From Chloroflexota bacterium (GTDB lineage Bacteria; Chloroflexota; UBA11872; VXOZ01): 64,000 nucleotides of DNA. Location: contig OZ244922.1 of assembly GCA_965221905.1 (NCBI GenBank), positions 2,816,001 through 2,880,000 on the forward strand, given 5' to 3'. Both the position numbers and the translations under genes were made by a program. A model generated the notes under the pieces. That model saw only the letters and a program-made list of their open reading frames with translations, was not told where the DNA came from and searched no databases. This document shows positions 1-64,000 of the stretch, piece after piece (the stretch's first letter is position 1; every line of letters starts with the position of its first letter).

Positions 1-264
1 TTGCTCTGAGAACGGTCTCTCATCCGGGATGCCGAATACGGTCCACCATTGCGGTGGACTGTACTGCGAGCCGTCTTGTTTCAAGCAGTTTACCCACCGG
101 ATCGACCCCTCCTGCACGTCGATGATTCCCTGGGAACGGTTCGACCAGGCATTCTGGATCTTCTCCTCCGGTCGTTCGCGCTCCGCCAGCGTGGCTCTAA
201 TGCCCAGCGCGTTCAAGGCAAGCGTCAGTTCATCTCTCGTCTTGTCCCGCAAGCGTTCCTTCAT
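1..264 (-). CDS. Hypothetical protein, partial (runs off window start)
   Basis: ATG at 264, open frame MKERLRDKTRDELTLALNALGIRATLAER... to position 1; 30 bp downstream of the SPFH gene on the same strand. Confidence 0.6.
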   Translation of the reverse strand, partial: MKERLRDKTRDELTLALNALGIRATLAERERPEEKIQNAWSNRSQGIIDVQEGSIRWVNCLKQDGSQYSPPQWWTVFGIPDERPFSEQ

Positions 265-294
265 CTATTATCTCTTGGTCAAGGCTGCTATTGG

Positions 295-1152
295 CTAGTT
301 GGAAGTGGTGTTGACCACGGGTTGGATGGCGTTTTCGCTGGTGAGGACGACGAGCAGATTGCTTACCAAGGCTGCCCGGCTCTTCTTGTCGAATTCGATG
401 ACTTCGCGTTCGGCAAGCATGCCGAGCGCGTTTTCGACCATACCCACGGCCCCTTCAACGATCTTCTGGCGGGCGGCGATTACGGCGTCGGCCTGCTGGC
501 GACGCAGCATGACGGCGGCAATCTCCGGTGCATACGCCAGGTGGCTAACTCTCGCCTCCAGCACCTCCACGCCGGCTTGCGCCAGACGCTCCTGAATCTC
601 GGTCTTGAGCTGATCTGAAACCTCCGCGGTGTGGGTGACGAGGCTAACCTCTTCTTCTTCGTGCGCGTCGTAGGCGTAGCCGGTCGCCAAGTTGCGCACC
701 GCCGCTTCGCTCTGCACGTGGACGTAGTTCTCGTAATCGTCCACTTGGAACGAGGCCTCGGCCGTATCCACCACCTGCCAAACGACGACGGCTGCAATCT
801 CAATGGGGTTGCCGCGGCGGTCATTCACCTTGACCCGACCGGTCTCGAAATTACGCACACGCAACGAAATTCGCGCTTTGCTGTAGAACGGATTGGTATA
901 GCGCAAGCCGGGCTTGCGGGCCGTGCCACGGTACGCCCCAAAGAGTTGGAGCACCTTTCCCTCATTGGGCGCGACTTTGAAAAATCCAAATACGCCGATT
1001 TTGAGCGCGAAAAAAATGATGATCGGCAAGACGAGCAGCAAGGACTCCATTGCTATCAAGACGACAAATCCAGCAATGTCTGCAAGCAGCAGCACGAGCC
1101 AAAGGACGAGCAATCCTATACCGGGAAGGCCGTCACGACGATTCTCTTGCAT
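295..1152 (-). CDS. SPFH/band 7 domain membrane protein
   Basis: Two N-terminal TM segments; GNPIEIAAVVVW, HLAYAPEIA and MLRRQQA motifs typical of bacterial SPFH proteins. Confidence 0.9.
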   Translation of the reverse strand: MQENRRDGLPGIGLLVLWLVLLLADIAGFVVLIAMESLLLVLPIIIFFALKIGVFGFFKVAPNEGKVLQLFGAYRGTARKPGLRYTNPFYSKARISLRVRNFETGRVKVNDRRGNPIEIAAVVVWQVVDTAEASFQVDDYENYVHVQSEAAVRNLATGYAYDAHEEEEVSLVTHTAEVSDQLKTEIQERLAQAGVEVLEARVSHLAYAPEIAAVMLRRQQADAVIAARQKIVEGAVGMVENALGMLAEREVIEFDKKSRAALVSNLLVVLTSENAIQPVVNTTSN

Positions 1153-1198
1153 CGTTCAATTACCCTTTCAGTGCGGTGAGTTCGGTTACCTGATAGTC

Positions 1199-3310
1199 TT
1201 ACGAAATTCCGCGGTCTATCCAGACTGCCGCATAGAATTCTAACCGCGGGAGACGAACGCTCAGTTTACCGTCTGTGTAATTGGTTTCAAGCGCGCTGCC
1301 ATGCAAATCCCACGCCGACGTTGTCCGGTCGTTCGGCAAGGGTATGTGAAGAGTAATGTCATGCACCGGCGCTACGTGGCGAAAATAGCCGCGACTGGTA
1401 AGTGTAGCAGATAGATTGACAAAAAAGAACACGGATTGGCCCGCGGGCGCTTCTCGCCCCATGACGAGGACAGTGGGCGGCGCGTTCTCAACAGTGAATG
1501 GTAACGCTCCACCCACGTGCCGAATACACTTGACGAGCAACTGATTCAACTCGTCACAGGATTCTCTTGCTGCTGCGCACTCGACGGGCGCGGCGAAATA
1601 GACCACGTTGCCGTGTACCGTTGCTAACGGCATCTGCGGAACACCCGCAAAGGGCATCCGGCGGTTGAAGAGCGCGGTGTTTATCAGCGCTTGGTCGAAA
1701 TCTAGCACATCGGCAACTACCGTAGTGCCTGTAAGCGGCTCCGCTTGCACGACAGGCGCTTCGAAGTCCAGTCGCACGCCGGTCAAATCGTCCATGAACG
1801 CGGGCGCGTCATTCCGAACCCGCCCGTAGAAAAAGTCGCTCGCATGCTGACTCGGTACCGGGACGTGTGGTGAGAGATCGGCAACTTGACGGTGATGCGA
1901 CAGCGTATCAAAGCGGGTCACGCCAAGGAGATCACGTAGGGGATCAATGGCAGTGCCGTCTGATTTCGGTTCCGGCGCACTGCCCGTTCCCAGCCCGGTG
2001 CGATAACTTGCCAACAGGCCGCCTCCCTCTGCGACGAATTCCTCCACCTTTGCCACAATCGCCGCAGGTAAGACCTCCGCATTGCCCAGCAGCAGGCACG
2101 CATAGTCGCTGAGCGCACCGCAAGCAATGTCATCTTCGGTAACGATGGCGAACGGAATGTGCTCCTCGCACAGCAAGCGGTACCAACCATAGAAGCTAGC
2201 ATCATAGGCTTCGCCGCGTTGCCTTTGCGTTGCATGCGAGTGCAAGAGCGCAGCATAGCGTATTGGCGCCGTATCCACCGCCTCGGCATGGACGTTGCTT
2301 AACTCACGCAGCGCCGTGAAGAGCCGCCGGCGCTTTGGCTCCGGGTCGGTATCGAGCGCATCTTGATCGCGGAAGACAATCGGGTTGCCATTCGCCACCG
2401 CTGCCGCCGACTGCACAATGCCGTGCACGAGCGGCACGGAGCGCGGGGTGTAGTTGTCGTACTTCACTTCGCCATAGGCAGGAGCACCGCCGTACCGCTC
2501 GGTTAGTGTCCGGTCGGCCATTACCCCAATCGTGTCCCGCGAACCGTGACCGCCTTCAGTGCGGGTGCCAGCGACCACTTCCGGCAGAAATCCGTCAACA
2601 ATACCACGTCCCAAGCGTGCCCGGGGTCCGACGAGGTGGTTTGCGACAAGCGCAGTATCGGGACGGATTTCATTGATGACATGGCGTACGTTGCGAAGAA
2701 AGGCTACGCGCTTGGCATCGGCAAACTCCTCCAACTCCCGCTCGTTAGGATTCCCCCAGTAGATGTGGCCGTAGCGATAGCTTGCGGGCGTATCGGCTGA
2801 GAACGGAAGCTCTTTTCCGTAAATCTCTGCGAACTGCTGGCGACAGTACGCACAGTAACAGCCCGTCATCAACTGATCGAAATAGATGCCGTCTACCGCA
2901 TAGTTGGTCAATACTTCGCGCACCTGCGCAAAGACAAAGTCACGAAGCGGCCCATTATAACAAACCAATATGAACGGGCTGCCATCCGGGCCGCGTACAA
3001 TCCAGTCGGGATGTTCGCGAGCCTGCAGCGCATTGCCTGGCAGCGTTCCCAGCCAACACGCTATAAGCCTATTGCCACGATTGTGGTTCTCTGCGACAAG
3101 GGCTTCGAGCAGATCAAAGGCGAGACCCGGGGAGCGAGGCGCTAGGCTGCTATCGTAGATAACCGCGCCGCCGACTTGCACCATGTACTGGTGCACGGTC
3201 GCGCCCATCTCCACCATCTTCACCGCTTGGTGTCGGGCGTAGTCCCGCGTAACCGGACGATCCACGGTGAGCCAATCGAGATAGGCCGTTCCTGCTTGCA
3301 GCCACTTCAT
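1199..3310 (-). CDS. Putative glycoside hydrolase (GHL6/GH42-like TIM barrel + beta-galactosidase trimerization domain)
   Basis: HPDW, VDGIYFD, CYCxxC Zn motif, HIPF..V, FVAEGGGLLA trimerization-like segment. Confidence 0.7.
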   Translation of the reverse strand: MKWLQAGTAYLDWLTVDRPVTRDYARHQAVKMVEMGATVHQYMVQVGGAVIYDSSLAPRSPGLAFDLLEALVAENHNRGNRLIACWLGTLPGNALQAREHPDWIVRGPDGSPFILVCYNGPLRDFVFAQVREVLTNYAVDGIYFDQLMTGCYCAYCRQQFAEIYGKELPFSADTPASYRYGHIYWGNPNERELEEFADAKRVAFLRNVRHVINEIRPDTALVANHLVGPRARLGRGIVDGFLPEVVAGTRTEGGHGSRDTIGVMADRTLTERYGGAPAYGEVKYDNYTPRSVPLVHGIVQSAAAVANGNPIVFRDQDALDTDPEPKRRRLFTALRELSNVHAEAVDTAPIRYAALLHSHATQRQRGEAYDASFYGWYRLLCEEHIPFAIVTEDDIACGALSDYACLLLGNAEVLPAAIVAKVEEFVAEGGGLLASYRTGLGTGSAPEPKSDGTAIDPLRDLLGVTRFDTLSHHRQVADLSPHVPVPSQHASDFFYGRVRNDAPAFMDDLTGVRLDFEAPVVQAEPLTGTTVVADVLDFDQALINTALFNRRMPFAGVPQMPLATVHGNVVYFAAPVECAAARESCDELNQLLVKCIRHVGGALPFTVENAPPTVLVMGREAPAGQSVFFFVNLSATLTSRGYFRHVAPVHDITLHIPLPNDRTTSAWDLHGSALETNYTDGKLSVRLPRLEFYAAVWIDRGIS

Positions 3311-3336
3311 GCCGTCATCTTTCTATCAGATTCTGA

Positions 3337-4362
3337 TCATGCACGAACAAAAGTAATGTCAATAGTCGCGCCGGCCTGCACCCTGCAGGTAAAGCGTATC
3401 CGCCGTTCGCCGTCCGGAGAGACACTCACGGCTCCATCCGGCCCCTGCACCTGCACGGGACCGTGGTCATCTGCAAAAGTCACGAGAAACGTTAACTCAC
3501 CGTCCTCGATCTGTGTCGGAAGTTGCGGGAAATCAACATTGATAGAGGCACGAGAGTCCGACTCTTGCTCGATGGCAGCCGCGCAATGGCGTCGCAAGTA
3601 GGCATAGCGCACCACGTCGTCCGGATTTGCAGCCCACATTCTGTCGCCAAAGATCGTGCGCATCTGATCGAATCGCCCCTCCAGCGCGCTTGGTGAAATG
3701 CACTTGTGCCCCTGCGGTGTCTTGTAGAGTACCAAGTGCGTGACGTCTACCAGCCACTGCCCCTGCACCCGCTCCGGCTCGAACCCGCCACGCGAGAGCC
3801 ACGTAGGCAGGTATTCTATTTCGTCGTCCTCGCACAGGCGGTTGCGCCAGATGCTGAATGGATCGAAGTCCGGCTGGTTTATGTGTTCAGCGTCGTTGGA
3901 GGCACGTGTCAGACCGAGATAGCCCGGCACACGCCTCACCCACGCCCGCACCGTGTCGTAGACTTCGAAGCTGTTCCAAGAGGAAAAAATCGGCGCCGGT
4001 TGGCCGAGCGCCTGTTCCAAGATGTGGTAGGACTCCACAATCTCCTGCCTGAAGTCAATGCTATCGGGGTCGCGCAAAGGGGGATGGCAAAAGCTGTGAT
4101 TGCTTATGCTCCAGCCCTGCGACAAGAGGAACCTCAGATGCTCCGGCCCCATGTGGAAGTAGTCGTTCAGCGAACTACGCTCAACGTGGCGCTTCTCACC
4201 CAGTTGACCCGCCACCACCGCCACGTCGCCGGGGATGCCATACTGCTGACCAATGGGAAACGCATTCGCCAGACAATCGATGGTTCCTTCATCAAACACC
4301 ACCGAATAGACGAATGTTGCGTCATCTTTCCAGGGCGCAATCTCAACTGACGAAATTCTCAT
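3337..4362 (-). CDS. Polysaccharide deacetylase (NodB-like) family protein
   Basis: SVVFDEG motif 1 and SNHSFCH motif 2. Confidence 0.65.
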   Translation of the reverse strand: MRISSVEIAPWKDDATFVYSVVFDEGTIDCLANAFPIGQQYGIPGDVAVVAGQLGEKRHVERSSLNDYFHMGPEHLRFLLSQGWSISNHSFCHPPLRDPDSIDFRQEIVESYHILEQALGQPAPIFSSWNSFEVYDTVRAWVRRVPGYLGLTRASNDAEHINQPDFDPFSIWRNRLCEDDEIEYLPTWLSRGGFEPERVQGQWLVDVTHLVLYKTPQGHKCISPSALEGRFDQMRTIFGDRMWAANPDDVVRYAYLRRHCAAAIEQESDSRASINVDFPQLPTQIEDGELTFLVTFADDHGPVQVQGPDGAVSVSPDGERRIRFTCRVQAGATIDITFVRA

Positions 4363-4574
4363 CGCAACTCCTTCACCCCCGTGAGCTACTTGTCCCTACC
4401 AGCATATCGCTAAAGGAAGCTAAACTGAGATTCTCTCCATATACCTTGAGACTAGCCACTTGAGGCGGTCTTGCTCCGGTAGCGCAGGCTTACAACCTGC
4501 GTCTGCTGCCACAATGCCGCACTAGGACGGCTTCGTCGTTGATTCGGGACAGAATCCCATTCAGCCCACGCCTC

Positions 4575-4602
4575 CTGGACTCCGGCTTTCGCCGGAGTGA
4601 CG
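4575..4602 (-). repeat. CGTC-type palindromic repeat (family A), copy a
   Basis: Minus strand CGTCACTCCGGCGAAAGCCGGAGTCCAG hairpin; six related copies in window. Confidence 0.9.
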
Positions 4603-4646
4603 ATAAGCCGTCTCTCTCCTTTCCGCCCGCTTCGCATCTCTCAGAA

Positions 4647-5987
4647 TCAGGATATCCGCGCAGAATCGTAGACGCCCGCCATGCCAAGGTCCAGCGGGTT
4701 TACTTGCACCCAGACCTCGTCCGGCATGGTATCCCCTTCCAGTTCAAGCGAAACCGAGACTCGCTCAAGACCGGGCGCCGGTGCAATGAGATGTCCTATT
4801 TGACGCCGGATCAGTATATTCGATTCTTCGCGATTAGCCGCAGGGTCGGCAGCCGACTTGGGATCGCCGTTGAAGGCGACCGTCAGCATCCGGGCGACAT
4901 CAAAAGCGCCGGTGTTTTCCACAACAATGTCTGCCACAAGCCGACCATCGTCTCGGCGTACCTGTGAAGACGCCGTGTCAATGTGCAATCCTGGTGAAAG
5001 CTCCTGCGGCCTGAGCGAAACGGCCCGGTACGCATCGAAGATGCCATGTCCGAGCAAGGGGTCCCAGCCATTGCCCTGTGACGTGTTGCGCAGTATTTGG
5101 CGAATTTCCCGATTGGAGAGGTGCGGAAAGCGCGAGAAGGCCAGCGCCGCCACGCCGCCGCCAAAGGCAGACGCCATGCACCCGCCCTGGAAAGGAATGT
5201 AGTCGTGGTCGCCGCCGGTGCCCCAAATTGAGTCGGTAGGGTCATCCGTATCGCGTTCGCCGCCGGGCGTCGCCGCTTCCGCATAGTCTGCCGAGGCCGC
5301 GATATTCGCCGCCAAGTCGTGTTTATTCGTCGAGCCGACGGCGAAGACGCTATCCAAACCGGCATTTACCGTCGCTACCCGGCGTCCGCGATTGTCAGCA
5401 GTGCCTTTGAAGATCAGGCAGCCCGACTGGTAGGCGTAGTCGAGCGCCTCGATCAGGCCGATGTTGTCGTACGGATAGCTGAAATCTGTACCCTTATAGA
5501 ACAATGGGACACCGTCGTCGTGGTTCAGCGTGATGTACCCGTGGGGCATTACGAGCACCTTAGCTCCATGGTCGACCGCATAGCGCACGGCGCGCGGCCA
5601 ACTCTTTTGGTGGTGCGGCTCGTACCCCACGCGCAGAATCATGATAGGACACTTGGGAGCGGTCGCCGCTACCTCTCCCACCACAAACGCATGGTGTCCG
5701 CGAAGATACATCGTATCCGAGCGGGACCCTTCGTATTCGAGTGTGGCGTCTTCCTCGGCAAAGTCCCAGCCGTGGACGTCACCCCGCGTGGGGCGCGGAT
5801 TCACCCACAAGTGACCCTCATGATCGGGATGGAAGCGATAGCCCAAATCAATCACCGCCACTACCACGTCAGGGCTGCCCTGCGTAATGGCGTGGGCCTC
5901 CGGCACACGCATCTGATCGAGCGCCCAATCATACGGCTCGCGCACGCCCTCCGGCAGCACACCGCTCTGCTTCTCGGCAATAGCCAT
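4647..5987 (-). CDS. S8 (subtilisin-like) peptidase homolog with Cys at the nucleophile position
   Basis: VAVIDLG (Asp), RGHHAFVVG (His), ADN (oxyanion Asn), QGGCMAS in place of GTSMA, terminal GHGIFDA; no signal peptide. Confidence 0.8.
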   Translation of the reverse strand: MAIAEKQSGVLPEGVREPYDWALDQMRVPEAHAITQGSPDVVVAVIDLGYRFHPDHEGHLWVNPRPTRGDVHGWDFAEEDATLEYEGSRSDTMYLRGHHAFVVGEVAATAPKCPIMILRVGYEPHHQKSWPRAVRYAVDHGAKVLVMPHGYITLNHDDGVPLFYKGTDFSYPYDNIGLIEALDYAYQSGCLIFKGTADNRGRRVATVNAGLDSVFAVGSTNKHDLAANIAASADYAEAATPGGERDTDDPTDSIWGTGGDHDYIPFQGGCMASAFGGGVAALAFSRFPHLSNREIRQILRNTSQGNGWDPLLGHGIFDAYRAVSLRPQELSPGLHIDTASSQVRRDDGRLVADIVVENTGAFDVARMLTVAFNGDPKSAADPAANREESNILIRRQIGHLIAPAPGLERVSVSLELEGDTMPDEVWVQVNPLDLGMAGVYDSARIS

Positions 5988-6061
5988 TCTTGTCTCCTTT
6001 CGTACAGTCTCACTTCAGCCGAATTCGTTATTCCGGTTGAGCATATCGGGTCGACTCTGTC

Positions 6062-6089
6062 CGTCATTCCGGCGTAAGCCGGAATCCAG
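6062..6089 (+). repeat. CGTC-type palindromic repeat (family A), copy b
   Basis: CGTCATTCCGGCGTAAGCCGGAATCCAG. Confidence 0.9.
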
Positions 6090-6217
6090 TCCGCTCCATT
6101 AGGGCATTCGGGCGCTCACCGGAACCGGGATTGCCCCCTAGTGATACCTGCAGGAAATGTTAAACCCTATCCCCTCGGTCCATAATTCCGGTGCAAGCCG
6201 AAATCCTGTCTTCATAC

Positions 6218-7351
6218 TCACACAATAGCGACTTCCTGCGGGATCGTCCCCAAGCGCTCAAACCCATCGCTCCTCAGCACATACATGTCCTCCTCCAGCC
6301 AGGAGGACTCCAGAGAGACCACGTTGCCTTCCGCAAACGAAATCTCCGGCCTCACATCAACGGCAGAGGGCAGCAAGCTGCCTATCAACGGTTCCTCGTG
6401 CTTATCCATGCCCACGCCGTGAATCCACCACGAGTACTCCTCCGTATCGCTGAACTCGCGTTGGCAGGCATCGAATACTTCGCGCTTGGTCTTCCCCGGA
6501 CGCACGAATTCTTCCATGAAGAGTTGGCGCTCGCGGTGATTCTGCCAGACGGCCAGGCTCTCCTTGCGCGGCGTACCCACACAGAAGTTGAATTTTTGAT
6601 CGGAAAAGTAGCCGGCGGCGATAGCGGCAAGGTCGACGCGGTACACCAACCCCGCTTCCACCACGCCGGGACCGCGGATCACCGCTGCACCCGGCTGATC
6701 CCGCGAGCTGGAACCGGCGTGGGGCAGCATCCACGACACCGGAGACGTATTGATGGGCAAGGCACCGTTATCAAGCACTGACTTCGCCCATACCGTCACG
6801 AGGTCTTGAAACGTGATGCCCACACGCACCTCCCGCAGCATTTCTCGGTATCCAGATTCGGAGGCGGCAATTGCTTTGCGTAGCCATTGAATCTCCTGTG
6901 GCGTCTTGCGCGCCCGCGCGTCGGCAAGCAAGAGATCGGCGGAGACAAACGTGGCTTCCGGCAGCAGTTCTCTAAGCCGCTCCAAATCGCTCACCGCGGC
7001 AAAGTCCATGTCCAGACCGATACGCGCCCGTGCCAGGCCGCGTTGGCGCATCTCATCCGCCAGCGCCGTCAAACGCGCCGCACGGGTGTGGTCGGGCCCT
7101 AAGCTGTCAACCGGCAAGTCTGTATCCCGGAATCGACTGCCGAACGTAAACGACCGATCGGGAGGTATAAGGCACGTCATCCATGGCGCTAAGCCCTGCG
7201 GCTCATTGAGCCACGGGCCCTCGCTAATTGCACCCGCCAAATAAGCGCAATTCCGCATGCCCAGGACAAGCAGCGCGTCAAACTGCTGCTCCGCCATAGA
7301 CTGTGTTATGCGCACAAAGTCAGCCATGCTCGACACCCAAGTCAATCCCAA
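6218..7351 (-). CDS. M24 family metallopeptidase (Xaa-Pro aminopeptidase-like)
   Basis: Creatinase-like N-domain, RARKTPQEI, metal ligands VD..GYFSD, HGVG..HE, E..EE; start may be slightly downstream. Confidence 0.8.
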   Translation of the reverse strand: MGLTWVSSMADFVRITQSMAEQQFDALLVLGMRNCAYLAGAISEGPWLNEPQGLAPWMTCLIPPDRSFTFGSRFRDTDLPVDSLGPDHTRAARLTALADEMRQRGLARARIGLDMDFAAVSDLERLRELLPEATFVSADLLLADARARKTPQEIQWLRKAIAASESGYREMLREVRVGITFQDLVTVWAKSVLDNGALPINTSPVSWMLPHAGSSSRDQPGAAVIRGPGVVEAGLVYRVDLAAIAAGYFSDQKFNFCVGTPRKESLAVWQNHRERQLFMEEFVRPGKTKREVFDACQREFSDTEEYSWWIHGVGMDKHEEPLIGSLLPSAVDVRPEISFAEGNVVSLESSWLEEDMYVLRSDGFERLGTIPQEVAIV

Positions 7352-7464
7352 GAAATGTTCACGCCTTGCCGAGAGACAAATTCCGCCGGAGAAACTGGAC
7401 TGGTCGGTCAGTATTCATTGGCCATGCCACTCCTACACATCGAATAGGCCCAGCATACGGGGCT

Positions 7465-8544
7465 CTATTGACTCTCCCATAGCTCCTTATAGGCCGCATA
7501 TGCGGCTCGCGTCAGTTCGCCCAACTTGTCACTGCGCGCCTCCCAGTCGCTCACTGAGCGAAATGAGAACAGGATCTCTTCCGTCACCCGGTCCGTTACC
7601 TGTGCGCTACGTGGGGTGCGCGTCTCATATGGCATTTCTTGAGCATCCAGCTGATCGAAACTCTCCTTGCAGAGATCAATTGCCCAAGGATAGAATCGCA
7701 CCTTGACGGAATTCTGCCCCTTGTCTACTTCAATGGACGAGAAAGCATTATAGGAATAGCCTCCCGCTTCAGTCGGTTTAGACAGGTAGTAAGTAATTCC
7801 TGTCTTTCTTGGTTCTGGATAGGGATCCGAATACTTCCCTTGTACAATTTCCTTCCAGGACGTAGAGAACATCTCACGCGCAGCAGCCACTAGGTCGTCT
7901 ACGCCCACCTCCCTAGCTAGACTCTTTAGCGAACGCCATAGCTCCTCCCGCGATCTGCCAGGAGCAACCTCTTCTTTCGCAGCCACCTGCACCTGTTTGG
8001 CTAGCAAGGTTTTGCCAAGATATTCAAACCCGTAGAAAGTAAGCAAGGAGATGTCTATGCCGTGCTCGGCCAGATAGTCCACCATGCGCCGAGTTGCGTC
8101 ATCCGTTCCAAGTCCAACTAGGTACATTCGGAGTGGCCGCAGCGAGTCCAGCGAGCCCCTGAACCCTTCCCTGTACCATTCCACAAAGTCGTCGATCTTC
8201 TCTATTTCAGAATGGCCGGAGTTTTCAGTGATAAGGGCTGCCAATTCGCTCTCGCTCATGGCTTCAAGTGCAGAGCCATAGTCTATTACCTGCGCCACCG
8301 CCTCTCGGGATAGCGTGCCGCGCTTTAGCTCGAAAACCACGAGCCTGCCTTCACCATCTAATCCGAGTATATCCAGGAATCCGTCACCTACAGGTGTTTG
8401 GCGACCTATCAACTTTAGGTTCGGCTGCAACATCTCTGGATGCGCGACGAGCGTGTCCTCCAGACTACTCTCCAAGTCCATCGCTGTACGCTCTAATCGC
8501 ACTATCTGAGAGTCTTCAATTGCCCAGACCTCAATTTCATCCAT
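7465..8544 (-). CDS. NucS/DUF91-like PD-(D/E)XK endonuclease domain protein
   Basis: LE..L..HP, IGRQ, LDILGLD, VVFELKRG, AVAQVIDY; GAGG RBS before ATG 8544; visibly AT-richer than neighbours. Confidence 0.75.
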   Translation of the reverse strand: MDEIEVWAIEDSQIVRLERTAMDLESSLEDTLVAHPEMLQPNLKLIGRQTPVGDGFLDILGLDGEGRLVVFELKRGTLSREAVAQVIDYGSALEAMSESELAALITENSGHSEIEKIDDFVEWYREGFRGSLDSLRPLRMYLVGLGTDDATRRMVDYLAEHGIDISLLTFYGFEYLGKTLLAKQVQVAAKEEVAPGRSREELWRSLKSLAREVGVDDLVAAAREMFSTSWKEIVQGKYSDPYPEPRKTGITYYLSKPTEAGGYSYNAFSSIEVDKGQNSVKVRFYPWAIDLCKESFDQLDAQEMPYETRTPRSAQVTDRVTEEILFSFRSVSDWEARSDKLGELTRAAYAAYKELWESQ

Positions 8545-8595
8545 TTGCAACCTCAATGATGATGGGAATCGTACCCACAAAGACGTCAATCGTCA

Positions 8596-8623
8596 CTAGA
8601 CTCCGGCTTTCGCCGGAGTGACG
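8596..8623 (-). repeat. CGTC-type palindromic repeat (family A), copy c, inside CDS 3' end
   Basis: Minus strand CGTCACTCCGGCGAAAGCCGGAGTCTAG encodes VTPAKAGV-stop. Confidence 0.9.
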
Positions 8624-10434
8624 GTGGGCTCCAGCCAGATTGGGCTCGTCCACGCGCGATTGCCGTCCTGCTGGCGCACGCGCAGGTAGCAATAGTGGGC
8701 GTCCATAGGAGAAAACCGCAGCGGCACCTCGTCCTCCAATTGCACGTGCTGCTGACTGGGTGTGTAACTTCTGGCCGTGTCGCCGTTCACCACCAGGTCG
8801 ATCTGTTCGATGTCTGCCGTACCCACCACGTCCGCCGTAAAGCCAAAGCGGTCCGCCTGCACTGTGGAACCCACCCACGCGCCGTTCACGCGAAAATCAA
8901 CGATCATGCGCACGCCGCTTGTAGCGTAGCAGCGCCGGTTGAAGAGCGCATCGAAGATGGACGGTCTGTCCAGCCGTTCCGCCCACACGCCGGTTAGCCC
9001 GGCTACACCAGCCAGCGGCCCCGGTTCTTTGTAGGGATTGGCAGGCCGGCTGTCGTGGGTGTCGCTCCCGCTCACGAAGCCGAGCTTCACGCCTTGCATC
9101 AGGTACTGGTTGATCTTCTCTTCCTCCACCTCGCCGTCCGTTCTCTGCTTCTGATAGATCTCCGCCAGATGTTCTTGGACGTAGAAGTGTGTATGGAAGT
9201 GACCGTGCATTAGAGCTCCGCGGCGTTTCATTTCGCGGTAGAACTCTTGATAGTCGTTGCAGAAGACCGTGTCAGGGTGGAAACGCGCTTGGAGTCTCGG
9301 ATCGTGGGCCGCGGGCCGATCTTCGCAGAAAACCGGGGGCTGTCCCGCAATCTCTGGGAAGAAGGCATGCCGGTGACTGCCGTCGGGGGTGGTGCCGAAC
9401 TCCGCTGAAGGCAGCGCGACGAATTCCCCAGGTAGGTCATACTGCTGCCATGCGTCCTGAAGCGCTTCCCAAGTTTCTTTGATAGAAATACTGTAGGAGA
9501 ACAACTGGCCTCCGGCAAAGTCCAGGTCATTCACATCTTTGCCCCAGGCGAAGTGCTCGACGAAGGGGCGTTGGCTGAAGAGCATGCCGTGGGGATCACC
9601 CCAATAGAGCGAGAAGGGCGGCGGCTCTTCTGCGACCCGCACCGGGTTGCTCACGGCCTCGATGCCCCGATACGACGCCGTGACACTGTCTACCAGTCCC
9701 CGCACGGCTATCGTCCCTTCGGCGCTAAACGAATTAAGCGCGACCGTAGTCTTGCCACTGCCGGAACGCAAGGTCACCTCTCCCTGGGCATCGCGCACAG
9801 GATTGCCAAACCTATCGGTGACGACAACGCGAGTGGTCGCCTGCCCCGTGGTGTGAGAAGGCGTGGTTACTTGCAGGGCCGCCGGTTCAGCCTCCTTAAT
9901 CGCGAGCGGATTGCTCTCCAGCAAGGATAGTTCCGTATTCCGCGGCAGAAAGTAGTGGTGTTTGTCGCGTTCCGGGTGGTAGAACGTAAGCTCGCCAGAC
10001 GGGTCCTCGACCAGCCAAAACCGAAAGGCGTCGATGGCATTGCGGGGTAGCAGGAAGCCGTCAGGAGCAGTCTGCAGTTTCACCGTAACACTCTCTGCGG
10101 CCGTCACCGCGCCCTCAACGCACGTCACATGCACCACGTGGAGGAATTCAGGCGCCGGGAAATGAATATCAAACGTCCGCACCACGCCGCCACCAACGAG
10201 CGCCTCGGCCTCCCATGCCGATCCCGTCGGCCCGTGCACCGCAATCGATTCTGGCGACTCGAAGTTAAGCACCCACTCGTCAAGCTGGCGAATGTCGAAG
10301 AAGAACCAGAGATTCCCACCCGTCTGCAGGCCACCCGCCGGCGGCGTGTAGTGAAGCTGCAGCGTGACCGCTTCAGCAACTCGCAGCGGACCATCTACAC
10401 TGACCCGGAATCGCCCATTCACCCCCAAAGACAT
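8596..10434 (-). CDS. DUF3604/CehA-McbA-like PHP-fold metallohydrolase, duplicate copy
   Basis: LYWGDPH, HRH, GSDTH, RRCYATSG, AWTSPIW; collinear with 10888-12702; start set by paralog alignment (MSLGVNGRF vs MSANANGRF). Confidence 0.8.
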   Translation of the reverse strand: MSLGVNGRFRVSVDGPLRVAEAVTLQLHYTPPAGGLQTGGNLWFFFDIRQLDEWVLNFESPESIAVHGPTGSAWEAEALVGGGVVRTFDIHFPAPEFLHVVHVTCVEGAVTAAESVTVKLQTAPDGFLLPRNAIDAFRFWLVEDPSGELTFYHPERDKHHYFLPRNTELSLLESNPLAIKEAEPAALQVTTPSHTTGQATTRVVVTDRFGNPVRDAQGEVTLRSGSGKTTVALNSFSAEGTIAVRGLVDSVTASYRGIEAVSNPVRVAEEPPPFSLYWGDPHGMLFSQRPFVEHFAWGKDVNDLDFAGGQLFSYSISIKETWEALQDAWQQYDLPGEFVALPSAEFGTTPDGSHRHAFFPEIAGQPPVFCEDRPAAHDPRLQARFHPDTVFCNDYQEFYREMKRRGALMHGHFHTHFYVQEHLAEIYQKQRTDGEVEEEKINQYLMQGVKLGFVSGSDTHDSRPANPYKEPGPLAGVAGLTGVWAERLDRPSIFDALFNRRCYATSGVRMIVDFRVNGAWVGSTVQADRFGFTADVVGTADIEQIDLVVNGDTARSYTPSQQHVQLEDEVPLRFSPMDAHYCYLRVRQQDGNRAWTSPIWLEPTVTPAKAGV

Positions 10435-10529
10435 CACCAATGCTCCCTGGGCTCTACCATTTGAAGTGACGGATACACAGTACACTTGTGCTACGGCATC
10501 GTATCATAAACACACCTCTTGGCAGTAAG

Positions 10530-10749
10530 CAGACGAGAAGACGCAGCGGGCGTCCTTGCGCCAATTCGGGCTCGACCCCGGCACCTGACCGTCAGCCTGG
10601 GTCTCGTGCACGTAGTGCCAGGCCGCGCAGTCTTGGGTAAACTCGATTTCGCCCAAAGTCAAGACGCTGCACCAGCCCGGGCTTCCCACCGCGTGCCGGT
10701 CACGGCTGTTCTCTACCACGACCACAATGGCAAGCAGGACTGGTTCATG
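10530..10749 (-). pseudogene. Decayed copy of the 3' end of the DUF3604 gene at 13124-14674
   Basis: HEPVLLAIVVVVENSRDRHAVGSPGW...WHYVHETQADGQVPGSSPNWRKDARCVF aligns without gaps to HGTAPLAKVVVVKNNQDWHVVEKPGW...WYYVRVTQEDGEMAWSSPIWIEDARRIF. Confidence 0.8.
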
Positions 10750-10750
10750 C

Positions 10751-10778
10751 CGTCATTCTGGCGCGGGCCGGAATCCAA
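10751..10778 (+). repeat. CGTC-type palindromic repeat (family A), copy d (degenerate)
   Basis: CGTCATTCTGGCGCGGGCCGGAATCCAA. Confidence 0.8.
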
Positions 10779-10887
10779 GCTAACTCTTGCTGCCACGCCG
10801 TTCCCGGCCGCAATCCCCCTCTGCTACACAATACGCCGCCCGCCGCAAGACAACACCCAAGCCCTCAAGTGCATTTTTCTACGGCGC

Positions 10888-12702
10888 CTACGCCATGGTC
10901 TCCAGCCAAATTGGGCTCGTCCACGCGCGATTGCCGTCCTGCTGGCGCACGCGCAGGTAGCAGTAGTTTGCGCCGATAGGAGAGAACCGCAGCGGCACCT
11001 CATCCTCAAGCTGCACGTGCTGTCGATTTGGCGTGTAGCTTCTGGCCGTATCGCCATTTACCACCAGGTCTATCTGCTCGATGTTTGCTGTTCCGACCAC
11101 GTCCGCCGTAAACGTGAAGCTGTCGGACTCTACCGTGGAACCTATCCAACTATCGTTCACGCGAAAGTCTACGATGATGCGCACGCCGCTGGTGGCGTAG
11201 CAGCGTCGGTTGAAGAGCGCATCGAATAGTGTGGGGCGGTCCAGCCGCTCCGCCCACACACCCGTCAGTCCTCCGGGACCGGATGGCCCCGGCTCCTTAT
11301 AGGGGTTCGCGGGCCGATTGTCGTGTGTGTCGCTGCCGCTAACGATGCCAAGCTTTAGGCCCCGCATCAGGAACTGGTTGATCTTTTCTTCCTCGGTAAC
11401 CCCGTCGGTCTGCTGCTTCTGATAGATTTCGGCCAGGTGTTCCTGCACGTAGAAGTGGGTGTGGAAGTGACCGTGAATGAGCGCTCCCCGGCGTTTCATT
11501 TCCCGGTAGAATTCCTGATAATCGCGGCAGAATACGGTATCAGGATGGTACCGGGCGCGGAGCTTTGGATCGTTCGCCGCGGGACGGTCTTCACAGAAGA
11601 CCGGCGGTTGGCCCGCAATCTGCGGGAAGAAGCCGTGACGGTGACTGCCGTCGGGCCCGGTGGCGAACTCCGCCGACGGCAACGCAACGAATTCACCCGG
11701 CAGGTCATATTTCGCCCACGCGTCCTGCAACTCTTCCCAGATCTCACTGATACATATGCTGTAGGAAAAGAGCTGACCTCCCGCAAAGTCTAGATCGTTT
11801 ACGTCCTTGCCCCAGGCGAAGTGTTCGACGATGGGGCGCTGGTTGAAGAGCATGCCGTGCGGGTCACCCCAATAGAGCGTGAAAGGGTCAGTATCCTTAT
11901 CGACTCGCACCGGGTTGCTCACGGCCTCAATGCCCCGATACGAGGCCGCGACTCCATCTACAGGACCCTGCACCGGCACTGTTCCCTCAGTGCTGAACGA
12001 GTTGAGCGCCGTCGTTGTCTCGCCGCTGGCAGTCCGCAGAGAGACCTCACCTTCGGCATCCCGGACGGGATTGCCAAATCTATCGGTGACGACGACCCGT
12101 GTCGTTGCCTGCCCCGTGGCAAGAGAGGGCGTGGTCACTTGCAGCACGGCCGGTTCGGCAGCATTGATCGTGAGCGGATTGCTCTCCAAGACCGAAAGTT
12201 CCGCCTCACGCGGCAGGAAGTAGTGGTACTTATCGCGGTCGGGGTGGTAGAGGGTAAGCTCGCCTGTTGGATCCTCCACGAGCCAGAAGCGGAAAGCGTC
12301 GATGGCGTTCTGGGGAAGTATGAATCCTTCAGGAACGCTACGCAGTTGAATGGCGATGTGATCGCCTGCCGCCACTGTGCCACCGACGCACTTCACGTGC
12401 ACCGCGTGGAGGAATTCGGGGGCCGGAGAGTGAATGTCAAACGTGCGCACCGTGCCGCCATCAAGGAGCGCCTCCGCTTGCCAGGCCGTGCCTGACGGCC
12501 CGTGCACGGTAATGGCATCGGCCGTCCTATACGTCTGCCTGCGTTCGCCAAACTGACGGATGTCGTAGAAAAACCAGAGATTGCCGCCAGTCTGCATACC
12601 GCCGTCAGGAGGCGCGTAGTGCAACTCCAGAGCCACAGTCTCTGCAACCTGCAGCGGCCCTTCTACACGTACTTGAAACCGTCCGTTGGCATTCGCCGAC
12701 AT
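10888..12702 (-). CDS. DUF3604/CehA-McbA-like PHP-fold metallohydrolase
   Basis: Same motifs as 8596-10434, high identity by eye. Confidence 0.8.
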   Translation of the reverse strand: MSANANGRFQVRVEGPLQVAETVALELHYAPPDGGMQTGGNLWFFYDIRQFGERRQTYRTADAITVHGPSGTAWQAEALLDGGTVRTFDIHSPAPEFLHAVHVKCVGGTVAAGDHIAIQLRSVPEGFILPQNAIDAFRFWLVEDPTGELTLYHPDRDKYHYFLPREAELSVLESNPLTINAAEPAVLQVTTPSLATGQATTRVVVTDRFGNPVRDAEGEVSLRTASGETTTALNSFSTEGTVPVQGPVDGVAASYRGIEAVSNPVRVDKDTDPFTLYWGDPHGMLFNQRPIVEHFAWGKDVNDLDFAGGQLFSYSICISEIWEELQDAWAKYDLPGEFVALPSAEFATGPDGSHRHGFFPQIAGQPPVFCEDRPAANDPKLRARYHPDTVFCRDYQEFYREMKRRGALIHGHFHTHFYVQEHLAEIYQKQQTDGVTEEEKINQFLMRGLKLGIVSGSDTHDNRPANPYKEPGPSGPGGLTGVWAERLDRPTLFDALFNRRCYATSGVRIIVDFRVNDSWIGSTVESDSFTFTADVVGTANIEQIDLVVNGDTARSYTPNRQHVQLEDEVPLRFSPIGANYCYLRVRQQDGNRAWTSPIWLETMA

Positions 12703-12798
12703 AGTTCGCTGCCGCCTTTCGTCTCACTGCTTGAATTGCCTGGTATTTGACACTATGGCCCTGCGGTATCGTATCACAGGATGCGGCAAGGTGCTCTT

Positions 12799-12979
12799 GC
12801 TCATCGCCTGAAGTAGGGGCGGTTCGCCAAATGTTGGGGCGGTTCGCCAAATGTTGGGGCGGTTCGCCTGATGTTGGGGCGGTTCGCCTGCGTCGGGGCT
12901 CATCGCCTGATGTAGGGGCGGTTCGCCTGATGTAGGGGCGGTTCGCCTGATGTAGGGGCGGTTCGCGAACCGCCCCTAC
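12799..12979 (+). repeat. 20-nt tandem array of REP left arms ending in a complete GTAG-type REP
   Basis: Units GT(A/T)GGGGCGGTTCGCC(TG/AA)AT; perfect palindrome GTAGGGGCGGTTCGCGAACCGCCCCTAC at 12952-12979. Confidence 0.9.
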
Positions 12980-13123
12980 GCAGAATTGCACTCCCACGCT
13001 CGCCAACATGCAGGTACCGCATAGCACGGATGAGGATAAATTCCCGCTTGCGCGGAATTGACAGATCACATTTCCGCTTGAAAGGCAATTGCTGAGAATT
13101 GGAGAACAATCTGCGCAAATTGC

Positions 13124-14674
13124 CTAGAAAATCCGGCGCGCGTCCTCGATCCAAATGGGGCTCGACCACGCCATCTCGCCGTCTTCCTGCGTTACCCGCA
13201 CGTAATACCAGTCTGCCCGGACTTGGGGCATGTCGAGCTGGTCCAAGGTGAAAGCGCACTCCCAACCGGGCTTCTCCACCACGTGCCAGTCCTGGTTGTT
13301 CTTAACCACGACAACCTTAGCAAGCGGCGCCGTGCCGTGGACGCGCACGCGCATCTGCTTGGGCGGCGTTTGCACGCTGATGATTTCGCCCATAGGCTGA
13401 TTATCAACATCGAAGTCGAGATAAATGCGCACGCCGGTCGTGCCGATTGCACGGCGTTGCCAGAGGGAACTAAACATGGCGTCTCGTTCGCGGCGGCGTG
13501 ACCAGAGACCTGTCATGCCGGCGTGGTGGTTGAACGTGGTCAGTTTGATGGGCAAGTGCGCAATCTGCACGCTGCTCGTGGCGCGGCCGTCGTGACTCTC
13601 ACTACCGCCCACGAAGCCAAAGCGAAAGCCCTGCCGCAGTCCGTCCTGCAGAAAGTGACCGGTTGCTTCGTACGGCGGATACTCTGCTTGGGGTTCGTCC
13701 CACTGCGTGCGTTCGTTTCGTCCCTTCAGCGCAAAGGGTTCTCCCTCGTGCTCGCTACTTCCCCAATGGCTAAACACCTCCATGAGGCGCTCGAATTCCG
13801 GGTCCATGGTCTCCCAGTTGTGCCAGATGCGATTTCCCAGGCGCGCCGGGTGGTGAGGAATCGACAAAATGTCTCGGCCCGTGCGCGATATGCGACGAAA
13901 AGTGTTGAATAGGTCTTGCGGCGTGTTGGATCCCTTCCAATTGCTGGATATGAGCGGCATGTCGCCGAAGCGAAAGATGACATTGCGGTGGCCGCAGTCG
14001 GCGTCCGGCCCCCGGTTCCACGACCACTCGTAACCAAGCAACGTCACAAAGCGTTCCGGCTGGTTATAGAACTCCGCTCCTTCTTGAATCTCGCGCCATT
14101 CGTCCGTACTAAGCGCGTAATCATGGTCTGTTAAGGCCGTAAAGTCCAGATGGACCACGTCGCGCGCAAATCGATATACCTCATCGACAGTGGCAGGTCC
14201 ATAGCTCCAGAGCAGGGGGTCTGTGCGCTTGCGGCTGGGATTTTCCAGACGGTGGCAGTGCAAGTCTCCCCAATAGAGCTTGTGGTCGCCCTTGTAGAGA
14301 AACGCCGGCGCCCAACCGGGATTGCTGATGGCTTCTATGCCGGTCTCGCGGTCGCGTGCACGCACACGAAACACTCGGTCCTTCTCTGCAACATGTCCGC
14401 GCTCTGCGTGGTGACTATCGTACTCCGGCAGCATTGGCACGACCGCCGGGACCTCACCACTGGCCCCTTCCAAGGTGAGTTCCAGGTGGGCGCTCTGTTT
14501 GGGCAGGTGAAATCCCCATTGGTCCCGCAATTCAATGCCGATTTTGAATTCGCCATTGCTCACGTCCGGCGGCACAATACTGGGCACGTTCACGCGGATT
14601 TCCGCGAGTTCTGGTGTGCCTTTATAGTCCAACGGCAAGCGGATCAGGTTCGGATCGTATCTCTCTACAGCCAT
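13124..14674 (-). CDS. DUF3604/CehA-McbA-like PHP-fold metallohydrolase
   Basis: WGDLHCH, LTDH, GYEW, HRN, IPHH, GGSESH, AWSSPIW; AGGAG RBS before ATG 14674. Confidence 0.85.
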   Translation of the reverse strand: MAVERYDPNLIRLPLDYKGTPELAEIRVNVPSIVPPDVSNGEFKIGIELRDQWGFHLPKQSAHLELTLEGASGEVPAVVPMLPEYDSHHAERGHVAEKDRVFRVRARDRETGIEAISNPGWAPAFLYKGDHKLYWGDLHCHRLENPSRKRTDPLLWSYGPATVDEVYRFARDVVHLDFTALTDHDYALSTDEWREIQEGAEFYNQPERFVTLLGYEWSWNRGPDADCGHRNVIFRFGDMPLISSNWKGSNTPQDLFNTFRRISRTGRDILSIPHHPARLGNRIWHNWETMDPEFERLMEVFSHWGSSEHEGEPFALKGRNERTQWDEPQAEYPPYEATGHFLQDGLRQGFRFGFVGGSESHDGRATSSVQIAHLPIKLTTFNHHAGMTGLWSRRRERDAMFSSLWQRRAIGTTGVRIYLDFDVDNQPMGEIISVQTPPKQMRVRVHGTAPLAKVVVVKNNQDWHVVEKPGWECAFTLDQLDMPQVRADWYYVRVTQEDGEMAWSSPIWIEDARRIF

Positions 14675-14989
14675 GAAATCGCTCCTAAGAAAATACGAGA
14701 TCAAGTATTAGGAGATTTTGGCCTGCAGATGCGCAGCCAATAGCATGCGGTATGTTGTGATTAACCACCGTCAAATTAACGAAAGAGTCAACTATTCGCG
14801 CACATATATCCCAGTACTATTGTAAGAATACATCAATATCGCTATCATTGGCATGCGCAGACAAAGGGAGCCAAAGAAAGCATCAGAACACCGTCTTATG
14901 TCAACGGATTCTTTGTCTCCTTGCTAACTGCTAGAATCCTCACTGCATCTCGACAAGGACTCACCTTTACAGTCATTAGGAGAACCACA

Positions 14990-15655
14990 ATGCGCACACT
15001 GATTAGATCGTTACTAGCACTGCTAGCACTGTTCTTGGTAATCACACCGGTGGCGCTTTTCGCACAAAGCGAAACAGCAAGGCAAATTGTAGAGCTGGTA
15101 TTTTCCGATGACAAGTCTTCAATCACACTTGATGATTCCGTCACAAGCACCGCAGTTGTATCTTTCACTCATGATGGCAAAGACTATCAAATGAAAGTGC
15201 CAGTCACGATCGAGATTGATGAAACCATTGCTCTTCAAGACAGCATGAGCACGACCGAAAGCGCGGCCCGCGTTGGAGTCTATGGGATTGAAGTAACGGC
15301 CTTGGCGGAGACGACTGATGAGATAGTGATAGATTACAGCAGCTTTGAGCCAAGCAGTGATGAGCACAAATTGGCGCTCGTTGGGTTTACTCTTACAAAC
15401 CTCAGTGATTCTGCCAGAGAGTTTTCCTCATGGTTCAGTGCCGAGACCCTCATCGGGATTGATGATGCTGGGCGCAAGTTTGAGAGTGAACGAATACTAG
15501 GATGCGGCGAAGTTAACCCAGGGGACAAAGTCAATTGCATAGCCGTATTCAACCTAGTGAATGAAGTGACACTAACAAAGATTGAGATTCATGCGCTTGA
15601 TGAGAATACGGTTACTTTGCCTGAAGCTGAAGAGTACGAAGAGGTAGAAGATTAG
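14990..15655 (+). CDS. Exported protein, DUF4352-like Ig-fold
   Basis: AGGAG RBS, signal peptide ending ALFA/Q, VGFTLTN, DDAGRKF, VNPG motifs; AT-richer. Confidence 0.6.
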   Translation: MRTLIRSLLALLALFLVITPVALFAQSETARQIVELVFSDDKSSITLDDSVTSTAVVSFTHDGKDYQMKVPVTIEIDETIALQDSMSTTESAARVGVYGIEVTALAETTDEIVIDYSSFEPSSDEHKLALVGFTLTNLSDSAREFSSWFSAETLIGIDDAGRKFESERILGCGEVNPGDKVNCIAVFNLVNEVTLTKIEIHALDENTVTLPEAEEYEEVED

Positions 15656-15957
15656 TTATCGAAAAAGATAGGCGCCACATAGGAATTGAGAAGACTTCGC
15701 TAATTCATGTCTCTAGCGAAACGCGCTCGTTTGGCATTGCCACATTTGTAGTACCATCTGTGACTTGATGTCCACAGATTGCCCGCAATGCGAAGAGGCA
15801 CCCAACACCAACACCTAAGAGTGCAGAATCGGATGCCTCTCTTACGTTCAAGCAGTCACCTACTCTGGCTATTGAGCTAGTAAAGTACGCATTACCTTCG
15901 ACGTAACTCAACTGGGTAAGCCTCTCACCTGTCGTAATTTCGGCTCTTGCCCAGCCG

Positions 15958-17325
15958 CTACTCGCGCGCAAGCCACTCGTCGAGCACGGTCTGCGCTTGT
16001 GCCTCAGTGTTGCGCAAGCCTTCCTCGATGGTGATCTTGCCGGTAAGGATGTCCGGCACGCCGCCGCTCATAATGCCCAGCATTTCGTTGGCGCCGGGAG
16101 CCGAAATCACGAAGCGCCGCCCTTCCATCACGTCAACCTGGTGAATGACGAACGGATCGCCCCCGTGGTAGCGCTCGTCGTACGAAGTGTCGACGCGGAT
16201 CGGGAGGCGGTCGAAGTGCTTGGCCCAGCGGATGTTGACGTCCTCGACACCAAAATGCTCCATAAAGGTCCAGCCGAGATCCTTCTGCGTAGAGCCAACA
16301 GGCGATACCCACGTGTGGCAGCCGCCATAGGTGCGGTTGAAGCCATCCGCGGGTTTCGGCCAGTGACCCCAGTGATACTCGAGGTCCGGCGCTTCCTTAG
16401 CAATGCTCTCGAAGCGGATGGAGCCGGTGTCATAGAGGTTTGCCAGACGGCTGGCGTAGAAGTGGGCGCGCGCGTTCTCGTCACCTTTGAACTCTTGCAG
16501 CGCGTCGTAGCCGCCCTGCATATCGTGCACCTTCTTCAGCCAGGCCATGCCTTCACGGCCTTCCTCGGTGTTGAGGGTGATCTTCGTGCGCTCTTCATTG
16601 ATGTTCTCGCCGCCGAGCTGCCACATGGGCACCATCCACACGTGGCGGTTGGCCCACAACGGACCCCAGGCCACCTGTTCAATCGTACCGCTGCCGCCGC
16701 TCTTGAAGGACTTTGTAATAATGTCCTCTATCTGATCCCATGTCTCCGGCGGATTCTCCGGGTCTACGCCCGCATCGAGGTACAGATTGTCGTGGATGTA
16801 GAAGAAGCGCACATCGGGCCCAAAGGGCATGCTCCACACCTGCCCCTTATGGTCCATGTCTATGCGCAGCGAGGGCCAGATGTCATCCTTATTGATCACC
16901 GTTGACTGCGCGTAGTATTGCTCTAGGCTGTCAACGATACCGCCGGCCGCTACCTGCTGGTTCTGCCAGACGCCCACCTGACCGATGTCAGGAGACGCAT
17001 TCGCTGCTTGCGCGGCAATCAAGATGGTGAAGCGATTGCCTTCCGGTATCAGGTCCTTAACGGTAAGGCCCTCCACCAGGGCCTCGATCTCTTGCTTGAC
17101 TTCTAAGCCCAAGCCCGCTGAGAGGTCCCACCGCCTGGTTGTCCAGACTTCAAGCTCGACAGCCTCTGCCGGCGCCGGCTCTGAATCCTCCGCTTTCGGT
17201 GCCTCTTCCGCTGGAGCATCTGCGGACTCCATCGGGGCCGGCTGACCACAGGCTACAAACAATGCGCCTGCAGCGGTCGCGCCAACGCCACCGAGAAATG
17301 TCCGTCTCAGGATGCGGTCTCTCAT
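15958..17325 (-). CDS. ABC-type extracellular solute-binding lipoprotein (family 1), Tat-exported, no adjacent permease
   Basis: RRTFLG Tat motif, FVAC lipobox, Ala/Pro/Glu linker, PPETWD. Confidence 0.85.
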   Translation of the reverse strand: MRDRILRRTFLGGVGATAAGALFVACGQPAPMESADAPAEEAPKAEDSEPAPAEAVELEVWTTRRWDLSAGLGLEVKQEIEALVEGLTVKDLIPEGNRFTILIAAQAANASPDIGQVGVWQNQQVAAGGIVDSLEQYYAQSTVINKDDIWPSLRIDMDHKGQVWSMPFGPDVRFFYIHDNLYLDAGVDPENPPETWDQIEDIITKSFKSGGSGTIEQVAWGPLWANRHVWMVPMWQLGGENINEERTKITLNTEEGREGMAWLKKVHDMQGGYDALQEFKGDENARAHFYASRLANLYDTGSIRFESIAKEAPDLEYHWGHWPKPADGFNRTYGGCHTWVSPVGSTQKDLGWTFMEHFGVEDVNIRWAKHFDRLPIRVDTSYDERYHGGDPFVIHQVDVMEGRRFVISAPGANEMLGIMSGGVPDILTGKITIEEGLRNTEAQAQTVLDEWLARE

Positions 17326-17476
17326 TCCGTTTTCCTTTCGATTCATCAGACACGCAACTCATCTCGCCTCATACTTTAGCCCTTTCATTGGAGTGAGTGC
17401 AACCGCATGTGCGCGGGCTTCTCTATACTTAGGAGCAGAAGCAGATTTCCGCAATGCGCTCAGGGAAAAGAAACCC

Positions 17477-18274
17477 ATGACGGAGTGGCGCTACGAAAAG
17501 CTCACCTGGCCGGAAGTGCGGCAGGCGGCGCAAGAGAGAAAGTCCATCCTGCTGCCGGTGGCTGCTATCGAGCAGCACGGCCCGCACCTGCCAATTGACA
17601 CGGACAACGTCGCTGCGCTCGCCGTCTGCGAACGCGCAGCGCAATCCGCTCCACAGAAAGTGCTTTGCGCGCCGATAATCCACTACGGCTTCAACGAGCA
17701 CAACATGGACTTCCCAGGGACGATCTCAGTCCAAGCGCAACACTTCATCGATTACTGCTACGACGTTGCCGTGAGCTTCGCGCACCACCGCTTCCCAATC
17801 GTCCTCTTCGTCAACGGGCACGCCTCAAACGACCCGCTGCTGCAGGTTGCTGCCCGCCTCGCCACGCTGCACTCCGACGCTGCCTGCGCCGTTGTTTCAT
17901 ACTGGGACTTGGCGAAAGAGGACGTTCAGCAATGGCGCGAATCCGAGTACCCCGGCGGCATGGACCATGCCGGTGAATTCGAGACTTCGATTTACCTGGC
18001 TCTAGATCCGACGCGTGTACAAATGGGCAAGGCGCAGGCCGATTACCGCATTCGCACCAAATGGCACTACCGCGACCTCATGGGCGGCTCGCCGGTGAAG
18101 TATGTGGACTACCTCAGCAAGATGACGGCAGACGGCACCGGTGGCGATCCCACGCTCGGCGCTGCCTGGAAAGGCGAGCGCATCCTGGAGACGGTGAGCC
18201 AAGCAATCTTAGAGGTGGTAGATGATCTCAGCAACTTGGCCTACGGCCCGCGGATAGACCACCACGAAGAGTAG
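17477..18274 (+). CDS. Creatininase family amidohydrolase
   Basis: EQHGPHLPIDTD, FPGT, NGH, HAGEFETS, GDP motifs. Confidence 0.9.
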   Translation: MTEWRYEKLTWPEVRQAAQERKSILLPVAAIEQHGPHLPIDTDNVAALAVCERAAQSAPQKVLCAPIIHYGFNEHNMDFPGTISVQAQHFIDYCYDVAVSFAHHRFPIVLFVNGHASNDPLLQVAARLATLHSDAACAVVSYWDLAKEDVQQWRESEYPGGMDHAGEFETSIYLALDPTRVQMGKAQADYRIRTKWHYRDLMGGSPVKYVDYLSKMTADGTGGDPTLGAAWKGERILETVSQAILEVVDDLSNLAYGPRIDHHEE

Positions 18275-18378
18275 CGGACGTACAGGTTGCCCCTAGCTAT
18301 ATGCCGTGTTCAGTAGTGTCTAACCGCACACCCCGTGAACCGCATCTGCCAGCAAAAGACCTTTAGAGTCCGCAAAGG

Positions 18379-18625
18379 CCACTCGTGCTGAGCATGCCCA
18401 ACCGTCCTGAGCCCGCTTAGCCGCTCGTGCTGAGCCACCCCAACTGCGCTGAGCCATCCCAACCGCTGTTGCCGAGCCCGACTAACCGTTCGTGCCGAGC
18501 CACCCCAACCGTTCGTGCTGAGCCTGTCGAAGCATGAAGAGCAATGCGCGTTAGGACTCGCCACAGAATCCGTTCGCCCTTCGACCCTTCGACATGCTCA
18601 GGACAGGCAAGCCCAGGGGGAACGG
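18379..18625 (+). repeat. Degenerate 19-23-nt tandem array followed by an inverted pair of CCGTTCG-type palindromic repeats
   Basis: Six units CCGYTCGTGCYGAGC+tail, then CCGTTCGTGCTGAGCCTGTCGAAGCATGAA (18509-18538) and an inverted partner at 18570-18625 with a nested insert. Confidence 0.85.
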
Positions 18626-18743
18626 ATGAGAGTGCACACGGCAACTTCTAAAGCAGCCCCCAGGGCTTTCCTCAATGCCTGTCTAGCAAATTGCTTTTGC
18701 CAGCATCCGTGTAACGCAGGCCCACGCATTCTAGCAGCAGTCT

Positions 18744-20060
18744 CTACACCGGCGCGGGAAACGCGTAGCACAAGTCGAGAACATCCTGCTGCACCCGTTG
18801 CAGGGCAGCCGCATCTTTCCGGTTGTGTACCGCCTCTGCCATGCCCGCGCCGATGCGTTGCATCTCTGTCACGCCCATGCCGCGCGTCGTGACAGCAGGC
18901 GAGCCAACACGAATGCCGCTGGTTACAAAAGCCGAGCGGGTTTCGCGCGGTACCGTATTCTTATTCACGGTAATGTTGGCCTTCGCCAAGGCCGTTTCGA
19001 CGACTTTGCCGGAAGGGCCCTCCTTACCGAAGTCCACCACCATGAGGTGATTGTCCGTGCCGCCGGAGACAACGCGCAGGCCGTGCTGCATTAGCGTCTC
19101 CGCCAGCGCGTGGGCATTGCGCACCACCGCCTCGCCGTAGGTCTTGAACTCCGGCGTCATCACCTCCGCCAGGGCCACTGCTTTGCCGGCCATGATGTGC
19201 ATGAACGGGCCGCCCTGCAGACCGGGGAAGATTGCGCTATCTACTTTCTTGGCAAACTCCTCCCGGCACAAGATAAGCCCGCCGCGAGGGCCGCGCAGAG
19301 TCTTATGCGTGGATGAAGTCACGAAGTGCGCGTGCGGCACCGGGCTCGGATGGAGACCTACGGCAACCAGACCCGCAATGTGCGCCATGTCAACCATGAA
19401 CAGCGCGCCGACTGAGTCGGCAATCTGACGCAAGCGCGCAAAGTCTATGACACGCGAATAGGCCGTGGCGCCGCCGACGATCAAGCGCGGCTTGCATTCG
19501 TGAGCGATGCGCTCTACCTCATCGTAGTCGATGAGCTCAGTCTCCAAGTCAACCCCATAGGGCACGAAATTATAGACGAGGCCGGAGAAATTCCTCGGAT
19601 GACCGTGGGATAGATGCCCGCCCTGGGCCAACGACATGCCCATGACTGTGTCGCCAGGCTCGAGCATGGCTAGATAGACCGCAGCATTCGGATTGGAGCC
19701 GGAATAAGGCTGAAGGTTGGCATGCTCAGCGCCGAAAATGGCCTTGGCGCGGTCAATTGCCAACTGCTCGATCTCATCCACAAATTCACAGCCACCGTAG
19801 TAGCGTCGTCCGGGGTAGCCCTCCGCATACTTGTTCGTGAGAATCGAGCCGCACGCCTCGCGCACCGCAGCGCTCGTATAGTTCTCGGATGCGATGAGCT
19901 CCAGATGGTCTTCCTGGCGCTGGCGTTCCTTACTAATCCATTCGTAGACAGCCGGGTCTTGCTGCGCAAGAACCTCCAGCCCTGGCAACACCTCGTGTAC
20001 GGCGTCTACGACGAAGTCGGCGTCTGCGACGAAATCGGCGTCTGCGGCGAAGTCGACCAC
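18744..20060 (-). CDS. glyA: Serine hydroxymethyltransferase
   Basis: [49 protein letters not shown]. Confidence 0.98.
20001..20054 (-). repeat. 3 x 18-nt tandem repeat in the glyA 5' end
   Basis: GGCGTCT(A/G)CG(A/G)CGAA(A/G)TC x3, encoding DF(A/V)(A/V)DA. Confidence 0.85.
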
Positions 20061-20376
20061 TTCCTAGCGTCCTTTCTACGATTGCTCGCCTTGCCCGGCG
20101 AGCGCCACGCTCATCATTCTTGCACGGCTCTTGCACGGCAACAGGGAAAAGAAACCTAATTAAATGGTAGCACAGGGTCATGCCTTGCGGCCTATCTCGC
20201 ATGCCGAAATTCCATTTGCCGGACTTTTCCACTGCGAGTGGGGATTGAAGGGAGGCATGCGTCCTGGAGCACATTCGGCAGTTGTTTTCAACAGCAATGC
20301 GGTCAGCGAAAACTTGGAGTATAGTGAAGTGAACGGCACGTTCCTCGGCTTGGCAAGGAATCACGGGCGGTGCGGC

Positions 20377-21687
20377 ATGCAAGACACTGATCGTCAAGCA
20401 GAGCAAGGGTCGGTTCAGGTCCAACTGGAACGGCCGCTCATCTTTGTGCTCACGGCGGGACTGCTGCTCCTCGCATTGATATCGGGCATAAACGTGCTTT
20501 ACTCCTTCCTCTACGCCATGCTCGGCCTTATTGCTCTGAGTTACTTTTGGACGACGAGGAATATCCGCAATCTCTCTGTAGAGCGCCACCTTCTTTCCAA
20601 GTGGGCTACGCTTGGCGACGAGGTAGTGGAGAGCTTTCGCGTAAGCAACGCCGGTGCGCTGCCCGTACTGTGGGTAGAAGTAAACGACCACTCGGACGTG
20701 CCCGGCTACCAAGCGGGCATCGTCACCGGGCTGGGGCCCCGCGAGCACCGCGAGTGGAAGACACGCGCCGTGTGTAGTCGGCGCGGACTCTACCGACTCG
20801 GTCCGTTGCGCGTTTACACTGGAGACCCGTTCGGCATCTTCCGTGCCACTAAAGAACTGCCCGATCAAGCGACGTTTCTCGTCTATCCGCCCATAACTGA
20901 AGTGCCGGGGCTGGCGCTGCCGACAGGACGCCAGAGCGGAGAATCTCGTTCTCTGCGGCGGGCGCTGCACCTGACTACCGATGCCGCCAGCGTGCGTGAG
21001 TACGCACCCGGAGATTCGCTGCACATCATACACTGGCCCACGACTGCCAGGCGCGGCCGCTTGCAGTCGAAAGAGTTTGACATGGAACCGGGAGGAAGCA
21101 CCTGGATTTTGCTTGATCTCGATCAGGCCGTGCAGGCAGGCGAAGAGGATGAATCTACCGAGGAGTACAGCGTCAAGCTGGCCGCGGCATTGGTCTACCG
21201 GTTGATCCGTGAACAGAAGTCAATCGGTCTCATTACGTACGGCGACGAGAACCGCGTCTTGCGCGCCAACAGGGGCAGTCAACACATGTGGCGAATTATG
21301 GAAATCCTGGCGATTGTGCGCGCCCATGGCACCGCGCAGGTGGGCGATGTGTTGTCTGAAGTCGCGCCGCAAATCCGGGGAAGTATGAGCCTTTTCGTAG
21401 TAACACCGAGCACTGATCCCACACTGGTGCCGATTTTGGTCAATATCTCGCGCAGGGGCATTCGGCCCACGGTTCTCCACCTGGAGCCGGAGACGTTTGG
21501 GGCTGCCGGCAGTAGCGTGCCCTTAAAGCAAGCGCTCGCCGCGGCCGGAATATCATTTATTGAGATTGAACGGGGCCAGGAGTTCCGCACGATCGCCATG
21601 GAAAAGGGCGATGAAGACATACGTCGGCGCGCTCAGACGGTAGGAACGACCGCGACGGGGCGGGTTCATGACCTAAATGCAGGATAG
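20377..21687 (+). CDS. DUF58 domain protein
   Basis: RRGLY..GP...GDPFG, VYP, VREY.PGD..IHW..TAR, ILLD; start uncertain. Confidence 0.9.
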   Translation: MQDTDRQAEQGSVQVQLERPLIFVLTAGLLLLALISGINVLYSFLYAMLGLIALSYFWTTRNIRNLSVERHLLSKWATLGDEVVESFRVSNAGALPVLWVEVNDHSDVPGYQAGIVTGLGPREHREWKTRAVCSRRGLYRLGPLRVYTGDPFGIFRATKELPDQATFLVYPPITEVPGLALPTGRQSGESRSLRRALHLTTDAASVREYAPGDSLHIIHWPTTARRGRLQSKEFDMEPGGSTWILLDLDQAVQAGEEDESTEEYSVKLAAALVYRLIREQKSIGLITYGDENRVLRANRGSQHMWRIMEILAIVRAHGTAQVGDVLSEVAPQIRGSMSLFVVTPSTDPTLVPILVNISRRGIRPTVLHLEPETFGAAGSSVPLKQALAAAGISFIEIERGQEFRTIAMEKGDEDIRRRAQTVGTTATGRVHDLNAG

Positions 21688-24151
21688 CAGTATGGCAAAA
21701 TCCTTCTACTCCGACATGTCCGCCGAGGAAAAACCGAGCTTACTTGAAACGTTGCTTCGGAACTGGCTGACGCTGCTCCTTTTGGCTGCAATGGTCCTCG
21801 TAAGCTCCTGGGCGATTCATCAGTCAGGGTGGGCAACCGGCACGGACGCCATTTTCTCCACCGCCACTATCGGCATGGCAGTCGGTTTCGTGGCAGCCCA
21901 TACCCGCTGGAGCACACGAAGAGGCTGGATTCTCGGTGTCATAATTGGATTAATCTACTGCTTTCTCCTCGTGGGCGAAGCCCTCCCGCCGGTCGACCGC
22001 ATACTCCAGGACGCCCTGGCACTGCTCTTGAATACGTTCACGTGGATTCTTGGCGCCCTGGGCGGTCTTCTCAGTGGAGCCGGCGTGCCGCAGCCCATTC
22101 CTCCTTTTGATGCAGCGACCACGTTCATAACGAATGCGAGCGACTTCGGCGCTCGCTTGATCGACTGGACGCGAGCGGGCATCCGAGGCACCTACTCAGA
22201 GGACAACGGTGTATTCGTATTCTGGATCACGCTCGTTGGGTGGGCCATCGGGTTCGTAGCGACGTGGGGATTCTACCGCCATAACGACATACTCATCGCG
22301 GCGCTCGTACCCGGCGTTGCAATGGTGATAAATCTGGCGTATTCCGGCCAGGGGCGTTGGCCGTTCGTTCTCTTTCTCGCTGCAACGCTCTTGCTGATGG
22401 TGCGCCTCAATCTCCATGCCCTGCAGAAGCGGTGGGAGTCGAAGAAACTAGACTACGCCACCGAAGTTGGCCTGGACGTACTGATTGCCAGTGTCATATT
22501 GACCACGGCGCTTACGTTCATGGCAACAATGGCGCCGCGCGTCGGCAGCAATCCAATTTCGGAGACGTTTTGGACCATCTTCGGCGGCGAGTGGGCCGAG
22601 ATTGATAACGCCACGAAGCGCCTCTTCTCGGGCATCCAGAATCCAAGCGGCGTGGGCCTCATTCTGGGCTCTGACAACCGTCTCTTCAGCGGGCCGCGGC
22701 GCTTTAGCCAACCCTACCGCATGTACGTCACCACAGACGAGAGCAACTTCAACGGGTATTGGCGGGGAGCTACCTTCGACGCCTATACCGGCTACACCTG
22801 GTACAACACCAGTGGTACACTGCTTGACCGACGTGCCAACGAGGAGCCTATTCCGCCGCCGCCGGTGAGATATCGTCGGCCGGCAACATTCTCGTTCCGC
22901 ATTGTAGACAGTCCGAGCGACATCGTCTTCGCGCCGGATTTCCCAACGAGCATCAGCATCCCATACCGCGTGCAGGTGGCGTCTTCGGACGTTCCGCTGG
23001 ACTATGACCTCTTGCGTGCGCGGCGTATTGCGGTGCCTGACCTTGAGTATACGCTGGAGAGTTTGGTGACCACTGCCACCGAAGATCAAATGCTCAATGC
23101 TCAAGGCGACATTCCGAAAGAAGTACGTCGGTATTTGCAAGCGCCCAAACTTCCCCAGCGGGTAGTAGACCTGACGAAAACTGTGGTGCGCGGGAAGGAA
23201 TCGCAGTATGAGAAGGCCCTGGCCATCGAACTGTTCTTGCGGCGCATTCCATATTCGATCGCTATTCCTCCTCCGCCTGCCGACAAAGACGCGGTTGACT
23301 ACTTTCTCTTCGAGGCCAAGCGCGGCTATGCGGACTACTATGCCAGCACCATGGTAGTCATGCTGCGCACAGTGGGCGTGCCTGCCCGCCTTGCCGTGGG
23401 TTTTGCTACGGGTCGCTACGACGTGGCGCAACGTCGGTTCGTTGTGACCGAAAAACAAGCACACACGTGGCCGGAAGTGTACTTCGCGGGCCTAGGCTGG
23501 ATTCCCTTTGAGCCTAGCCCAAATCAAACACCCATAGACCGCGGCATTCTTGCTTCTGAGATTAGCGGCTCGCCGAACCCTGAGCTCGACGAGTTTTACG
23601 ATGAGTTAGGCGAAGAGGAATACTTGGTTACGGGCGCGGCCGCCGCAATCGGCGGGAGCGTGCCGGGAACCAGCATACTTGGTGTAGAGGTTCCCAACTT
23701 GCCGGACCTGCGCCCTTTGCTGGCAATTTTAGTTGTCATTGGCGTTGGCTGGTTTGCGTACAGTATTGTGCAAGAGCGCCGGATGAACCCCCACCAGATG
23801 GTGCGGCACGTCTATCGCAAGCTCGTACGCACAGGGCGGATTGCAGGCTTTCCGGCCTCGTCCGCGCTCACACCACATGAGTATGGATTTCGCTTACTTA
23901 ACGACATGCATTCGGCTGCTGATAGGCGCTCTGCGGATGGCGCCGTGCGGGCAATCTGTTCCACCTACGCCGAGTCGCTCTACAGCCCACAAGGGATTTC
24001 GTCACAGCAAAAGAAATCTGTGGTCAAGGCTTGGGGACGACTGCGTTGGCGGCTCTATCGGCAGGGTCTAATCTTGGGCATGAAGCGACTCATTCCTTTC
24101 ATACGCAAAAGGTCTAGCGCCAGCATGCCGGCGAGCAGTACAAATCAATAG
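21677..24151 (+). CDS. TgpA-like membrane transglutaminase-domain protein (DUF3488/DUF4129), catalytic Cys absent
   Basis: Multi-TM N-terminus, YWRG..FD.Y.G..W, GYADYYAS, VPARLAVGF, AHTWPEVYF, GWIPFEP. Confidence 0.9.
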   Translation: MQDSSMAKSFYSDMSAEEKPSLLETLLRNWLTLLLLAAMVLVSSWAIHQSGWATGTDAIFSTATIGMAVGFVAAHTRWSTRRGWILGVIIGLIYCFLLVGEALPPVDRILQDALALLLNTFTWILGALGGLLSGAGVPQPIPPFDAATTFITNASDFGARLIDWTRAGIRGTYSEDNGVFVFWITLVGWAIGFVATWGFYRHNDILIAALVPGVAMVINLAYSGQGRWPFVLFLAATLLLMVRLNLHALQKRWESKKLDYATEVGLDVLIASVILTTALTFMATMAPRVGSNPISETFWTIFGGEWAEIDNATKRLFSGIQNPSGVGLILGSDNRLFSGPRRFSQPYRMYVTTDESNFNGYWRGATFDAYTGYTWYNTSGTLLDRRANEEPIPPPPVRYRRPATFSFRIVDSPSDIVFAPDFPTSISIPYRVQVASSDVPLDYDLLRARRIAVPDLEYTLESLVTTATEDQMLNAQGDIPKEVRRYLQAPKLPQRVVDLTKTVVRGKESQYEKALAIELFLRRIPYSIAIPPPPADKDAVDYFLFEAKRGYADYYASTMVVMLRTVGVPARLAVGFATGRYDVAQRRFVVTEKQAHTWPEVYFAGLGWIPFEPSPNQTPIDRGILASEISGSPNPELDEFYDELGEEEYLVTGAAAAIGGSVPGTSILGVEVPNLPDLRPLLAILVVIGVGWFAYSIVQERRMNPHQMVRHVYRKLVRTGRIAGFPASSALTPHEYGFRLLNDMHSAADRRSADGAVRAICSTYAESLYSPQGISSQQKKSVVKAWGRLRWRLYRQGLILGMKRLIPFIRKRSSASMPASSTNQ

Positions 24152-24290
24152 GAAGGGGCATAGCGTGTAGCGCGCGCCATCGCGGCACTCGCAATCGGGG
24201 GCACGCATCGCGGCCTCGAAGTGCGTATAAACTATAGTTGCCTAGCTTCTTAAAACTTTAAAGAGTCGCTATTGTGAAAGGATTGCGGCA

Positions 24291-24590
24291 TTGGGTCTCA
24301 GCGAGATACGCGATATAGCGGTCATTGTACTCGCTTTCATTTCCGCCCTCATGGCATTTTCGGTACTCTTTCTGGTGTTGGCGGTTGTACGAATGGCCGG
24401 CACGATTCAGGAAGAAATCAGGCCGCTCCTCAAATCCCTTACGGAGACGAGTAATACGGTAAAGGGAACGACGCAGTTTGTGAGCGAAGCCGTTGTACGT
24501 CCCGCTGCCAAAGCTGCGGGGAGAACTATGGGAATATTGCGGTTCGCGCGCACGCTTGCAAATGCTGTTACGCGCATGCAGAAGCGATAG
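24291..24590 (+). CDS. Small membrane protein, DUF948-like
   Basis: RDIAVI N-terminal TM then amphipathic helix (VKGTTQFVSEAVVRP). Confidence 0.6.
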   Translation: MGLSEIRDIAVIVLAFISALMAFSVLFLVLAVVRMAGTIQEEIRPLLKSLTETSNTVKGTTQFVSEAVVRPAAKAAGRTMGILRFARTLANAVTRMQKR

Positions 24591-24608
24591 GTCAAGGAGC
24601 GTAGTTAA

Positions 24609-24806
24609 ATGTTAAAGTTTATGGTCGGCTTTGCTATGGGGATCTCCCTAGGCACGATAGTTGGCGGCCTTATTGCGCCCAGCAACGGCGAGACATTCCG
24701 CGAGAGTATTCGCCGCCAGATTGAAGTTGCAAGACTCGAAGCGGCACAAGCGGCCCAAGAGACTGAAGAAGAGCTGCTCGCCCGCTACGAGGAAGCAAAA
24801 CAGTGA
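24609..24806 (+). CDS. YtxH-like protein
   Basis: FMVGFAMG..LG...GLIAP..GE..R. Confidence 0.75.
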   Translation: MLKFMVGFAMGISLGTIVGGLIAPSNGETFRESIRRQIEVARLEAAQAAQETEEELLARYEEAKQ

Positions 24807-24813
24807 GGGAAGC

Positions 24814-25113
24814 ATGACGCTGGCACACTGGCGGGATATTGCTATCCTCATTCTCGTCATCGAAACGGTGCTTGGTAGCGTACTTATCTTGGCTCTCGCA
24901 CTGCTGCTCGCAAGCCTCGTCAGGCGCACAAATGCTGCGCTGCGCGATGTGCTGCACAGCGGACAAGCCTACGCGGCAAGTCTTGCAGCACAGACAGATG
25001 AGGTCTCACGCGAACGCTTGGTCAAGCCGGTCGTGAGTCTGCATGCGGCCAACGCCGGGGCTCGTGCATTCTTGCGGAGTCTCGTTAAGAATGTGCCAAT
25101 AGTGGGCCCTTGA
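24814..25113 (+). CDS. Small membrane protein, paralogous to 24291-24590
   Basis: WRDIAIL TM, ...EVS..LVKPV; GAGGGA RBS. Confidence 0.6.
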   Translation: MTLAHWRDIAILILVIETVLGSVLILALALLLASLVRRTNAALRDVLHSGQAYAASLAAQTDEVSRERLVKPVVSLHAANAGARAFLRSLVKNVPIVGP

Positions 25114-27730
25114 CCCCGTCGAATGCGTCTCGTTCAAGAATTGCTTCTCCAATCTCCTGCTCAGCGCAAAGCCCGCTCAAGCCAACCGGGGTAACCTGCC
25201 AACGCTATGCTAAGCATCACCGTTGATCCTGCCCTCGCCTTCAACCTCATCCGCGTCTTCGCCGCGCTGGCCTGCATCGCCCTCAGCGGCTTCTTGCTCG
25301 TCTACTTCGCCTTCGGCATCCGTCATCCGCTAACTGCCATCGCCACCGCACTCCCCATCGGTCTCGCGAGCACATTGCTCGTCTCCAATGTCCTCGCCTA
25401 TGTCCTCGGCACGCCACGCGCTCTCACCTGGGGTTTGCTTGCCGTCCTTGCCATCACCAGCCTAATCGCGGTGGCTCGTCGGCACCTCTTCAAGCCAGTG
25501 CAACCGGTCTCGTGGCTGGACGGCGCCCTCTTCGCCATCGCCGGCATCCTGCTCCTCATCCTGAGCGTAGCAAACTACGCCGTGCTGACAACTTCGAGCT
25601 ACTACATACACTTCTGGCTCGCAAATACAATTCGTTTTGGGAACTTTCCCGTAATGTCACCAGGCGCACCAATGCTGCCTGCCGAGTATCACTATGGCGC
25701 AGACTATCTCGCCGCCATGCTCGCGCACATTGGGCAAGTTGACATTGCCATCATCTTCTTCATCCTGACCCCGCTCGCTGCCACCAGCGCCTATCTCGCC
25801 GCCTCGATGGTGGCCGCAAAGGTGCTTGGCAATCTGCGTCTGGGCTTACTGGCCGGACTCTTCTTCTCTTTCGGGGCAGGCCTGCCCTACCTGCTGGCCC
25901 CGGTGCGCTACATCCACCTCCGATGGTTCAATCCCTCCACCGCTGCCAGCCAAAACGAGCTTCTAGACTATTATCAAAGAATCTCTCCAAACGCATTTGA
26001 GGCTTATCCGCGATTCATCAGCTCGGTTCATTACATTGTTCCTTGGGCAATTCTACTAAGCTGCATTGCCTTGGCTGCACACCTGAATTCGCGTTTGCGC
26101 GGTGAAGACCGGCAAGACACTCATTGGGCCCAATGGGCACTGCTCGGCACGCTCTTTGCAAGCATCGCCTTAATAGAAGAGTCGATCTTTGCTCTTGGAT
26201 TGGTGGGGTGGGGAACCCTCGCACTTTGGCAGACGGCAACGCAGCGCACGTCCGTCTATCTTCGCTGTCTTGTCGTTGCAGCCTTGCCGGCAGCCCTACT
26301 TGCTTTTCTTCAAGGCGGCGTGTTTACCGACGCACTCTTTTCCTCCTCTCCTGATGGCCGAGGTTTTATCGCGGCATTCAACTTTCATCTACTCCCTCAA
26401 TTCACCGGACTATCTCCCCGCTTCGGCGCGACGGAATTGCAGTTAATCCATTCACCACCTTGGGGGGTAGTCTACCTGATCACTCTCGGCCTGCCGCTCC
26501 TCATCGCACCGGCGCTCATCATCTGGGCACTTAGATCAAAGCACGCCAATCCACACATTTGGTTGGCAACGATCGGGCTCGTTGGATTTACTGTCCCCCA
26601 CTTCATCACACATGAGTACTCTTCGAATTTCCTGCGTTGGCTGGAGTTCAGTCATGCGTCCTTTGCGTTTCTCCTTGGAATGGGCATGTTGAATTTGGTC
26701 TCATGCATGCGAAATCGTACGCTCGCTTGGACGCTTGCAGTAACCTGCACGGCATTGACCATCGCGTGGCCTCTGGCCGGCTCTATTCGGAACGTTGCCA
26801 CCGAGAGAAACGTAACCCTGGGCCAGAGTATCGAAGACCACTGGACTATTTCGCCGCCGTTACGCCAAAGAGATCAAGCCGACTGGATCACCGGTAGGCC
26901 TTACACCTTTCTAATGAGCGGTGAAGCACGCCAATTCCTCGGTACGTTGCCGCCAACCGCCCGCGTTCTGACAAACCGCTTTCCAGAAGTACCTCTACTC
27001 ATTCGCGGTCTCGCCCCACACAAGAATACGGAAAGGATTTCCTATACGTACTTCCGGTTTCCTAGTGGGACCTATCTCGATGCCCTTTACGCCCTCGACC
27101 CAACAGCCATGCAGCAGTATGGTATCACCCACCTCGTAATCAACCTCAAGTGGTTCCGTAACTCCCCATCCTCCGTTCAGGCTCTCTTAGAAGTCCCACG
27201 TTACTTTTCTCTGCTATTCTCAGACGAGCAATTCCACGAGGGGCTTGCTTGGCACCGTGTCTACGCAGTCCTTCCTGCCTTCTACGAGGAGCGTCCGCAG
27301 GTTTCCCAAGACCTCTTACGCATTCTGCCTGAACTCGTCCCTCAAGATGGCTCCGTTTACGTCTCTCCCGCCATACCGCCGGACATACGGTGGGCGTTTC
27401 TCTATGCCCTGCGCCAGCGGCAATTGGCGAGCGGCCTTATGGACGAACACCACATTAGGACCAGCTTCGTTATTGCGGAGCCGTTGCCGCGCGACCGCTA
27501 CGACTTTGCCCTGCTCATTGACGAACCGCCGGGAGAACGGTGGCTCAATTGGGCGTTCACTCCCCAAGACCTCCCTTCCGTATGGGGGCTTCATTCTTCA
27601 CAGCGAGTCTGGCATGCCCTCGGCGTCGGCCTCTATGCCCTCAACACCGGGGACTGTCCCGGCCGATCGGTCGCCAGCGTGCCTCCCTTCTGGCAACTCC
27701 CCGCAAACGCGTCTACGACACTCAATCTAG

Positions 27731-28916
27731 GAAAACTCTGAACAAGTCCCTGGCATAGTATCATAGCAAGAAAGCAGGATACGGTGAGGAGCTGGGTAAT
27801 GGAGCAACCGACGTTTGCCGACTTGGAGTACGCGCAGAAGAAGCGCAAGACGCGCCGGGAGAAGTTCTTGGAGCGGATGGACGCGCTGCTCCCGTGGGCG
27901 GAGATGGAGGCGCGCATTGCGCCGTACTATCCCAAGCCAGGGCGGGGGCGGCGGCCGTATCCCTTGTCGGTAATGCTGCGGATACACTGCGTGCAGTTGT
28001 TCTACAACCTGAGCGATCCTGGGATGGAGGACATGCTGTACGAGGTAGAACCGGTGCGGCGGTTCGTGGGGCTGCGGCTGTCAGAGGCGCTGCCGGACGA
28101 GACGACTATTCTGCACTTTCGGCATTTGCTGGAGAAGCACCGGTTAGGAGAGGGGTTGTTGGCGGAGATCAACGCGCATTTGGCAGGTCGGGGCTTGCGG
28201 CTGCGAGCGGGGACGGTAGTGGACGCGACCATCATCGCGGCGCCGACATCGACGAAGAACCGAGAGGGGGAGCGAGACCCGGCGATGCGGCAGGTGAAGA
28301 AGGGGAACCAGTATTACTTTGGGATGAAGCTGCACATCGGCGTCGACGCACAGACGGGGCTCGTGCATAGCTTCACCACCACATCGGCCAACGTGCACGA
28401 CGTAACGCAAGCGGCGGCGTTGCTGCACGGCGCAGAGCAGCAGGTGTGGGGAGACGCCGGGTACGTGGGGGTGCAGAAGCGACCGGAGCATCAGGGGCGC
28501 GCCGTAGCGTGGCAGGTGGCGCTCAAGCCGGGGCTGCGGCGGAAACTGGCGCCTGAGAGCGCGGCGGCGCTGGCAGAGCAGCGCAAAGCATCGGTTAGGG
28601 CCAAAGTAGAGCATCCGTTCCTGTGGGTGAAGCGGCACTTCGGCTACGCCACGGTGCGCTACCGGGGTCTGTCCAAGAACAGGCAACGGCTGGCGTTGCT
28701 GCTGGGGCTGACCAATGTGATGACGGCCGCACGCCAGTTGGCAACATGACACGGGAGCAGTGCGCCCAAAACACGGCCAGGAGCGTATTGCGCTTCCAAC
28801 GGGACCGCATCAAAGCCAAAACAGCCCCTCCCACATGCCAAGACACACCTCAAACCACCCCACAATCCCGCACATACCCATAAACCGATGCATATCCCGA
28901 CTTGCTCAGACCTTTC
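27731..28916 (+). mobile_element. IS5-family insertion sequence, copy 1 (1186 bp)
   Basis: TIRs GAAAACTCTGAACAAGTC / GAAAGGTCTGAGCAAGTC; CTAG on both sides (27727-30, 28917-20); alternatively GG ends with a TA duplication. Confidence 0.95.
27784..28749 (+). CDS. IS5-family DDE transposase
   Basis: TRREKFL, GRRPYPL, LSDP.MED, PDETTI, VDATII, FGMKLHIGVD, GDAGY, RAKVEHPF. Confidence 0.97.
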   Translation: MRSWVMEQPTFADLEYAQKKRKTRREKFLERMDALLPWAEMEARIAPYYPKPGRGRRPYPLSVMLRIHCVQLFYNLSDPGMEDMLYEVEPVRRFVGLRLSEALPDETTILHFRHLLEKHRLGEGLLAEINAHLAGRGLRLRAGTVVDATIIAAPTSTKNREGERDPAMRQVKKGNQYYFGMKLHIGVDAQTGLVHSFTTTSANVHDVTQAAALLHGAEQQVWGDAGYVGVQKRPEHQGRAVAWQVALKPGLRRKLAPESAAALAEQRKASVRAKVEHPFLWVKRHFGYATVRYRGLSKNRQRLALLLGLTNVMTAARQLAT

Positions 28917-29894
28917 CTAGATTGCTTGCAGACGGAAGCAGGCGGGAATGGTGAAGGCAGCTCACTGCTTCTCACAATTCTGTCACCCAAGACTTCCCAA
29001 GTAGAGATCGCTGTCAACGGACTCTCCCAAACCGTGCTCCTGGATCCCGGTGCAAACCAAGTACCACTCAATGTGCCGGATACGCGCGGGCTCTCTCTTA
29101 TCCCTACGGATTCGTTATGGGTGCGCGCCCAACGTGTACCGCAATCGAGCGCCAAACCGCAAGCCGGAATTCCGGCCCTCTTGCTTCTCCCCACCTTTGA
29201 CGGCGAAGCACTCACCGTAAGCGCTCAATTCTACGGTGCGCGGCACAACCCTCAGGAAAGCAAGCTCGTCTGGGAACTCGTCAAGCAACGCCGCATCTAC
29301 GGTCACTGGTGGCACTGGTCTTCCTCAAGCCGCGTGGGTGAGTGGCCGTTGGCGCTTGCGGAGCCACCAGACCACGGAGACCAATTCACTTTCGCTCTCA
29401 ACTTCTCTGCTCTGGAGACCGAATTCGCTGTGAACGGCCGCACGATAACTATGGACAGGGAAGTGTCTCTTCCAGCCAATCCTGGCGAGCCGTACGCCGT
29501 TTACTTTACATTGATCCGTGCCGGCACACGGGCGCACAGCCTGCCCGTAGCCTGGATCACCTATTCTCCTGAAGAGAAACCGTCAGTGCTGCTTGCCCCG
29601 CGACTGATCCTGGTTGACGAAGCGCTCCCACAAGACTAAACCTAGGGATCGGTCGCACGTGCTGCCTTTACATCGACCAAGGTTGGCGCAATGTGGAGCC
29701 ACCGCCTTCCAGACGTGCGTGAGCCTCCCTCACCAACTCGATCTGAGATACCTTAGATGCACAACCGGCAAGTCCAAGACCTTTGGAATCGACTTGCAAA
29801 CTTACAAAAAACCAAGTGAACGCCGATCTAGTATCATACTGTTACGCCAATATGTACTCCATCGTGACGAGCCTGGGCCAATGATCGCCCTCTC

Positions 29895-32800
29895 ATGCTA
29901 AGCATAGCCATTGACCCTGCCCTCACCTTCAACCTTTTCCGCGTCTTTGCCGCGCTGGCCTGCATCGCCATCAGCGGCTTCTTGCTCGTCTACTTCGCCT
30001 TCGGCATCCGTCATCCGCTGACCGCCATTGCCTCCGCACTCCCCATCGGCCTCGCGAGCACATTGCTCGTCTCCAACCTCCTCGCCTATGTCCTCGGCAC
30101 GCCGCGCGCTCTCACCTGGGGACTGCTCGCCACACTCGGAATCGCTATCCTCGTCGCGCTAGGTCGACGTCATCTCTATAAGCCTACCCAACCACTCTCT
30201 TGGCAGGATGGCGGCCTCTTCATCGGGGCCGGTATCTTGATACTCATCCTGAGTACCGTCAATTACGCCGTTTATCCGGTTTGGGACTACTACCTCCACT
30301 TCTGGCTCGCAAATACCATCCGCTTTGGAAACTTCCCGGTTATGGCTCCAGGCGCACCCATGCTGCACGCGGAGTACCACTACGGCGCTGACTTTCTCGC
30401 CGCTACACTCGCCCACGTCGGGCAAGTTGACAGTGCCATTATCTTCTTCATTCTCACCCCGCTCGCTGCCACTGCCGCTTACCTGGCCGCATCAGTACTG
30501 GCCGCCACTGTATTGAAAAGTACGCGCCTCGGCCTACTTGCCGGTCTCTTCTTCTCCTTTGGCGCGGGCCTACCCTACCTCATCGGCCCAGCACGCTCTA
30601 TCCACCTTCGCTGGTTCACCCCAGCTTCGGCCGCCGCTGAAGACTTGCTACTCGATTCCTTGGATAGCGTTACGCCAAACGCATTCGCCGCCTATCCGCA
30701 CTACCTCACACAACCACATTACCTAATCGCCTGGGGAATTCTCCTAAGCTGCATCGTCCTCGCTAGCCACTTGAATGCTCGCTCGCAGAGCAACGGTAAT
30801 ACCGTCACCCAGTGGTACTACTGGATACCGCTCGGAGTGCTCTTTGCAAGTGTCGCCTTGATAGAGTCATCAGTCTTTGTGCTCGGCTTGACCGGGTGGG
30901 GAGCCTGCGAAATCTGGCGGACGGCGACTCAGCGCCAGACCCGTTTCATCCGCAATTTCATCATTGCCGCCACACCTGCCGCGCTGCTCGCCCTCTTTCA
31001 GGGAGGCATCTTTTCTGCTCTACTATTCTCTGCTCCGCAAGGTGACGGTGGTCTGCGCGCGGCTTTCGACCTGTCTCTCACTCTTCTGCCCTTTCAATTC
31101 GGTCCGCCTATTCAACAGATCTCCCACGCGCCGCCCTGGATTGCGATCTATCTCATAATCTTTGGCTTGCCGCTCCTCGCCGCACCGGCCCTCATCATCT
31201 GGGCAATCCGATCTAAACACTCCTTACCACTTTCTTGGTTGGCGGCAATCGGTCTCATAGGAATGCTTCTTCCCCACTTTGTCATCTACCAATACTCCAC
31301 AACCTTGTTGCGCTGGATTGCATTTGGACACGCTTCCCTGGCGCTTCTCCTCGGCATTGGTGTTCTCACACTTCAATCTCAAGTGCGTCACCGCGCGCTA
31401 GGTTGGGCGTTAGTCCTCGCCTGCGCCGCCCTTTCCGTCGGCTGGCCGCTCGCTACCTCCATCCAAAACGTCGCGACCGAAAGGGGCGTGGTTTTGGGCC
31501 AGAGTTTAGAAGAGCACTGGACTGTATCACCATTGCATCGCCAGAGCGATCACATCGATTGGATTTCCGGCCGCCAGTACACATTTCTCATGGGGGCAAA
31601 TGCCCGCGAATTCCTTCGGTCTCTCCCGCCCACCGCTCGAGTCCTTACCAACCGCTTTCCTGAAGTGCCGTTGCTAATCCGTGGACTCTCGCCACACAAG
31701 AATGTTGATCTGTTTACCTACACCAATTTTCGTTTTCCCAGTCCAACGTATCTTGACGCCCTTTACGCACTCGATTCATCCACCATGCAACAATATGGAA
31801 TTACACATCTCGTCATAAACCTCAATTGGTTTCGCGGTACCTCTCCTGCAACCCAGGCCCTTCTGCAAAACGACCGATTTTTCAAGCTCCTTTTCTCAGA
31901 TGAGGAGAAACTAGATGCGTTTGCCTGGAACCGCATCTATGAAGTCCTTCCAACATTCTATGATGAGCGTCACCCCATCGCTCAAGACCTCTTGCGCGAC
32001 CTCCCTCAGCTCATTCCTCCTAACTCCTCGGTCTACGTTTCACCAGCCATCCCTCAAGACATTCGATGGGCAATCCTCTATGTATTGCACGAGCGGCAGC
32101 TCGCCAGCGATCCGACCATTGGCAACCACATCAATAAGCGCATTGAAATCGAAGAGCCGCAGCCAAACGATCGCTACGACTTCGCTCTCCTCATCGATGA
32201 GCCACCAGGGGAGCGCTGGCTCAACTGGGGTTTCACTCCGCAAGACCTGCCTTCATCCTGGGGCCTCGACCCCTCTCAGCGCATTTGGCAGACCCTCAGT
32301 GTCGGCCTCTACGCTTTAAATCTTCGAGACTGCCCAACCCGTTCTCTCGCCAGCGTTCCTGCCTCTCGGTTCCTTCCCGGTGCAAGACCGTCAACGCTCA
32401 ACCTTGACTGCCTCCGGCCAGATGCAGAAGTGGAATCCGATTCCCTTTCCTTGCGACTTGCAATACTCTCCCCCCTTGCCTCCCAAGTAGAGATCATTGC
32501 CAACGGCTCCTCCCATAGCATCATCCTCGAACCAGGGGCTACCCTGATCCCTCTCACCCTACCTCACGCAGGACAAATTACTCTCATTCCTTCCGAGGAA
32601 ATTTGGGTTCGTGCCCAACGCGTCCCTCCTGCGAGCAGCAAACTACGATCCGGGATCCCGGCTCTCCACATCATCCCTGCCTTCAATGGCAAAGAACTCA
32701 CTGTAGACGTCTACTTCTACGGAACGCGTACCAGCCCATCGGAAGATCAGGTTGCTTGGGAGGTTGTCAAGCAGCGTCGCATCAACGGCCATTGGTGGCA

Positions 32801-33125
32801 TTGGGCTTCACCGATTCGCCAGGCAGAGTGGCTGTTAGCGCTAGATAAACCACCCGATCACGGCAGCAATTTTTCGTTCACTCTCGATTTCTTGTCTCTG
32901 CAACCCCGCCTCTCCATCGATGATCGGCCAGCACTCGCGGCGGCGGAAGGGTCCCTGCCACTCAACCCCGGTGAGCCCTATGTCCTTTACTTCACCCTGT
33001 TCCGGCAACGTGGAAAAATGCAAAGCCTGCCAGTAGCCTGGGTAACCTATACTTCAGGACAGGAACCCAAAATACTTCTTGCTCCACGCTTCATTTTGCT
33101 TGACCAAGCATTCACTCAGGAGTAG
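29895..33125 (+). CDS. Large multi-pass membrane protein, GT-C/DUF2298-like, with soluble C-terminal domains
   Basis: Many TM segments; NTIRFGNFP...YHYG resembles the NS.L....PP...YYY motif; later YGITHLVI segment; function inferred. Confidence 0.6.
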   Translation: MLSIAIDPALTFNLFRVFAALACIAISGFLLVYFAFGIRHPLTAIASALPIGLASTLLVSNLLAYVLGTPRALTWGLLATLGIAILVALGRRHLYKPTQPLSWQDGGLFIGAGILILILSTVNYAVYPVWDYYLHFWLANTIRFGNFPVMAPGAPMLHAEYHYGADFLAATLAHVGQVDSAIIFFILTPLAATAAYLAASVLAATVLKSTRLGLLAGLFFSFGAGLPYLIGPARSIHLRWFTPASAAAEDLLLDSLDSVTPNAFAAYPHYLTQPHYLIAWGILLSCIVLASHLNARSQSNGNTVTQWYYWIPLGVLFASVALIESSVFVLGLTGWGACEIWRTATQRQTRFIRNFIIAATPAALLALFQGGIFSALLFSAPQGDGGLRAAFDLSLTLLPFQFGPPIQQISHAPPWIAIYLIIFGLPLLAAPALIIWAIRSKHSLPLSWLAAIGLIGMLLPHFVIYQYSTTLLRWIAFGHASLALLLGIGVLTLQSQVRHRALGWALVLACAALSVGWPLATSIQNVATERGVVLGQSLEEHWTVSPLHRQSDHIDWISGRQYTFLMGANAREFLRSLPPTARVLTNRFPEVPLLIRGLSPHKNVDLFTYTNFRFPSPTYLDALYALDSSTMQQYGITHLVINLNWFRGTSPATQALLQNDRFFKLLFSDEEKLDAFAWNRIYEVLPTFYDERHPIAQDLLRDLPQLIPPNSSVYVSPAIPQDIRWAILYVLHERQLASDPTIGNHINKRIEIEEPQPNDRYDFALLIDEPPGERWLNWGFTPQDLPSSWGLDPSQRIWQTLSVGLYALNLRDCPTRSLASVPASRFLPGARPSTLNLDCLRPDAEVESDSLSLRLAILSPLASQVEIIANGSSHSIILEPGATLIPLTLPHAGQITLIPSEEIWVRAQRVPPASSKLRSGIPALHIIPAFNGKELTVDVYFYGTRTSPSEDQVAWEVVKQRRINGHWWHWASPIRQAEWLLALDKPPDHGSNFSFTLDFLSLQPRLSIDDRPALAAAEGSLPLNPGEPYVLYFTLFRQRGKMQSLPVAWVTYTSGQEPKILLAPRFILLDQAFTQE

Positions 33126-33570
33126 CGCTTAGTCCCGCAACGCAATGAATGGAAGCTCTGGCAAAGACTAAGGATAGACACTTTGCAGTACTTGGAATTG
33201 GTCGGAACCCATAGGAGTTGCAGCCGAAGCGATCAGAGTTAAGCCCATTGTCCTCGTAGATGGGTGCGGCTCAAAGATGATTCTAAAATGAGGGGTACTG
33301 TGCATCCGCAAAATGATGGGCAGAAGTCAGCAAGAAGTGACAGAGAAGAGAATTCGCATAGTTTGGCTAAATGAACTCTCGGATGCGTCTAACTGCGTAC
33401 AGTCTGCAATCGTCCTCTGGATAGCACTTCACCCAAGGTAGGCAAGGTCGCAATCCACTAGCAGACTAGAATCGCTATTGCTCACTCGTGGACTACACAA
33501 CTCTTCATAGACCAGAACTAGCACTGTCTTGACGCACATCGACTCGAGCCCGCCGAAATTGGCAAGCAAG

Positions 33571-34953
33571 TTACGAGAGCTTATTGTACGCATCGAGCGC
33601 CGCCACCTTGTAGCACTCGGCGAGCGTGGGATAGTTGAAGACATTGTCCACAAAGAAGTCGAGCGTTCCCCCTAGCGCCATCGCCGTCTGCCCAATGTGC
33701 ACCAATTCGGATGCGCCTGTGCCGAGCAAATGCACGCCGAGTATGGTCCTATCGTCCGCGTGGATGAGCAGCTTTACCAGACCGTTGGGGTCGCCAATGA
33801 TCTGCCCACGCGCGATTTCACGGTAACGGGCCACGCCAATCTCGTACGGGATGCCGGCCTCGCTGAGTTCCTTTTCCGTGCGCCCTACCATCGACGTTTC
33901 CGGGATCGTGTAGATTCCGTATGGGAAGAGGTTCGAGTTAAACGAGCCGCCTTCACCAAACGCGTGACGCGCGGCAAGTCTTCCTTGCTCCATTGAAGAC
34001 GCTGCCAAGGCAGGAAAGCCTATCACGTCGCCACACGCATAGATATGGGGCACGCCTGTTTGAAAGCGCTCATTTACCTTTAGGCGTCCCCGTTTGTCAG
34101 CCTCAAGGCCCGCAGCCGCTAAGTTCAGCGTATCGGTGTTGCCCTGGCGCCCGCCGGCATAGAGTAGATGATCCGCCATAATCGTCTTGTGGCTGCGGGT
34201 GCGTGCTACAATGCGATGTCCCTCGTCGATGACCTCGGCCACCTCTTCGCGAAATCGGAAAGTGATGCCCGCTTCGCGCATATGATAGGAAAGCGCTTCC
34301 CGTATCTCTTCATCGATAAAGTCAAGCATCTCAGCGCGCTGCTCGATGAGGGTCACGTCTATGCCTAGAGCCGCAAAGATACATGCGTATTCAACCCCAA
34401 TGACTCCCGCACCAACGATTGCCAGACGCTTTGGGAGATCTTTGAGCATATACACGCCATCGGTATCAATGATTGTCCGCCCGTTGAAGGGCGCCCTGGC
34501 GGAGCGGGCAGGGCGGCTCCCCGTCGCGACGATTACGAATTCAGTTTCTATCTCTTCAATCCGCCCGTCTTCCAAGGTGACGGAGACTTGGTGAGGGCCA
34601 ACGAACTCTGCGCTTCCATACAGGGGCGTCACACCGTTGCGCGAGAGCTGCAACTCAAGCACGTCAGTTTCATTCTTAATCACATGCTCGCAGCGAAACA
34701 TCAAATCGGCAAAGGTGATTTTCTCCTTGACCGTGTAGGTAATCCCATAGATGTTGCGCTCGAAGAAGCCGGTAAGGTAGAGCACCGCCTGACGCAAAGT
34801 CTTACTGGGAATCGAGCCGGCGTTTACTAGGTTGCCACCCACAAACTGGCGGCGCTCGATTGCAACCACCGACTTACCGAGCTTCGCCGCTTGAATAGCG
34901 GCGCGGTGGCCGGCCGGCCCAGTGCCTATGACAACCAAGTCTACTTTTCGCAT
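33571..34953 (-). CDS. sthA: Soluble pyridine nucleotide transhydrogenase
   Basis: GTGPAG, IPSKTLR, GAGVIGVEYA, GDVIGFP.LA..SMEQGR, GIYTIPE, FNYPTLAE.YKVAAL. Confidence 0.9.
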   Translation of the reverse strand: MRKVDLVVIGTGPAGHRAAIQAAKLGKSVVAIERRQFVGGNLVNAGSIPSKTLRQAVLYLTGFFERNIYGITYTVKEKITFADLMFRCEHVIKNETDVLELQLSRNGVTPLYGSAEFVGPHQVSVTLEDGRIEEIETEFVIVATGSRPARSARAPFNGRTIIDTDGVYMLKDLPKRLAIVGAGVIGVEYACIFAALGIDVTLIEQRAEMLDFIDEEIREALSYHMREAGITFRFREEVAEVIDEGHRIVARTRSHKTIMADHLLYAGGRQGNTDTLNLAAAGLEADKRGRLKVNERFQTGVPHIYACGDVIGFPALAASSMEQGRLAARHAFGEGGSFNSNLFPYGIYTIPETSMVGRTEKELSEAGIPYEIGVARYREIARGQIIGDPNGLVKLLIHADDRTILGVHLLGTGASELVHIGQTAMALGGTLDFFVDNVFNYPTLAECYKVAALDAYNKLS

Positions 34954-35844
34954 GCCGTTGTCTCTCTGCGCAAGCGCATACTCACGTGAGTGCCTTGGGT
35001 CGGCCTACCAGCCTACACACACGACCGCGTACCCACCTGAGTGAAAGACGCTCCAACTAGCACTCTTTGCCCCGTTGTGTCGTCTTTGTCAGACCCCGTA
35101 GACCACGCTTCCCTACACACTATCCCCAGTATACCTTCTCTACCAAGGGCCGCAGACCCCGCTCGCGCAACAGCGGGGTCATTTAGGCAAACGGCAAAGG
35201 AAAGACCGGCACTTGCTCATGCATTGTGCAAGCACCGACTTTGGCACTATTGAAATTCCTTTTGCGTCCACCGCAATCCTTCTAAGGGCACCGGCAGCGT
35301 GTTGGGCCGTAGGATGAAGTGGTGAGCGCACAAGCCCTGCCGGACACGCAGTTCGCATGCTCGGCCTATGCCGACACCATCGAACGTAACCGTTGCCATG
35401 CAAGACATTCTGCTATCCCATTGGCAATTTACCTTCCCACTCTGCTATACTATGGTGAAGCAGAAGAGATCTCCCTCATCTGCCCCCTCCATTGCAAGTC
35501 GTATTTCCGCAGCTAGCCTTCTCCTACTTTCGGACTTTGACGTATTCGCCATATTCTCGGAATGCAGAAAAGCCTGAAAGTTAACCGGCAATCTGAGGGA
35601 AATGCACGTCCTCAATCGGCAGGTATTTTTCAGGTAACCGTAGTCTTGACTTCCACAGTTGATCTCCGCTGAACTGTTCCTCCGACCGGCGCCCCGTGTC
35701 CAATCTTCTTGCAAATTGCCTCTCTACTCTCTTGTCCCCAAAGACCGCCCTGCATAGCGCCAGATCGGAAAATGCGAGCCGCAATTTACATTAGTGTGCT
35801 GAACTTGAACGAAACAACCCCCGTAAGAGTCTTCGTAGCGTAAG

Positions 35845-36570
35845 GTGCATCCTATGAGTGCAAATCAGCTTGATCGTCCCTCCGTTGACGCAGATCAGCT
35901 TGGGTTTCCGCCCTATTTCGAAAAAGTAGCGCTATTCATTGACCTGGGGAACCTCTACTTTGCGGCGCGTAAACTGAACATTCGAGTAGACTACACGCGT
36001 ATGGTGGAAGTGCTTTCGAAGGGACGTCGCCTCTTGCGTTCATTTGCCTACGCCGGCGTGGACCCGCAAAGTCCCGAGTCTCAGGGCTATCTTACCTGGA
36101 TGAAGCGCCACGGCTTTCGGGTTGTCACAAAACACCTTCGTCGCTTTCCTGACGGCACTGTAAAGGCAAATCTCGACGTTGAACTTGCTATCGACATGCT
36201 AATGATCGCGCCGCACATCGATGCGGCGGTGCTAGTTTCGGGAGACGGAGACTTTGTCCGACTGGTGGAAGCGGTTCAGTTCAAGGGGGTACGGGTCGAG
36301 GTAGTGGGGCTAGCGGAGATGACAGCCATGGCGTTGATTGACGTAGCGGACACTTTCACGGAATTGTCCGAGCTGGTGCCGGTCATCCAGATGGCGCTAC
36401 CGCCCAACGGCACACGCGGAACTGCATCTGAAAACGGAGTGCCGCCAACAATCTCACCCGCCGCTTCCTCTTCCTATGTCGCCTACGACACCCCGGACAA
36501 GGCCACAGACGCCGTCAATAACAAAAGAGGCGATCAGAACTACCCGCGTACAAGCTTTGAGGGGAAGTGA
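35845..36570 (+). CDS. NYN domain (LabA/DUF88) protein
   Basis: FIDLGNL, KANLDVELAIDM, LVSGDGDF, GVRVEV. Confidence 0.9.
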   Translation: MHPMSANQLDRPSVDADQLGFPPYFEKVALFIDLGNLYFAARKLNIRVDYTRMVEVLSKGRRLLRSFAYAGVDPQSPESQGYLTWMKRHGFRVVTKHLRRFPDGTVKANLDVELAIDMLMIAPHIDAAVLVSGDGDFVRLVEAVQFKGVRVEVVGLAEMTAMALIDVADTFTELSELVPVIQMALPPNGTRGTASENGVPPTISPAASSSYVAYDTPDKATDAVNNKRGDQNYPRTSFEGK

Positions 36571-37425
36571 GTGTTGGGTCCGCCGCTGAGCTGTGCTCCG
36601 GGGATGTGGAAAGAGGCGCCGTTCGAGAAAATCGCGGAAGCCTGTGGCGCTGCTCACTTCGGAGGACTCGAGCAACGCGGCGCAACATTGCCCATGTTGA
36701 CGGCACAGCGAGACCGGCTCGCAGAGACGGACGTTGTGCTTTCGGCCATCACATTGCACGAATCCTGGTACGATCGCGCCGTAACGGCGACACATCACCA
36801 AGCTCTACCGCAATTGCTCGACGGGCTCGCCGCCTTGAACCCGGAGTTCTGTGTACTTTCCGTCCCAGGGTCAAATGAGCGCCTATCCACGGCAGGCTGG
36901 CCCAACGCTATGCGCTACGACTCCCTTTCCGCCAGCGATCATGCCCTCCTCGTCGACACGGTGCAAAGCTTGGCCGATATGATTCGCTCCCTAGGTGTTA
37001 AGGTGGCCTTTCGTCCGCGTCTTGCTTCATTCATCGAAACTGAAGAGGAGATGGAGCGTTTCCTTGAAGATACAGAACCGGAACTTCTAGGCCTTGCCCT
37101 CGACCTTGGACACCTGGCATTAATAGAGGTAGACCCAATGGCAATCATCGAGAGGCACGGCGCTCGTATTACCTATTGCTACGTGCGGGATCTCGACGAG
37201 AACTTGGCGCAACAAATCCACTTGGGGATGCGCAACCTGGCAAGCGCAGCAGCCGCAGGGCTCTTCCTGCCGCCCGGGCAAGGATTTGCACCCCTGCGTA
37301 GACCATTGCGTAGGCTGGTCGACGCCAATATCTGTCAATGGTATGCGCTTGACCTACAACCGGACACCGGCGATCCACATGAGGCCCTGAGCATTACCTA
37401 CGACTACATGAATGACTACATGTAG
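36571..37425 (+). CDS. Sugar-phosphate isomerase/IolE-like TIM-barrel protein, divergent
   Basis: IET.EE..R, LALDLGH, RD, PPGQG; several metal ligands substituted. Confidence 0.6.
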   Translation: MLGPPLSCAPGMWKEAPFEKIAEACGAAHFGGLEQRGATLPMLTAQRDRLAETDVVLSAITLHESWYDRAVTATHHQALPQLLDGLAALNPEFCVLSVPGSNERLSTAGWPNAMRYDSLSASDHALLVDTVQSLADMIRSLGVKVAFRPRLASFIETEEEMERFLEDTEPELLGLALDLGHLALIEVDPMAIIERHGARITYCYVRDLDENLAQQIHLGMRNLASAAAAGLFLPPGQGFAPLRRPLRRLVDANICQWYALDLQPDTGDPHEALSITYDYMNDYM

Positions 37426-37448
37426 AGCTAAGTGCAAGAAAGCGAGGC

Positions 37449-38591
37449 ATGGCGAGACTAATGCGACGGAGAAGCATATTAGCGGCAACCGCCGCGTCGT
37501 TGGCAGCGGCGGCGTGCGGCCCTTTCAGGGGCGACGATGAACCCGACATCGTACGCACTATTCCGGAAGCGAATGTCAATCCTTGGGGAGCGAACGCGTT
37601 TCTCCATAAAGAGGTTGAGTTCTGGAAAAAAGAGAAAACCTTTGAGATGGCGCGCGATGCCGGCATCGTGTGGATTAAGCAACACTTTCCTTGGGAGCTG
37701 ATCGAGCAATCGCAACAGGGCGATTTCTACGATCAAGTCTGGCAAAAGTCGGCATGGCAGCGATTCGACGAAATCGTGGATCTCGCGAAAGAGTTCGATC
37801 TCAAGCTGATTGCCCGGGTTGATCGTAGCCCGCTCTGGGCGCAGAGACCTGATGCCCAGCCTGAATGGCCTCCCGCAAGATTCGAAGATTATGGCGACTT
37901 CATGGCCGTTTTGGCGGAACGCTACAAGGGGCGCATCTCGCACTACCAACTATGGAACGAGCCAAATCTCGCGCGGGAATGGGGGACTGCGCCCGACCCC
38001 AAAAGCTACGTTGATCTGCTGCGCATCGGTTACGAGCGTCTCAAGGAAGTTGACCCCGATATCAAAGTGCTGACGGCGCCCCTCGCTATTACTCTGGAAA
38101 GGTCGCCGCGCGCCATGGTCGAGCTTGACTATCTTGATCAAATGTATCAGCACGGGGCCTTTGATTATTTCGATATCATGTCTGCAAACGCCTACGGACT
38201 GGAGTACCCACCTACGGCAGAGCCGGACCCGGATGTGCTCAATTTTCGCAGAGTTGAGTTGCTACGCGAGGTAATGGAACGCAACGGTGATACGAATAAA
38301 GCGGTCTGGTTCAATGAGTACGGCTGGAATGCGTCACCTGCGGATATGGCCGCAGATAAGCTGATCTGGCGGCGCGTCAAAGAGGAAGAGCAGGCAGAAT
38401 GGACCGTTGAAGGTGTGAAGTACGGCCGCTCCAATTGGCCGTGGGCGGGCGTTTTCTGCATTTGGTATCTCCGACAAGTAGGCGATATTCCACCGACGTC
38501 GTCCGAATACTATTTCCGCATGATTGACCCCGAATTCACGCCTCGGCTGGTCTACAATGAGGTGAAGAGAAACTCCAAGAAGATCAAGTAA
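37449..38591 (+). CDS. Clan GH-A glycoside hydrolase (GH5/GH39-like), Tat lipoprotein
   Basis: RRRSIL...AAAC; WNEPN acid/base and WFNEYGW nucleophile. Confidence 0.85.
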   Translation: MARLMRRRSILAATAASLAAAACGPFRGDDEPDIVRTIPEANVNPWGANAFLHKEVEFWKKEKTFEMARDAGIVWIKQHFPWELIEQSQQGDFYDQVWQKSAWQRFDEIVDLAKEFDLKLIARVDRSPLWAQRPDAQPEWPPARFEDYGDFMAVLAERYKGRISHYQLWNEPNLAREWGTAPDPKSYVDLLRIGYERLKEVDPDIKVLTAPLAITLERSPRAMVELDYLDQMYQHGAFDYFDIMSANAYGLEYPPTAEPDPDVLNFRRVELLREVMERNGDTNKAVWFNEYGWNASPADMAADKLIWRRVKEEEQAEWTVEGVKYGRSNWPWAGVFCIWYLRQVGDIPPTSSEYYFRMIDPEFTPRLVYNEVKRNSKKIK

Positions 38592-38778
38592 CGCCTTCCG
38601 GACGTACTGCCATCACTTTCTTGCAGACCTCCTCTCTAGCTAAGCAAACAGATGCTGGGGCGGCTCGGTTGTGAAGTCAGTGAACACGCGCCCGCACTTC
38701 TCGGCACGTTGTCCGCTCAAGGGTGTTGGCGAACAAATTGTGGTTTTTACATATTCCTGCCGGAGAGTGCGCTATACT

Positions 38779-38813
38779 AGCCATACTGGCTAGATATCTA
38801 TACCAGTATGGCT
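38779..38813. promoter_or_regulatory. Candidate operator palindrome just downstream of a TATACT -10 box
   Basis: AGCCATACTGG-13 nt-CCAGTATGGCT with internal TAGATATCTA. Confidence 0.55.
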
Positions 38814-38844
38814 GTTTTCTATGTTCAGCGTGGGGAAGAGGGCG

Positions 38845-40152
38845 ATGGACACCAAACAGAAGTACGAGAAATACGTTGTAACCAGTCATGCGCCTGCGAT
38901 GCCGCCGGTGGAAGTTTCCCATGCCCAGGGCGCAACCATCACGGCTGCTGACGGGACGACGTATCTGGACGGATTTGCGGGTTATTCCGTGGTGAATGCG
39001 GGGCACAGCAATCCCGAGGTGCTCGCAGCCGCAAAGTCCGCGATGGACCGCCACGTCCATGTTGGGAGCTACCTCTACTACGCTCCTGCCGTGGCCAATT
39101 TGGCCGAAAAGCTAGCGGAAATTACGCCGGGGCGGCTCGAGCAGTCCTTCTTCGGCAACAGTGGGGCCGAGGCCGTAGAAGGCGCGCTCCGCATTGCGAA
39201 GACGTATACCGATCGTAACGAATTCATCTCGCTGCAATACTCCTTTCATGGACGGACGCTCGGCACGCTGAGCCTTGGCGGCAACGCCCGCCGGAAGCGC
39301 CGCGCCGGGCCGATGGCATCGGGGGTCGCTATTGCACCGGCACCTTATTGCTACCGCTGTCCGCTCCATCTCACGTACCCCTCTTGCAACGTGGCCTGCG
39401 CCGATGAGGTAGAGCGGGTCTTCGAGACGCAGACCTCCGGGAACGTTGCGGCAATGATAGCTGAGCCGGTCATGGGAGAGGGCGGCATTATCGTGCCTCC
39501 GCCGGAGTACTTCCCGAAAGTAAAGCCAATTCTGGAGAGGAACGAGGCGCTTTTCATTTCGGATGAGGTACAGACGAGCTTTGGGCGTACCGGCACGATG
39601 TTTGCCAGCGAGGAAATCGGTGTCGAGCCGGACATCCTCACGCTCGCTAAAGGCATTGCCAACGGCTTTCCGCTCAGCGCCTTCACCACGAGGCCGGAAA
39701 TCGGCGAATCGTTTCTTCCCGGCGATCACTTCAGCACATTCGGCGGCAATCTCGTGTCGGCCGCGGCAGCCATTGCGACGATTGGCTACTTGGAACGCGA
39801 ACAGGTGCCGGCACACGCTCGGCGTTTAGGACGGCACATCCTAAACGAGCTCGAGACGTGGCGCAATGCCCATCCGCTCATCGGTGACGTGCGCGGCAAG
39901 GGGCTCATGATTGGCATTGAACTCGTAACCGATCAAGAAACCAAGATTCCGGCCGCGGACGAGGCAAAGCGCGTACAGGAAGAATGTCGCAAAGCGGGTC
40001 TGCTCATTGGGTGCGGCGGATTCTACGGAAACGTGCTGCGCTTCCAACCGCCGCTTGTCATCACGCTGGCACAAGCCCAGCGGGCGCTTGAGATCCTCGA
40101 TAGCGCCTTATCGGCTGTGGAGGAATCTTCCGCCATTCTTGCCGCGACGTAA
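38845..40152 (+). CDS. Class III PLP aminotransferase (GabT/AGXT2-like)
   Basis: NSGAEAVE, SFHGRT, EPVMGEGG, DEVQT.FGRTG, LAKG. Confidence 0.9.
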   Translation: MDTKQKYEKYVVTSHAPAMPPVEVSHAQGATITAADGTTYLDGFAGYSVVNAGHSNPEVLAAAKSAMDRHVHVGSYLYYAPAVANLAEKLAEITPGRLEQSFFGNSGAEAVEGALRIAKTYTDRNEFISLQYSFHGRTLGTLSLGGNARRKRRAGPMASGVAIAPAPYCYRCPLHLTYPSCNVACADEVERVFETQTSGNVAAMIAEPVMGEGGIIVPPPEYFPKVKPILERNEALFISDEVQTSFGRTGTMFASEEIGVEPDILTLAKGIANGFPLSAFTTRPEIGESFLPGDHFSTFGGNLVSAAAAIATIGYLEREQVPAHARRLGRHILNELETWRNAHPLIGDVRGKGLMIGIELVTDQETKIPAADEAKRVQEECRKAGLLIGCGGFYGNVLRFQPPLVITLAQAQRALEILDSALSAVEESSAILAAT

Positions 40153-40380
40153 CCGGCGCAAGACTCCGGCGAGCCAGCGGCATGAGCCTTCCTTCTTCAA
40201 TTCCTCTTGCGGTCCTTACCGGTATTGGCCCGCAGCGCCGTTTTGCGGTCGACTCGAACGTGTCCAAATGCGCGCGGGCCAGGCGCGCGCTCACCAGGCC
40301 CGCGCAAAGCACCGCAAAACGATATAAGATGAAAGATGAAGCGTGCAGATCGTTTTCCAATGGGGAAGTGGTAGACGCCC

Positions 40381-41019
40381 ATGAAGAATGTCTTGCTTCT
40401 TGGCGGCGCAAACCCGGCGCATAAGCCCCGGGACGTCGCTGGATTCGTAGCCGACTACCTTGAAGAATCTGGTGATATCGAAGTATCGATAACTGAAGAC
40501 ACGAGCATTCTCGAGTCCTCCGCCACCAACGCTTACGATGCATTCCTGCTCTTCCTCAATACCAAGGAAGAGCGTTGGCCGCAAAGCAGGGAGGCAGCCT
40601 TCCTTGACGCCGTCACGCGGGGGAAGGGGCTCTTGGTGCTGCATGCGGGCGTCTTGAGCTTTCGCGGCTGGGAAGCCTACTCGGAGCTCATTGGCGGCAA
40701 ACCCACGCCGGACTTCTATCACCCGCCCTACGGCCCCTTTGCCGTACATATAGATGACGCTTCACACCCCATCACGGCTAACATGGTGGACTTCGCGGTG
40801 CGGGATGAACTCTACGCCAACGTGCAACTGACTTCCCAGGCGCGGTTGCTCGCCCACGCCACGCTAAACGGAAAACCTCAGCCACTGCTGTGGGTAGTAG
40901 AACCTCCGCAGACGCGCGTGTGCACGCTACTCTTGGGCCACGATCGCGCAGCCCTCCAGTATCCCGGCGCGTCTGCCCTATTGCGGCGCGGCGTTGCTTG
41001 GGTGGCAGGCGCGCTGTGA
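40381..41019 (+). CDS. ThuA-like (class I GATase fold) protein
   Basis: GKGLLVLHA, HPIT, DELY, LGHD. Confidence 0.8.
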   Translation: MKNVLLLGGANPAHKPRDVAGFVADYLEESGDIEVSITEDTSILESSATNAYDAFLLFLNTKEERWPQSREAAFLDAVTRGKGLLVLHAGVLSFRGWEAYSELIGGKPTPDFYHPPYGPFAVHIDDASHPITANMVDFAVRDELYANVQLTSQARLLAHATLNGKPQPLLWVVEPPQTRVCTLLLGHDRAALQYPGASALLRRGVAWVAGAL

Positions 41020-41062
41020 AACGACACGGTCCTCTACGCGGTCTGTCAGGAGTGTAGCTGAC

Positions 41063-43456
41063 TTGGCGAATACCCTTGGCCACATCTTGCTGTGGTGGCT
41101 TGCGATACAGGCCATTTGCCTGGTAACGCTTCCCTTGACCTGGCTCCTCTTCCGCTTCATGCCCCTCGCCGGCTACCCGTTCGCGAAGACCTTCGGCCTC
41201 CTGCTCTTCGGCTTTGCCGGATGGTTCCTCATGTCGCTGCGCATACTGCCCAACACGTTGTGGGCACTGATCGTGGTGCTCGTTCTACTCGGCGCACTCT
41301 CGGCGTTCGTTGTGCGGCGGTTCCACTGGCGACTGGGCCCATGGCGGGAGGCAGTCGGGCATCAAATCTATGTTGTAGAAGTCCTCTTTCTGGTACTGCT
41401 TGGCGGCTATGCGCTGCTCCGTCAGTATGCGCCGGAAATCTTGGGAACCGAGAAATTCATGGACTTCATGATGCTGAATAGCATCCTCCAATCGTCATCC
41501 TTGCCCCCTCATGACGCCTGGGCCGGGGGGCTAACCATTAACTACTACTATTTCGGCTACCTCATGGTGGCATTTCTCACACGCCTCACCGGAATACCAA
41601 CTGCGATCACTTTCAATCTGGCCCTAGGGCTTTTCTTTGCACTCAGCGGACTTGGGGCCTACGGCATCGGGTACAGCTTGGTAAAGCGCTTTCAGGCTGC
41701 CGGAGGCATCACGGAGCCGCGCAGAGGGACGCTTACGGGTCTCTTTTCCGTGTTCTTGCTCCTCTTCATCGGCAATCTCTTCACAATCTGGAAAGCGCTG
41801 ACCGAACCTGAAGTATTGAGCCAAGGATTCTGGTTCGGCGTAGGCTGGAATGCCAGCCGCGTGGTCCAACGTGTCGAAGGGGAGACACTGCTTGACTACA
41901 CGATTAATGAGTTTCCAGCGTTCAGCTTCATCTTGGGCGACATGCACCCACACGTCATGGCGCTGCCATTCGCGCTCTTAGCGATCTTCACGGCGTACAC
42001 GTGGTACGCGCAACCGGATTACGAACGCCAGCCCCTATCATTCCCGCTTTCGCGGAAGTCTATCCTCGCGACGCTCGCCCTCCCGCATGTCAGTCGCGTC
42101 GTGCTCAGTTCGATCGTATTCGGCGGTCTCTACTTCTTGAATTCGTGGGACTTCCCCACGTACTTTCTCCTGTTTGCGATTTGCGTGTTGCTATCGCTGA
42201 AGATTCACGGCAATTTGGCACAGTGGAAGAACGCGCTGGTGTGGGTCGTAGCCACGGGTGTTTTGGCGCTGCTGCTCTTTGCCCCGTTCTACCTTACGTT
42301 CGACCCACCGACGCAGGGCATTGGACTTGTACCGTATCGCACAAACCTCGGCCAATTCTTCACCATGTACGGCATCTTCTTGGTGCCCTTGGGTGTTTTG
42401 CTGATAATTCTCAGCATACAAGCCTCGCTGCGCCATGTCGTTCCCGAAGTAGCTGATCAGACAACACAAAGCCGCGGACGAAAGGCGCGACAGAAACGGC
42501 GGCGCGCAGACGGAGGGCCTACCGTCCCCGCCGAGGAAGAGCCAAAACCCAAAGAACGCTGGGAAATCTATCGGCCCATTGCGCTCCTCATTCTTGGGTG
42601 GGTAGCGGTAACGGTGCTGCTTGCACGGTTCATTGATACGGCAGCCTTGGCGATCATCGCCTTGAGCGTTGTAGTCGGTCTGGCACTCCTATTGAGCTGG
42701 CGCGAGTATCAAGAGCCGCTCCCAATCATCTGTGTGGTGGTTGGGCTCGCCGCGCTGCTTGTGCTGATAAGTGATGTGATTTATGTAAAAGACTTCTATG
42801 GCCCGCCGAATATGCGCATGAATACGGTATTCAAACTCTACTTCCAGGTTTGGACGCTCTTGGCGCCGGTAATGGCCTTCGCCATCTACTACGCGATAAT
42901 CTGGCTGCGGGAGAGGCAGCGCCCGTTGAGCTGGGTGTTTCGCATTGCCACCATCCTGCTTGTACTCAGCGGACTCTACTATAGCCTCCTCACGGCACCC
43001 ATCTTTGCATCATTTCAGCGAGAGCCGCCGACACTCGACGGCACGAAGTACTATGCGCGCGACCATCCCGATGAAGTGGCAGCCATAGCCTGGTTGCAGG
43101 AAAATGCTCCGTCAGATAGCGTAGTTGTCGAGGCCATGGGGCAGGAGTACAGCCAATATAGCCGCGTTTCCGCGTTTACGGGCCTACAAACGGTCATGGG
43201 CTGGCGCCAGCATGAGAATTTTTGGCGTAACGACTTCAAACTGGTACTTGAGCGCGAAAACGATCTCCAACTGTTCTACGTGGCCGCCCCGAAGGAAGCT
43301 GCAATATTGGTGTTGCGGAAATACGATGCCGACTATATCTTTGTAGGTGACTGGGAGCGCAAGCTCTACGGCGAAGGAGTCGACAAATTGCTCAACTGGT
43401 TCCCCGTAGTCTATCAAAGCGGAAACGTGTTCGTACTAAAAGCCGATGTCAATTAA
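41063..43456 (+). CDS. DUF2298 / YYY-motif membrane protein (GT-C-like)
   Basis: GTEKFMDF, PPHD.W, INYYYFGY, INEFP.FSF..GD.HPH, NSWDFP, RMNTVFK.Y; start uncertain. Confidence 0.9.
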   Translation: MANTLGHILLWWLAIQAICLVTLPLTWLLFRFMPLAGYPFAKTFGLLLFGFAGWFLMSLRILPNTLWALIVVLVLLGALSAFVVRRFHWRLGPWREAVGHQIYVVEVLFLVLLGGYALLRQYAPEILGTEKFMDFMMLNSILQSSSLPPHDAWAGGLTINYYYFGYLMVAFLTRLTGIPTAITFNLALGLFFALSGLGAYGIGYSLVKRFQAAGGITEPRRGTLTGLFSVFLLLFIGNLFTIWKALTEPEVLSQGFWFGVGWNASRVVQRVEGETLLDYTINEFPAFSFILGDMHPHVMALPFALLAIFTAYTWYAQPDYERQPLSFPLSRKSILATLALPHVSRVVLSSIVFGGLYFLNSWDFPTYFLLFAICVLLSLKIHGNLAQWKNALVWVVATGVLALLLFAPFYLTFDPPTQGIGLVPYRTNLGQFFTMYGIFLVPLGVLLIILSIQASLRHVVPEVADQTTQSRGRKARQKRRRADGGPTVPAEEEPKPKERWEIYRPIALLILGWVAVTVLLARFIDTAALAIIALSVVVGLALLLSWREYQEPLPIICVVVGLAALLVLISDVIYVKDFYGPPNMRMNTVFKLYFQVWTLLAPVMAFAIYYAIIWLRERQRPLSWVFRIATILLVLSGLYYSLLTAPIFASFQREPPTLDGTKYYARDHPDEVAAIAWLQENAPSDSVVVEAMGQEYSQYSRVSAFTGLQTVMGWRQHENFWRNDFKLVLERENDLQLFYVAAPKEAAILVLRKYDADYIFVGDWERKLYGEGVDKLLNWFPVVYQSGNVFVLKADVN

Positions 43457-45206
43457 TAAAACTACAAAATCCGGGAAACAGCCGCGGTCCGGCAAGTCTC
43501 GGTCATATAAACCGGCTCAACCCCCAGAAGAGCCGGTAACTGCCGATTGGCCTGCCATAGCAGGCTGGCTACGGACGGAAACGCCCTTCGGACTGAGCCG
43601 CTGGCAGGTACTTGTATTCCTTGCGGTGATGGTCTTTGTAATCTTCACGCGATTCTGGGATCTCGGCACCCGCGCGCTGCATCACGACGAAAGCATGCAC
43701 GCTCGATTCGCGTGGGACATCTACCGCTCGTTCAATTATCGGTACAACCCGGTGTTACACGGACCGTTCCAGTTCTATCTCACCGCGTTCATGTTCTTTC
43801 TCTTTGGCGTTAGCGACGCGGTTGCTCGCTTTGGGCCTGCGCTCTTCGGTGTGCTCTCCGTGCTGCTGGCCTATCCTCTCAAGCCCTACCTTGGGAGAGG
43901 CGGCATGGTGCTGGCGGCAGTGCTGTTGGCAATTTCCCCGCCATTGCTCTACTTCTCACGCTTTGCGCGCAACGACATCTACGTCGTAGCCTGGACGATG
44001 CTCATTTTGCTGGCTCTCTTCGGCTGGCTGCACACGAGACAACGCTGGTACATCTACCTGGGAGCGAGCGCCGTGGCGCTCTCCTTGGCCTCCAAGGAGA
44101 ATACCTACATTACGCTGGTGATAATTGGGTCTTTCATTGTGTTCCGCTTCTTGCAGGAGCAGTTCACACCCGGGCTGGCGGGACGACTGCCCAGCCATGA
44201 GTCGGTGAAGAGCGCGCTTGCCGGTCTGTGGCGCGACCGCGGGCTCCTCTTGGCGGGAATTGTGACGTTTCTCTTGATCTTCGTCACCTTCTTCACCGCC
44301 TTCTATACGTATCCCCAAGACTTTGCCAGCGGCGTAGTCAAGGCGCTTGAGTATTGGCTGGCACAGCAGGACGTCAATCGCGGGAATCAGCCAATTTGGT
44401 ACTACTTCATGCAAGTGCCGCTCTACGAGTTGATTGTGGCAGTGTTTGCGCTCCCGGCACTGTGGCGTCTCGCGCGCCGCGGCAGCTTGACGGATCGCTT
44501 TCTCTGTTACTGGTTTGTGGGAGCAGTAGTGCTCTATTCAGTAGCCGGGGAACGCATGCCGTGGCTCGTGCTGCACCTCTCTCTGCCCGGCATTCTTTTG
44601 GTCTCGCGCTACCTGGGGCAGCAGTTTTCCGAGCCCAGTGGTTTCCGCCGGCATCGCATTGCGCTCACGCTTTGCCTTCTGATCGGCGTTTATGCGCTGC
44701 ACACCGGCTTGCCGCTGGCTTTTTCCCATGGCGACACACCGCGCGACTTGCTGGTCTACGTTCAGACGACACCGGACGTACCCTATGTGGCAAGTCAGAT
44801 CGAGCAAATATCCCGGAAACTCTTAAACAGCACAGAAATCGTAGGCATCATAGACAATGAGAATTCCTGGCCGTTCTATTGGTATCTCCGCGACTACACG
44901 ATGATAGCGTACATACCTGCCATCGGCGATCCCGGTGAGGCGGCATTTGTAATAGTGACCGCAAGCGAGGTTGAAAACGCCCGCGAACACCTCAGCAACT
45001 ACGTGCCGTTTCGCTACAGGCTGCGGTGGTGGTTCCCCGAGCAACTGTACCGAGAGTTGCGCCCGACATTCGTGCTCGACTTCATCACCAATTCCCAGAC
45101 ACGCAGCAACTTCACGGCATGGCTCGTGAGCCGCGAAATGCCGAAACCCATCGGCTCGCAGGATTTCTACTTCTTCGTGCGGGGCGATCTCATACAGCTA
45201 CTCTAG
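43446..45206 (+). CDS. TIGR03663/Agl23-like GT-C (PMT-2) membrane protein
   Basis: LHHDES.H, Y.P..HGP, SRFARND, KEN, GERMPW, VYVQT, WP..WYLR. Confidence 0.85.
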   Translation: MSINKTTKSGKQPRSGKSRSYKPAQPPEEPVTADWPAIAGWLRTETPFGLSRWQVLVFLAVMVFVIFTRFWDLGTRALHHDESMHARFAWDIYRSFNYRYNPVLHGPFQFYLTAFMFFLFGVSDAVARFGPALFGVLSVLLAYPLKPYLGRGGMVLAAVLLAISPPLLYFSRFARNDIYVVAWTMLILLALFGWLHTRQRWYIYLGASAVALSLASKENTYITLVIIGSFIVFRFLQEQFTPGLAGRLPSHESVKSALAGLWRDRGLLLAGIVTFLLIFVTFFTAFYTYPQDFASGVVKALEYWLAQQDVNRGNQPIWYYFMQVPLYELIVAVFALPALWRLARRGSLTDRFLCYWFVGAVVLYSVAGERMPWLVLHLSLPGILLVSRYLGQQFSEPSGFRRHRIALTLCLLIGVYALHTGLPLAFSHGDTPRDLLVYVQTTPDVPYVASQIEQISRKLLNSTEIVGIIDNENSWPFYWYLRDYTMIAYIPAIGDPGEAAFVIVTASEVENAREHLSNYVPFRYRLRWWFPEQLYRELRPTFVLDFITNSQTRSNFTAWLVSREMPKPIGSQDFYFFVRGDLIQLL

Positions 45207-45242
45207 CCATACGCCTAGAGTCTTGTTCGCTCCGACAGTCAG

Positions 45243-45824
45243 CTAGGTCCCGTCCGTCGGTTCAGTCACGCTGTCGGTGTCGCGCGCGCTGAGAATAAAG
45301 CGGAAGGACACTGCCGTCGAGCCGCCGAGCACGAGTGCACCCAAAATCGCGCCGACAATGGGCACGAGAATAGCGAGAAGACCGGCGATTAACGCGACGC
45401 TATCAAGCGTGAGGCTGACCAGAAAGTACCCCATTCCAGCCATACTTTCGGCAAGCTGGCGGCGCAGGCGGATACGGAAGTAGTGACTGCAAAACGCTAT
45501 TGCGACTGCCACGCCAACCCAAAGCCACACATCGGCACTCGCGGTTCCGAGGAGACTAAGCACGATCACGATTGCGCAGAGCGGTCGCGCGACTGCACTC
45601 GTCATTGCCTCCACACGCCCCCAGCGCGGGTGCTTGTCGACAAACACTTGCGCACCGGCGAACACAAAGATTACGCCAATTGCTGCGGTATGGGATAGAA
45701 ACGTGAATGGAGACTGCAGCGAGAGCGCGACGTTATCGGAACGAGCCAGCACCGCTAGGAGAAACAGAGCGGCGTATGGGTTTTGCCCGGCAGCGAGTGT
45801 GAGGCCGAGTACGGTCCAGGACAT
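45243..45824 (-). CDS. DUF4126-like membrane protein
   Basis: GLTLAAGQNPY, DKHP, ARP; AAGGAG RBS before ATG 45824. Confidence 0.7.
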   Translation of the reverse strand: MSWTVLGLTLAAGQNPYAALFLLAVLARSDNVALSLQSPFTFLSHTAAIGVIFVFAGAQVFVDKHPRWGRVEAMTSAVARPLCAIVIVLSLLGTASADVWLWVGVAVAIAFCSHYFRIRLRRQLAESMAGMGYFLVSLTLDSVALIAGLLAILVPIVGAILGALVLGGSTAVSFRFILSARDTDSVTEPTDGT

Positions 45825-45828
45825 TCTG

Positions 45829-46503
45829 CTAAGACTCCTTGGTATCACGCAATGCCGTTTGCGTGTTCTTCCACGATCTGTGCACGTTCTTTCGCAGTTG
45901 CGCCAGACCTCCCGTGTTTTCAATCGAAAACACAGGCACACACTCGCCGCGCTTTCGCCGCAAGTGCGCGATCTTTTCCTCCGGCGACGCCTGCGCTTCT
46001 ATACGGCGTTGCGCCTCGCTGCGCGACATCCCTTTGGCGCAAAGACGCGCTCGTTGCAATTCAGGCGTAGCCACTACGATCCAGACGGCGTCCAACAATC
46101 CCACAAGGTCGCTCTCTATGAGCTTGATGGCCTCAATGGCGCAAGGCGTATGTTGCGACGTGCGGTCAAGTGACTTTTCAACTACAGCGACTACTGCCGG
46201 ATGCACAATCGTCTCAAGTTTGCCCAATGCCACGGCGTCGTCGAATACTATTCTCCCCAACGCAGTGCGATCGAGCACACCGTCAGGCGCAACTATCGCC
46301 CTCCCAAACACCGCTACGACGGCCTTTACGAGAGAACCGCTCGAATCGGCATAGAGATCATGCACGACCCTATCGGCATCTATCACGTGCACGCCTTGCT
46401 CGGCAAGGATCTTTGTGATGGTACTCTTGCCGGCACCGATATTGCCCGTAATGCCTAACACGGGCGCCTGCCGCCTGCCTGCACGTTGCAGGCCGTCTGA
46501 CAT
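45829..46503 (-). CDS. coaE: Dephospho-CoA kinase
   Basis: GITGNIGAGKS, IDAD, LDR..LG..VF, LE.IVHP. Confidence 0.92.
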   Translation of the reverse strand: MSDGLQRAGRRQAPVLGITGNIGAGKSTITKILAEQGVHVIDADRVVHDLYADSSGSLVKAVVAVFGRAIVAPDGVLDRTALGRIVFDDAVALGKLETIVHPAVVAVVEKSLDRTSQHTPCAIEAIKLIESDLVGLLDAVWIVVATPELQRARLCAKGMSRSEAQRRIEAQASPEEKIAHLRRKRGECVPVFSIENTGGLAQLRKNVHRSWKNTQTALRDTKES

Positions 46504-46607
46504 TGCATTGTCCTCCTAAATCACAATTCGGAGTTAGTAGTTTTGGGCTTAGATGGGTCACATGCAAGACACCTGGCCGTACCCAGGCCTAAGCCATATC
46601 CTCAAAC

Positions 46608-46663
46608 TGTCATTCTGAGGAGCCCTTCGGCAGGCTCAGGATAAACTCCGCGACGAAGAATCT
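46608..46663 (+). repeat. TGTC/CGTC-type palindromic repeat with nested insert
   Basis: TGTCATTCTGAGGAGC[CCTTCGGCAGGCTCAGGATAAA]CTCCGCGACGAAGAATCT. Confidence 0.7.
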
Positions 46664-46682
46664 AGAGTCGGGAGCATTCTAG

Positions 46683-47868
46683 GAAAGGTCTGAGCAAGTC
46701 GGGATATGCATCGGTTTATGGGTATGTGCGGGATTGTGGGGTGGTTTGAGGTGTGTCTTGGCATGTGGGAGGGGCTGTTTTGGCTTTGATGCGGTCCCGT
46801 TGGAAGCGCAATACGCTCCTGGCCGTGTTTTGGGCGCACTGCTCCCGTGTCATGTTGCCAACTGGCGTGCGGCCGTCATCACATTGGTCAGCCCCAGCAG
46901 CAACGCCAGCCGTTGCCTGTTCTTGGACAGACCCCGGTAGCGCACCGTGGCGTAGCCGAAGTGCCGCTTCACCCACAGGAACGGATGCTCTACTTTGGCC
47001 CTAACCGATGCTTTGCGCTGCTCTGCCAGCGCCGCCGCGCTCTCAGGCGCCAGTTTCCGCCGCAGCCCCGGCTTGAGCGCCACCTGCCACGCTACGGCGC
47101 GCCCCTGATGCTCCGGTCGCTTCTGCACCCCCACGTACCCGGCGTCTCCCCACACCTGCTGCTCTGCGCCGTGCAGCAACGCCGCCGCTTGCGTTACGTC
47201 GTGCACGTTGGCCGATGTGGTGGTGAAGCTATGCACGAGCCCCGTCTGTGCGTCGACGCCGATGTGCAGCTTCATCCCAAAGTAATACTGGTTCCCCTTC
47301 TTCACCTGCCGCATCGCCGGGTCTCGCTCCCCCTCTCGGTTCTTCGTCGATGTCGGCGCCGCGATGATGGTCGCGTCCACTACCGTCCCCGCTCGCAGCC
47401 GCAAGCCCCGACCTGCCAAATGCGCGTTGATCTCCGCCAACAACCCCTCTCCTAACCGGTGCTTCTCCAGCAAATGCCGAAAGTGCAGAATAGTCGTCTC
47501 GTCCGGCAGCGCCTCTGACAGCCGCAGCCCCACGAACCGCCGCACCGGTTCTACCTCGTACAGCATGTCCTCCATCCCAGGATCGCTCAGGTTGTAGAAC
47601 AACTGCACGCAGTGTATCCGCAGCATTACCGACAAGGGATACGGCCGCCGCCCCCGCCCTGGCTTGGGATAGTACGGCGCAATGCGCGCCTCCATCTCCG
47701 CCCACGGGAGCAGCGCGTCCATCCGCTCCAAGAACTTCTCCCGGCGCGTCTTGCGCTTCTTCTGCGCGTACTCCAAGTCGGCAAACGTCGGTTGCTCCAT
47801 TACCCAGCTCCTCACCGTATCCTGCTTTCTTGCTATGATACTATGCCAGGGACTTGTTCAGAGTTTTC
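46683..47868 (-). mobile_element. IS5-family insertion sequence, copy 2 (1186 bp), inverted relative to copy 1
   Basis: Same TIRs, CTAG at 46679-82 and 47869-72, identical translated ORFs. Confidence 0.95.
46850..47815 (-). CDS. IS5-family DDE transposase
   Basis: Protein identical to 27784-28749. Confidence 0.97.
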   Translation of the reverse strand: MRSWVMEQPTFADLEYAQKKRKTRREKFLERMDALLPWAEMEARIAPYYPKPGRGRRPYPLSVMLRIHCVQLFYNLSDPGMEDMLYEVEPVRRFVGLRLSEALPDETTILHFRHLLEKHRLGEGLLAEINAHLAGRGLRLRAGTVVDATIIAAPTSTKNREGERDPAMRQVKKGNQYYFGMKLHIGVDAQTGLVHSFTTTSANVHDVTQAAALLHGAEQQVWGDAGYVGVQKRPEHQGRAVAWQVALKPGLRRKLAPESAAALAEQRKASVRAKVEHPFLWVKRHFGYATVRYRGLSKNRQRLALLLGLTNVMTAARQLAT

Positions 47869-47981
47869 CTAGAATCCGCGAACCCTGTTCGACGCTGCGC
47901 TCGGAATTGTAAGAGTTGACTAATTCGTTGACAGTTTCATCAGTCCAATTGAATCCATGACAAGTAGAAGACGTTCAACTC

Positions 47982-48050
47982 CGTCATTCCGGCGCAAGCC
48001 GGAATCCATCTTCGCTGCACCCCCTGGACTCCGGCTTTCGCCGGAGTGAC
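47982..48050. repeat. Inverted doublet of family A CGTC repeats (heads outward)
   Basis: CGTCATTCCGGCGCAAGCCGGAATCC, short spacer, CTGGACTCCGGCTTTCGCCGGAGTGAC. Confidence 0.9.
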
Positions 48051-48306
48051 TATTCTCGTGCCGTCTGCGCTATTAGTCTTTGATGCATGAGCTGTCATTG
48101 CTCGTGATGCAGCAACCCAATGTGTATGGCAGCCGATACGGGGGCATCATCTCTTGTTGATTCATATTCCCATTCTGTCAACGAAATACCTGACACTTAC
48201 AGGAATGACAAGAACCGCTGCCTTGCAAAGGCTTCAAGCTTAGGTCTACTAATTCCGTCACAATTTCCAACCGGCCACGCGCCACGGCTCTTCTCTTCCG
48301 GCAACG

Positions 48307-49644
48307 CTAGCAGCGACCAAAGAGCGCCAGGGTCTCAATATGATATGTCTGCGGGAAGAAATCAAGAAGCTCCAATCGTTCTGCCCGATATCCCTCTTCG
48401 TGCAAGAGTGCCGCATCTCGCGCGAGAGTGGACGGCTCACAAGAGAGGTAGATTATCCGGCTGGGTGCGCTGCCGGCCACAGCGCGGAGTACACGCGGGT
48501 CCAGGCCGGTGCGCGGAGGGTCTACAACGGCGACGTCCACCTGCGGCAAGTCCTCTGTTACCTTCTCAGCAGGCAAATCCAAGAATTCGATATTCTGCAG
48601 ACCCCATTGCGCCGCTGTCTCTCGCGCCGCTGCAATGGCCTGCTTATCCAATTCAATGCCGATCACGCGCCGCGCATCCTCCGCCATGAAGAGTCCGAAT
48701 ATTCCTACGCCGCAATAGAGATCGAGCACGGATTCATCGGCCTGAATTGCCGCCAGCGCGCGCATGCGTGAAATGGCAGTCGGCAACATCTCCACACTCG
48801 CTTGAAAGAATGCACCGGGCGGAAACTGAATTGTCTTACCCATAATCTCCACATCTACTATGGACTGTCCAGCATAGGGCTCCACCGCACCGCTTGGCTT
48901 ACGGTAGGAGACGCTCATAGCCTCTGGGATGGTAGTAAGAGCGTCCAGCACAGCGCGCAACTCGGGTTCCGCAGCCAAGTCTACGTTGCGCACGCCTTCC
49001 AGTATCAGAACCAGCTTTGCGGTATCACCTTGCGGAATGACCCGCGTCTCCACCCAGTTCTTTCCCCACAAGTCTGGGATCCTGCCGTCACGAATCATGT
49101 CGTTTAGGGTTGCCAGCAACTTGGATATGAGCGGATGACTGATATCACAGTGCTCGACCGCGACAACACGACGGCTGCCGCGCTGCCGAAAACCCGCCAC
49201 ACGCGATAGGGCAATTTCACAGCCGTAGCGGTACTCCCAGGGCGAACAAGGCGTATGCACAGCGTCGATGACAACCGGCTGCTTGCCAATCCGCGCAAAT
49301 TGATCTTCGACAATCTGCTGCTTGAGGCGCACTTGTGACGCATAGTCCATGTGCTGCCACTGGCAGCCGCCGCACGCGCCATAGTAGGTGCACTGCGGCT
49401 TGATCCGATCCGGTGAAGCCTCTAGCACCTTTACCACGTGCCCCTGCAGGAATTTCTTGCGCTTACGTTCTAGTTGGACTTTTACGCGCTCGCCAGGTAT
49501 GCCGTAGAAAGCAAAGACCACCTGCCCATCGAGACGACCGACGGCCGGCCCACGATGCGCCATATCGGTCAGCGTCACTTCTACCGGATCGCTTTCCCGC
49601 AGCTTGCGACGGCGACTCATAGCCATAGGAAACTCACGCGCCAT
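48307..49644 (-). CDS. rlmD: TRAM-domain 23S rRNA m5U methyltransferase (RlmD-like)
   Basis: C...GACGGCQWQH Fe-S motif, FFQ, DLYCGVG, DPPR.G, YLSC, FPQT.H.E. Confidence 0.85.
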   Translation of the reverse strand: MAREFPMAMSRRRKLRESDPVEVTLTDMAHRGPAVGRLDGQVVFAFYGIPGERVKVQLERKRKKFLQGHVVKVLEASPDRIKPQCTYYGACGGCQWQHMDYASQVRLKQQIVEDQFARIGKQPVVIDAVHTPCSPWEYRYGCEIALSRVAGFRQRGSRRVVAVEHCDISHPLISKLLATLNDMIRDGRIPDLWGKNWVETRVIPQGDTAKLVLILEGVRNVDLAAEPELRAVLDALTTIPEAMSVSYRKPSGAVEPYAGQSIVDVEIMGKTIQFPPGAFFQASVEMLPTAISRMRALAAIQADESVLDLYCGVGIFGLFMAEDARRVIGIELDKQAIAAARETAAQWGLQNIEFLDLPAEKVTEDLPQVDVAVVDPPRTGLDPRVLRAVAGSAPSRIIYLSCEPSTLARDAALLHEEGYRAERLELLDFFPQTYHIETLALFGRC

Positions 49645-49841
49645 GTCCTTTGTTTCTCACGTACCCTCCGCACGCTTCTCTACCCGAGGCGCGTAGAATG
49701 TACGCGCATTCGCTCGCTTGGAATTTTCAGCGTAGACACATCCTGCTCAGCCGCTCTTGTGAACGCGCTTTCGGAGGTTAGATGCCAAGACCCGAAATAC
49801 ACATGATTTGCCGCACGGCTTGACGTGCATGCGGTCCCAGG

Positions 49842-51077
49842 TCAGTGCTCCTCGGCCTCTAACCGCAACAGCGCCTCAACCGTCCATCCGAGCAGCCAGG
49901 CGAGATTCTCAGGCGGGTGCGGCGTGGTTCTGCCTGTAATCTTGCGGTACCCGCCTTGGTCGATGAGCTCTTCAGTGGCGTTTGTAAGCAGCCATTGCTT
50001 TGCCTTTGCCGCCTTTGGTCCCACTCGTTCCTCAAGCGCTGCATCTACCCAGCCCACGGCGCGGATGTGGTCGTAGGCCAGCAAGGCCGCAGCGGTCATA
50101 CCGAGCCAGTGATCGTCTTGGGTGTGCATGCCGACGGCGCCATCCGGGAACTGGCAAGAGAACTGCCACTCTACTGAGCGCGTGCAGCGGTCGCGCATTA
50201 CAGCCTCACGAAGATGCTGCGCCGGCAGCCAAGTGTGCAACCGAGTCAAGAACTCTACTGCGCCCCGCGCCGAGAAGCCCCATCCGGTCTCATCCATGCG
50301 CACGCTGGGAAAATGCTCGGCGGCAATATCCGTCGGCCACGGCCCAATGCACCACGTGCCCAGCGAATCGACAAAAGCGCCGTCCGGGGAGCCCGGTTCG
50401 TGGAGGCGCAGGTAGTAGTCCGCCAACCGCACCGCCGAGGCCAGCACGTCATCACGCCGCGTCTGTTCATAGTAGTGTACCAGCCCCATGCCGACCCACC
50501 GCAGGTCGTCCGTAAAAGCGCCGTCGGTAATGGAAGGGTCTTGGCAATTGGATGGCGGATACCCAATGTTGTAGGCGTGACCGCGATCGGTGCGGTGTTG
50601 CTGCAAGTAGTCGAACAGCGAGTCGGCGCGGGCGTCGAAGCAGTCTTCGTCCGGGTTATGGAGGCAGAATTCGCCGTAGCACCACAAACCGACGCCCTGC
50701 ATCCAGGAGCGGCTGAAAAGGTTATTTACGGTCCGTGGATCGCCTACGCTGCTGGGATCCCGCTCCATCCTCTGACTCAGCCGCAAATTCCGCTGGCGGT
50801 CGGCTACCGGAGGCACCGGGTCGCGGACGAAGCTAAAGGAAAAAACCGCGTACCGATCCGCTGCTTCTTTGTAGCGCGCGTCATTGGTACGCTCATATAG
50901 CCGGTACAGAGCCTGTGCCAAGTACGGTGGGGAGTGGGCATGCGTAGGACCGAAGCTTCGACCGGTCGTGACGAACGGGCATTTCGCCGGATCCGGCCGC
51001 CCGACTATGCCTTGCCAGGAGACAAAGCGGTCACCGATCGAACGTGCAATCGTGAGGGGATCACGCATCATTGTCAC
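49842..51077 (-). CDS. Hypothetical protein, probable (alpha/alpha) toroid fold
   Basis: LYRLYERT.D.RY.EAA, YYEQT..D..L..A, QFPDG helical-hairpin repeats. Confidence 0.55.
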   Translation of the reverse strand: MTMMRDPLTIARSIGDRFVSWQGIVGRPDPAKCPFVTTGRSFGPTHAHSPPYLAQALYRLYERTNDARYKEAADRYAVFSFSFVRDPVPPVADRQRNLRLSQRMERDPSSVGDPRTVNNLFSRSWMQGVGLWCYGEFCLHNPDEDCFDARADSLFDYLQQHRTDRGHAYNIGYPPSNCQDPSITDGAFTDDLRWVGMGLVHYYEQTRRDDVLASAVRLADYYLRLHEPGSPDGAFVDSLGTWCIGPWPTDIAAEHFPSVRMDETGWGFSARGAVEFLTRLHTWLPAQHLREAVMRDRCTRSVEWQFSCQFPDGAVGMHTQDDHWLGMTAAALLAYDHIRAVGWVDAALEERVGPKAAKAKQWLLTNATEELIDQGGYRKITGRTTPHPPENLAWLLGWTVEALLRLEAEEH

Positions 51078-51161
51078 TTCTTTCCGTTACAGCATTCACT
51101 GCTGTACTGCACTTCACCACTCTGCGTCTTTACTTTCCTACCCACCTTCTCCGTATTGTAA

Positions 51162-51197
51162 CGTAGGCGTACCACGGGCAGAAGCAGTACCCCTACG
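51162..51197. repeat. Degenerate GTAG-type palindrome
   Basis: CGTAGGCGTAC-N14-GTACCCCTACG. Confidence 0.5.
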
Positions 51198-51427
51198 CTC
51201 TTCCCGCCCGCGTAACTGCGCACATGCACCTAAAGCGTTGGTGCCCTTAGAGCAATAGAGCTGTTATTGCATTATCCTACCAACAGGGACCGGAGTAGTC
51301 GCCCACCACAAATCAAATGTCCTTGCTGTTCATTAGACTCTAAAGCTGCGGTACTTGTGGGCGGTTGACCTGGATGAGATTACAGGTAGCAGTGCGGATG
51401 TGTTATGACCTCAGTTGAGGGAGTGCC

Positions 51428-52279
51428 ATGAGGGTGAAGCTTCGAAATGCGAGCTTGCAGAGAGCCTTCGAGTTCGTGGAGAGCAACGGCACTAGGCCGA
51501 TGCGCGCGTTGGCTGCCAACGTGATGGGACTGATGGGAGCTGATGCAACGCTCGCCGAGCTGGTCAAAGCTTATCAAAACGCCGATGGGGGATGGCATAG
51601 GTTTGACAGTGATATGCCAGCGCCTCTGTCAACAATCTCGCAAACACACATTGGCCTGCAGTTATTGTTGTGGATTGAGCCGCGCGACAGCTCTTCTCTC
51701 GACCTAACGGTCGCTTTCCTGCAAAGGGCACAACAAGCGGGATCGTGGGATGAGCCCCAGGAGATTCTGAAGTACAATCCTCCGCCGTGGATGGTGCCTG
51801 GCAACCGGGCCAATCAACTGTGGTTGACCTCGGCGGTATGCTGCAAGCTGCTCGAACACCGTCGACAGGCCGATGTTCGGTTCGAGCAAGCGCTGGCATT
51901 TCTTCGTACCGGTTGGAACGGCAAACAGTTCCCCCGCTACCCTCATACCCATTGGATGGCACTCGCTCTATTCAGCCGGCTTCCAGATCCATCAAGTGCA
52001 GACCGTCGAATTGCGGAGGGCTGCAAGTAGTTTCTCTTAGGTCGACTTTCGCAAGGCACAATCGACCCGAAAGACGCCAACGACATTGCATATGCAGCGT
52101 TCCGTGCAGGGTACATGGCAGGCGATCTGTATAGCATTGCTTTCGAGAAAGTGCTTGCGAGCCAAGCCGATGACGGGGGTTGGGTAACTGACTACGGCGA
52201 CCGACATCGGGCCTGGGCAACAATCTCGGCAATGTACTTGTTGAAGACCGTTGCTCCGCCTGCGACGTATGCCCAGTAA
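51428..52279 (+). pseudogene. Prenyltransferase/squalene-cyclase repeat (QW-motif) protein with internal TAG
   Basis: QNADGGW before and QADDGGW after the in-frame TAG at 52028-30; the frame continues 82 codons to TAA 52277-79. Confidence 0.7.
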
Positions 52280-52358
52280 CAGAGATCTACTGCCGTCACG
52301 GGATCAGCCGTAAGACCTTATGCAGCCGGCCGCCCGGTATCGGGAGGGGGGCTCCTAC

Positions 52359-52464
52359 TATGGCTTCTTGCAAAGCGTCTACAGCCCGCACTAGGGCCTC
52401 CTCCTGGTCCTCGCAAAGGTGGCAACTCCGGGAAGTCTGAGGAGATTTTCAGCAGTGTATCTCC
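52359..52464 (-). pseudogene. HicB-like antitoxin relic
   Basis: GDTLLKISSDFPEL / (frameshift) / EDQEEALVRAVDALQEAI. Confidence 0.5.
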
Positions 52465-52781
52465 GCCAAGGTGGCATGGCCTCCAAATCGTCCTAGCCTG
52501 GAGTGAGTATGCTCAAATATGCTGTCGTAGACAAGGGGATCGGGAGAGCATGCGTTGGGTCCCTTTACAGTTTTATTTTTCGTCCCTCAGGGGTGTCCCG
52601 CGCCTCCAGCCGGAGATCCGCCTAGTCCTCTTCACCGAAAACAACCGGGATTCCCATAGGCAACGTACGAAACTTGGTATGATGCTTGAGCACCGTCCAA
52701 GTACGAAATGGAGGGTCTAGGGAGACCAGCAAGCGATCTCGCCCAAGGCTCACAGCGTCATGTTATGTTCGGAGGTGTGGG

Positions 52782-53147
52782 ATGGCATGGAAGCAGAGCG
52801 AAGCGGCGGACGTGATGGACACGCCCGCAATCCACGAAGGGGAAGGTGTGATCACGCGCCGGAGGTTCTTCCGCGACACCACGCGGCTGCCCGTCCGCGT
52901 CGAGATATGGGAACTGCCGCCGGGCGCGAGTGAGGGATCCCATATCCACGACGGCGACGACGCGCTGGAGGAGTTTTACTACTTCATCGAGGGTCAGGGC
53001 GTCATGTGGATGAACGGACAAGAACTGCCGGTCCGGCCGGGAGACGCCGTCATGGCTCCTCCCGGGGCCGACCACGGTTTCCGCAACACCGGCGACGAGA
53101 CGCTGAAGCTGCTCCTGATCTGGGGCGCGCCGGCAGGAGAGTTGTAG
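52782..53147 (+). CDS. Cupin domain protein
   Basis: GSHIH....EEFYY..EG.G, PGD...PPG..HG..N; GGAGG RBS. Confidence 0.9.
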   Translation: MAWKQSEAADVMDTPAIHEGEGVITRRRFFRDTTRLPVRVEIWELPPGASEGSHIHDGDDALEEFYYFIEGQGVMWMNGQELPVRPGDAVMAPPGADHGFRNTGDETLKLLLIWGAPAGEL

Positions 53148-53306
53148 AACGCTGTAGCGCGCACCATCCCGGTGTGATGGTGCGCTACAGCAGAGAAGCC
53201 GTCTCGCATCGCAGGATGGACGTTGGGGGTGATTCCCCGCCCGCGCGCGAAATGGGCACTGGCCCGGCCAAAACAGCGCCCGCCGGGCGGCTGATTGCTC
53301 TGCCGC

Positions 53307-53447
53307 ATGGCGCTCATGGCAAGTAAGGGGGAGGCCTGCGACCGCATGCCCGACTGCGCAATCTTCGCCGGCACCCGCTGGGAGCCGCCCAGCGTCTACG
53401 AGCGCGTCGAATGGCTCGCAGAGCAGTTCCGCTTCCTCTTGCACGTC
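53307..53447 (+). pseudogene. Fragment of a phage-type PAPS-reductase-like (adenine-nucleotide alpha-hydrolase) gene
   Basis: ALMA..GE...MPDCAIFA(G)T.WEP..VYE.VEWL resembles the AIFADTxxEP segment of that family; no N-terminal PP-loop and no continuation. Confidence 0.5.
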
Positions 53448-53700
53448 GCGGCGGCTGTCGCGACGTGCAGGCCCTCATCACCCGCGTCGGCTCCAGCAGC
53501 GATGTGGATGTCACCGTCTACCAGAAGAGACCTTTGCGTAAACCGCAGCCAAAAGCAACGAATCACTGCTAACGACCTGAATGTTCCCTCTCCTTGAGGA
53601 GACCCTTGCGCAACTGTGCCGCATCGATAGAAGCGGGGTGAATCCCGGATACCGCTATAATGAGACTTGTCTTCAACACAATCTTCGAGGAAGCAGGTTC

Positions 53701-54888
53701 ATGAAAATCACCGACGTACGCAGCTACGTGCTGAAGTCACCCCTTGGCGATCAGGGTTTCTACGCGTCGCAAGAATCCTTTTCCGATCGCAGCAGTTGTC
53801 TCGTGCGTATCGAGACGGACACCGGTCTTGTTGGTTGGGGAGAAGGAGGTCTGTGGGGTGCGCCGGAACCGGTAGCGGCCATGATCGATCACGTCTTGGC
53901 GCCTCGCATCATGGGAAAAAACCCACTGCACATGGACGTCATCTGGGAACGCCTCTACGCCCACATCCGCGACTGGGGACGGCAGGGCACTGCCGTCGAA
54001 GCCATCAGCGGCGTCGATATCGCGTGCTGGGACATTGCGGGACAGGCGCTGCAGCAGCCAATCTACGCGCTCTTGGGCGGCGCCTTTCGAGACCGCGTAC
54101 AGGCGTATGCGACCGGAGGCTACTACAAAGGCGGGCCGGACAAGTGGGCAGACACGGGCCTCCTAAAGGCAGAAGTAGCGCGTCACGTCGACAACGGTTT
54201 TCGCGCTCTCAAGATCAAGGTCGGGCTGCTCTCGGTAGCGGAGGATCTCGCCCGCGTGAAGGCTGCGCGGCAGGCGCTAGATGAATGCGCGCCAAGCGGT
54301 TCGCGGTTTCCCTACATGGTGGACGCCAACCACGCCTATCCGCCGCACATTGCTATTACTGTCGGTCGCGGCCTGGAAGAAGAAGGGGTCTTGTGGTTCG
54401 AGGAGCCGGTGATCCCGGAAGACCGCAGGGGGTACCGTCAGGTGGCCGAGACCCTCGATCTTGCCATCGCGGCGGGCGAATGCGAGCACACGCGCTACAG
54501 TTTTCGCGATCTCATGCTCGATGGGTGCATTGACATTGCGCAGCCGGACATCTGCGGCACCGGCGGCATTTCGGAAGCCGTCAAGATCGCCACGCTCGCG
54601 CGGACGTTTGGCGTGCAGGTTATTCCGCACGTTTGGGGCTCCGGTATTGCGCTGGCCGCTGCGCTGCATTTCATTGCTTCACTGCCGCCAAGTCCACACT
54701 CGGCGAATCCCCTGCCAGCCCTGAATGAACCGATGCTGGAGTTCGACCGCAACCCCAATCCACTGCGCGATACGCTGCTGCGAGAACCTTTCGCTCTCGA
54801 GCACGACGGGACCGTGCTGATACCGCAGCGGCCGGGCTTGGGAATTGAGGTGGATGTAGCAGTGGTGGCGCAGTTCGGACCGCAATAG
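53701..54888 (+). CDS. Mandelate racemase/MLE enolase superfamily (Gci-like)
   Basis: GWGEG, SGVDIACWD, KIK, DAN, EEP, GE, QPD, PH, PGLG. Confidence 0.9.
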   Translation: MKITDVRSYVLKSPLGDQGFYASQESFSDRSSCLVRIETDTGLVGWGEGGLWGAPEPVAAMIDHVLAPRIMGKNPLHMDVIWERLYAHIRDWGRQGTAVEAISGVDIACWDIAGQALQQPIYALLGGAFRDRVQAYATGGYYKGGPDKWADTGLLKAEVARHVDNGFRALKIKVGLLSVAEDLARVKAARQALDECAPSGSRFPYMVDANHAYPPHIAITVGRGLEEEGVLWFEEPVIPEDRRGYRQVAETLDLAIAAGECEHTRYSFRDLMLDGCIDIAQPDICGTGGISEAVKIATLARTFGVQVIPHVWGSGIALAAALHFIASLPPSPHSANPLPALNEPMLEFDRNPNPLRDTLLREPFALEHDGTVLIPQRPGLGIEVDVAVVAQFGPQ

Positions 54889-54946
54889 ATAAACCTGATA
54901 GCGGCAAAAGACCGGCAGTCAGCCCTTCTGTGGTGCACCCTAGAGC

Positions 54947-55140
54947 CCGTTCGCGGTGAGCCCCAATGTCCCTTCGTGGCGAGCCGCAATTTCCGTTCGT
55001 GGTTATCGCCATTGACCGTTCGTAGCAAGCCCCAATTTCCGTTCGCGGTGAGAGCCAATTTGCGCTCGCGATGAGCGCCAATGTCCGTTCGCGGTGAGCC
55101 TGCCAGTCCTGAGCTTGCCGAAGGGTCGAACCATGAACGG
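54947..55140 (+). repeat. 23-nt tandem array ending in a CCGTTCG-type palindromic repeat with nested insert
   Basis: Six exact-period units CCGTTCGYGGTGAG+tail from 54947 to 55084; element 55085-55140. Confidence 0.9.
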
Positions 55141-55191
55141 ACGTGCGAAAACCCTGTAGATTCAGTTTCGGAATTCCCGGTTTCGCCAGCT

Positions 55192-56331
55192 CTACTGCAT
55201 GGCAAACCGGTCAAGGCCGAACATCCCGATTTCGTGCCTCGACCTACCGTCCAGGGCCAACTCAGCGACAATTTCACCCACAACGCTACAGAACTTGAAT
55301 CCGTGACCGGAGAAGCCGGCCGCAATCACCACGTTGGCATGCTCCGGATGGTGGTCCATGATGAAGTGACCGTCCGGCGTATTGGTGAACATGCACGTTT
55401 TCAGCGCCATCGTGGCCCCCATGCCGCCGGTCAGGTGTCGTTGCGTGAAGGAGCGCAGCGCCTCTTCATCAGCGGGATGGCACCCGCGGTCAACGTCATC
55501 CGGCGCGGTCTGTTGTCGCAGGTGGTGGAATTTCCCAATTTTAAACCCAGGCACACCATAGATGGGAAAGCCGTAGAAGTGCCCTTCCGGCGTGAGCGCG
55601 TTGAAGACCGGAAAGCGCTCCACCGCGAATAGGTCCGGTTGCGCCGGTTGAAACCATCCCATGACTTGGCGCTCAGGCACGGCGTTTTCGCCAAGCAGCG
55701 ACAGCAAGGATTGGCTCCACGCCCCCGCCGTGAAGATTAGCCGCTCCGCAGTATAGGTTGCACGGTTCGTGCGCACCGTGACACTCCCCTGCTCTGCCTG
55801 CCACTCAAGCACCTGCTCGCGTGCCCGCACCTCGCCGCCCGCGGCCTGCGCCTGTAACACATGGTGCACGATGCAACGTTCCGGCAGGAGGAATCCGCCA
55901 TCGGGCTGCCACACGGCCATCATCTCCGGTGGGAGATTGAATCCTGGAAAGCGGTGTGTCAACTCCCCGCTCGTAAGCACGTCGTGCGCAAGGTTGTGCT
56001 CCGCGCAGGAGCTTATGGAACCCTCAACAACGAACGAATCCGGCGCGCCGGCATCGATCGAGCCGGTAATGTGCAGCAACTGTTCGCCACCGGCCTGTTC
56101 CAGTTCGCGCCAGAGCGCATACGCTCGCGCAAGCAGCGGCACGTATGAAGGGTGCTCGAAGTACGTGAGCCGGATGACGCGCGTAACGCCGTGCGACGAT
56201 CCCATATCGTGGGGTATATCATATTGCTCCAGGCCCAATACGCGCTGGCCGCGCTGCGCCAAATGGTAAACGGCGGCGCTGCCCATGCCGCCTACGCCAA
56301 CCACAATGGTGTCGAAATGCTCAGTTTTCAT
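55192..56331 (-). CDS. solA: Monomeric sarcosine oxidase / N-methyl-L-tryptophan oxidase
   Basis: GVGGMG, GSSHG.TR.IR, KTCMFT (flavinylated Cys), GFSGHGFKF. Confidence 0.9.
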   Translation of the reverse strand: MKTEHFDTIVVGVGGMGSAAVYHLAQRGQRVLGLEQYDIPHDMGSSHGVTRVIRLTYFEHPSYVPLLARAYALWRELEQAGGEQLLHITGSIDAGAPDSFVVEGSISSCAEHNLAHDVLTSGELTHRFPGFNLPPEMMAVWQPDGGFLLPERCIVHHVLQAQAAGGEVRAREQVLEWQAEQGSVTVRTNRATYTAERLIFTAGAWSQSLLSLLGENAVPERQVMGWFQPAQPDLFAVERFPVFNALTPEGHFYGFPIYGVPGFKIGKFHHLRQQTAPDDVDRGCHPADEEALRSFTQRHLTGGMGATMALKTCMFTNTPDGHFIMDHHPEHANVVIAAGFSGHGFKFCSVVGEIVAELALDGRSRHEIGMFGLDRFAMQ

Positions 56332-56514
56332 GCTTCTTCTCCCTCACCAGCCCTCTCCTGTCCCAAACTGGATCGCCCTTCAATCGTTTCCCTATTCCTC
56401 ACTGTCCGAATTGAGTTGTGAATTATATCCAGTACTTGAAGTCTTTCCTCCTTGCGCCCGCCCGTTCAGAAACTACAGCGTGCGCAACCGGCCCATGCGG
56501 CTGATTCCTTACAA

Positions 56515-57405
56515 CTATAGTATCGGCTCCGACCGGATCGCACCCAAAGGAATCTCCATTAAGTCTTCTCCGAGAATTATGGCGCCATCGAATACTGCAG
56601 CCGCTTCGGCCACCATGCGCTCGCGAATGCCCGGGCGCGTTATCTGTTCGGTAAGGTGGATCAGCACCAGCTTGTCAACACCGGCCTCGGCTGCCGTGCG
56701 CGCGGCGTCAAGGTGTCCTGAGCACGACGACGTGATACGCGGGTCAGTTTCAACGCCGTTAAGAAAGTGGCACATGTGCAAGAGCACGTTCGCCCCGCGC
56801 GCCAACTCAACAAGCTGCGCGTTCGGCGCGGTATCGCCCGTAACCACAATGCTGCCTTCAGAGCTATTGAAACGATATGCCACCGACTGGAGATACGGCT
56901 GACAGTGGACCATCTCTGCCACCTGCACCTGCCAGCCTTCCCCTTCTATTTCAGTGCCCGCGCCAACTTCCTGGACCTGCGGCGCGGGACGCCGGCGCGG
57001 GAGCTTGCCGCCCCGGTGTTCATAGATCAGATGGCTGCCCGGATGGAGCGTACGCCCCGCGATATCCGCCTGATAAGTCCCCTCTTCGCTGAACAGCAGA
57101 TGGGTCATGCGGTCAATGCCGCTGGGCCCGTATACATTGAGATCGGGAATCTGCCCCGCACCTTGGTCCCAGCGGGTAAGGGTAAGGTAGCCGTAGTCCA
57201 TGCAATGATCGTAGTGCAGGTGGGTCAGGAAGAGATGGGTAATGCGCGTCGGCGCCACTCCCTTTGCCAAGAGGCGTTGCACCGCTGCCGGCCCACAGTC
57301 GAAAAGCAGCGAGGCGTTATCCTGTTCTACCAGGAAACTGCATCCTGCACGTTCTAGGGAGGGAGTTGGCGTCCCTGTGCCAAGGAGAGTTAGTCGGAGT
57401 GACAT
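56515..57405 (-). CDS. MBL-fold hydrolase, RNase Z/sulfatase-like
   Basis: LLGTG.P, FDCG, THLHYDH, TGDT, LVLIH. Confidence 0.85.
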   Translation of the reverse strand: MSLRLTLLGTGTPTPSLERAGCSFLVEQDNASLLFDCGPAAVQRLLAKGVAPTRITHLFLTHLHYDHCMDYGYLTLTRWDQGAGQIPDLNVYGPSGIDRMTHLLFSEEGTYQADIAGRTLHPGSHLIYEHRGGKLPRRRPAPQVQEVGAGTEIEGEGWQVQVAEMVHCQPYLQSVAYRFNSSEGSIVVTGDTAPNAQLVELARGANVLLHMCHFLNGVETDPRITSSCSGHLDAARTAAEAGVDKLVLIHLTEQITRPGIRERMVAEAAAVFDGAIILGEDLMEIPLGAIRSEPIL

Positions 57406-57674
57406 GCTGGCTATACCTCATTACGCCGTTCACAGCATTCAGTTGGGAATCCCGTAACTGGCGCATGCTACGAGCGTCCTGCTGAATAATACCGCGATTC
57501 AGCCTCCTCCTGCCCGCAGACATTGGACGTCCCTCCAATCACTCGCGACAATCCTCCACGCCAATCATATTGCAAACTACACAGCGGCAACGCGCTGCTA
57601 CATACGCCGCTCAAGGAAATACAGTGATTAGAGACCGAAATACGCGATTTCAGGTCGAATTTACACGCGCTAAC

Positions 57675-57703
57675 TTGACTACAGGAAGCGGGGACTCTAT
57701 AAT
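57675..57703 (+). promoter_or_regulatory. Sigma70-type promoter of groEL
   Basis: TTGACT-17 nt-TATAAT. Confidence 0.8.
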
Positions 57704-57772
57704 TAAAACATCACCGCAGCAAAGTGCGCGGTGTACTTGGTGTAAAGCACGAATAAGGAGATATCTACGCCA

Positions 57773-59407
57773 ATGGCAAAGCAGGTAGTACTGAATGAAG
57801 AAGCCCGGCGCGCGCTAATGGCCGGCATCGAGCAGGTGGCCGAAGCAGTCGAGTCCACCCTCGGCCCCAAGGGGCGCAACGTAGCACTGGGCAAGAAGTA
57901 TGGCGCGCCGGTCGTGACCCACGACGGCGTCACTGTCGCCAAGGAAATCGAACTTGAGGATGGGCTTCAAAACGTCGGCGCCCAGCTCATCAAGGAAGCA
58001 GCGAGCAAGACCAATGATGTCGCCGGTGACGGCACCACGACCGCGACCGTGCTCGCCCACACCCTCATAACTGAGGGACACCGCAACGTGGTTGCCGGTG
58101 TGAACCCCATGATCATGAAGCGCGGCCTGGAGCAAGCCACCCGCGTCGTGGTTGACGAACTGCGGCAGATCGCCACGCCCGTAACGGGCAAGGCGCAAGT
58201 TGCCGAAGTTGCCTCTATCTCTGCTGCCGATAGCGAGATCGGCGATCTCATTGGCGACGTGATGGACAAGGTCGGCAAAGACGGCGTCATCACGGTGGAA
58301 GAGGGTCGCGGCATTGGTTTCTCGGTTGAGTACGTGGAAGGTATGGAGTTCGACCGCGGCTACATCTCTCCTTACTTTGTCACCAACTCCGACCGAATGG
58401 AAGCCTCTATCGAGGACCCGTACATCTTCATCACCGACAAGAAGCTTAGCGCCGGCAACGACGTGCTGCCGCTACTCGAAAAATTCGTGCAATCCGGGCA
58501 GAAGAGCCTGGTAGTCATTGCTGAAGATGTCGAGGGCGAGGCCCTGGCAATGCTAGTCGTGAACAAGATGCGTGGTGTGTTGAACTGTGTCGCCCTCAAG
58601 GCTCCCGGCTACGGCGATCGCCGCAAAGAGATGCTGCAGGACATGGCAGTCCTAACCGGCGGTCAGGTGATTTCCGAAGAGTTGGGGCGACGCCTCGACC
58701 AAGTGGCGCTCGAGGACCTCGGTCGTGCCCGCCGCGTCGTTTCCGATAAGGACAACACGACGTTCGTCGAGGGACACGGTGATTCCGAGGAAGTCAAGGG
58801 TCGCATCAACCAGATCAGGGCTCAGGTTGAAGAGACCACGAGTGACTACGACCGCGAAAAACTGGAAGAGCGCGTAGCGAAGATGTCCGGTGGCGTGGCG
58901 GTCATCAACGTGGGTGCGGCCACCGAGGTTGAGTTGAAAGAGAAGAAGCACCGCGTCGAGGATGCACTCTCGGCGACGCGCGCTGCGGTTGAGGAAGGCA
59001 TCGTCCCCGGTGGCGGCATTGCACTACTCAACGCTCTGCCCGCTCTGGACGGCCTAAAGCTCGACAGCGACGAAGCCGTTGCGGTGAAAATCATGGCCCG
59101 TGCACTGGAAGCGCCGATTCGCCGCATCGCGCAGAATGCCGGCCAGGATGGCTCCGTCATTGCCCAAGAGGTTCGCCGCTTGGCCAAGAGCCGCCGCAAT
59201 AAGAACGTTGGCTTCGACGTGCTCACCGCTGAGTATGTTGACATGATTGAGGCGGGCATTATCGACCCGCTGAAGGTCACCCGTTCGGCAGTCGAGAATG
59301 CGGCCTCGGTTGCGGCCATGGTGCTGACAACCGACGCGTTGGTGGTTGACATTCCGGAACCGCCCGCACCCGCGCCCGCCGAAGGCGAAGGTGGGATGCC
59401 TTACTAA
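57773..59407 (+). CDS. groEL: Chaperonin GroEL (no adjacent groES)
   Basis: [49 protein letters not shown]. Confidence 0.98.
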
Positions 59408-59436
59408 GGCAACCGGTTCTCAGTACCGAGAATTGA

Positions 59437-59469
59437 GAGGGGGCTCCCCAAGGGGAGCCCCCTCATTTT
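59437..59469 (+). terminator. Intrinsic terminator after groEL
   Basis: GAGGGGGCTCCCC-AA-GGGGAGCCCCCTC followed by ATTTT. Confidence 0.8.
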
Positions 59470-59608
59470 GCGTCTTTTGGCGGATTGGTGTCTCTTGCCG
59501 CACCCGCAGTAACGGTCCGCTCTCAGACCGTTGCTCTGCCACGAACCATCGCTCCGGTCGGCATACTCCGTCGTATATTAATTCGATGCCAGGAAAGATA
59601 CTAGCACA

Positions 59609-62059
59609 TTAGCTTCGTAGCTTGGAGTTGCCGGGGTCGTACAACGGTTCGTCCGTTACCGTGGCTTCGTACCGCCTGCCGAAGTACTCGATTTCCACTG
59701 TCGTGCCGGTCATTGCATACTCGAGCGGCAAGTACCCGTACGCGATGCTCCGGCCTACGGTGTACCCAACGTTTGCGCTGGTCACATAACCGAGCACGCG
59801 CTCACCGTCGAGGATGGGCTCTTTTCCCAGCACAACCTGGTTAGGATCGGACATGGTGAGGCAACAGAGTCGCCGCTCAATGCCCGCTTCTCTGATGCGC
59901 ATGAGCGCCTCACGGCCGAGAAAGTTGCCCTTGTTGAGCTTGACCGCCCATCCTAAACCTGCTTCGTAGGGATTGTATTCGGTATGGATATCAGTGCCCC
60001 AAAGACGGTATCCCTTCTCCAAGCGCAGCGATTCGAACGCCCCGCCGCCGGCCGCGACAATGCCAATGGCTTGTCCCGCTTCCCATAGGGCATCCCACAC
60101 GTTCAGACCGTATTCGGTAGGGACGTAGATTTCCCAGCCCAATTCGCCGACGTACGAGACGCGCAGTGCACGCGCAGGCGCCGCGCCTATGGTGACTTGC
60201 TTGCTTGCAAAGTAGGGAAATGCTCGGTTGGATACGTCCTCATGGCAAACACGCTGCAGCACTTCCCGCGCCTTCGGCCCCCACAAGCCGATACCGCAAT
60301 ACTCAGAAGTGACGTCGCTGATCGCTACTGAACCATCATCGGGCGCGTGGCTGCGCATCCACGCCAAATCGCGCGTACCGCTGGCGCCGCCGGTAAGCAC
60401 AAGAAAGCGGTCCCGCGCCAGACGTGTAAGTGTTAGGTCGCACTGAATGCCGGCGTTCTGATTCAACATCGCCGTATACACAACCTTGCCCACCGGACGA
60501 TCAAGCTGGTTCGCGGTTATTGACTGGAGAAACTCCAACGCACTGGGGCCACTAACCTCTATCTTGGTGAAAGCAGTCAGGTCGTACATGGCCGCGCGCT
60601 CGCGGGTAGCGCGGTGTTCGCCGGCCTGAATTGGGCTCCACTGCTGCGCCTCCCAGCCGGAGCGGACCGGCACGGCGCATTCTGTAATGAGGTCTTCGTT
60701 GACCCCGAACCACTGGGGGCGTTCCCAACCCGCGCTCTCGAAGAAGACTGCTCCAAGGGCCTCCAAACGCGGCTGGAACGGACTGCACCGCACGTTGCGG
60801 GGGTTCTCTAACTGCTGCTGTGGATGAATGATATCGTAGACCTCGCGGTATTGCTGCGCCCCGCGCGCCTTCACGTACGCCGGGGAGTGCGCGTGCGCCG
60901 GGAACCGATTGTAGTCGGCCTCCCGCAGGTCTAGGCTCGTTACGCCGTTAGTCATCCACTCAGCTACTACATTGCCCACACCACCCCCATGGGTGATCCA
61001 CACGGCCTCTGCGACCCATAGTCCGTTCACCTGCGGAGACTCACCCAAGATGGGCAGACCGTCCGGCGTGAAGGAAAACATGCCGTTGAAAGCGTCGGTC
61101 AGATCGAGGTCACGCAGGGCGGGGAAGAGCTCTCCTGCCGCGCGTCGCGCAACCGTAAAGTGCTCCGGCGTGAAGTCCATCATGGCCGGTGAACGCTTCG
61201 CCTGCGCATGGCTGAGAATGTCTTCGGCGTCCACGACCAGCGGTTCATGCTTGTACGACCCGATGCCGTAGCAGTCGGCCTCCTGGCGAAAGTACATGGC
61301 GTAGTCCTGGTGCCGCACAATGGGATGGGCCACCTCACGGCTTTCGCCCTGCAGCGCGGGCACTGGCGCGGTGCGCGCGTATTGGTGTTGCACGGGCATC
61401 AGCGGGATGGAAACACCCGCCATACGTCCCACGCGCGGCCCCCAGATACCGGCGCAGATAAGCACCGTTTCGGCGGTTATGCGGCCTACCGTTGTTTCCA
61501 CCCCCTGCACCCGCCCCGCCTTGACTATGATGTCAGTGACCGTCGTGTTCCCGTAGAACGACGCACCGTAGCCCTCGGCATAGCGGGACATTGCCTCCGC
61601 GGCGCGCACCGGCTTTGCGATGCCGTCGCTGGGCACGTGATAAGCGCCGTGAATTACGCCGGGGTTGAGCAGCGGCACGAGATCGTGCGCCTCTTGGGGA
61701 GAAATCAAGCGAGCTTCCAGCCCATACGACTTGGCAAAACCCAGCTTGCGGTGCAGGTCCTGCCAGCGCCCCGCCGTATAAGCCACCTCCAGACTGCCCA
61801 CGCCATACCAGCATGGCTGACCGTCCAATTCAAGCCCGCTATAGAGCTTCACCGTATCCTTAGCCAACGTGGTCATCAGCTTGGAGGCGTTAGTCTGGAA
61901 CACCAAGCCGGGCGCGTGGGAGCTGGAACCGCCGGTGTCGAAGAGCGGCCCCTGGTCTACCACCACAATATCCCGCCAGCCGCGTCTAGTGAGGTGATAA
62001 GCAACACTGCACCCCACTATACCCGCGCCAATGATGACGAGACGCGCATGCGACTGCAC
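59609..62059 (-). CDS. Dimethylglycine oxidase/dehydrogenase (FAD + GcvT domains)
   Basis: GAGIVG, GSSSHAPGLVFQT, FTPDG.P..G, GWERP.W, SYVGELGWE, LRLEKGY. Confidence 0.9.
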   Translation of the reverse strand: MQSHARLVIIGAGIVGCSVAYHLTRRGWRDIVVVDQGPLFDTGGSSSHAPGLVFQTNASKLMTTLAKDTVKLYSGLELDGQPCWYGVGSLEVAYTAGRWQDLHRKLGFAKSYGLEARLISPQEAHDLVPLLNPGVIHGAYHVPSDGIAKPVRAAEAMSRYAEGYGASFYGNTTVTDIIVKAGRVQGVETTVGRITAETVLICAGIWGPRVGRMAGVSIPLMPVQHQYARTAPVPALQGESREVAHPIVRHQDYAMYFRQEADCYGIGSYKHEPLVVDAEDILSHAQAKRSPAMMDFTPEHFTVARRAAGELFPALRDLDLTDAFNGMFSFTPDGLPILGESPQVNGLWVAEAVWITHGGGVGNVVAEWMTNGVTSLDLREADYNRFPAHAHSPAYVKARGAQQYREVYDIIHPQQQLENPRNVRCSPFQPRLEALGAVFFESAGWERPQWFGVNEDLITECAVPVRSGWEAQQWSPIQAGEHRATRERAAMYDLTAFTKIEVSGPSALEFLQSITANQLDRPVGKVVYTAMLNQNAGIQCDLTLTRLARDRFLVLTGGASGTRDLAWMRSHAPDDGSVAISDVTSEYCGIGLWGPKAREVLQRVCHEDVSNRAFPYFASKQVTIGAAPARALRVSYVGELGWEIYVPTEYGLNVWDALWEAGQAIGIVAAGGGAFESLRLEKGYRLWGTDIHTEYNPYEAGLGWAVKLNKGNFLGREALMRIREAGIERRLCCLTMSDPNQVVLGKEPILDGERVLGYVTSANVGYTVGRSIAYGYLPLEYAMTGTTVEIEYFGRRYEATVTDEPLYDPGNSKLRS

Positions 62060-62395
62060 GGAACATTCTCCTCTGTTAGCTCTGAGTTACCGGATCGAAC
62101 AGAATCTCAAGCAGGTATGTCTTCCGGTCGCTACATGAACGCCAAGAGGTCAACAGGCGGCTGCCCGGGCCACCCCACGCAAGAACGCTCCCGTAAGCAC
62201 CGGTGTGCAGCCGCGCGGTAGAGGAATTCCCCTCTCCCCGGGGAGATGGAACCGGAGAGGCAAGTACCTAAACACCTCAATGCGGCCAGTGCGCTCTTGC
62301 CAGTGCAAGAGCGATCCTCGTAAGCCAGCCGTAGCGCAGGGGCTTGTCCCCCACCTCTTGGCGCCTGGAGTTAACCCCGCTCTCGGGGCGGGCGC

Positions 62396-63370
62396 TTAGC
62401 TCTCCTGTCGCCGTTCCCAGTTGAACTCCGTTTCGCTCATGGGCTTATCGGGGTCCGGTTGCCAAATCTGCTCTTCTTGATGCTTGCCCAGCACTTTCGC
62501 CATCTCACGCAGGTGGATGGCAACCGCCCCACAGCAGGCTCCGATGAAGTTCACGCCCATGGCTTTCGACTTCAGCGCGTAGTCCGCCATCTCGTAGCGA
62601 GTCATTTGTGTTGGCCCCAGCTTGTCCGGAAATGCCGAGGTACCCGTAAACCAGGGAACCTCGTCGCTGGTGCGGTGCGCAACCGGCTGCGCGGCGATGT
62701 AAGCGTCAGTGGCGTCGCGCATCTCTTGGAGTATAGGATACGTGTGCACGGGATCCCGCATGCAGTTCACACCGACTATCTCCGCGCCTGCATCTGCCAG
62801 CATACGCGCGCAATCGGCCGCGGAATAGCCGTCGTCCGTTTCCGTCGTGGCGCGGTACGACATGGTGATCATGGCCGGCAGATTTGTCTTGGCCTTGATG
62901 CGTTCCAAACAGAGCAGCGCTTCACCCAAGTGCCAGAAGGTCTCACCAATGAAGAAATCCACGCCTTCCTGCGCCTCGATCTGCTCGTCAAATATGCCGG
63001 CAATCTCGGCATTGCTCGACTCGCTGTCCGCCTCCCATTTCCACGTCGCGCTCAGGTCACCGGCCACGAGCGCATCATCACCGGCAACGTCCTTCGCAAT
63101 CTGGGTCGTCTTCTGATTTATCTCAAAGGTCTGGTCGGCCTTGCCAACGGTTTCGAGCTTGCTGCGGCTGCCGTAAAACGCCATGACTTGCAGGACTTCC
63201 GAACCTGCGCGCAGAAACTCGCGGTGCAATTCCCGAATGGCATCAGGGTTTTCAAGCGCCAGTTCCGGCGTAAAAGCGCCTGCGATGACATACCCGCGCT
63301 TTTCCAGTTCGACAATATAGCCGCCGTCGCCAAGGACGACATCATCTGCCAACATCTCCAAAATGCCCAT
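62396..63370 (-). CDS. Betaine-homocysteine S-methyltransferase-like protein
   Basis: GDGGY..ELEKRGY..AG.FTPE, HREFLRAGS, GVNC and GACC Zn ligands. Confidence 0.8.
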   Translation of the reverse strand: MGILEMLADDVVLGDGGYIVELEKRGYVIAGAFTPELALENPDAIRELHREFLRAGSEVLQVMAFYGSRSKLETVGKADQTFEINQKTTQIAKDVAGDDALVAGDLSATWKWEADSESSNAEIAGIFDEQIEAQEGVDFFIGETFWHLGEALLCLERIKAKTNLPAMITMSYRATTETDDGYSAADCARMLADAGAEIVGVNCMRDPVHTYPILQEMRDATDAYIAAQPVAHRTSDEVPWFTGTSAFPDKLGPTQMTRYEMADYALKSKAMGVNFIGACCGAVAIHLREMAKVLGKHQEEQIWQPDPDKPMSETEFNWERRQES

Positions 63371-63523
63371 ATCTAAAGCTGCTCCCTTCGAGGCATGCCC
63401 TTCAATACACGTTCAATGAATTCAACTTGGGCTGAAAAAAGGTTCGTTGCATCTTCGCTGCAGGCTGCAAATCCTTTACTAATGATCCAGTGCCCTTCAC
63501 CGGCTTTGAATGAGAGTAAACTG

Positions 63524-64000
63524 CTACGTCACTCGCGCCCCGGCGAGAAGCTCATTGGGCACTGCCGACATCACCTTCTGCAGCCCGGAAGCGACTTCGT
63601 GTGCATCCTCTTCCGTCCAGTCCATGCTCAAGTGATATTCGCATACGCGCGGCAGCAGTTCCTCAGCATTGGGGCAGAGCCCCGGGCCGTAGTCCGCCGT
63701 CCCGTCATAGAACCTTGCATCCCAGGGCGACGGGCCGTCATGCCACATGCGCTTCTTCAATATGGAATCATGCATGTACACTGGCTGGCCGTTGTACGGA
63801 TGCTTGATCGGCACGCCCTCCGCTGCCAGCGCCTGTCTTGCCCACGCACAGAGTTCTGCCGTTTCGAAGATAAACCCCGGACTGACACCGGCATCGCCCG
63901 CGGGATCTGCCATGGGTCGCACGCGTACGCCGGGCATGCCGCGCACGCTATCTTTGATTATGCCGCCCAGGTGGCGCACGTGCGCGCGCAGCCGCTCGAG
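63524..64000 (-). CDS. DegT/DnrJ/EryC1/StrS-type aminotransferase, C-terminal part (starts outside window)
   Basis: AL.AEGVP, Y..P.Y, Y..GLCPNAE, followed by a T.ED-like C-terminal signature. Confidence 0.65.
   Translation of the reverse strand, partial: LERLRAHVRHLGGIIKDSVRGMPGVRVRPMADPAGDAGVSPGFIFETAELCAWARQALAAEGVPIKHPYNGQPVYMHDSILKKRMWHDGPSPWDARFYDGTADYGPGLCPNAEELLPRVCEYHLSMDWTEEDAHEVASGLQKVMSAVPNELLAGARVT

What the first reader, a model, noticed from the sequence alone, without database searches (positions are those of the whole stretch)
4647..5987. Candidate natural thiol-subtilisin: catalytic Ser replaced by Cys
Seen: the Asp (VIDLG), His (GHHAFVVG) and oxyanion Asn (ADN) segments are present, but GTSMA reads GGCMA (TGC, Cys270, codon 5178-5180). 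The neighbouring Thr and the HGT motif also differ, which suggests coordinated divergence rather than a single error. There is no signal or pro-peptide. Known: engineered Ser-to-Cys subtilisins lose amidase activity and favour ester hydrolysis and acyl transfer. Inference: a cytoplasmic Cys-nucleophile hydrolase or acyltransferase on the S8 fold.
Basis: partly seen in the sequence, partly recalled or inferred. Interest (0 to 1): 0.7.

Follow-up and report, generated by a model that had tools for sequence, protein, structure and literature searches.

The report
Natural cysteine-nucleophile subtilisin family
This gene encodes a cytoplasmic subtilisin-fold enzyme whose catalytic serine is naturally a cysteine, and it belongs to a conserved, apparently undescribed clade that carries the same changes chemists engineered to turn subtilisin into a peptide ligase.

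Summary
ORF 4647..5987 (-) encodes a 446-aa Peptidase_S8 homologue with Cys270 (TGC, 5180..5178) at the position of Ser221.

It is not an error. GGCM is invariant in 121 of 121 aligned family members, and both Cys codons are used (39 TGC, 12 TGT in 51 loci). Asp47, His98 and Asn199 are conserved and align to Asp32, His64 and Asn155 of subtilisin BPN'.

Two compensating changes go with it. Thr220 is Gly. Pro225 is Gly or Ala, the same change as in engineered subtiligase (S221C/P225A).

The AlphaFold model (pLDDT 94.9) superposes on thermitase at Z 35.4, 2.2 Å over 259 residues.

In a tree, 29 Cys-bearing sequences fall on one side of a fully supported branch against 52 Ser subtilases. The window's genome has three S8 genes, and all three are Cys-type.

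The protein has no signal peptide and no pro-peptide, and it carries an unassigned C-terminal β-domain.

Across phyla it sits beside CE4-like, URO-D-like, GFO/IDH/MocA and DegT genes. In this genome it sits beside M24-like and ABC-uptake genes.

Best reading: an active thiol hydrolase, or possibly an acyl-transferase, working on imported small amide or ester substrates. The substrate is unknown.

Five literature searches found only engineered thiol-subtilisins.

The parts
4647..5987 (-). Gene for the 446-aa Cys-type subtilase (stop codon included)
   Evidence: ORF, start and Shine-Dalgarno. (PF00082, 52.9 bits). (188 homologues).
5013..5957 (-). Subtilisin-fold catalytic domain, residues 11-325
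   Evidence: thermitase 1thm at Z 35.4, rmsd 2.2 Å over 259 residues, model range 11..325. Foldseek E 4.7e-19, TM 0.84 normalised to the target.
5847..5849 (-). Asp47 codon, equivalent to Asp32 of subtilisin BPN'
   Evidence: present in 119 of 119 non-gap rows; aligns to the Asp of VAVIDSG in 1gns.
5694..5696 (-). His98 codon, equivalent to His64 (HHAFVVG against HGTHVAG)
   Evidence: 119 of 120. domain 2 alignment; lies in helix 93-109.
5391..5393 (-). Asn199 codon, equivalent to the oxyanion-hole Asn155
   Evidence: 121 of 121. domain 3 alignment.
5379..5390 (-). Arg200-Gly-Arg202-Arg203 cluster directly after the oxyanion Asn. Arg200 sits at the Glu156 (S1 rim) position.
   Evidence: R200 117 of 121, R202 121 of 121, R203 120 of 121. 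alignment. The role in binding an anionic substrate is inferred.
5178..5180 (-). Cys270 codon (TGC), at the nucleophile position of Ser221
   Evidence: 121 of 121. TGC 39, TGT 12; aligns to Cys221 of the S221C variant 1gns.
5181..5183 (-). Gly269 codon, at the Thr220 position
   Evidence: 121 of 121. Gly in 24 of 26 Cys-type representatives, against Thr in 96 of 101 Ser-type ones.
5166..5168 (-). Ala274 codon, at the Pro225 position. This is the same substitution as P225A in subtiligase.
   Evidence: Gly 108, Ala 11, Ser 1, Glu 1 of 121. alignment; passages of PMC7921005 on P225A and on the need for Gly or Ala.
5472..5537 (-). Family-specific insertion (residues 151-172) after the PHG strand that replaces subtilisin's S125-L126-G127. 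It contains invariant G166 and D168.
   Evidence: alignment to thermitase shows 15- and 5-residue insertions; invariant and near-invariant columns.
4650..4988 (-). C-terminal β-sandwich domain (residues 334-446) with invariant Q396, H399 and G406. No family assigned.
   Evidence: seven β-strands, pLDDT 94-98; invariant columns; no Pfam family beyond PF00082 in 60 of 60 members; the ESM Atlas hint of CARDB is a lead only.
3337..4362 (-). Downstream neighbour: cytoplasmic CE4-like (Polysacc_deac_1) protein, the neighbour most often conserved across phyla
   Evidence: PF01522, E 4.8e-9; within 4 genes in 14 of 29 non-redundant locus groups, and immediately downstream in 9.
6218..7351 (-). Upstream neighbour: M24 / Creatinase_N-like hydrolase, also adjacent to the paralogue elsewhere in this genome
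   Evidence: cluster c3 is adjacent in groups gA and gB. L089 5877-6980.
4581..4596 (.). Palindromic hairpin repeat just downstream of the gene
   Evidence: depth spike in bin 4568-4634.
6068..6083 (.). A second copy of the same hairpin repeat just upstream of the gene
   Evidence: depth spike in bin 6042-6108.

Best explanation
The gene encodes a catalytically competent, cytoplasmic thiol-subtilase: a subtilisin-fold enzyme using a Cys270-His98-Asp47 triad and an Asn199 oxyanion hole.

The larger sulfur is accommodated by Gly at the Thr220 position and by Ala or Gly at the Pro225 position. The protein is made without a signal peptide or folding pro-peptide and carries a conserved C-terminal β-domain.

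It belongs to a clade of natural Cys-type subtilases that is scattered across many bacterial phyla and at least one archaeal MAG.

Its most likely job is to form a thioester acyl-enzyme and hydrolyse an amide (or ester) bond in a small imported compound, such as a peptide-like or N-acylated amino-sugar-type conjugate. It would do this as one step of a catabolic gene cluster.

Shown: the sequence anatomy, conservation, fold, clade structure and gene neighbourhood.

Inferred: activity, reaction type and substrate class.
For: 1. Homology and fold. PF00082 scores over its cut-off. The model has pLDDT 94.9. It superposes on thermitase at Z 35.4, 2.2 Å over 259 residues, and on savinase over 255 of 269 residues at 2.0 Å.

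2. The catalytic positions map one-to-one onto subtilisin BPN': D47=D32, H98=H64, N199=N155, C270=221. The best PDB sequence hit of the family profile is the S221C variant 1gns.

3. Selection. GGCM is invariant in 121 of 121, and D, H and N are invariant or nearly so. Both Cys codons are used, 39 TGC and 12 TGT. A pseudoenzyme would not be expected to keep the whole triad and the oxyanion residue.

4. The compensating changes match protein-engineering experience. The Pro225 position is Gly in 108 and Ala in 11 of 121. [quoted passage not shown]

5. One clade. 29 Cys rows, plus one Ser row and one other row, sit on one side of a branch against 52 Ser rows. SH-aLRT support is 100, and the split holds with 16 motif columns removed.

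6. Cytoplasmic and pro-peptide-less.

7. Catabolic context.
- In 29 non-redundant locus groups, a CE4-like gene lies within 4 genes in 14, GFO/IDH/MocA in 12, URO-D-like in 11, a DegT aminotransferase in 7, AraC in 7 and DUF3604 in 6. At least one of the first four is present in 23 of 29.
- In the window's own genome, all three Cys-S8 genes lie beside ABC solute-binding-protein genes and small-molecule amidohydrolase or amine-oxidase-type genes: M24-like, M14-like, DAO, GCV_T, a GS-like gene and a creatininase.

8. The near-invariant Arg200, Arg202 and Arg203 at the S1 rim, together with a family-specific insertion next to the substrate-binding strand, suggest a remodelled, specific pocket rather than a broad protease cleft. 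This point is inference.
Against: - No biochemical data exist. Engineered S221C subtilisins are poor amidases (PMC7921005 passages), so efficient amide hydrolysis is not guaranteed.
- The Cys-His distance could not be measured, because no model coordinates are returned.
- His98 lies five residues into helix 93-109 in the model. From memory, subtilisin's His64 sits at the helix start, so the local geometry may differ.
- The gene neighbourhood is heterogeneous: sugar-type enzymes in most phyla, and amino-acid or methylamine-type enzymes in this genome. 6 of 29 locus groups have none of the four common neighbours.
- In the window itself the gene is separated from both neighbours by 230-284 nt containing hairpin repeats, so co-transcription is unproven.
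- The neighbourhood analysis used crude ORF calling and BLAST clustering, and several loci are cut by contig ends.
- No characterised homologue of the CE4-like neighbour was found in the PDB, and the URO-D-like neighbour matched only uroporphyrinogen decarboxylases, a methylcobalamin:CoM methyltransferase and CdmB weakly (best E 8.5e-06), which does not point to a substrate.
Confidence: 0.6

Rival explanations
1. A natural 'subtiligase'. The thioester acyl-enzyme is resolved mainly by an amine rather than by water, so the enzyme builds or transfers amide bonds. For example, it could aminoacylate or peptidylate an amino sugar made by the neighbouring GFO/IDH/MocA dehydrogenase and DegT aminotransferase, or act as a transpeptidase.
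For: - The Cys nucleophile with Gly or Ala at position 225 is the pair of changes that converts subtilisin into a ligase favouring aminolysis (PMC7921005 passages).
- A dehydrogenase plus aminotransferase pair that could generate an amine acceptor is a frequent neighbour: 12 and 7 of 29 locus groups.
Against: - The AraC-type regulators, ABC uptake components and many hydrolases in the clusters look catabolic.
- No obvious activated acyl donor or ATP-grasp/adenylation gene was seen in the neighbourhoods examined.
- Natural Cys-His-Asp/Asn proteases on other folds hydrolyse amides well (general knowledge), so a Cys alone does not imply a ligase.
- The window's own locus lacks the dehydrogenase and aminotransferase pair.
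Confidence: 0.15
2. A general intracellular protease, analogous to the Bacillus intracellular subtilisins (ISPs), that degrades cytoplasmic proteins or imported oligopeptides. Cys simply replaces Ser, with no special link to the neighbouring genes.
For: - No signal peptide or pro-peptide, as in ISPs.
- The genome has no Ser-type S8 at all, so these three genes are its only subtilases.
- Peptidase-family neighbours (M24-like, M14-like) and ABC solute-binding proteins fit peptide use.
Against: - The conserved cross-phylum neighbourhood with CE4-like, URO-D-like, GFO/IDH/MocA and DegT genes is not what a housekeeping protease shows.
- The distribution is very patchy: 4 of 151 genomes sampled from the phylum, all in one genus.
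- The ISP N-terminal LIP[YF] motif (recalled from memory) is absent in 0 of 120.
- The binding-cleft strand is remodelled, with an insertion and an Arg cluster.
Confidence: 0.15
3. A non-catalytic pseudo-protease (a binding or scaffolding protein) in which Cys is a tolerated replacement.
For: - S8 pseudoproteases exist, for example CspA and CspC of C. difficile (PMC7200643, abstract and passages).
- Engineered S221C alone is a poor enzyme.
Against: - All four catalytic positions and the compensating residues are invariant or nearly so across sequences down to 47% identity.
- Both Cys codons are used.
- Pseudoenzymes typically lose triad conservation.
Confidence: 0.05
4. A sequencing or assembly artefact, or a strain-private mutation of a normal Ser subtilase.
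For: None found.
Against: - 121 of 121 homologues from many independent assemblies carry Cys.
- 51 loci in named MAGs of many phyla carry it.
- Contigs from several studies cover the gene.
Confidence: 0.01

Closest known systems
Subtilases (Peptidase S8, Pfam PF00082), e.g. thermitase, savinase, subtilisin BPN'
   Same: - Same α/β fold: Z 35.4, 2.0-2.2 Å over 255-259 residues.
- Same order and positions of Asp, His, oxyanion Asn and nucleophile.
- The Met after the nucleophile is kept.
   Different: - The nucleophile is Cys, not Ser.
- Thr220 is Gly, Pro225 is Gly or Ala, and HGTH is HHAF.
- About 20 residues are inserted after the S125-G127-equivalent strand, and 9 residues after the PG motif.
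- An Arg cluster follows the oxyanion Asn.
- There is no signal peptide or I9 pro-peptide, and there is an extra conserved C-terminal β-domain.
- Only 22-30% identity.
Engineered thiol-subtilisin, subtiligase and peptiligase (S221C, S221C/P225A)
   Same: - Cys at position 221 and a small residue (Ala or Gly) at position 225.
- The S221C variant 1gns is the best PDB sequence hit of the family profile.
   Different: - Natural and ancient, and only about 22-27% identical.
- Also has Gly at position 220, which the passages I read do not mention for the engineered enzymes.
- Cytoplasmic and multi-domain.
- Whether it favours aminolysis is unknown.
Intracellular subtilisin proteases (ISPs) of Bacillus and relatives
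   Same: Cytoplasmic S8 enzymes without a signal peptide or a classical pro-domain.
   Different: - ISPs use Ser.
- Their N-terminal LIP[YF] inhibitory motif (recalled from memory) is absent here in 0 of 120.
- ISPs have no comparable C-terminal domain.
Mycosins (TIGR03921), the best-scoring NCBIfam model
   Same: The C-terminal half of the catalytic domain aligns.
   Different: - The score is 94.2 against a cut-off of 278.75, so it is not a member.
- Mycosins are membrane-anchored Ser proteases of type VII secretion.
Other folds with both Ser and Cys nucleophiles, such as the chymotrypsin fold (viral 3C proteases) and α/β-hydrolases (dienelactone hydrolase). This comparison is recalled general knowledge.
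   Same: A natural Ser/Cys interchange within one catalytic scaffold, with the rest of the triad kept.
   Different: A different fold. In the literature searched here, no such interchange is described for the subtilisin fold.

Membership tests
Peptidase S8 / subtilase superfamily (homology) | Sequence match to PF00082 above the curated cut-off | tested here: met
   52.9 bits against 21.8; 60 of 60 family members match.
Peptidase S8 / subtilase superfamily (homology) | Subtilisin α/β fold | tested here: met
   1thm at Z 35.4, rmsd 2.2 Å over 259 of 279 residues. TM 0.84 normalised to the target.
Peptidase S8 as a serine peptidase | Catalytic Asp and His in the order Asp-His-nucleophile | tested here: met
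   D47=Asp32, H98=His64.
Peptidase S8 as a serine peptidase | Serine nucleophile (GTSMA motif) | tested here: not met
   Cys270, GGCM in 121 of 121.
Peptidase S8 as a serine peptidase | Oxyanion-hole Asn (Asn155) | tested here: met
   N199 in 121 of 121.
Peptidase S8 as a serine peptidase | Proteolytic activity | not testable with these tools
   Needs an enzyme assay.
Thiol-subtilisin / subtiligase-like active site (works-like comparison) | Cys at position 221 | tested here: met
   alignment to 1gns.
Thiol-subtilisin / subtiligase-like active site (works-like comparison) | Small residue (Ala or Gly) at position 225 | tested here: met
   Ala274 in the window protein; Gly 108 and Ala 11 of 121. 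for the engineered rule.
Thiol-subtilisin / subtiligase-like active site (works-like comparison) | Preference for aminolysis over hydrolysis | not testable with these tools
   Needs kinetics.
Intracellular subtilisin proteases (ISP) | No signal peptide | tested here: met
   crude hydropathy test, 115 of 120 without a hydrophobic N-terminus.
Intracellular subtilisin proteases (ISP) | N-terminal LIP[YF] motif (recalled from memory) | tested here: not met
   0 of 120.
Intracellular subtilisin proteases (ISP) | Ser nucleophile | tested here: not met
Mycosin (TIGR03921) | Score over the curated cut-off | tested here: not met
   94.2 against 278.75.
CARDB (PF07705) C-terminal domain | Pfam match in the C-terminal 110 residues | tested here: inconclusive
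   no match in 60 of 60 members at E <= 0.01; neighbouring ESM Atlas clusters carry CARDB in 15-86% of members. The separate fold of the domain failed.

The most novel reading that the evidence does not exclude
Nature evolved its own 'subtiligase' long before protein engineers did. This is a clade of Cys-His-Asp (and in some members Cys-His-Glu) subtilisin-fold enzymes, including secreted multi-domain forms, whose thioester intermediate is used for acyl transfer. The core family would attach or exchange aminoacyl or peptidyl groups on amino-sugar-type amines inside the cell. That would make the subtilisin fold a mixed Ser/Cys catalytic scaffold and a source of natural peptide ligases.
Probability: 0.12. 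Interest if true: 0.9.

Novelty: new variant of a known kind. Interest (0 to 1): 0.72.

Why it matters
Subtilisin is a textbook serine protease. Its Ser-to-Cys conversion is a classic of chemical and protein engineering, and it usually cripples amidase activity unless Pro225 is also made small.

A conserved natural clade that carries Cys221 together with Gly220 and Gly or Ala at 225 shows that evolution found the same solution. It would make the subtilisin fold a mixed-nucleophile scaffold, as the chymotrypsin fold already is.

It matters in three ways:
- It gives ready-made starting points for peptide ligases and thioester biocatalysts.
- It exposes a systematic mis-annotation. The only functional name any source gives these proteins is 'S8 family serine peptidase' or 'subtilisin family serine protease'; the rest are 'hypothetical protein' or unnamed.
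- It points to an uncharacterised, cross-phylum catabolic gene cluster (CE4-like, URO-D-like, GFO/IDH/MocA, DegT, DUF3604) whose substrate is unknown.

Tried and rejected
- Artefact or private mutation: rejected.
- Rfam scan of window 1-20000: no RNA family.
- Earlier findings of this scan, looked up by sequence: nothing.
- Literature: five full-text searches returned only engineered thiol-subtilisins or unrelated cysteine proteases. I also searched three papers with 'find'.
  - PMC7200643: mentions cysteine only in other contexts.
  - PMC11593635, a 2024 review of the catalytic core of subtilisin-like proteins: 0 occurrences of 'cysteine' or 'Cys'.
  - PMC12445089, a 2025 review of MEROPS cysteine-protease clans: 0 occurrences of 'subtilisin'.
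  - Subscription journals, MEROPS, InterPro/CDD notes and supplements were not searchable.
- C-terminal domain:
  - Pfam found nothing in 60 of 60 members.
  - A first attempt to scan the 119-row alignment exceeded the size limit and was replaced by a 60-row alignment.
  - A separate fold of the domain (alignment A3) was interrupted.
  - VIA and Foldseek hits cover only residues 10-330.
- PDB sequence searches for the CE4-like and URO-D-like neighbours gave no informative characterised relative.
- Read laying used contigs only, so it shows presence but not transcription. RNA-library contigs covering the gene (X19 record 20, 4574-6069, 113 differences; several X17 pieces) may include DNA carry-over. 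The apparent 'joints' 4603 to 6061 are explained by the shared hairpin repeat on both sides, not by a deletion.
- I considered a creatinine pathway reading, because creatininase, an M24 creatinase-like gene and SHMT are all in the window. The matches are only family-level, so I did not adopt it.
- No complex prediction was run, because I make no binding claim.
Full report
**1. The observation**

The minus-strand ORF 4647..5987 encodes 446 residues. The ATG at 5987..5985 is preceded by GGAG six bases upstream.

The protein contains VAVIDLGY (Asp47), RGHHAFVVGE (His98, His99), GTADNRGRR (Asn199) and FQGGCMASAFGG. Cys270 is encoded by TGC at 5180..5178.

Database matches:
- Pfam assigns Peptidase_S8 over the curated cut-off (52.9 bits against 21.8, E 4.5e-14, residues 40-315).
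- The best NCBIfam model, mycosin, scores far below its cut-off (94.2 against 278.75).

**2. Not an error: a conserved family**

A word-indexed search of 5.8 billion proteins returned 188 homologues. The best 120 are 47-97% identical and have a median length of 449 aa.

In a MAFFT alignment of the query plus these 120:
- G268, G269, C270 and M271 are invariant (121 of 121).
- Asp47 is present in 119 of 119 non-gap rows.
- His98 is present in 119 of 120.
- Asn199 is present in 121 of 121.
- Arg200, Arg202 and Arg203 are present in 117, 121 and 120 of 121.

A scan of one genome per prokaryotic species found 337 relatives, of which the best 80 were kept.
- Loci L001-L047 and L052 carry GGCM, and so do three more distant loci (L049-L051, about 33% identity).
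- All 27 loci at 30% identity or less (L054-L080) carry Ser.
- Two loci (L048, L053) do not cover the site.

Among the 51 loci with GGCM, the Cys codon is TGC 39 times and TGT 12 times. The two Gly codons vary among all four synonymous forms. Selection therefore acts on the amino acid.

Contigs from several sequencing studies cover the gene.
- One run's contig is identical over 4575-6300, though it may be the source sample.
- None of the 40 difference rows shown touches 5178-5180. A further 172 rows were not shown.

**3. Catalytic anatomy**

A profile of the family was searched against all PDB sequences. Its best hit is 1gns, a subtilisin BPN' S221C variant (E 6.9e-19). The printed alignments give the following equivalences.

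| Window protein | Subtilisin BPN' | Alignment |
|---|---|---|
| Asp47 | Asp32 | vvvAviDlG / VKVAVIDSG |
| His98 | His64 | ghhafvvGev / SHGTHVAGTV |
| Asn199 | Asn155 | |
| Arg200 | Glu156 | |
| Cys270 | residue 221 | |
| Ala274 | Pro225 | |

Position 274 is Gly in 108, Ala in 11, Ser in 1 and Glu in 1 of 121 sequences.

Passages of PMC7921005 state three things:
- Thiol-subtilisin (S221C) is strongly impaired.
- Wells and co-workers restored activity with P225A, which relieves crowding by the larger thiol. The double mutant is subtiligase.

The natural family therefore carries the same pair of changes. It adds Gly at the Thr220 position.

Among the 150 best cluster representatives from the 1.84-billion-protein library, 130 cover the nucleophile column: 101 have Ser, 26 Cys and 3 another residue.

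| Position | Cys rows (26) | Ser rows (101) |
|---|---|---|
| 220 | Gly in 24 | Thr in 96 |
| 225 | Pro 10, Gly 9, Ala 7 | Pro 92 |

**4. Fold**

AlphaFold2 with the 119-row alignment gave pLDDT 94.9 and pTM 0.92.

- Foldseek's top PDB hits are subtilisins and the engineered peptiligases (E about 5e-19, TM 0.84 normalised to the target).
- VIA-align gives thermitase at Z 35.4, rmsd 2.2 Å over 259 residues (model residues 11-325). Savinase aligns over 255 of its 269 residues at 2.0 Å.

Secondary structure in the model places the catalytic residues as follows:
- Asp47 at the end of strand 42-47.
- Cys270 at the start of helix 269-286.
- Asn199 just after strand 191-195.
- His98 within helix 93-109.

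The tools return no coordinates, so the Cys-His distance was not measured. This is the main untested structural point.

Relative to thermitase, the family has two insertions:
- About 20 residues right after the PHG strand that replaces S125-L126-G127. This insertion contains invariant G166 and D168.
- Nine residues after the PG motif.

Residues 334-446 form a confident β-sandwich with invariant Q396, H399 and G406.
- Pfam recognises no domain there in 60 of 60 members.
- ESM Atlas neighbours sometimes carry CARDB, which is a lead only.

**5. Localisation**

The conserved P[YF]xW[AP][LY] motif that opens the catalytic domain starts at a median of residue 17 (found in 91 of 120 members). There is therefore no room for an I9-type pro-peptide.

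By a crude hydropathy test, 115 of 120 members have no hydrophobic N-terminal segment. The protein is most likely cytoplasmic.

**6. A clade, not a single family**

The profile search found 59,053 S8 proteins at E <= 1e-3, but only 61 at E <= 1e-30.

Beyond the core family, which has GGCMA followed by GF, further Cys-type groups appear:
- GGCMA.PHV proteins, some over 1,000 aa with signal-peptide-like N-termini (P0135, P0137, P0143, P0144).
- GGC[MQP] proteins that start directly at the catalytic domain and have Glu at the Asp32 position (P0147, P0153, P0159, P0160, P0187).

I built a quick IQ-TREE (LG+G4, SH-aLRT) of 83 catalytic domains: all Cys and odd rows, plus every second Ser row of those with a complete domain. 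It puts 29 Cys rows, one Ser row (P0133, GQSA) and one odd row (P0141) on one side of a branch with support 100, against 52 Ser rows. The 17 core-family rows form a group with support 100.

Removing 16 columns around the motif changes nothing.

The tree is unrooted, so 'Ser to Cys once, with a possible reversal' is the parsimonious reading, not a demonstrated one.

**7. Distribution**

The window lies in a 3.52-Mb, single-contig, 99.6%-complete genome. Records 98% identical to this gene are labelled Chloroflexota MAGs.

That genome has exactly three PF00082 matches, and all three are Cys-type:
- The window gene.
- A paralogue of the same core family (E 1.9e-191); the paralogous copies in sister genomes (L016-L018) are 57-58% identical.
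- A 491-aa gene reading AVIEKG / DHGTH / GGNQ / SGGCMAIPHV.

In a sample of 151 genomes from the phylum, the core family (E <= 1e-60) was found in 4. All four belong to the window's genus, and it was found in 0 of the other 96 genera sampled.

Elsewhere it occurs in MAGs labelled Verrucomicrobiota, Kiritimatiellae, Lentisphaerales, Planctomycetota, Armatimonadota, Gemmatimonadota, Spirochaetales, Clostridia and Bathyarchaeota. This patchy pattern suggests horizontal spread.

**8. Gene context**

I called ORFs crudely in the window and 52 loci and clustered them by BLASTP. I named the clusters with Pfam and NCBIfam.

Counts in the 29 non-redundant core-family locus groups:

| Neighbour family | Groups with it within four genes |
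|---|---|
| CE4-like (Polysacc_deac_1) | 14 |
| GFO/IDH/MocA oxidoreductase (IolG-like) | 12 |
| URO-D-like (MtaA/CmuA-like) | 11 |
| DegT-family aminotransferase | 7 |
| AraC regulator | 7 |
| DUF3604 (CehA/McbA-like metallohydrolase) | 6 |
| M14-like | 3 |
| DAO-family amine oxidase | 3 |

At least one of the first four is present in 23 of 29 groups. The gene immediately downstream on the same strand is CE4-like in 9 groups and URO-D-like in 7.

In the window, the same-strand run contains:
- An ABC solute-binding-protein gene.
- Three DUF3604 genes.
- A NucS_C-like gene.
- An M24 / Creatinase_N-like gene.
- The Cys-subtilase.
- A CE4-like gene.
- A GHL6 / GH42M-like gene.

A creatininase-family gene and SHMT lie just beyond.

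The two other Cys-S8 genes of the genome lie among the following:
- Paralogue 2: solute-binding-protein genes, an ABC ATPase, another M24-like gene, a SelA-like PLP enzyme and a homocysteine S-methyltransferase.
- Paralogue 3: GCV_T, DAO, a glutamine-synthetase-like gene, an M14-like gene and two solute-binding-protein genes.

The common theme is uptake followed by intracellular breakdown of small nitrogen-containing compounds by several classes of amide hydrolase, often together with sugar-type oxidoreductase and aminotransferase pairs.

**9. Mechanism proposed**

Shown: a complete, conserved Cys-His-Asp triad with an oxyanion Asn on a subtilisin fold. It has the steric adjustments known to make a Cys nucleophile work there. 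The protein is cytoplasmic and sits in catabolic clusters.

Inferred: His98 deprotonates Cys270, which attacks a carbonyl to give a thioester acyl-enzyme stabilised by Asn199. Water, or less probably an amine, resolves it.

The Arg200, Arg202 and Arg203 cluster at the S1 rim and the insertion beside the binding strand suggest a specific, possibly anionic, small substrate rather than proteins in general.

One plausible pathway logic, which is inference only, runs as follows:
- The CE4-like enzyme and the thiol-subtilase remove N-acyl or aminoacyl groups.
- The freed amine is transaminated by the DegT-family enzyme.
- The resulting keto compound is reduced by the GFO/IDH/MocA enzyme.

I put about 0.6 on 'active thiol hydrolase on small imported amide or ester substrates'. 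I put 0.15 on a ligase or transferase, 0.15 on a general intracellular protease, and 0.05 on a pseudoenzyme.

**10. Comparison and novelty**

It is a homologous member of the S8 superfamily by sequence and fold. It fails the defining serine-nucleophile feature, so it should not be filed as a serine peptidase. It works most like engineered thiol-subtilisin or subtiligase.

Five full-text searches of about 8.4 million papers and preprints returned only engineered Cys-subtilisins.
[quoted passage not shown] The paper contains no occurrence of 'cysteine'.
- A 2025 review of MEROPS cysteine-protease clans does not mention subtilisin.
- The source databases either leave the family unnamed, call it 'hypothetical protein', or name it 'S8 family serine peptidase' / 'subtilisin family serine protease'.
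- Subscription literature, MEROPS and supplements could not be checked.

I rate it a new variant of a known kind, with an interest of 0.72.

Noticed in passing
window 4581-4596, 6068-6083, 8602-8617, 47988-48003, 48030-48045: A short palindromic hairpin repeat (TCCGGC-4 nt-GCCGGA) occurs 5 times, against 0.01 expected. It flanks the Cys-subtilase gene on both sides. Contig depth spikes enormously at these spots: up to 84,488 in bin 6042-6108, against about 96 over the gene. This suggests a very abundant REP/MITE-like element in these communities.
   Followed up: partly
own genome, G000:C1:2509514-2510764 (L083 817-2292, minus strand): The third S8 gene of the genome is also Cys-type but belongs to a different subfamily. 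It has Glu at the Asp32 position (AVIEKG), a canonical DHGTH motif, Pro225 retained (SGGCMAIPHV), and a C-terminal extension. The genome has no Ser-type S8 gene at all.
   Followed up: partly
proteins P0135, P0137, P0143, P0144 and loci L049-L051: A second Cys-type subfamily (GGCMA[NT]PHV) includes proteins of 570-1210 aa with signal-peptide-like N-termini. These would be apparently secreted natural thiol-subtilases.
   Followed up: no
proteins P0133 (GQSA) and P0134 (GQCA): Inside the Cys clade, one representative has Ser and a fragmentary one (not in the tree) with the same GQ.A motif has Cys. This is a possible reversal or a recent interchange of nucleophile.
   Followed up: no
window 8596-14704 (minus strand): Three tandem DUF3604 genes (629, 604 and 526 aa); the one scanned against NCBIfam (629 aa, 8596-10485) matches the CehA/McbA metallohydrolase domain. 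DUF3604 recurs near Cys-subtilases in 6 of 29 locus groups.
   Followed up: partly
window 17312-20060 and 6218-7351: A creatininase-family amidohydrolase, a serine hydroxymethyltransferase and an M24 / Creatinase_N-like gene lie in the same region. This resembles a creatinine/creatine-type breakdown route, but the matches are at family level only.
   Followed up: no
window 20164-24151 and 27784-28749: A DUF58 and transglutaminase-like (TgpA) gene pair, and a DDE transposase gene, lie further along the window.
   Followed up: no
window 7465-8589 (minus strand): A 374-aa protein with only a NucS_C-like nuclease domain match sits between the DUF3604 genes and the M24-like gene. It seems out of place in a catabolic run.
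   Followed up: no
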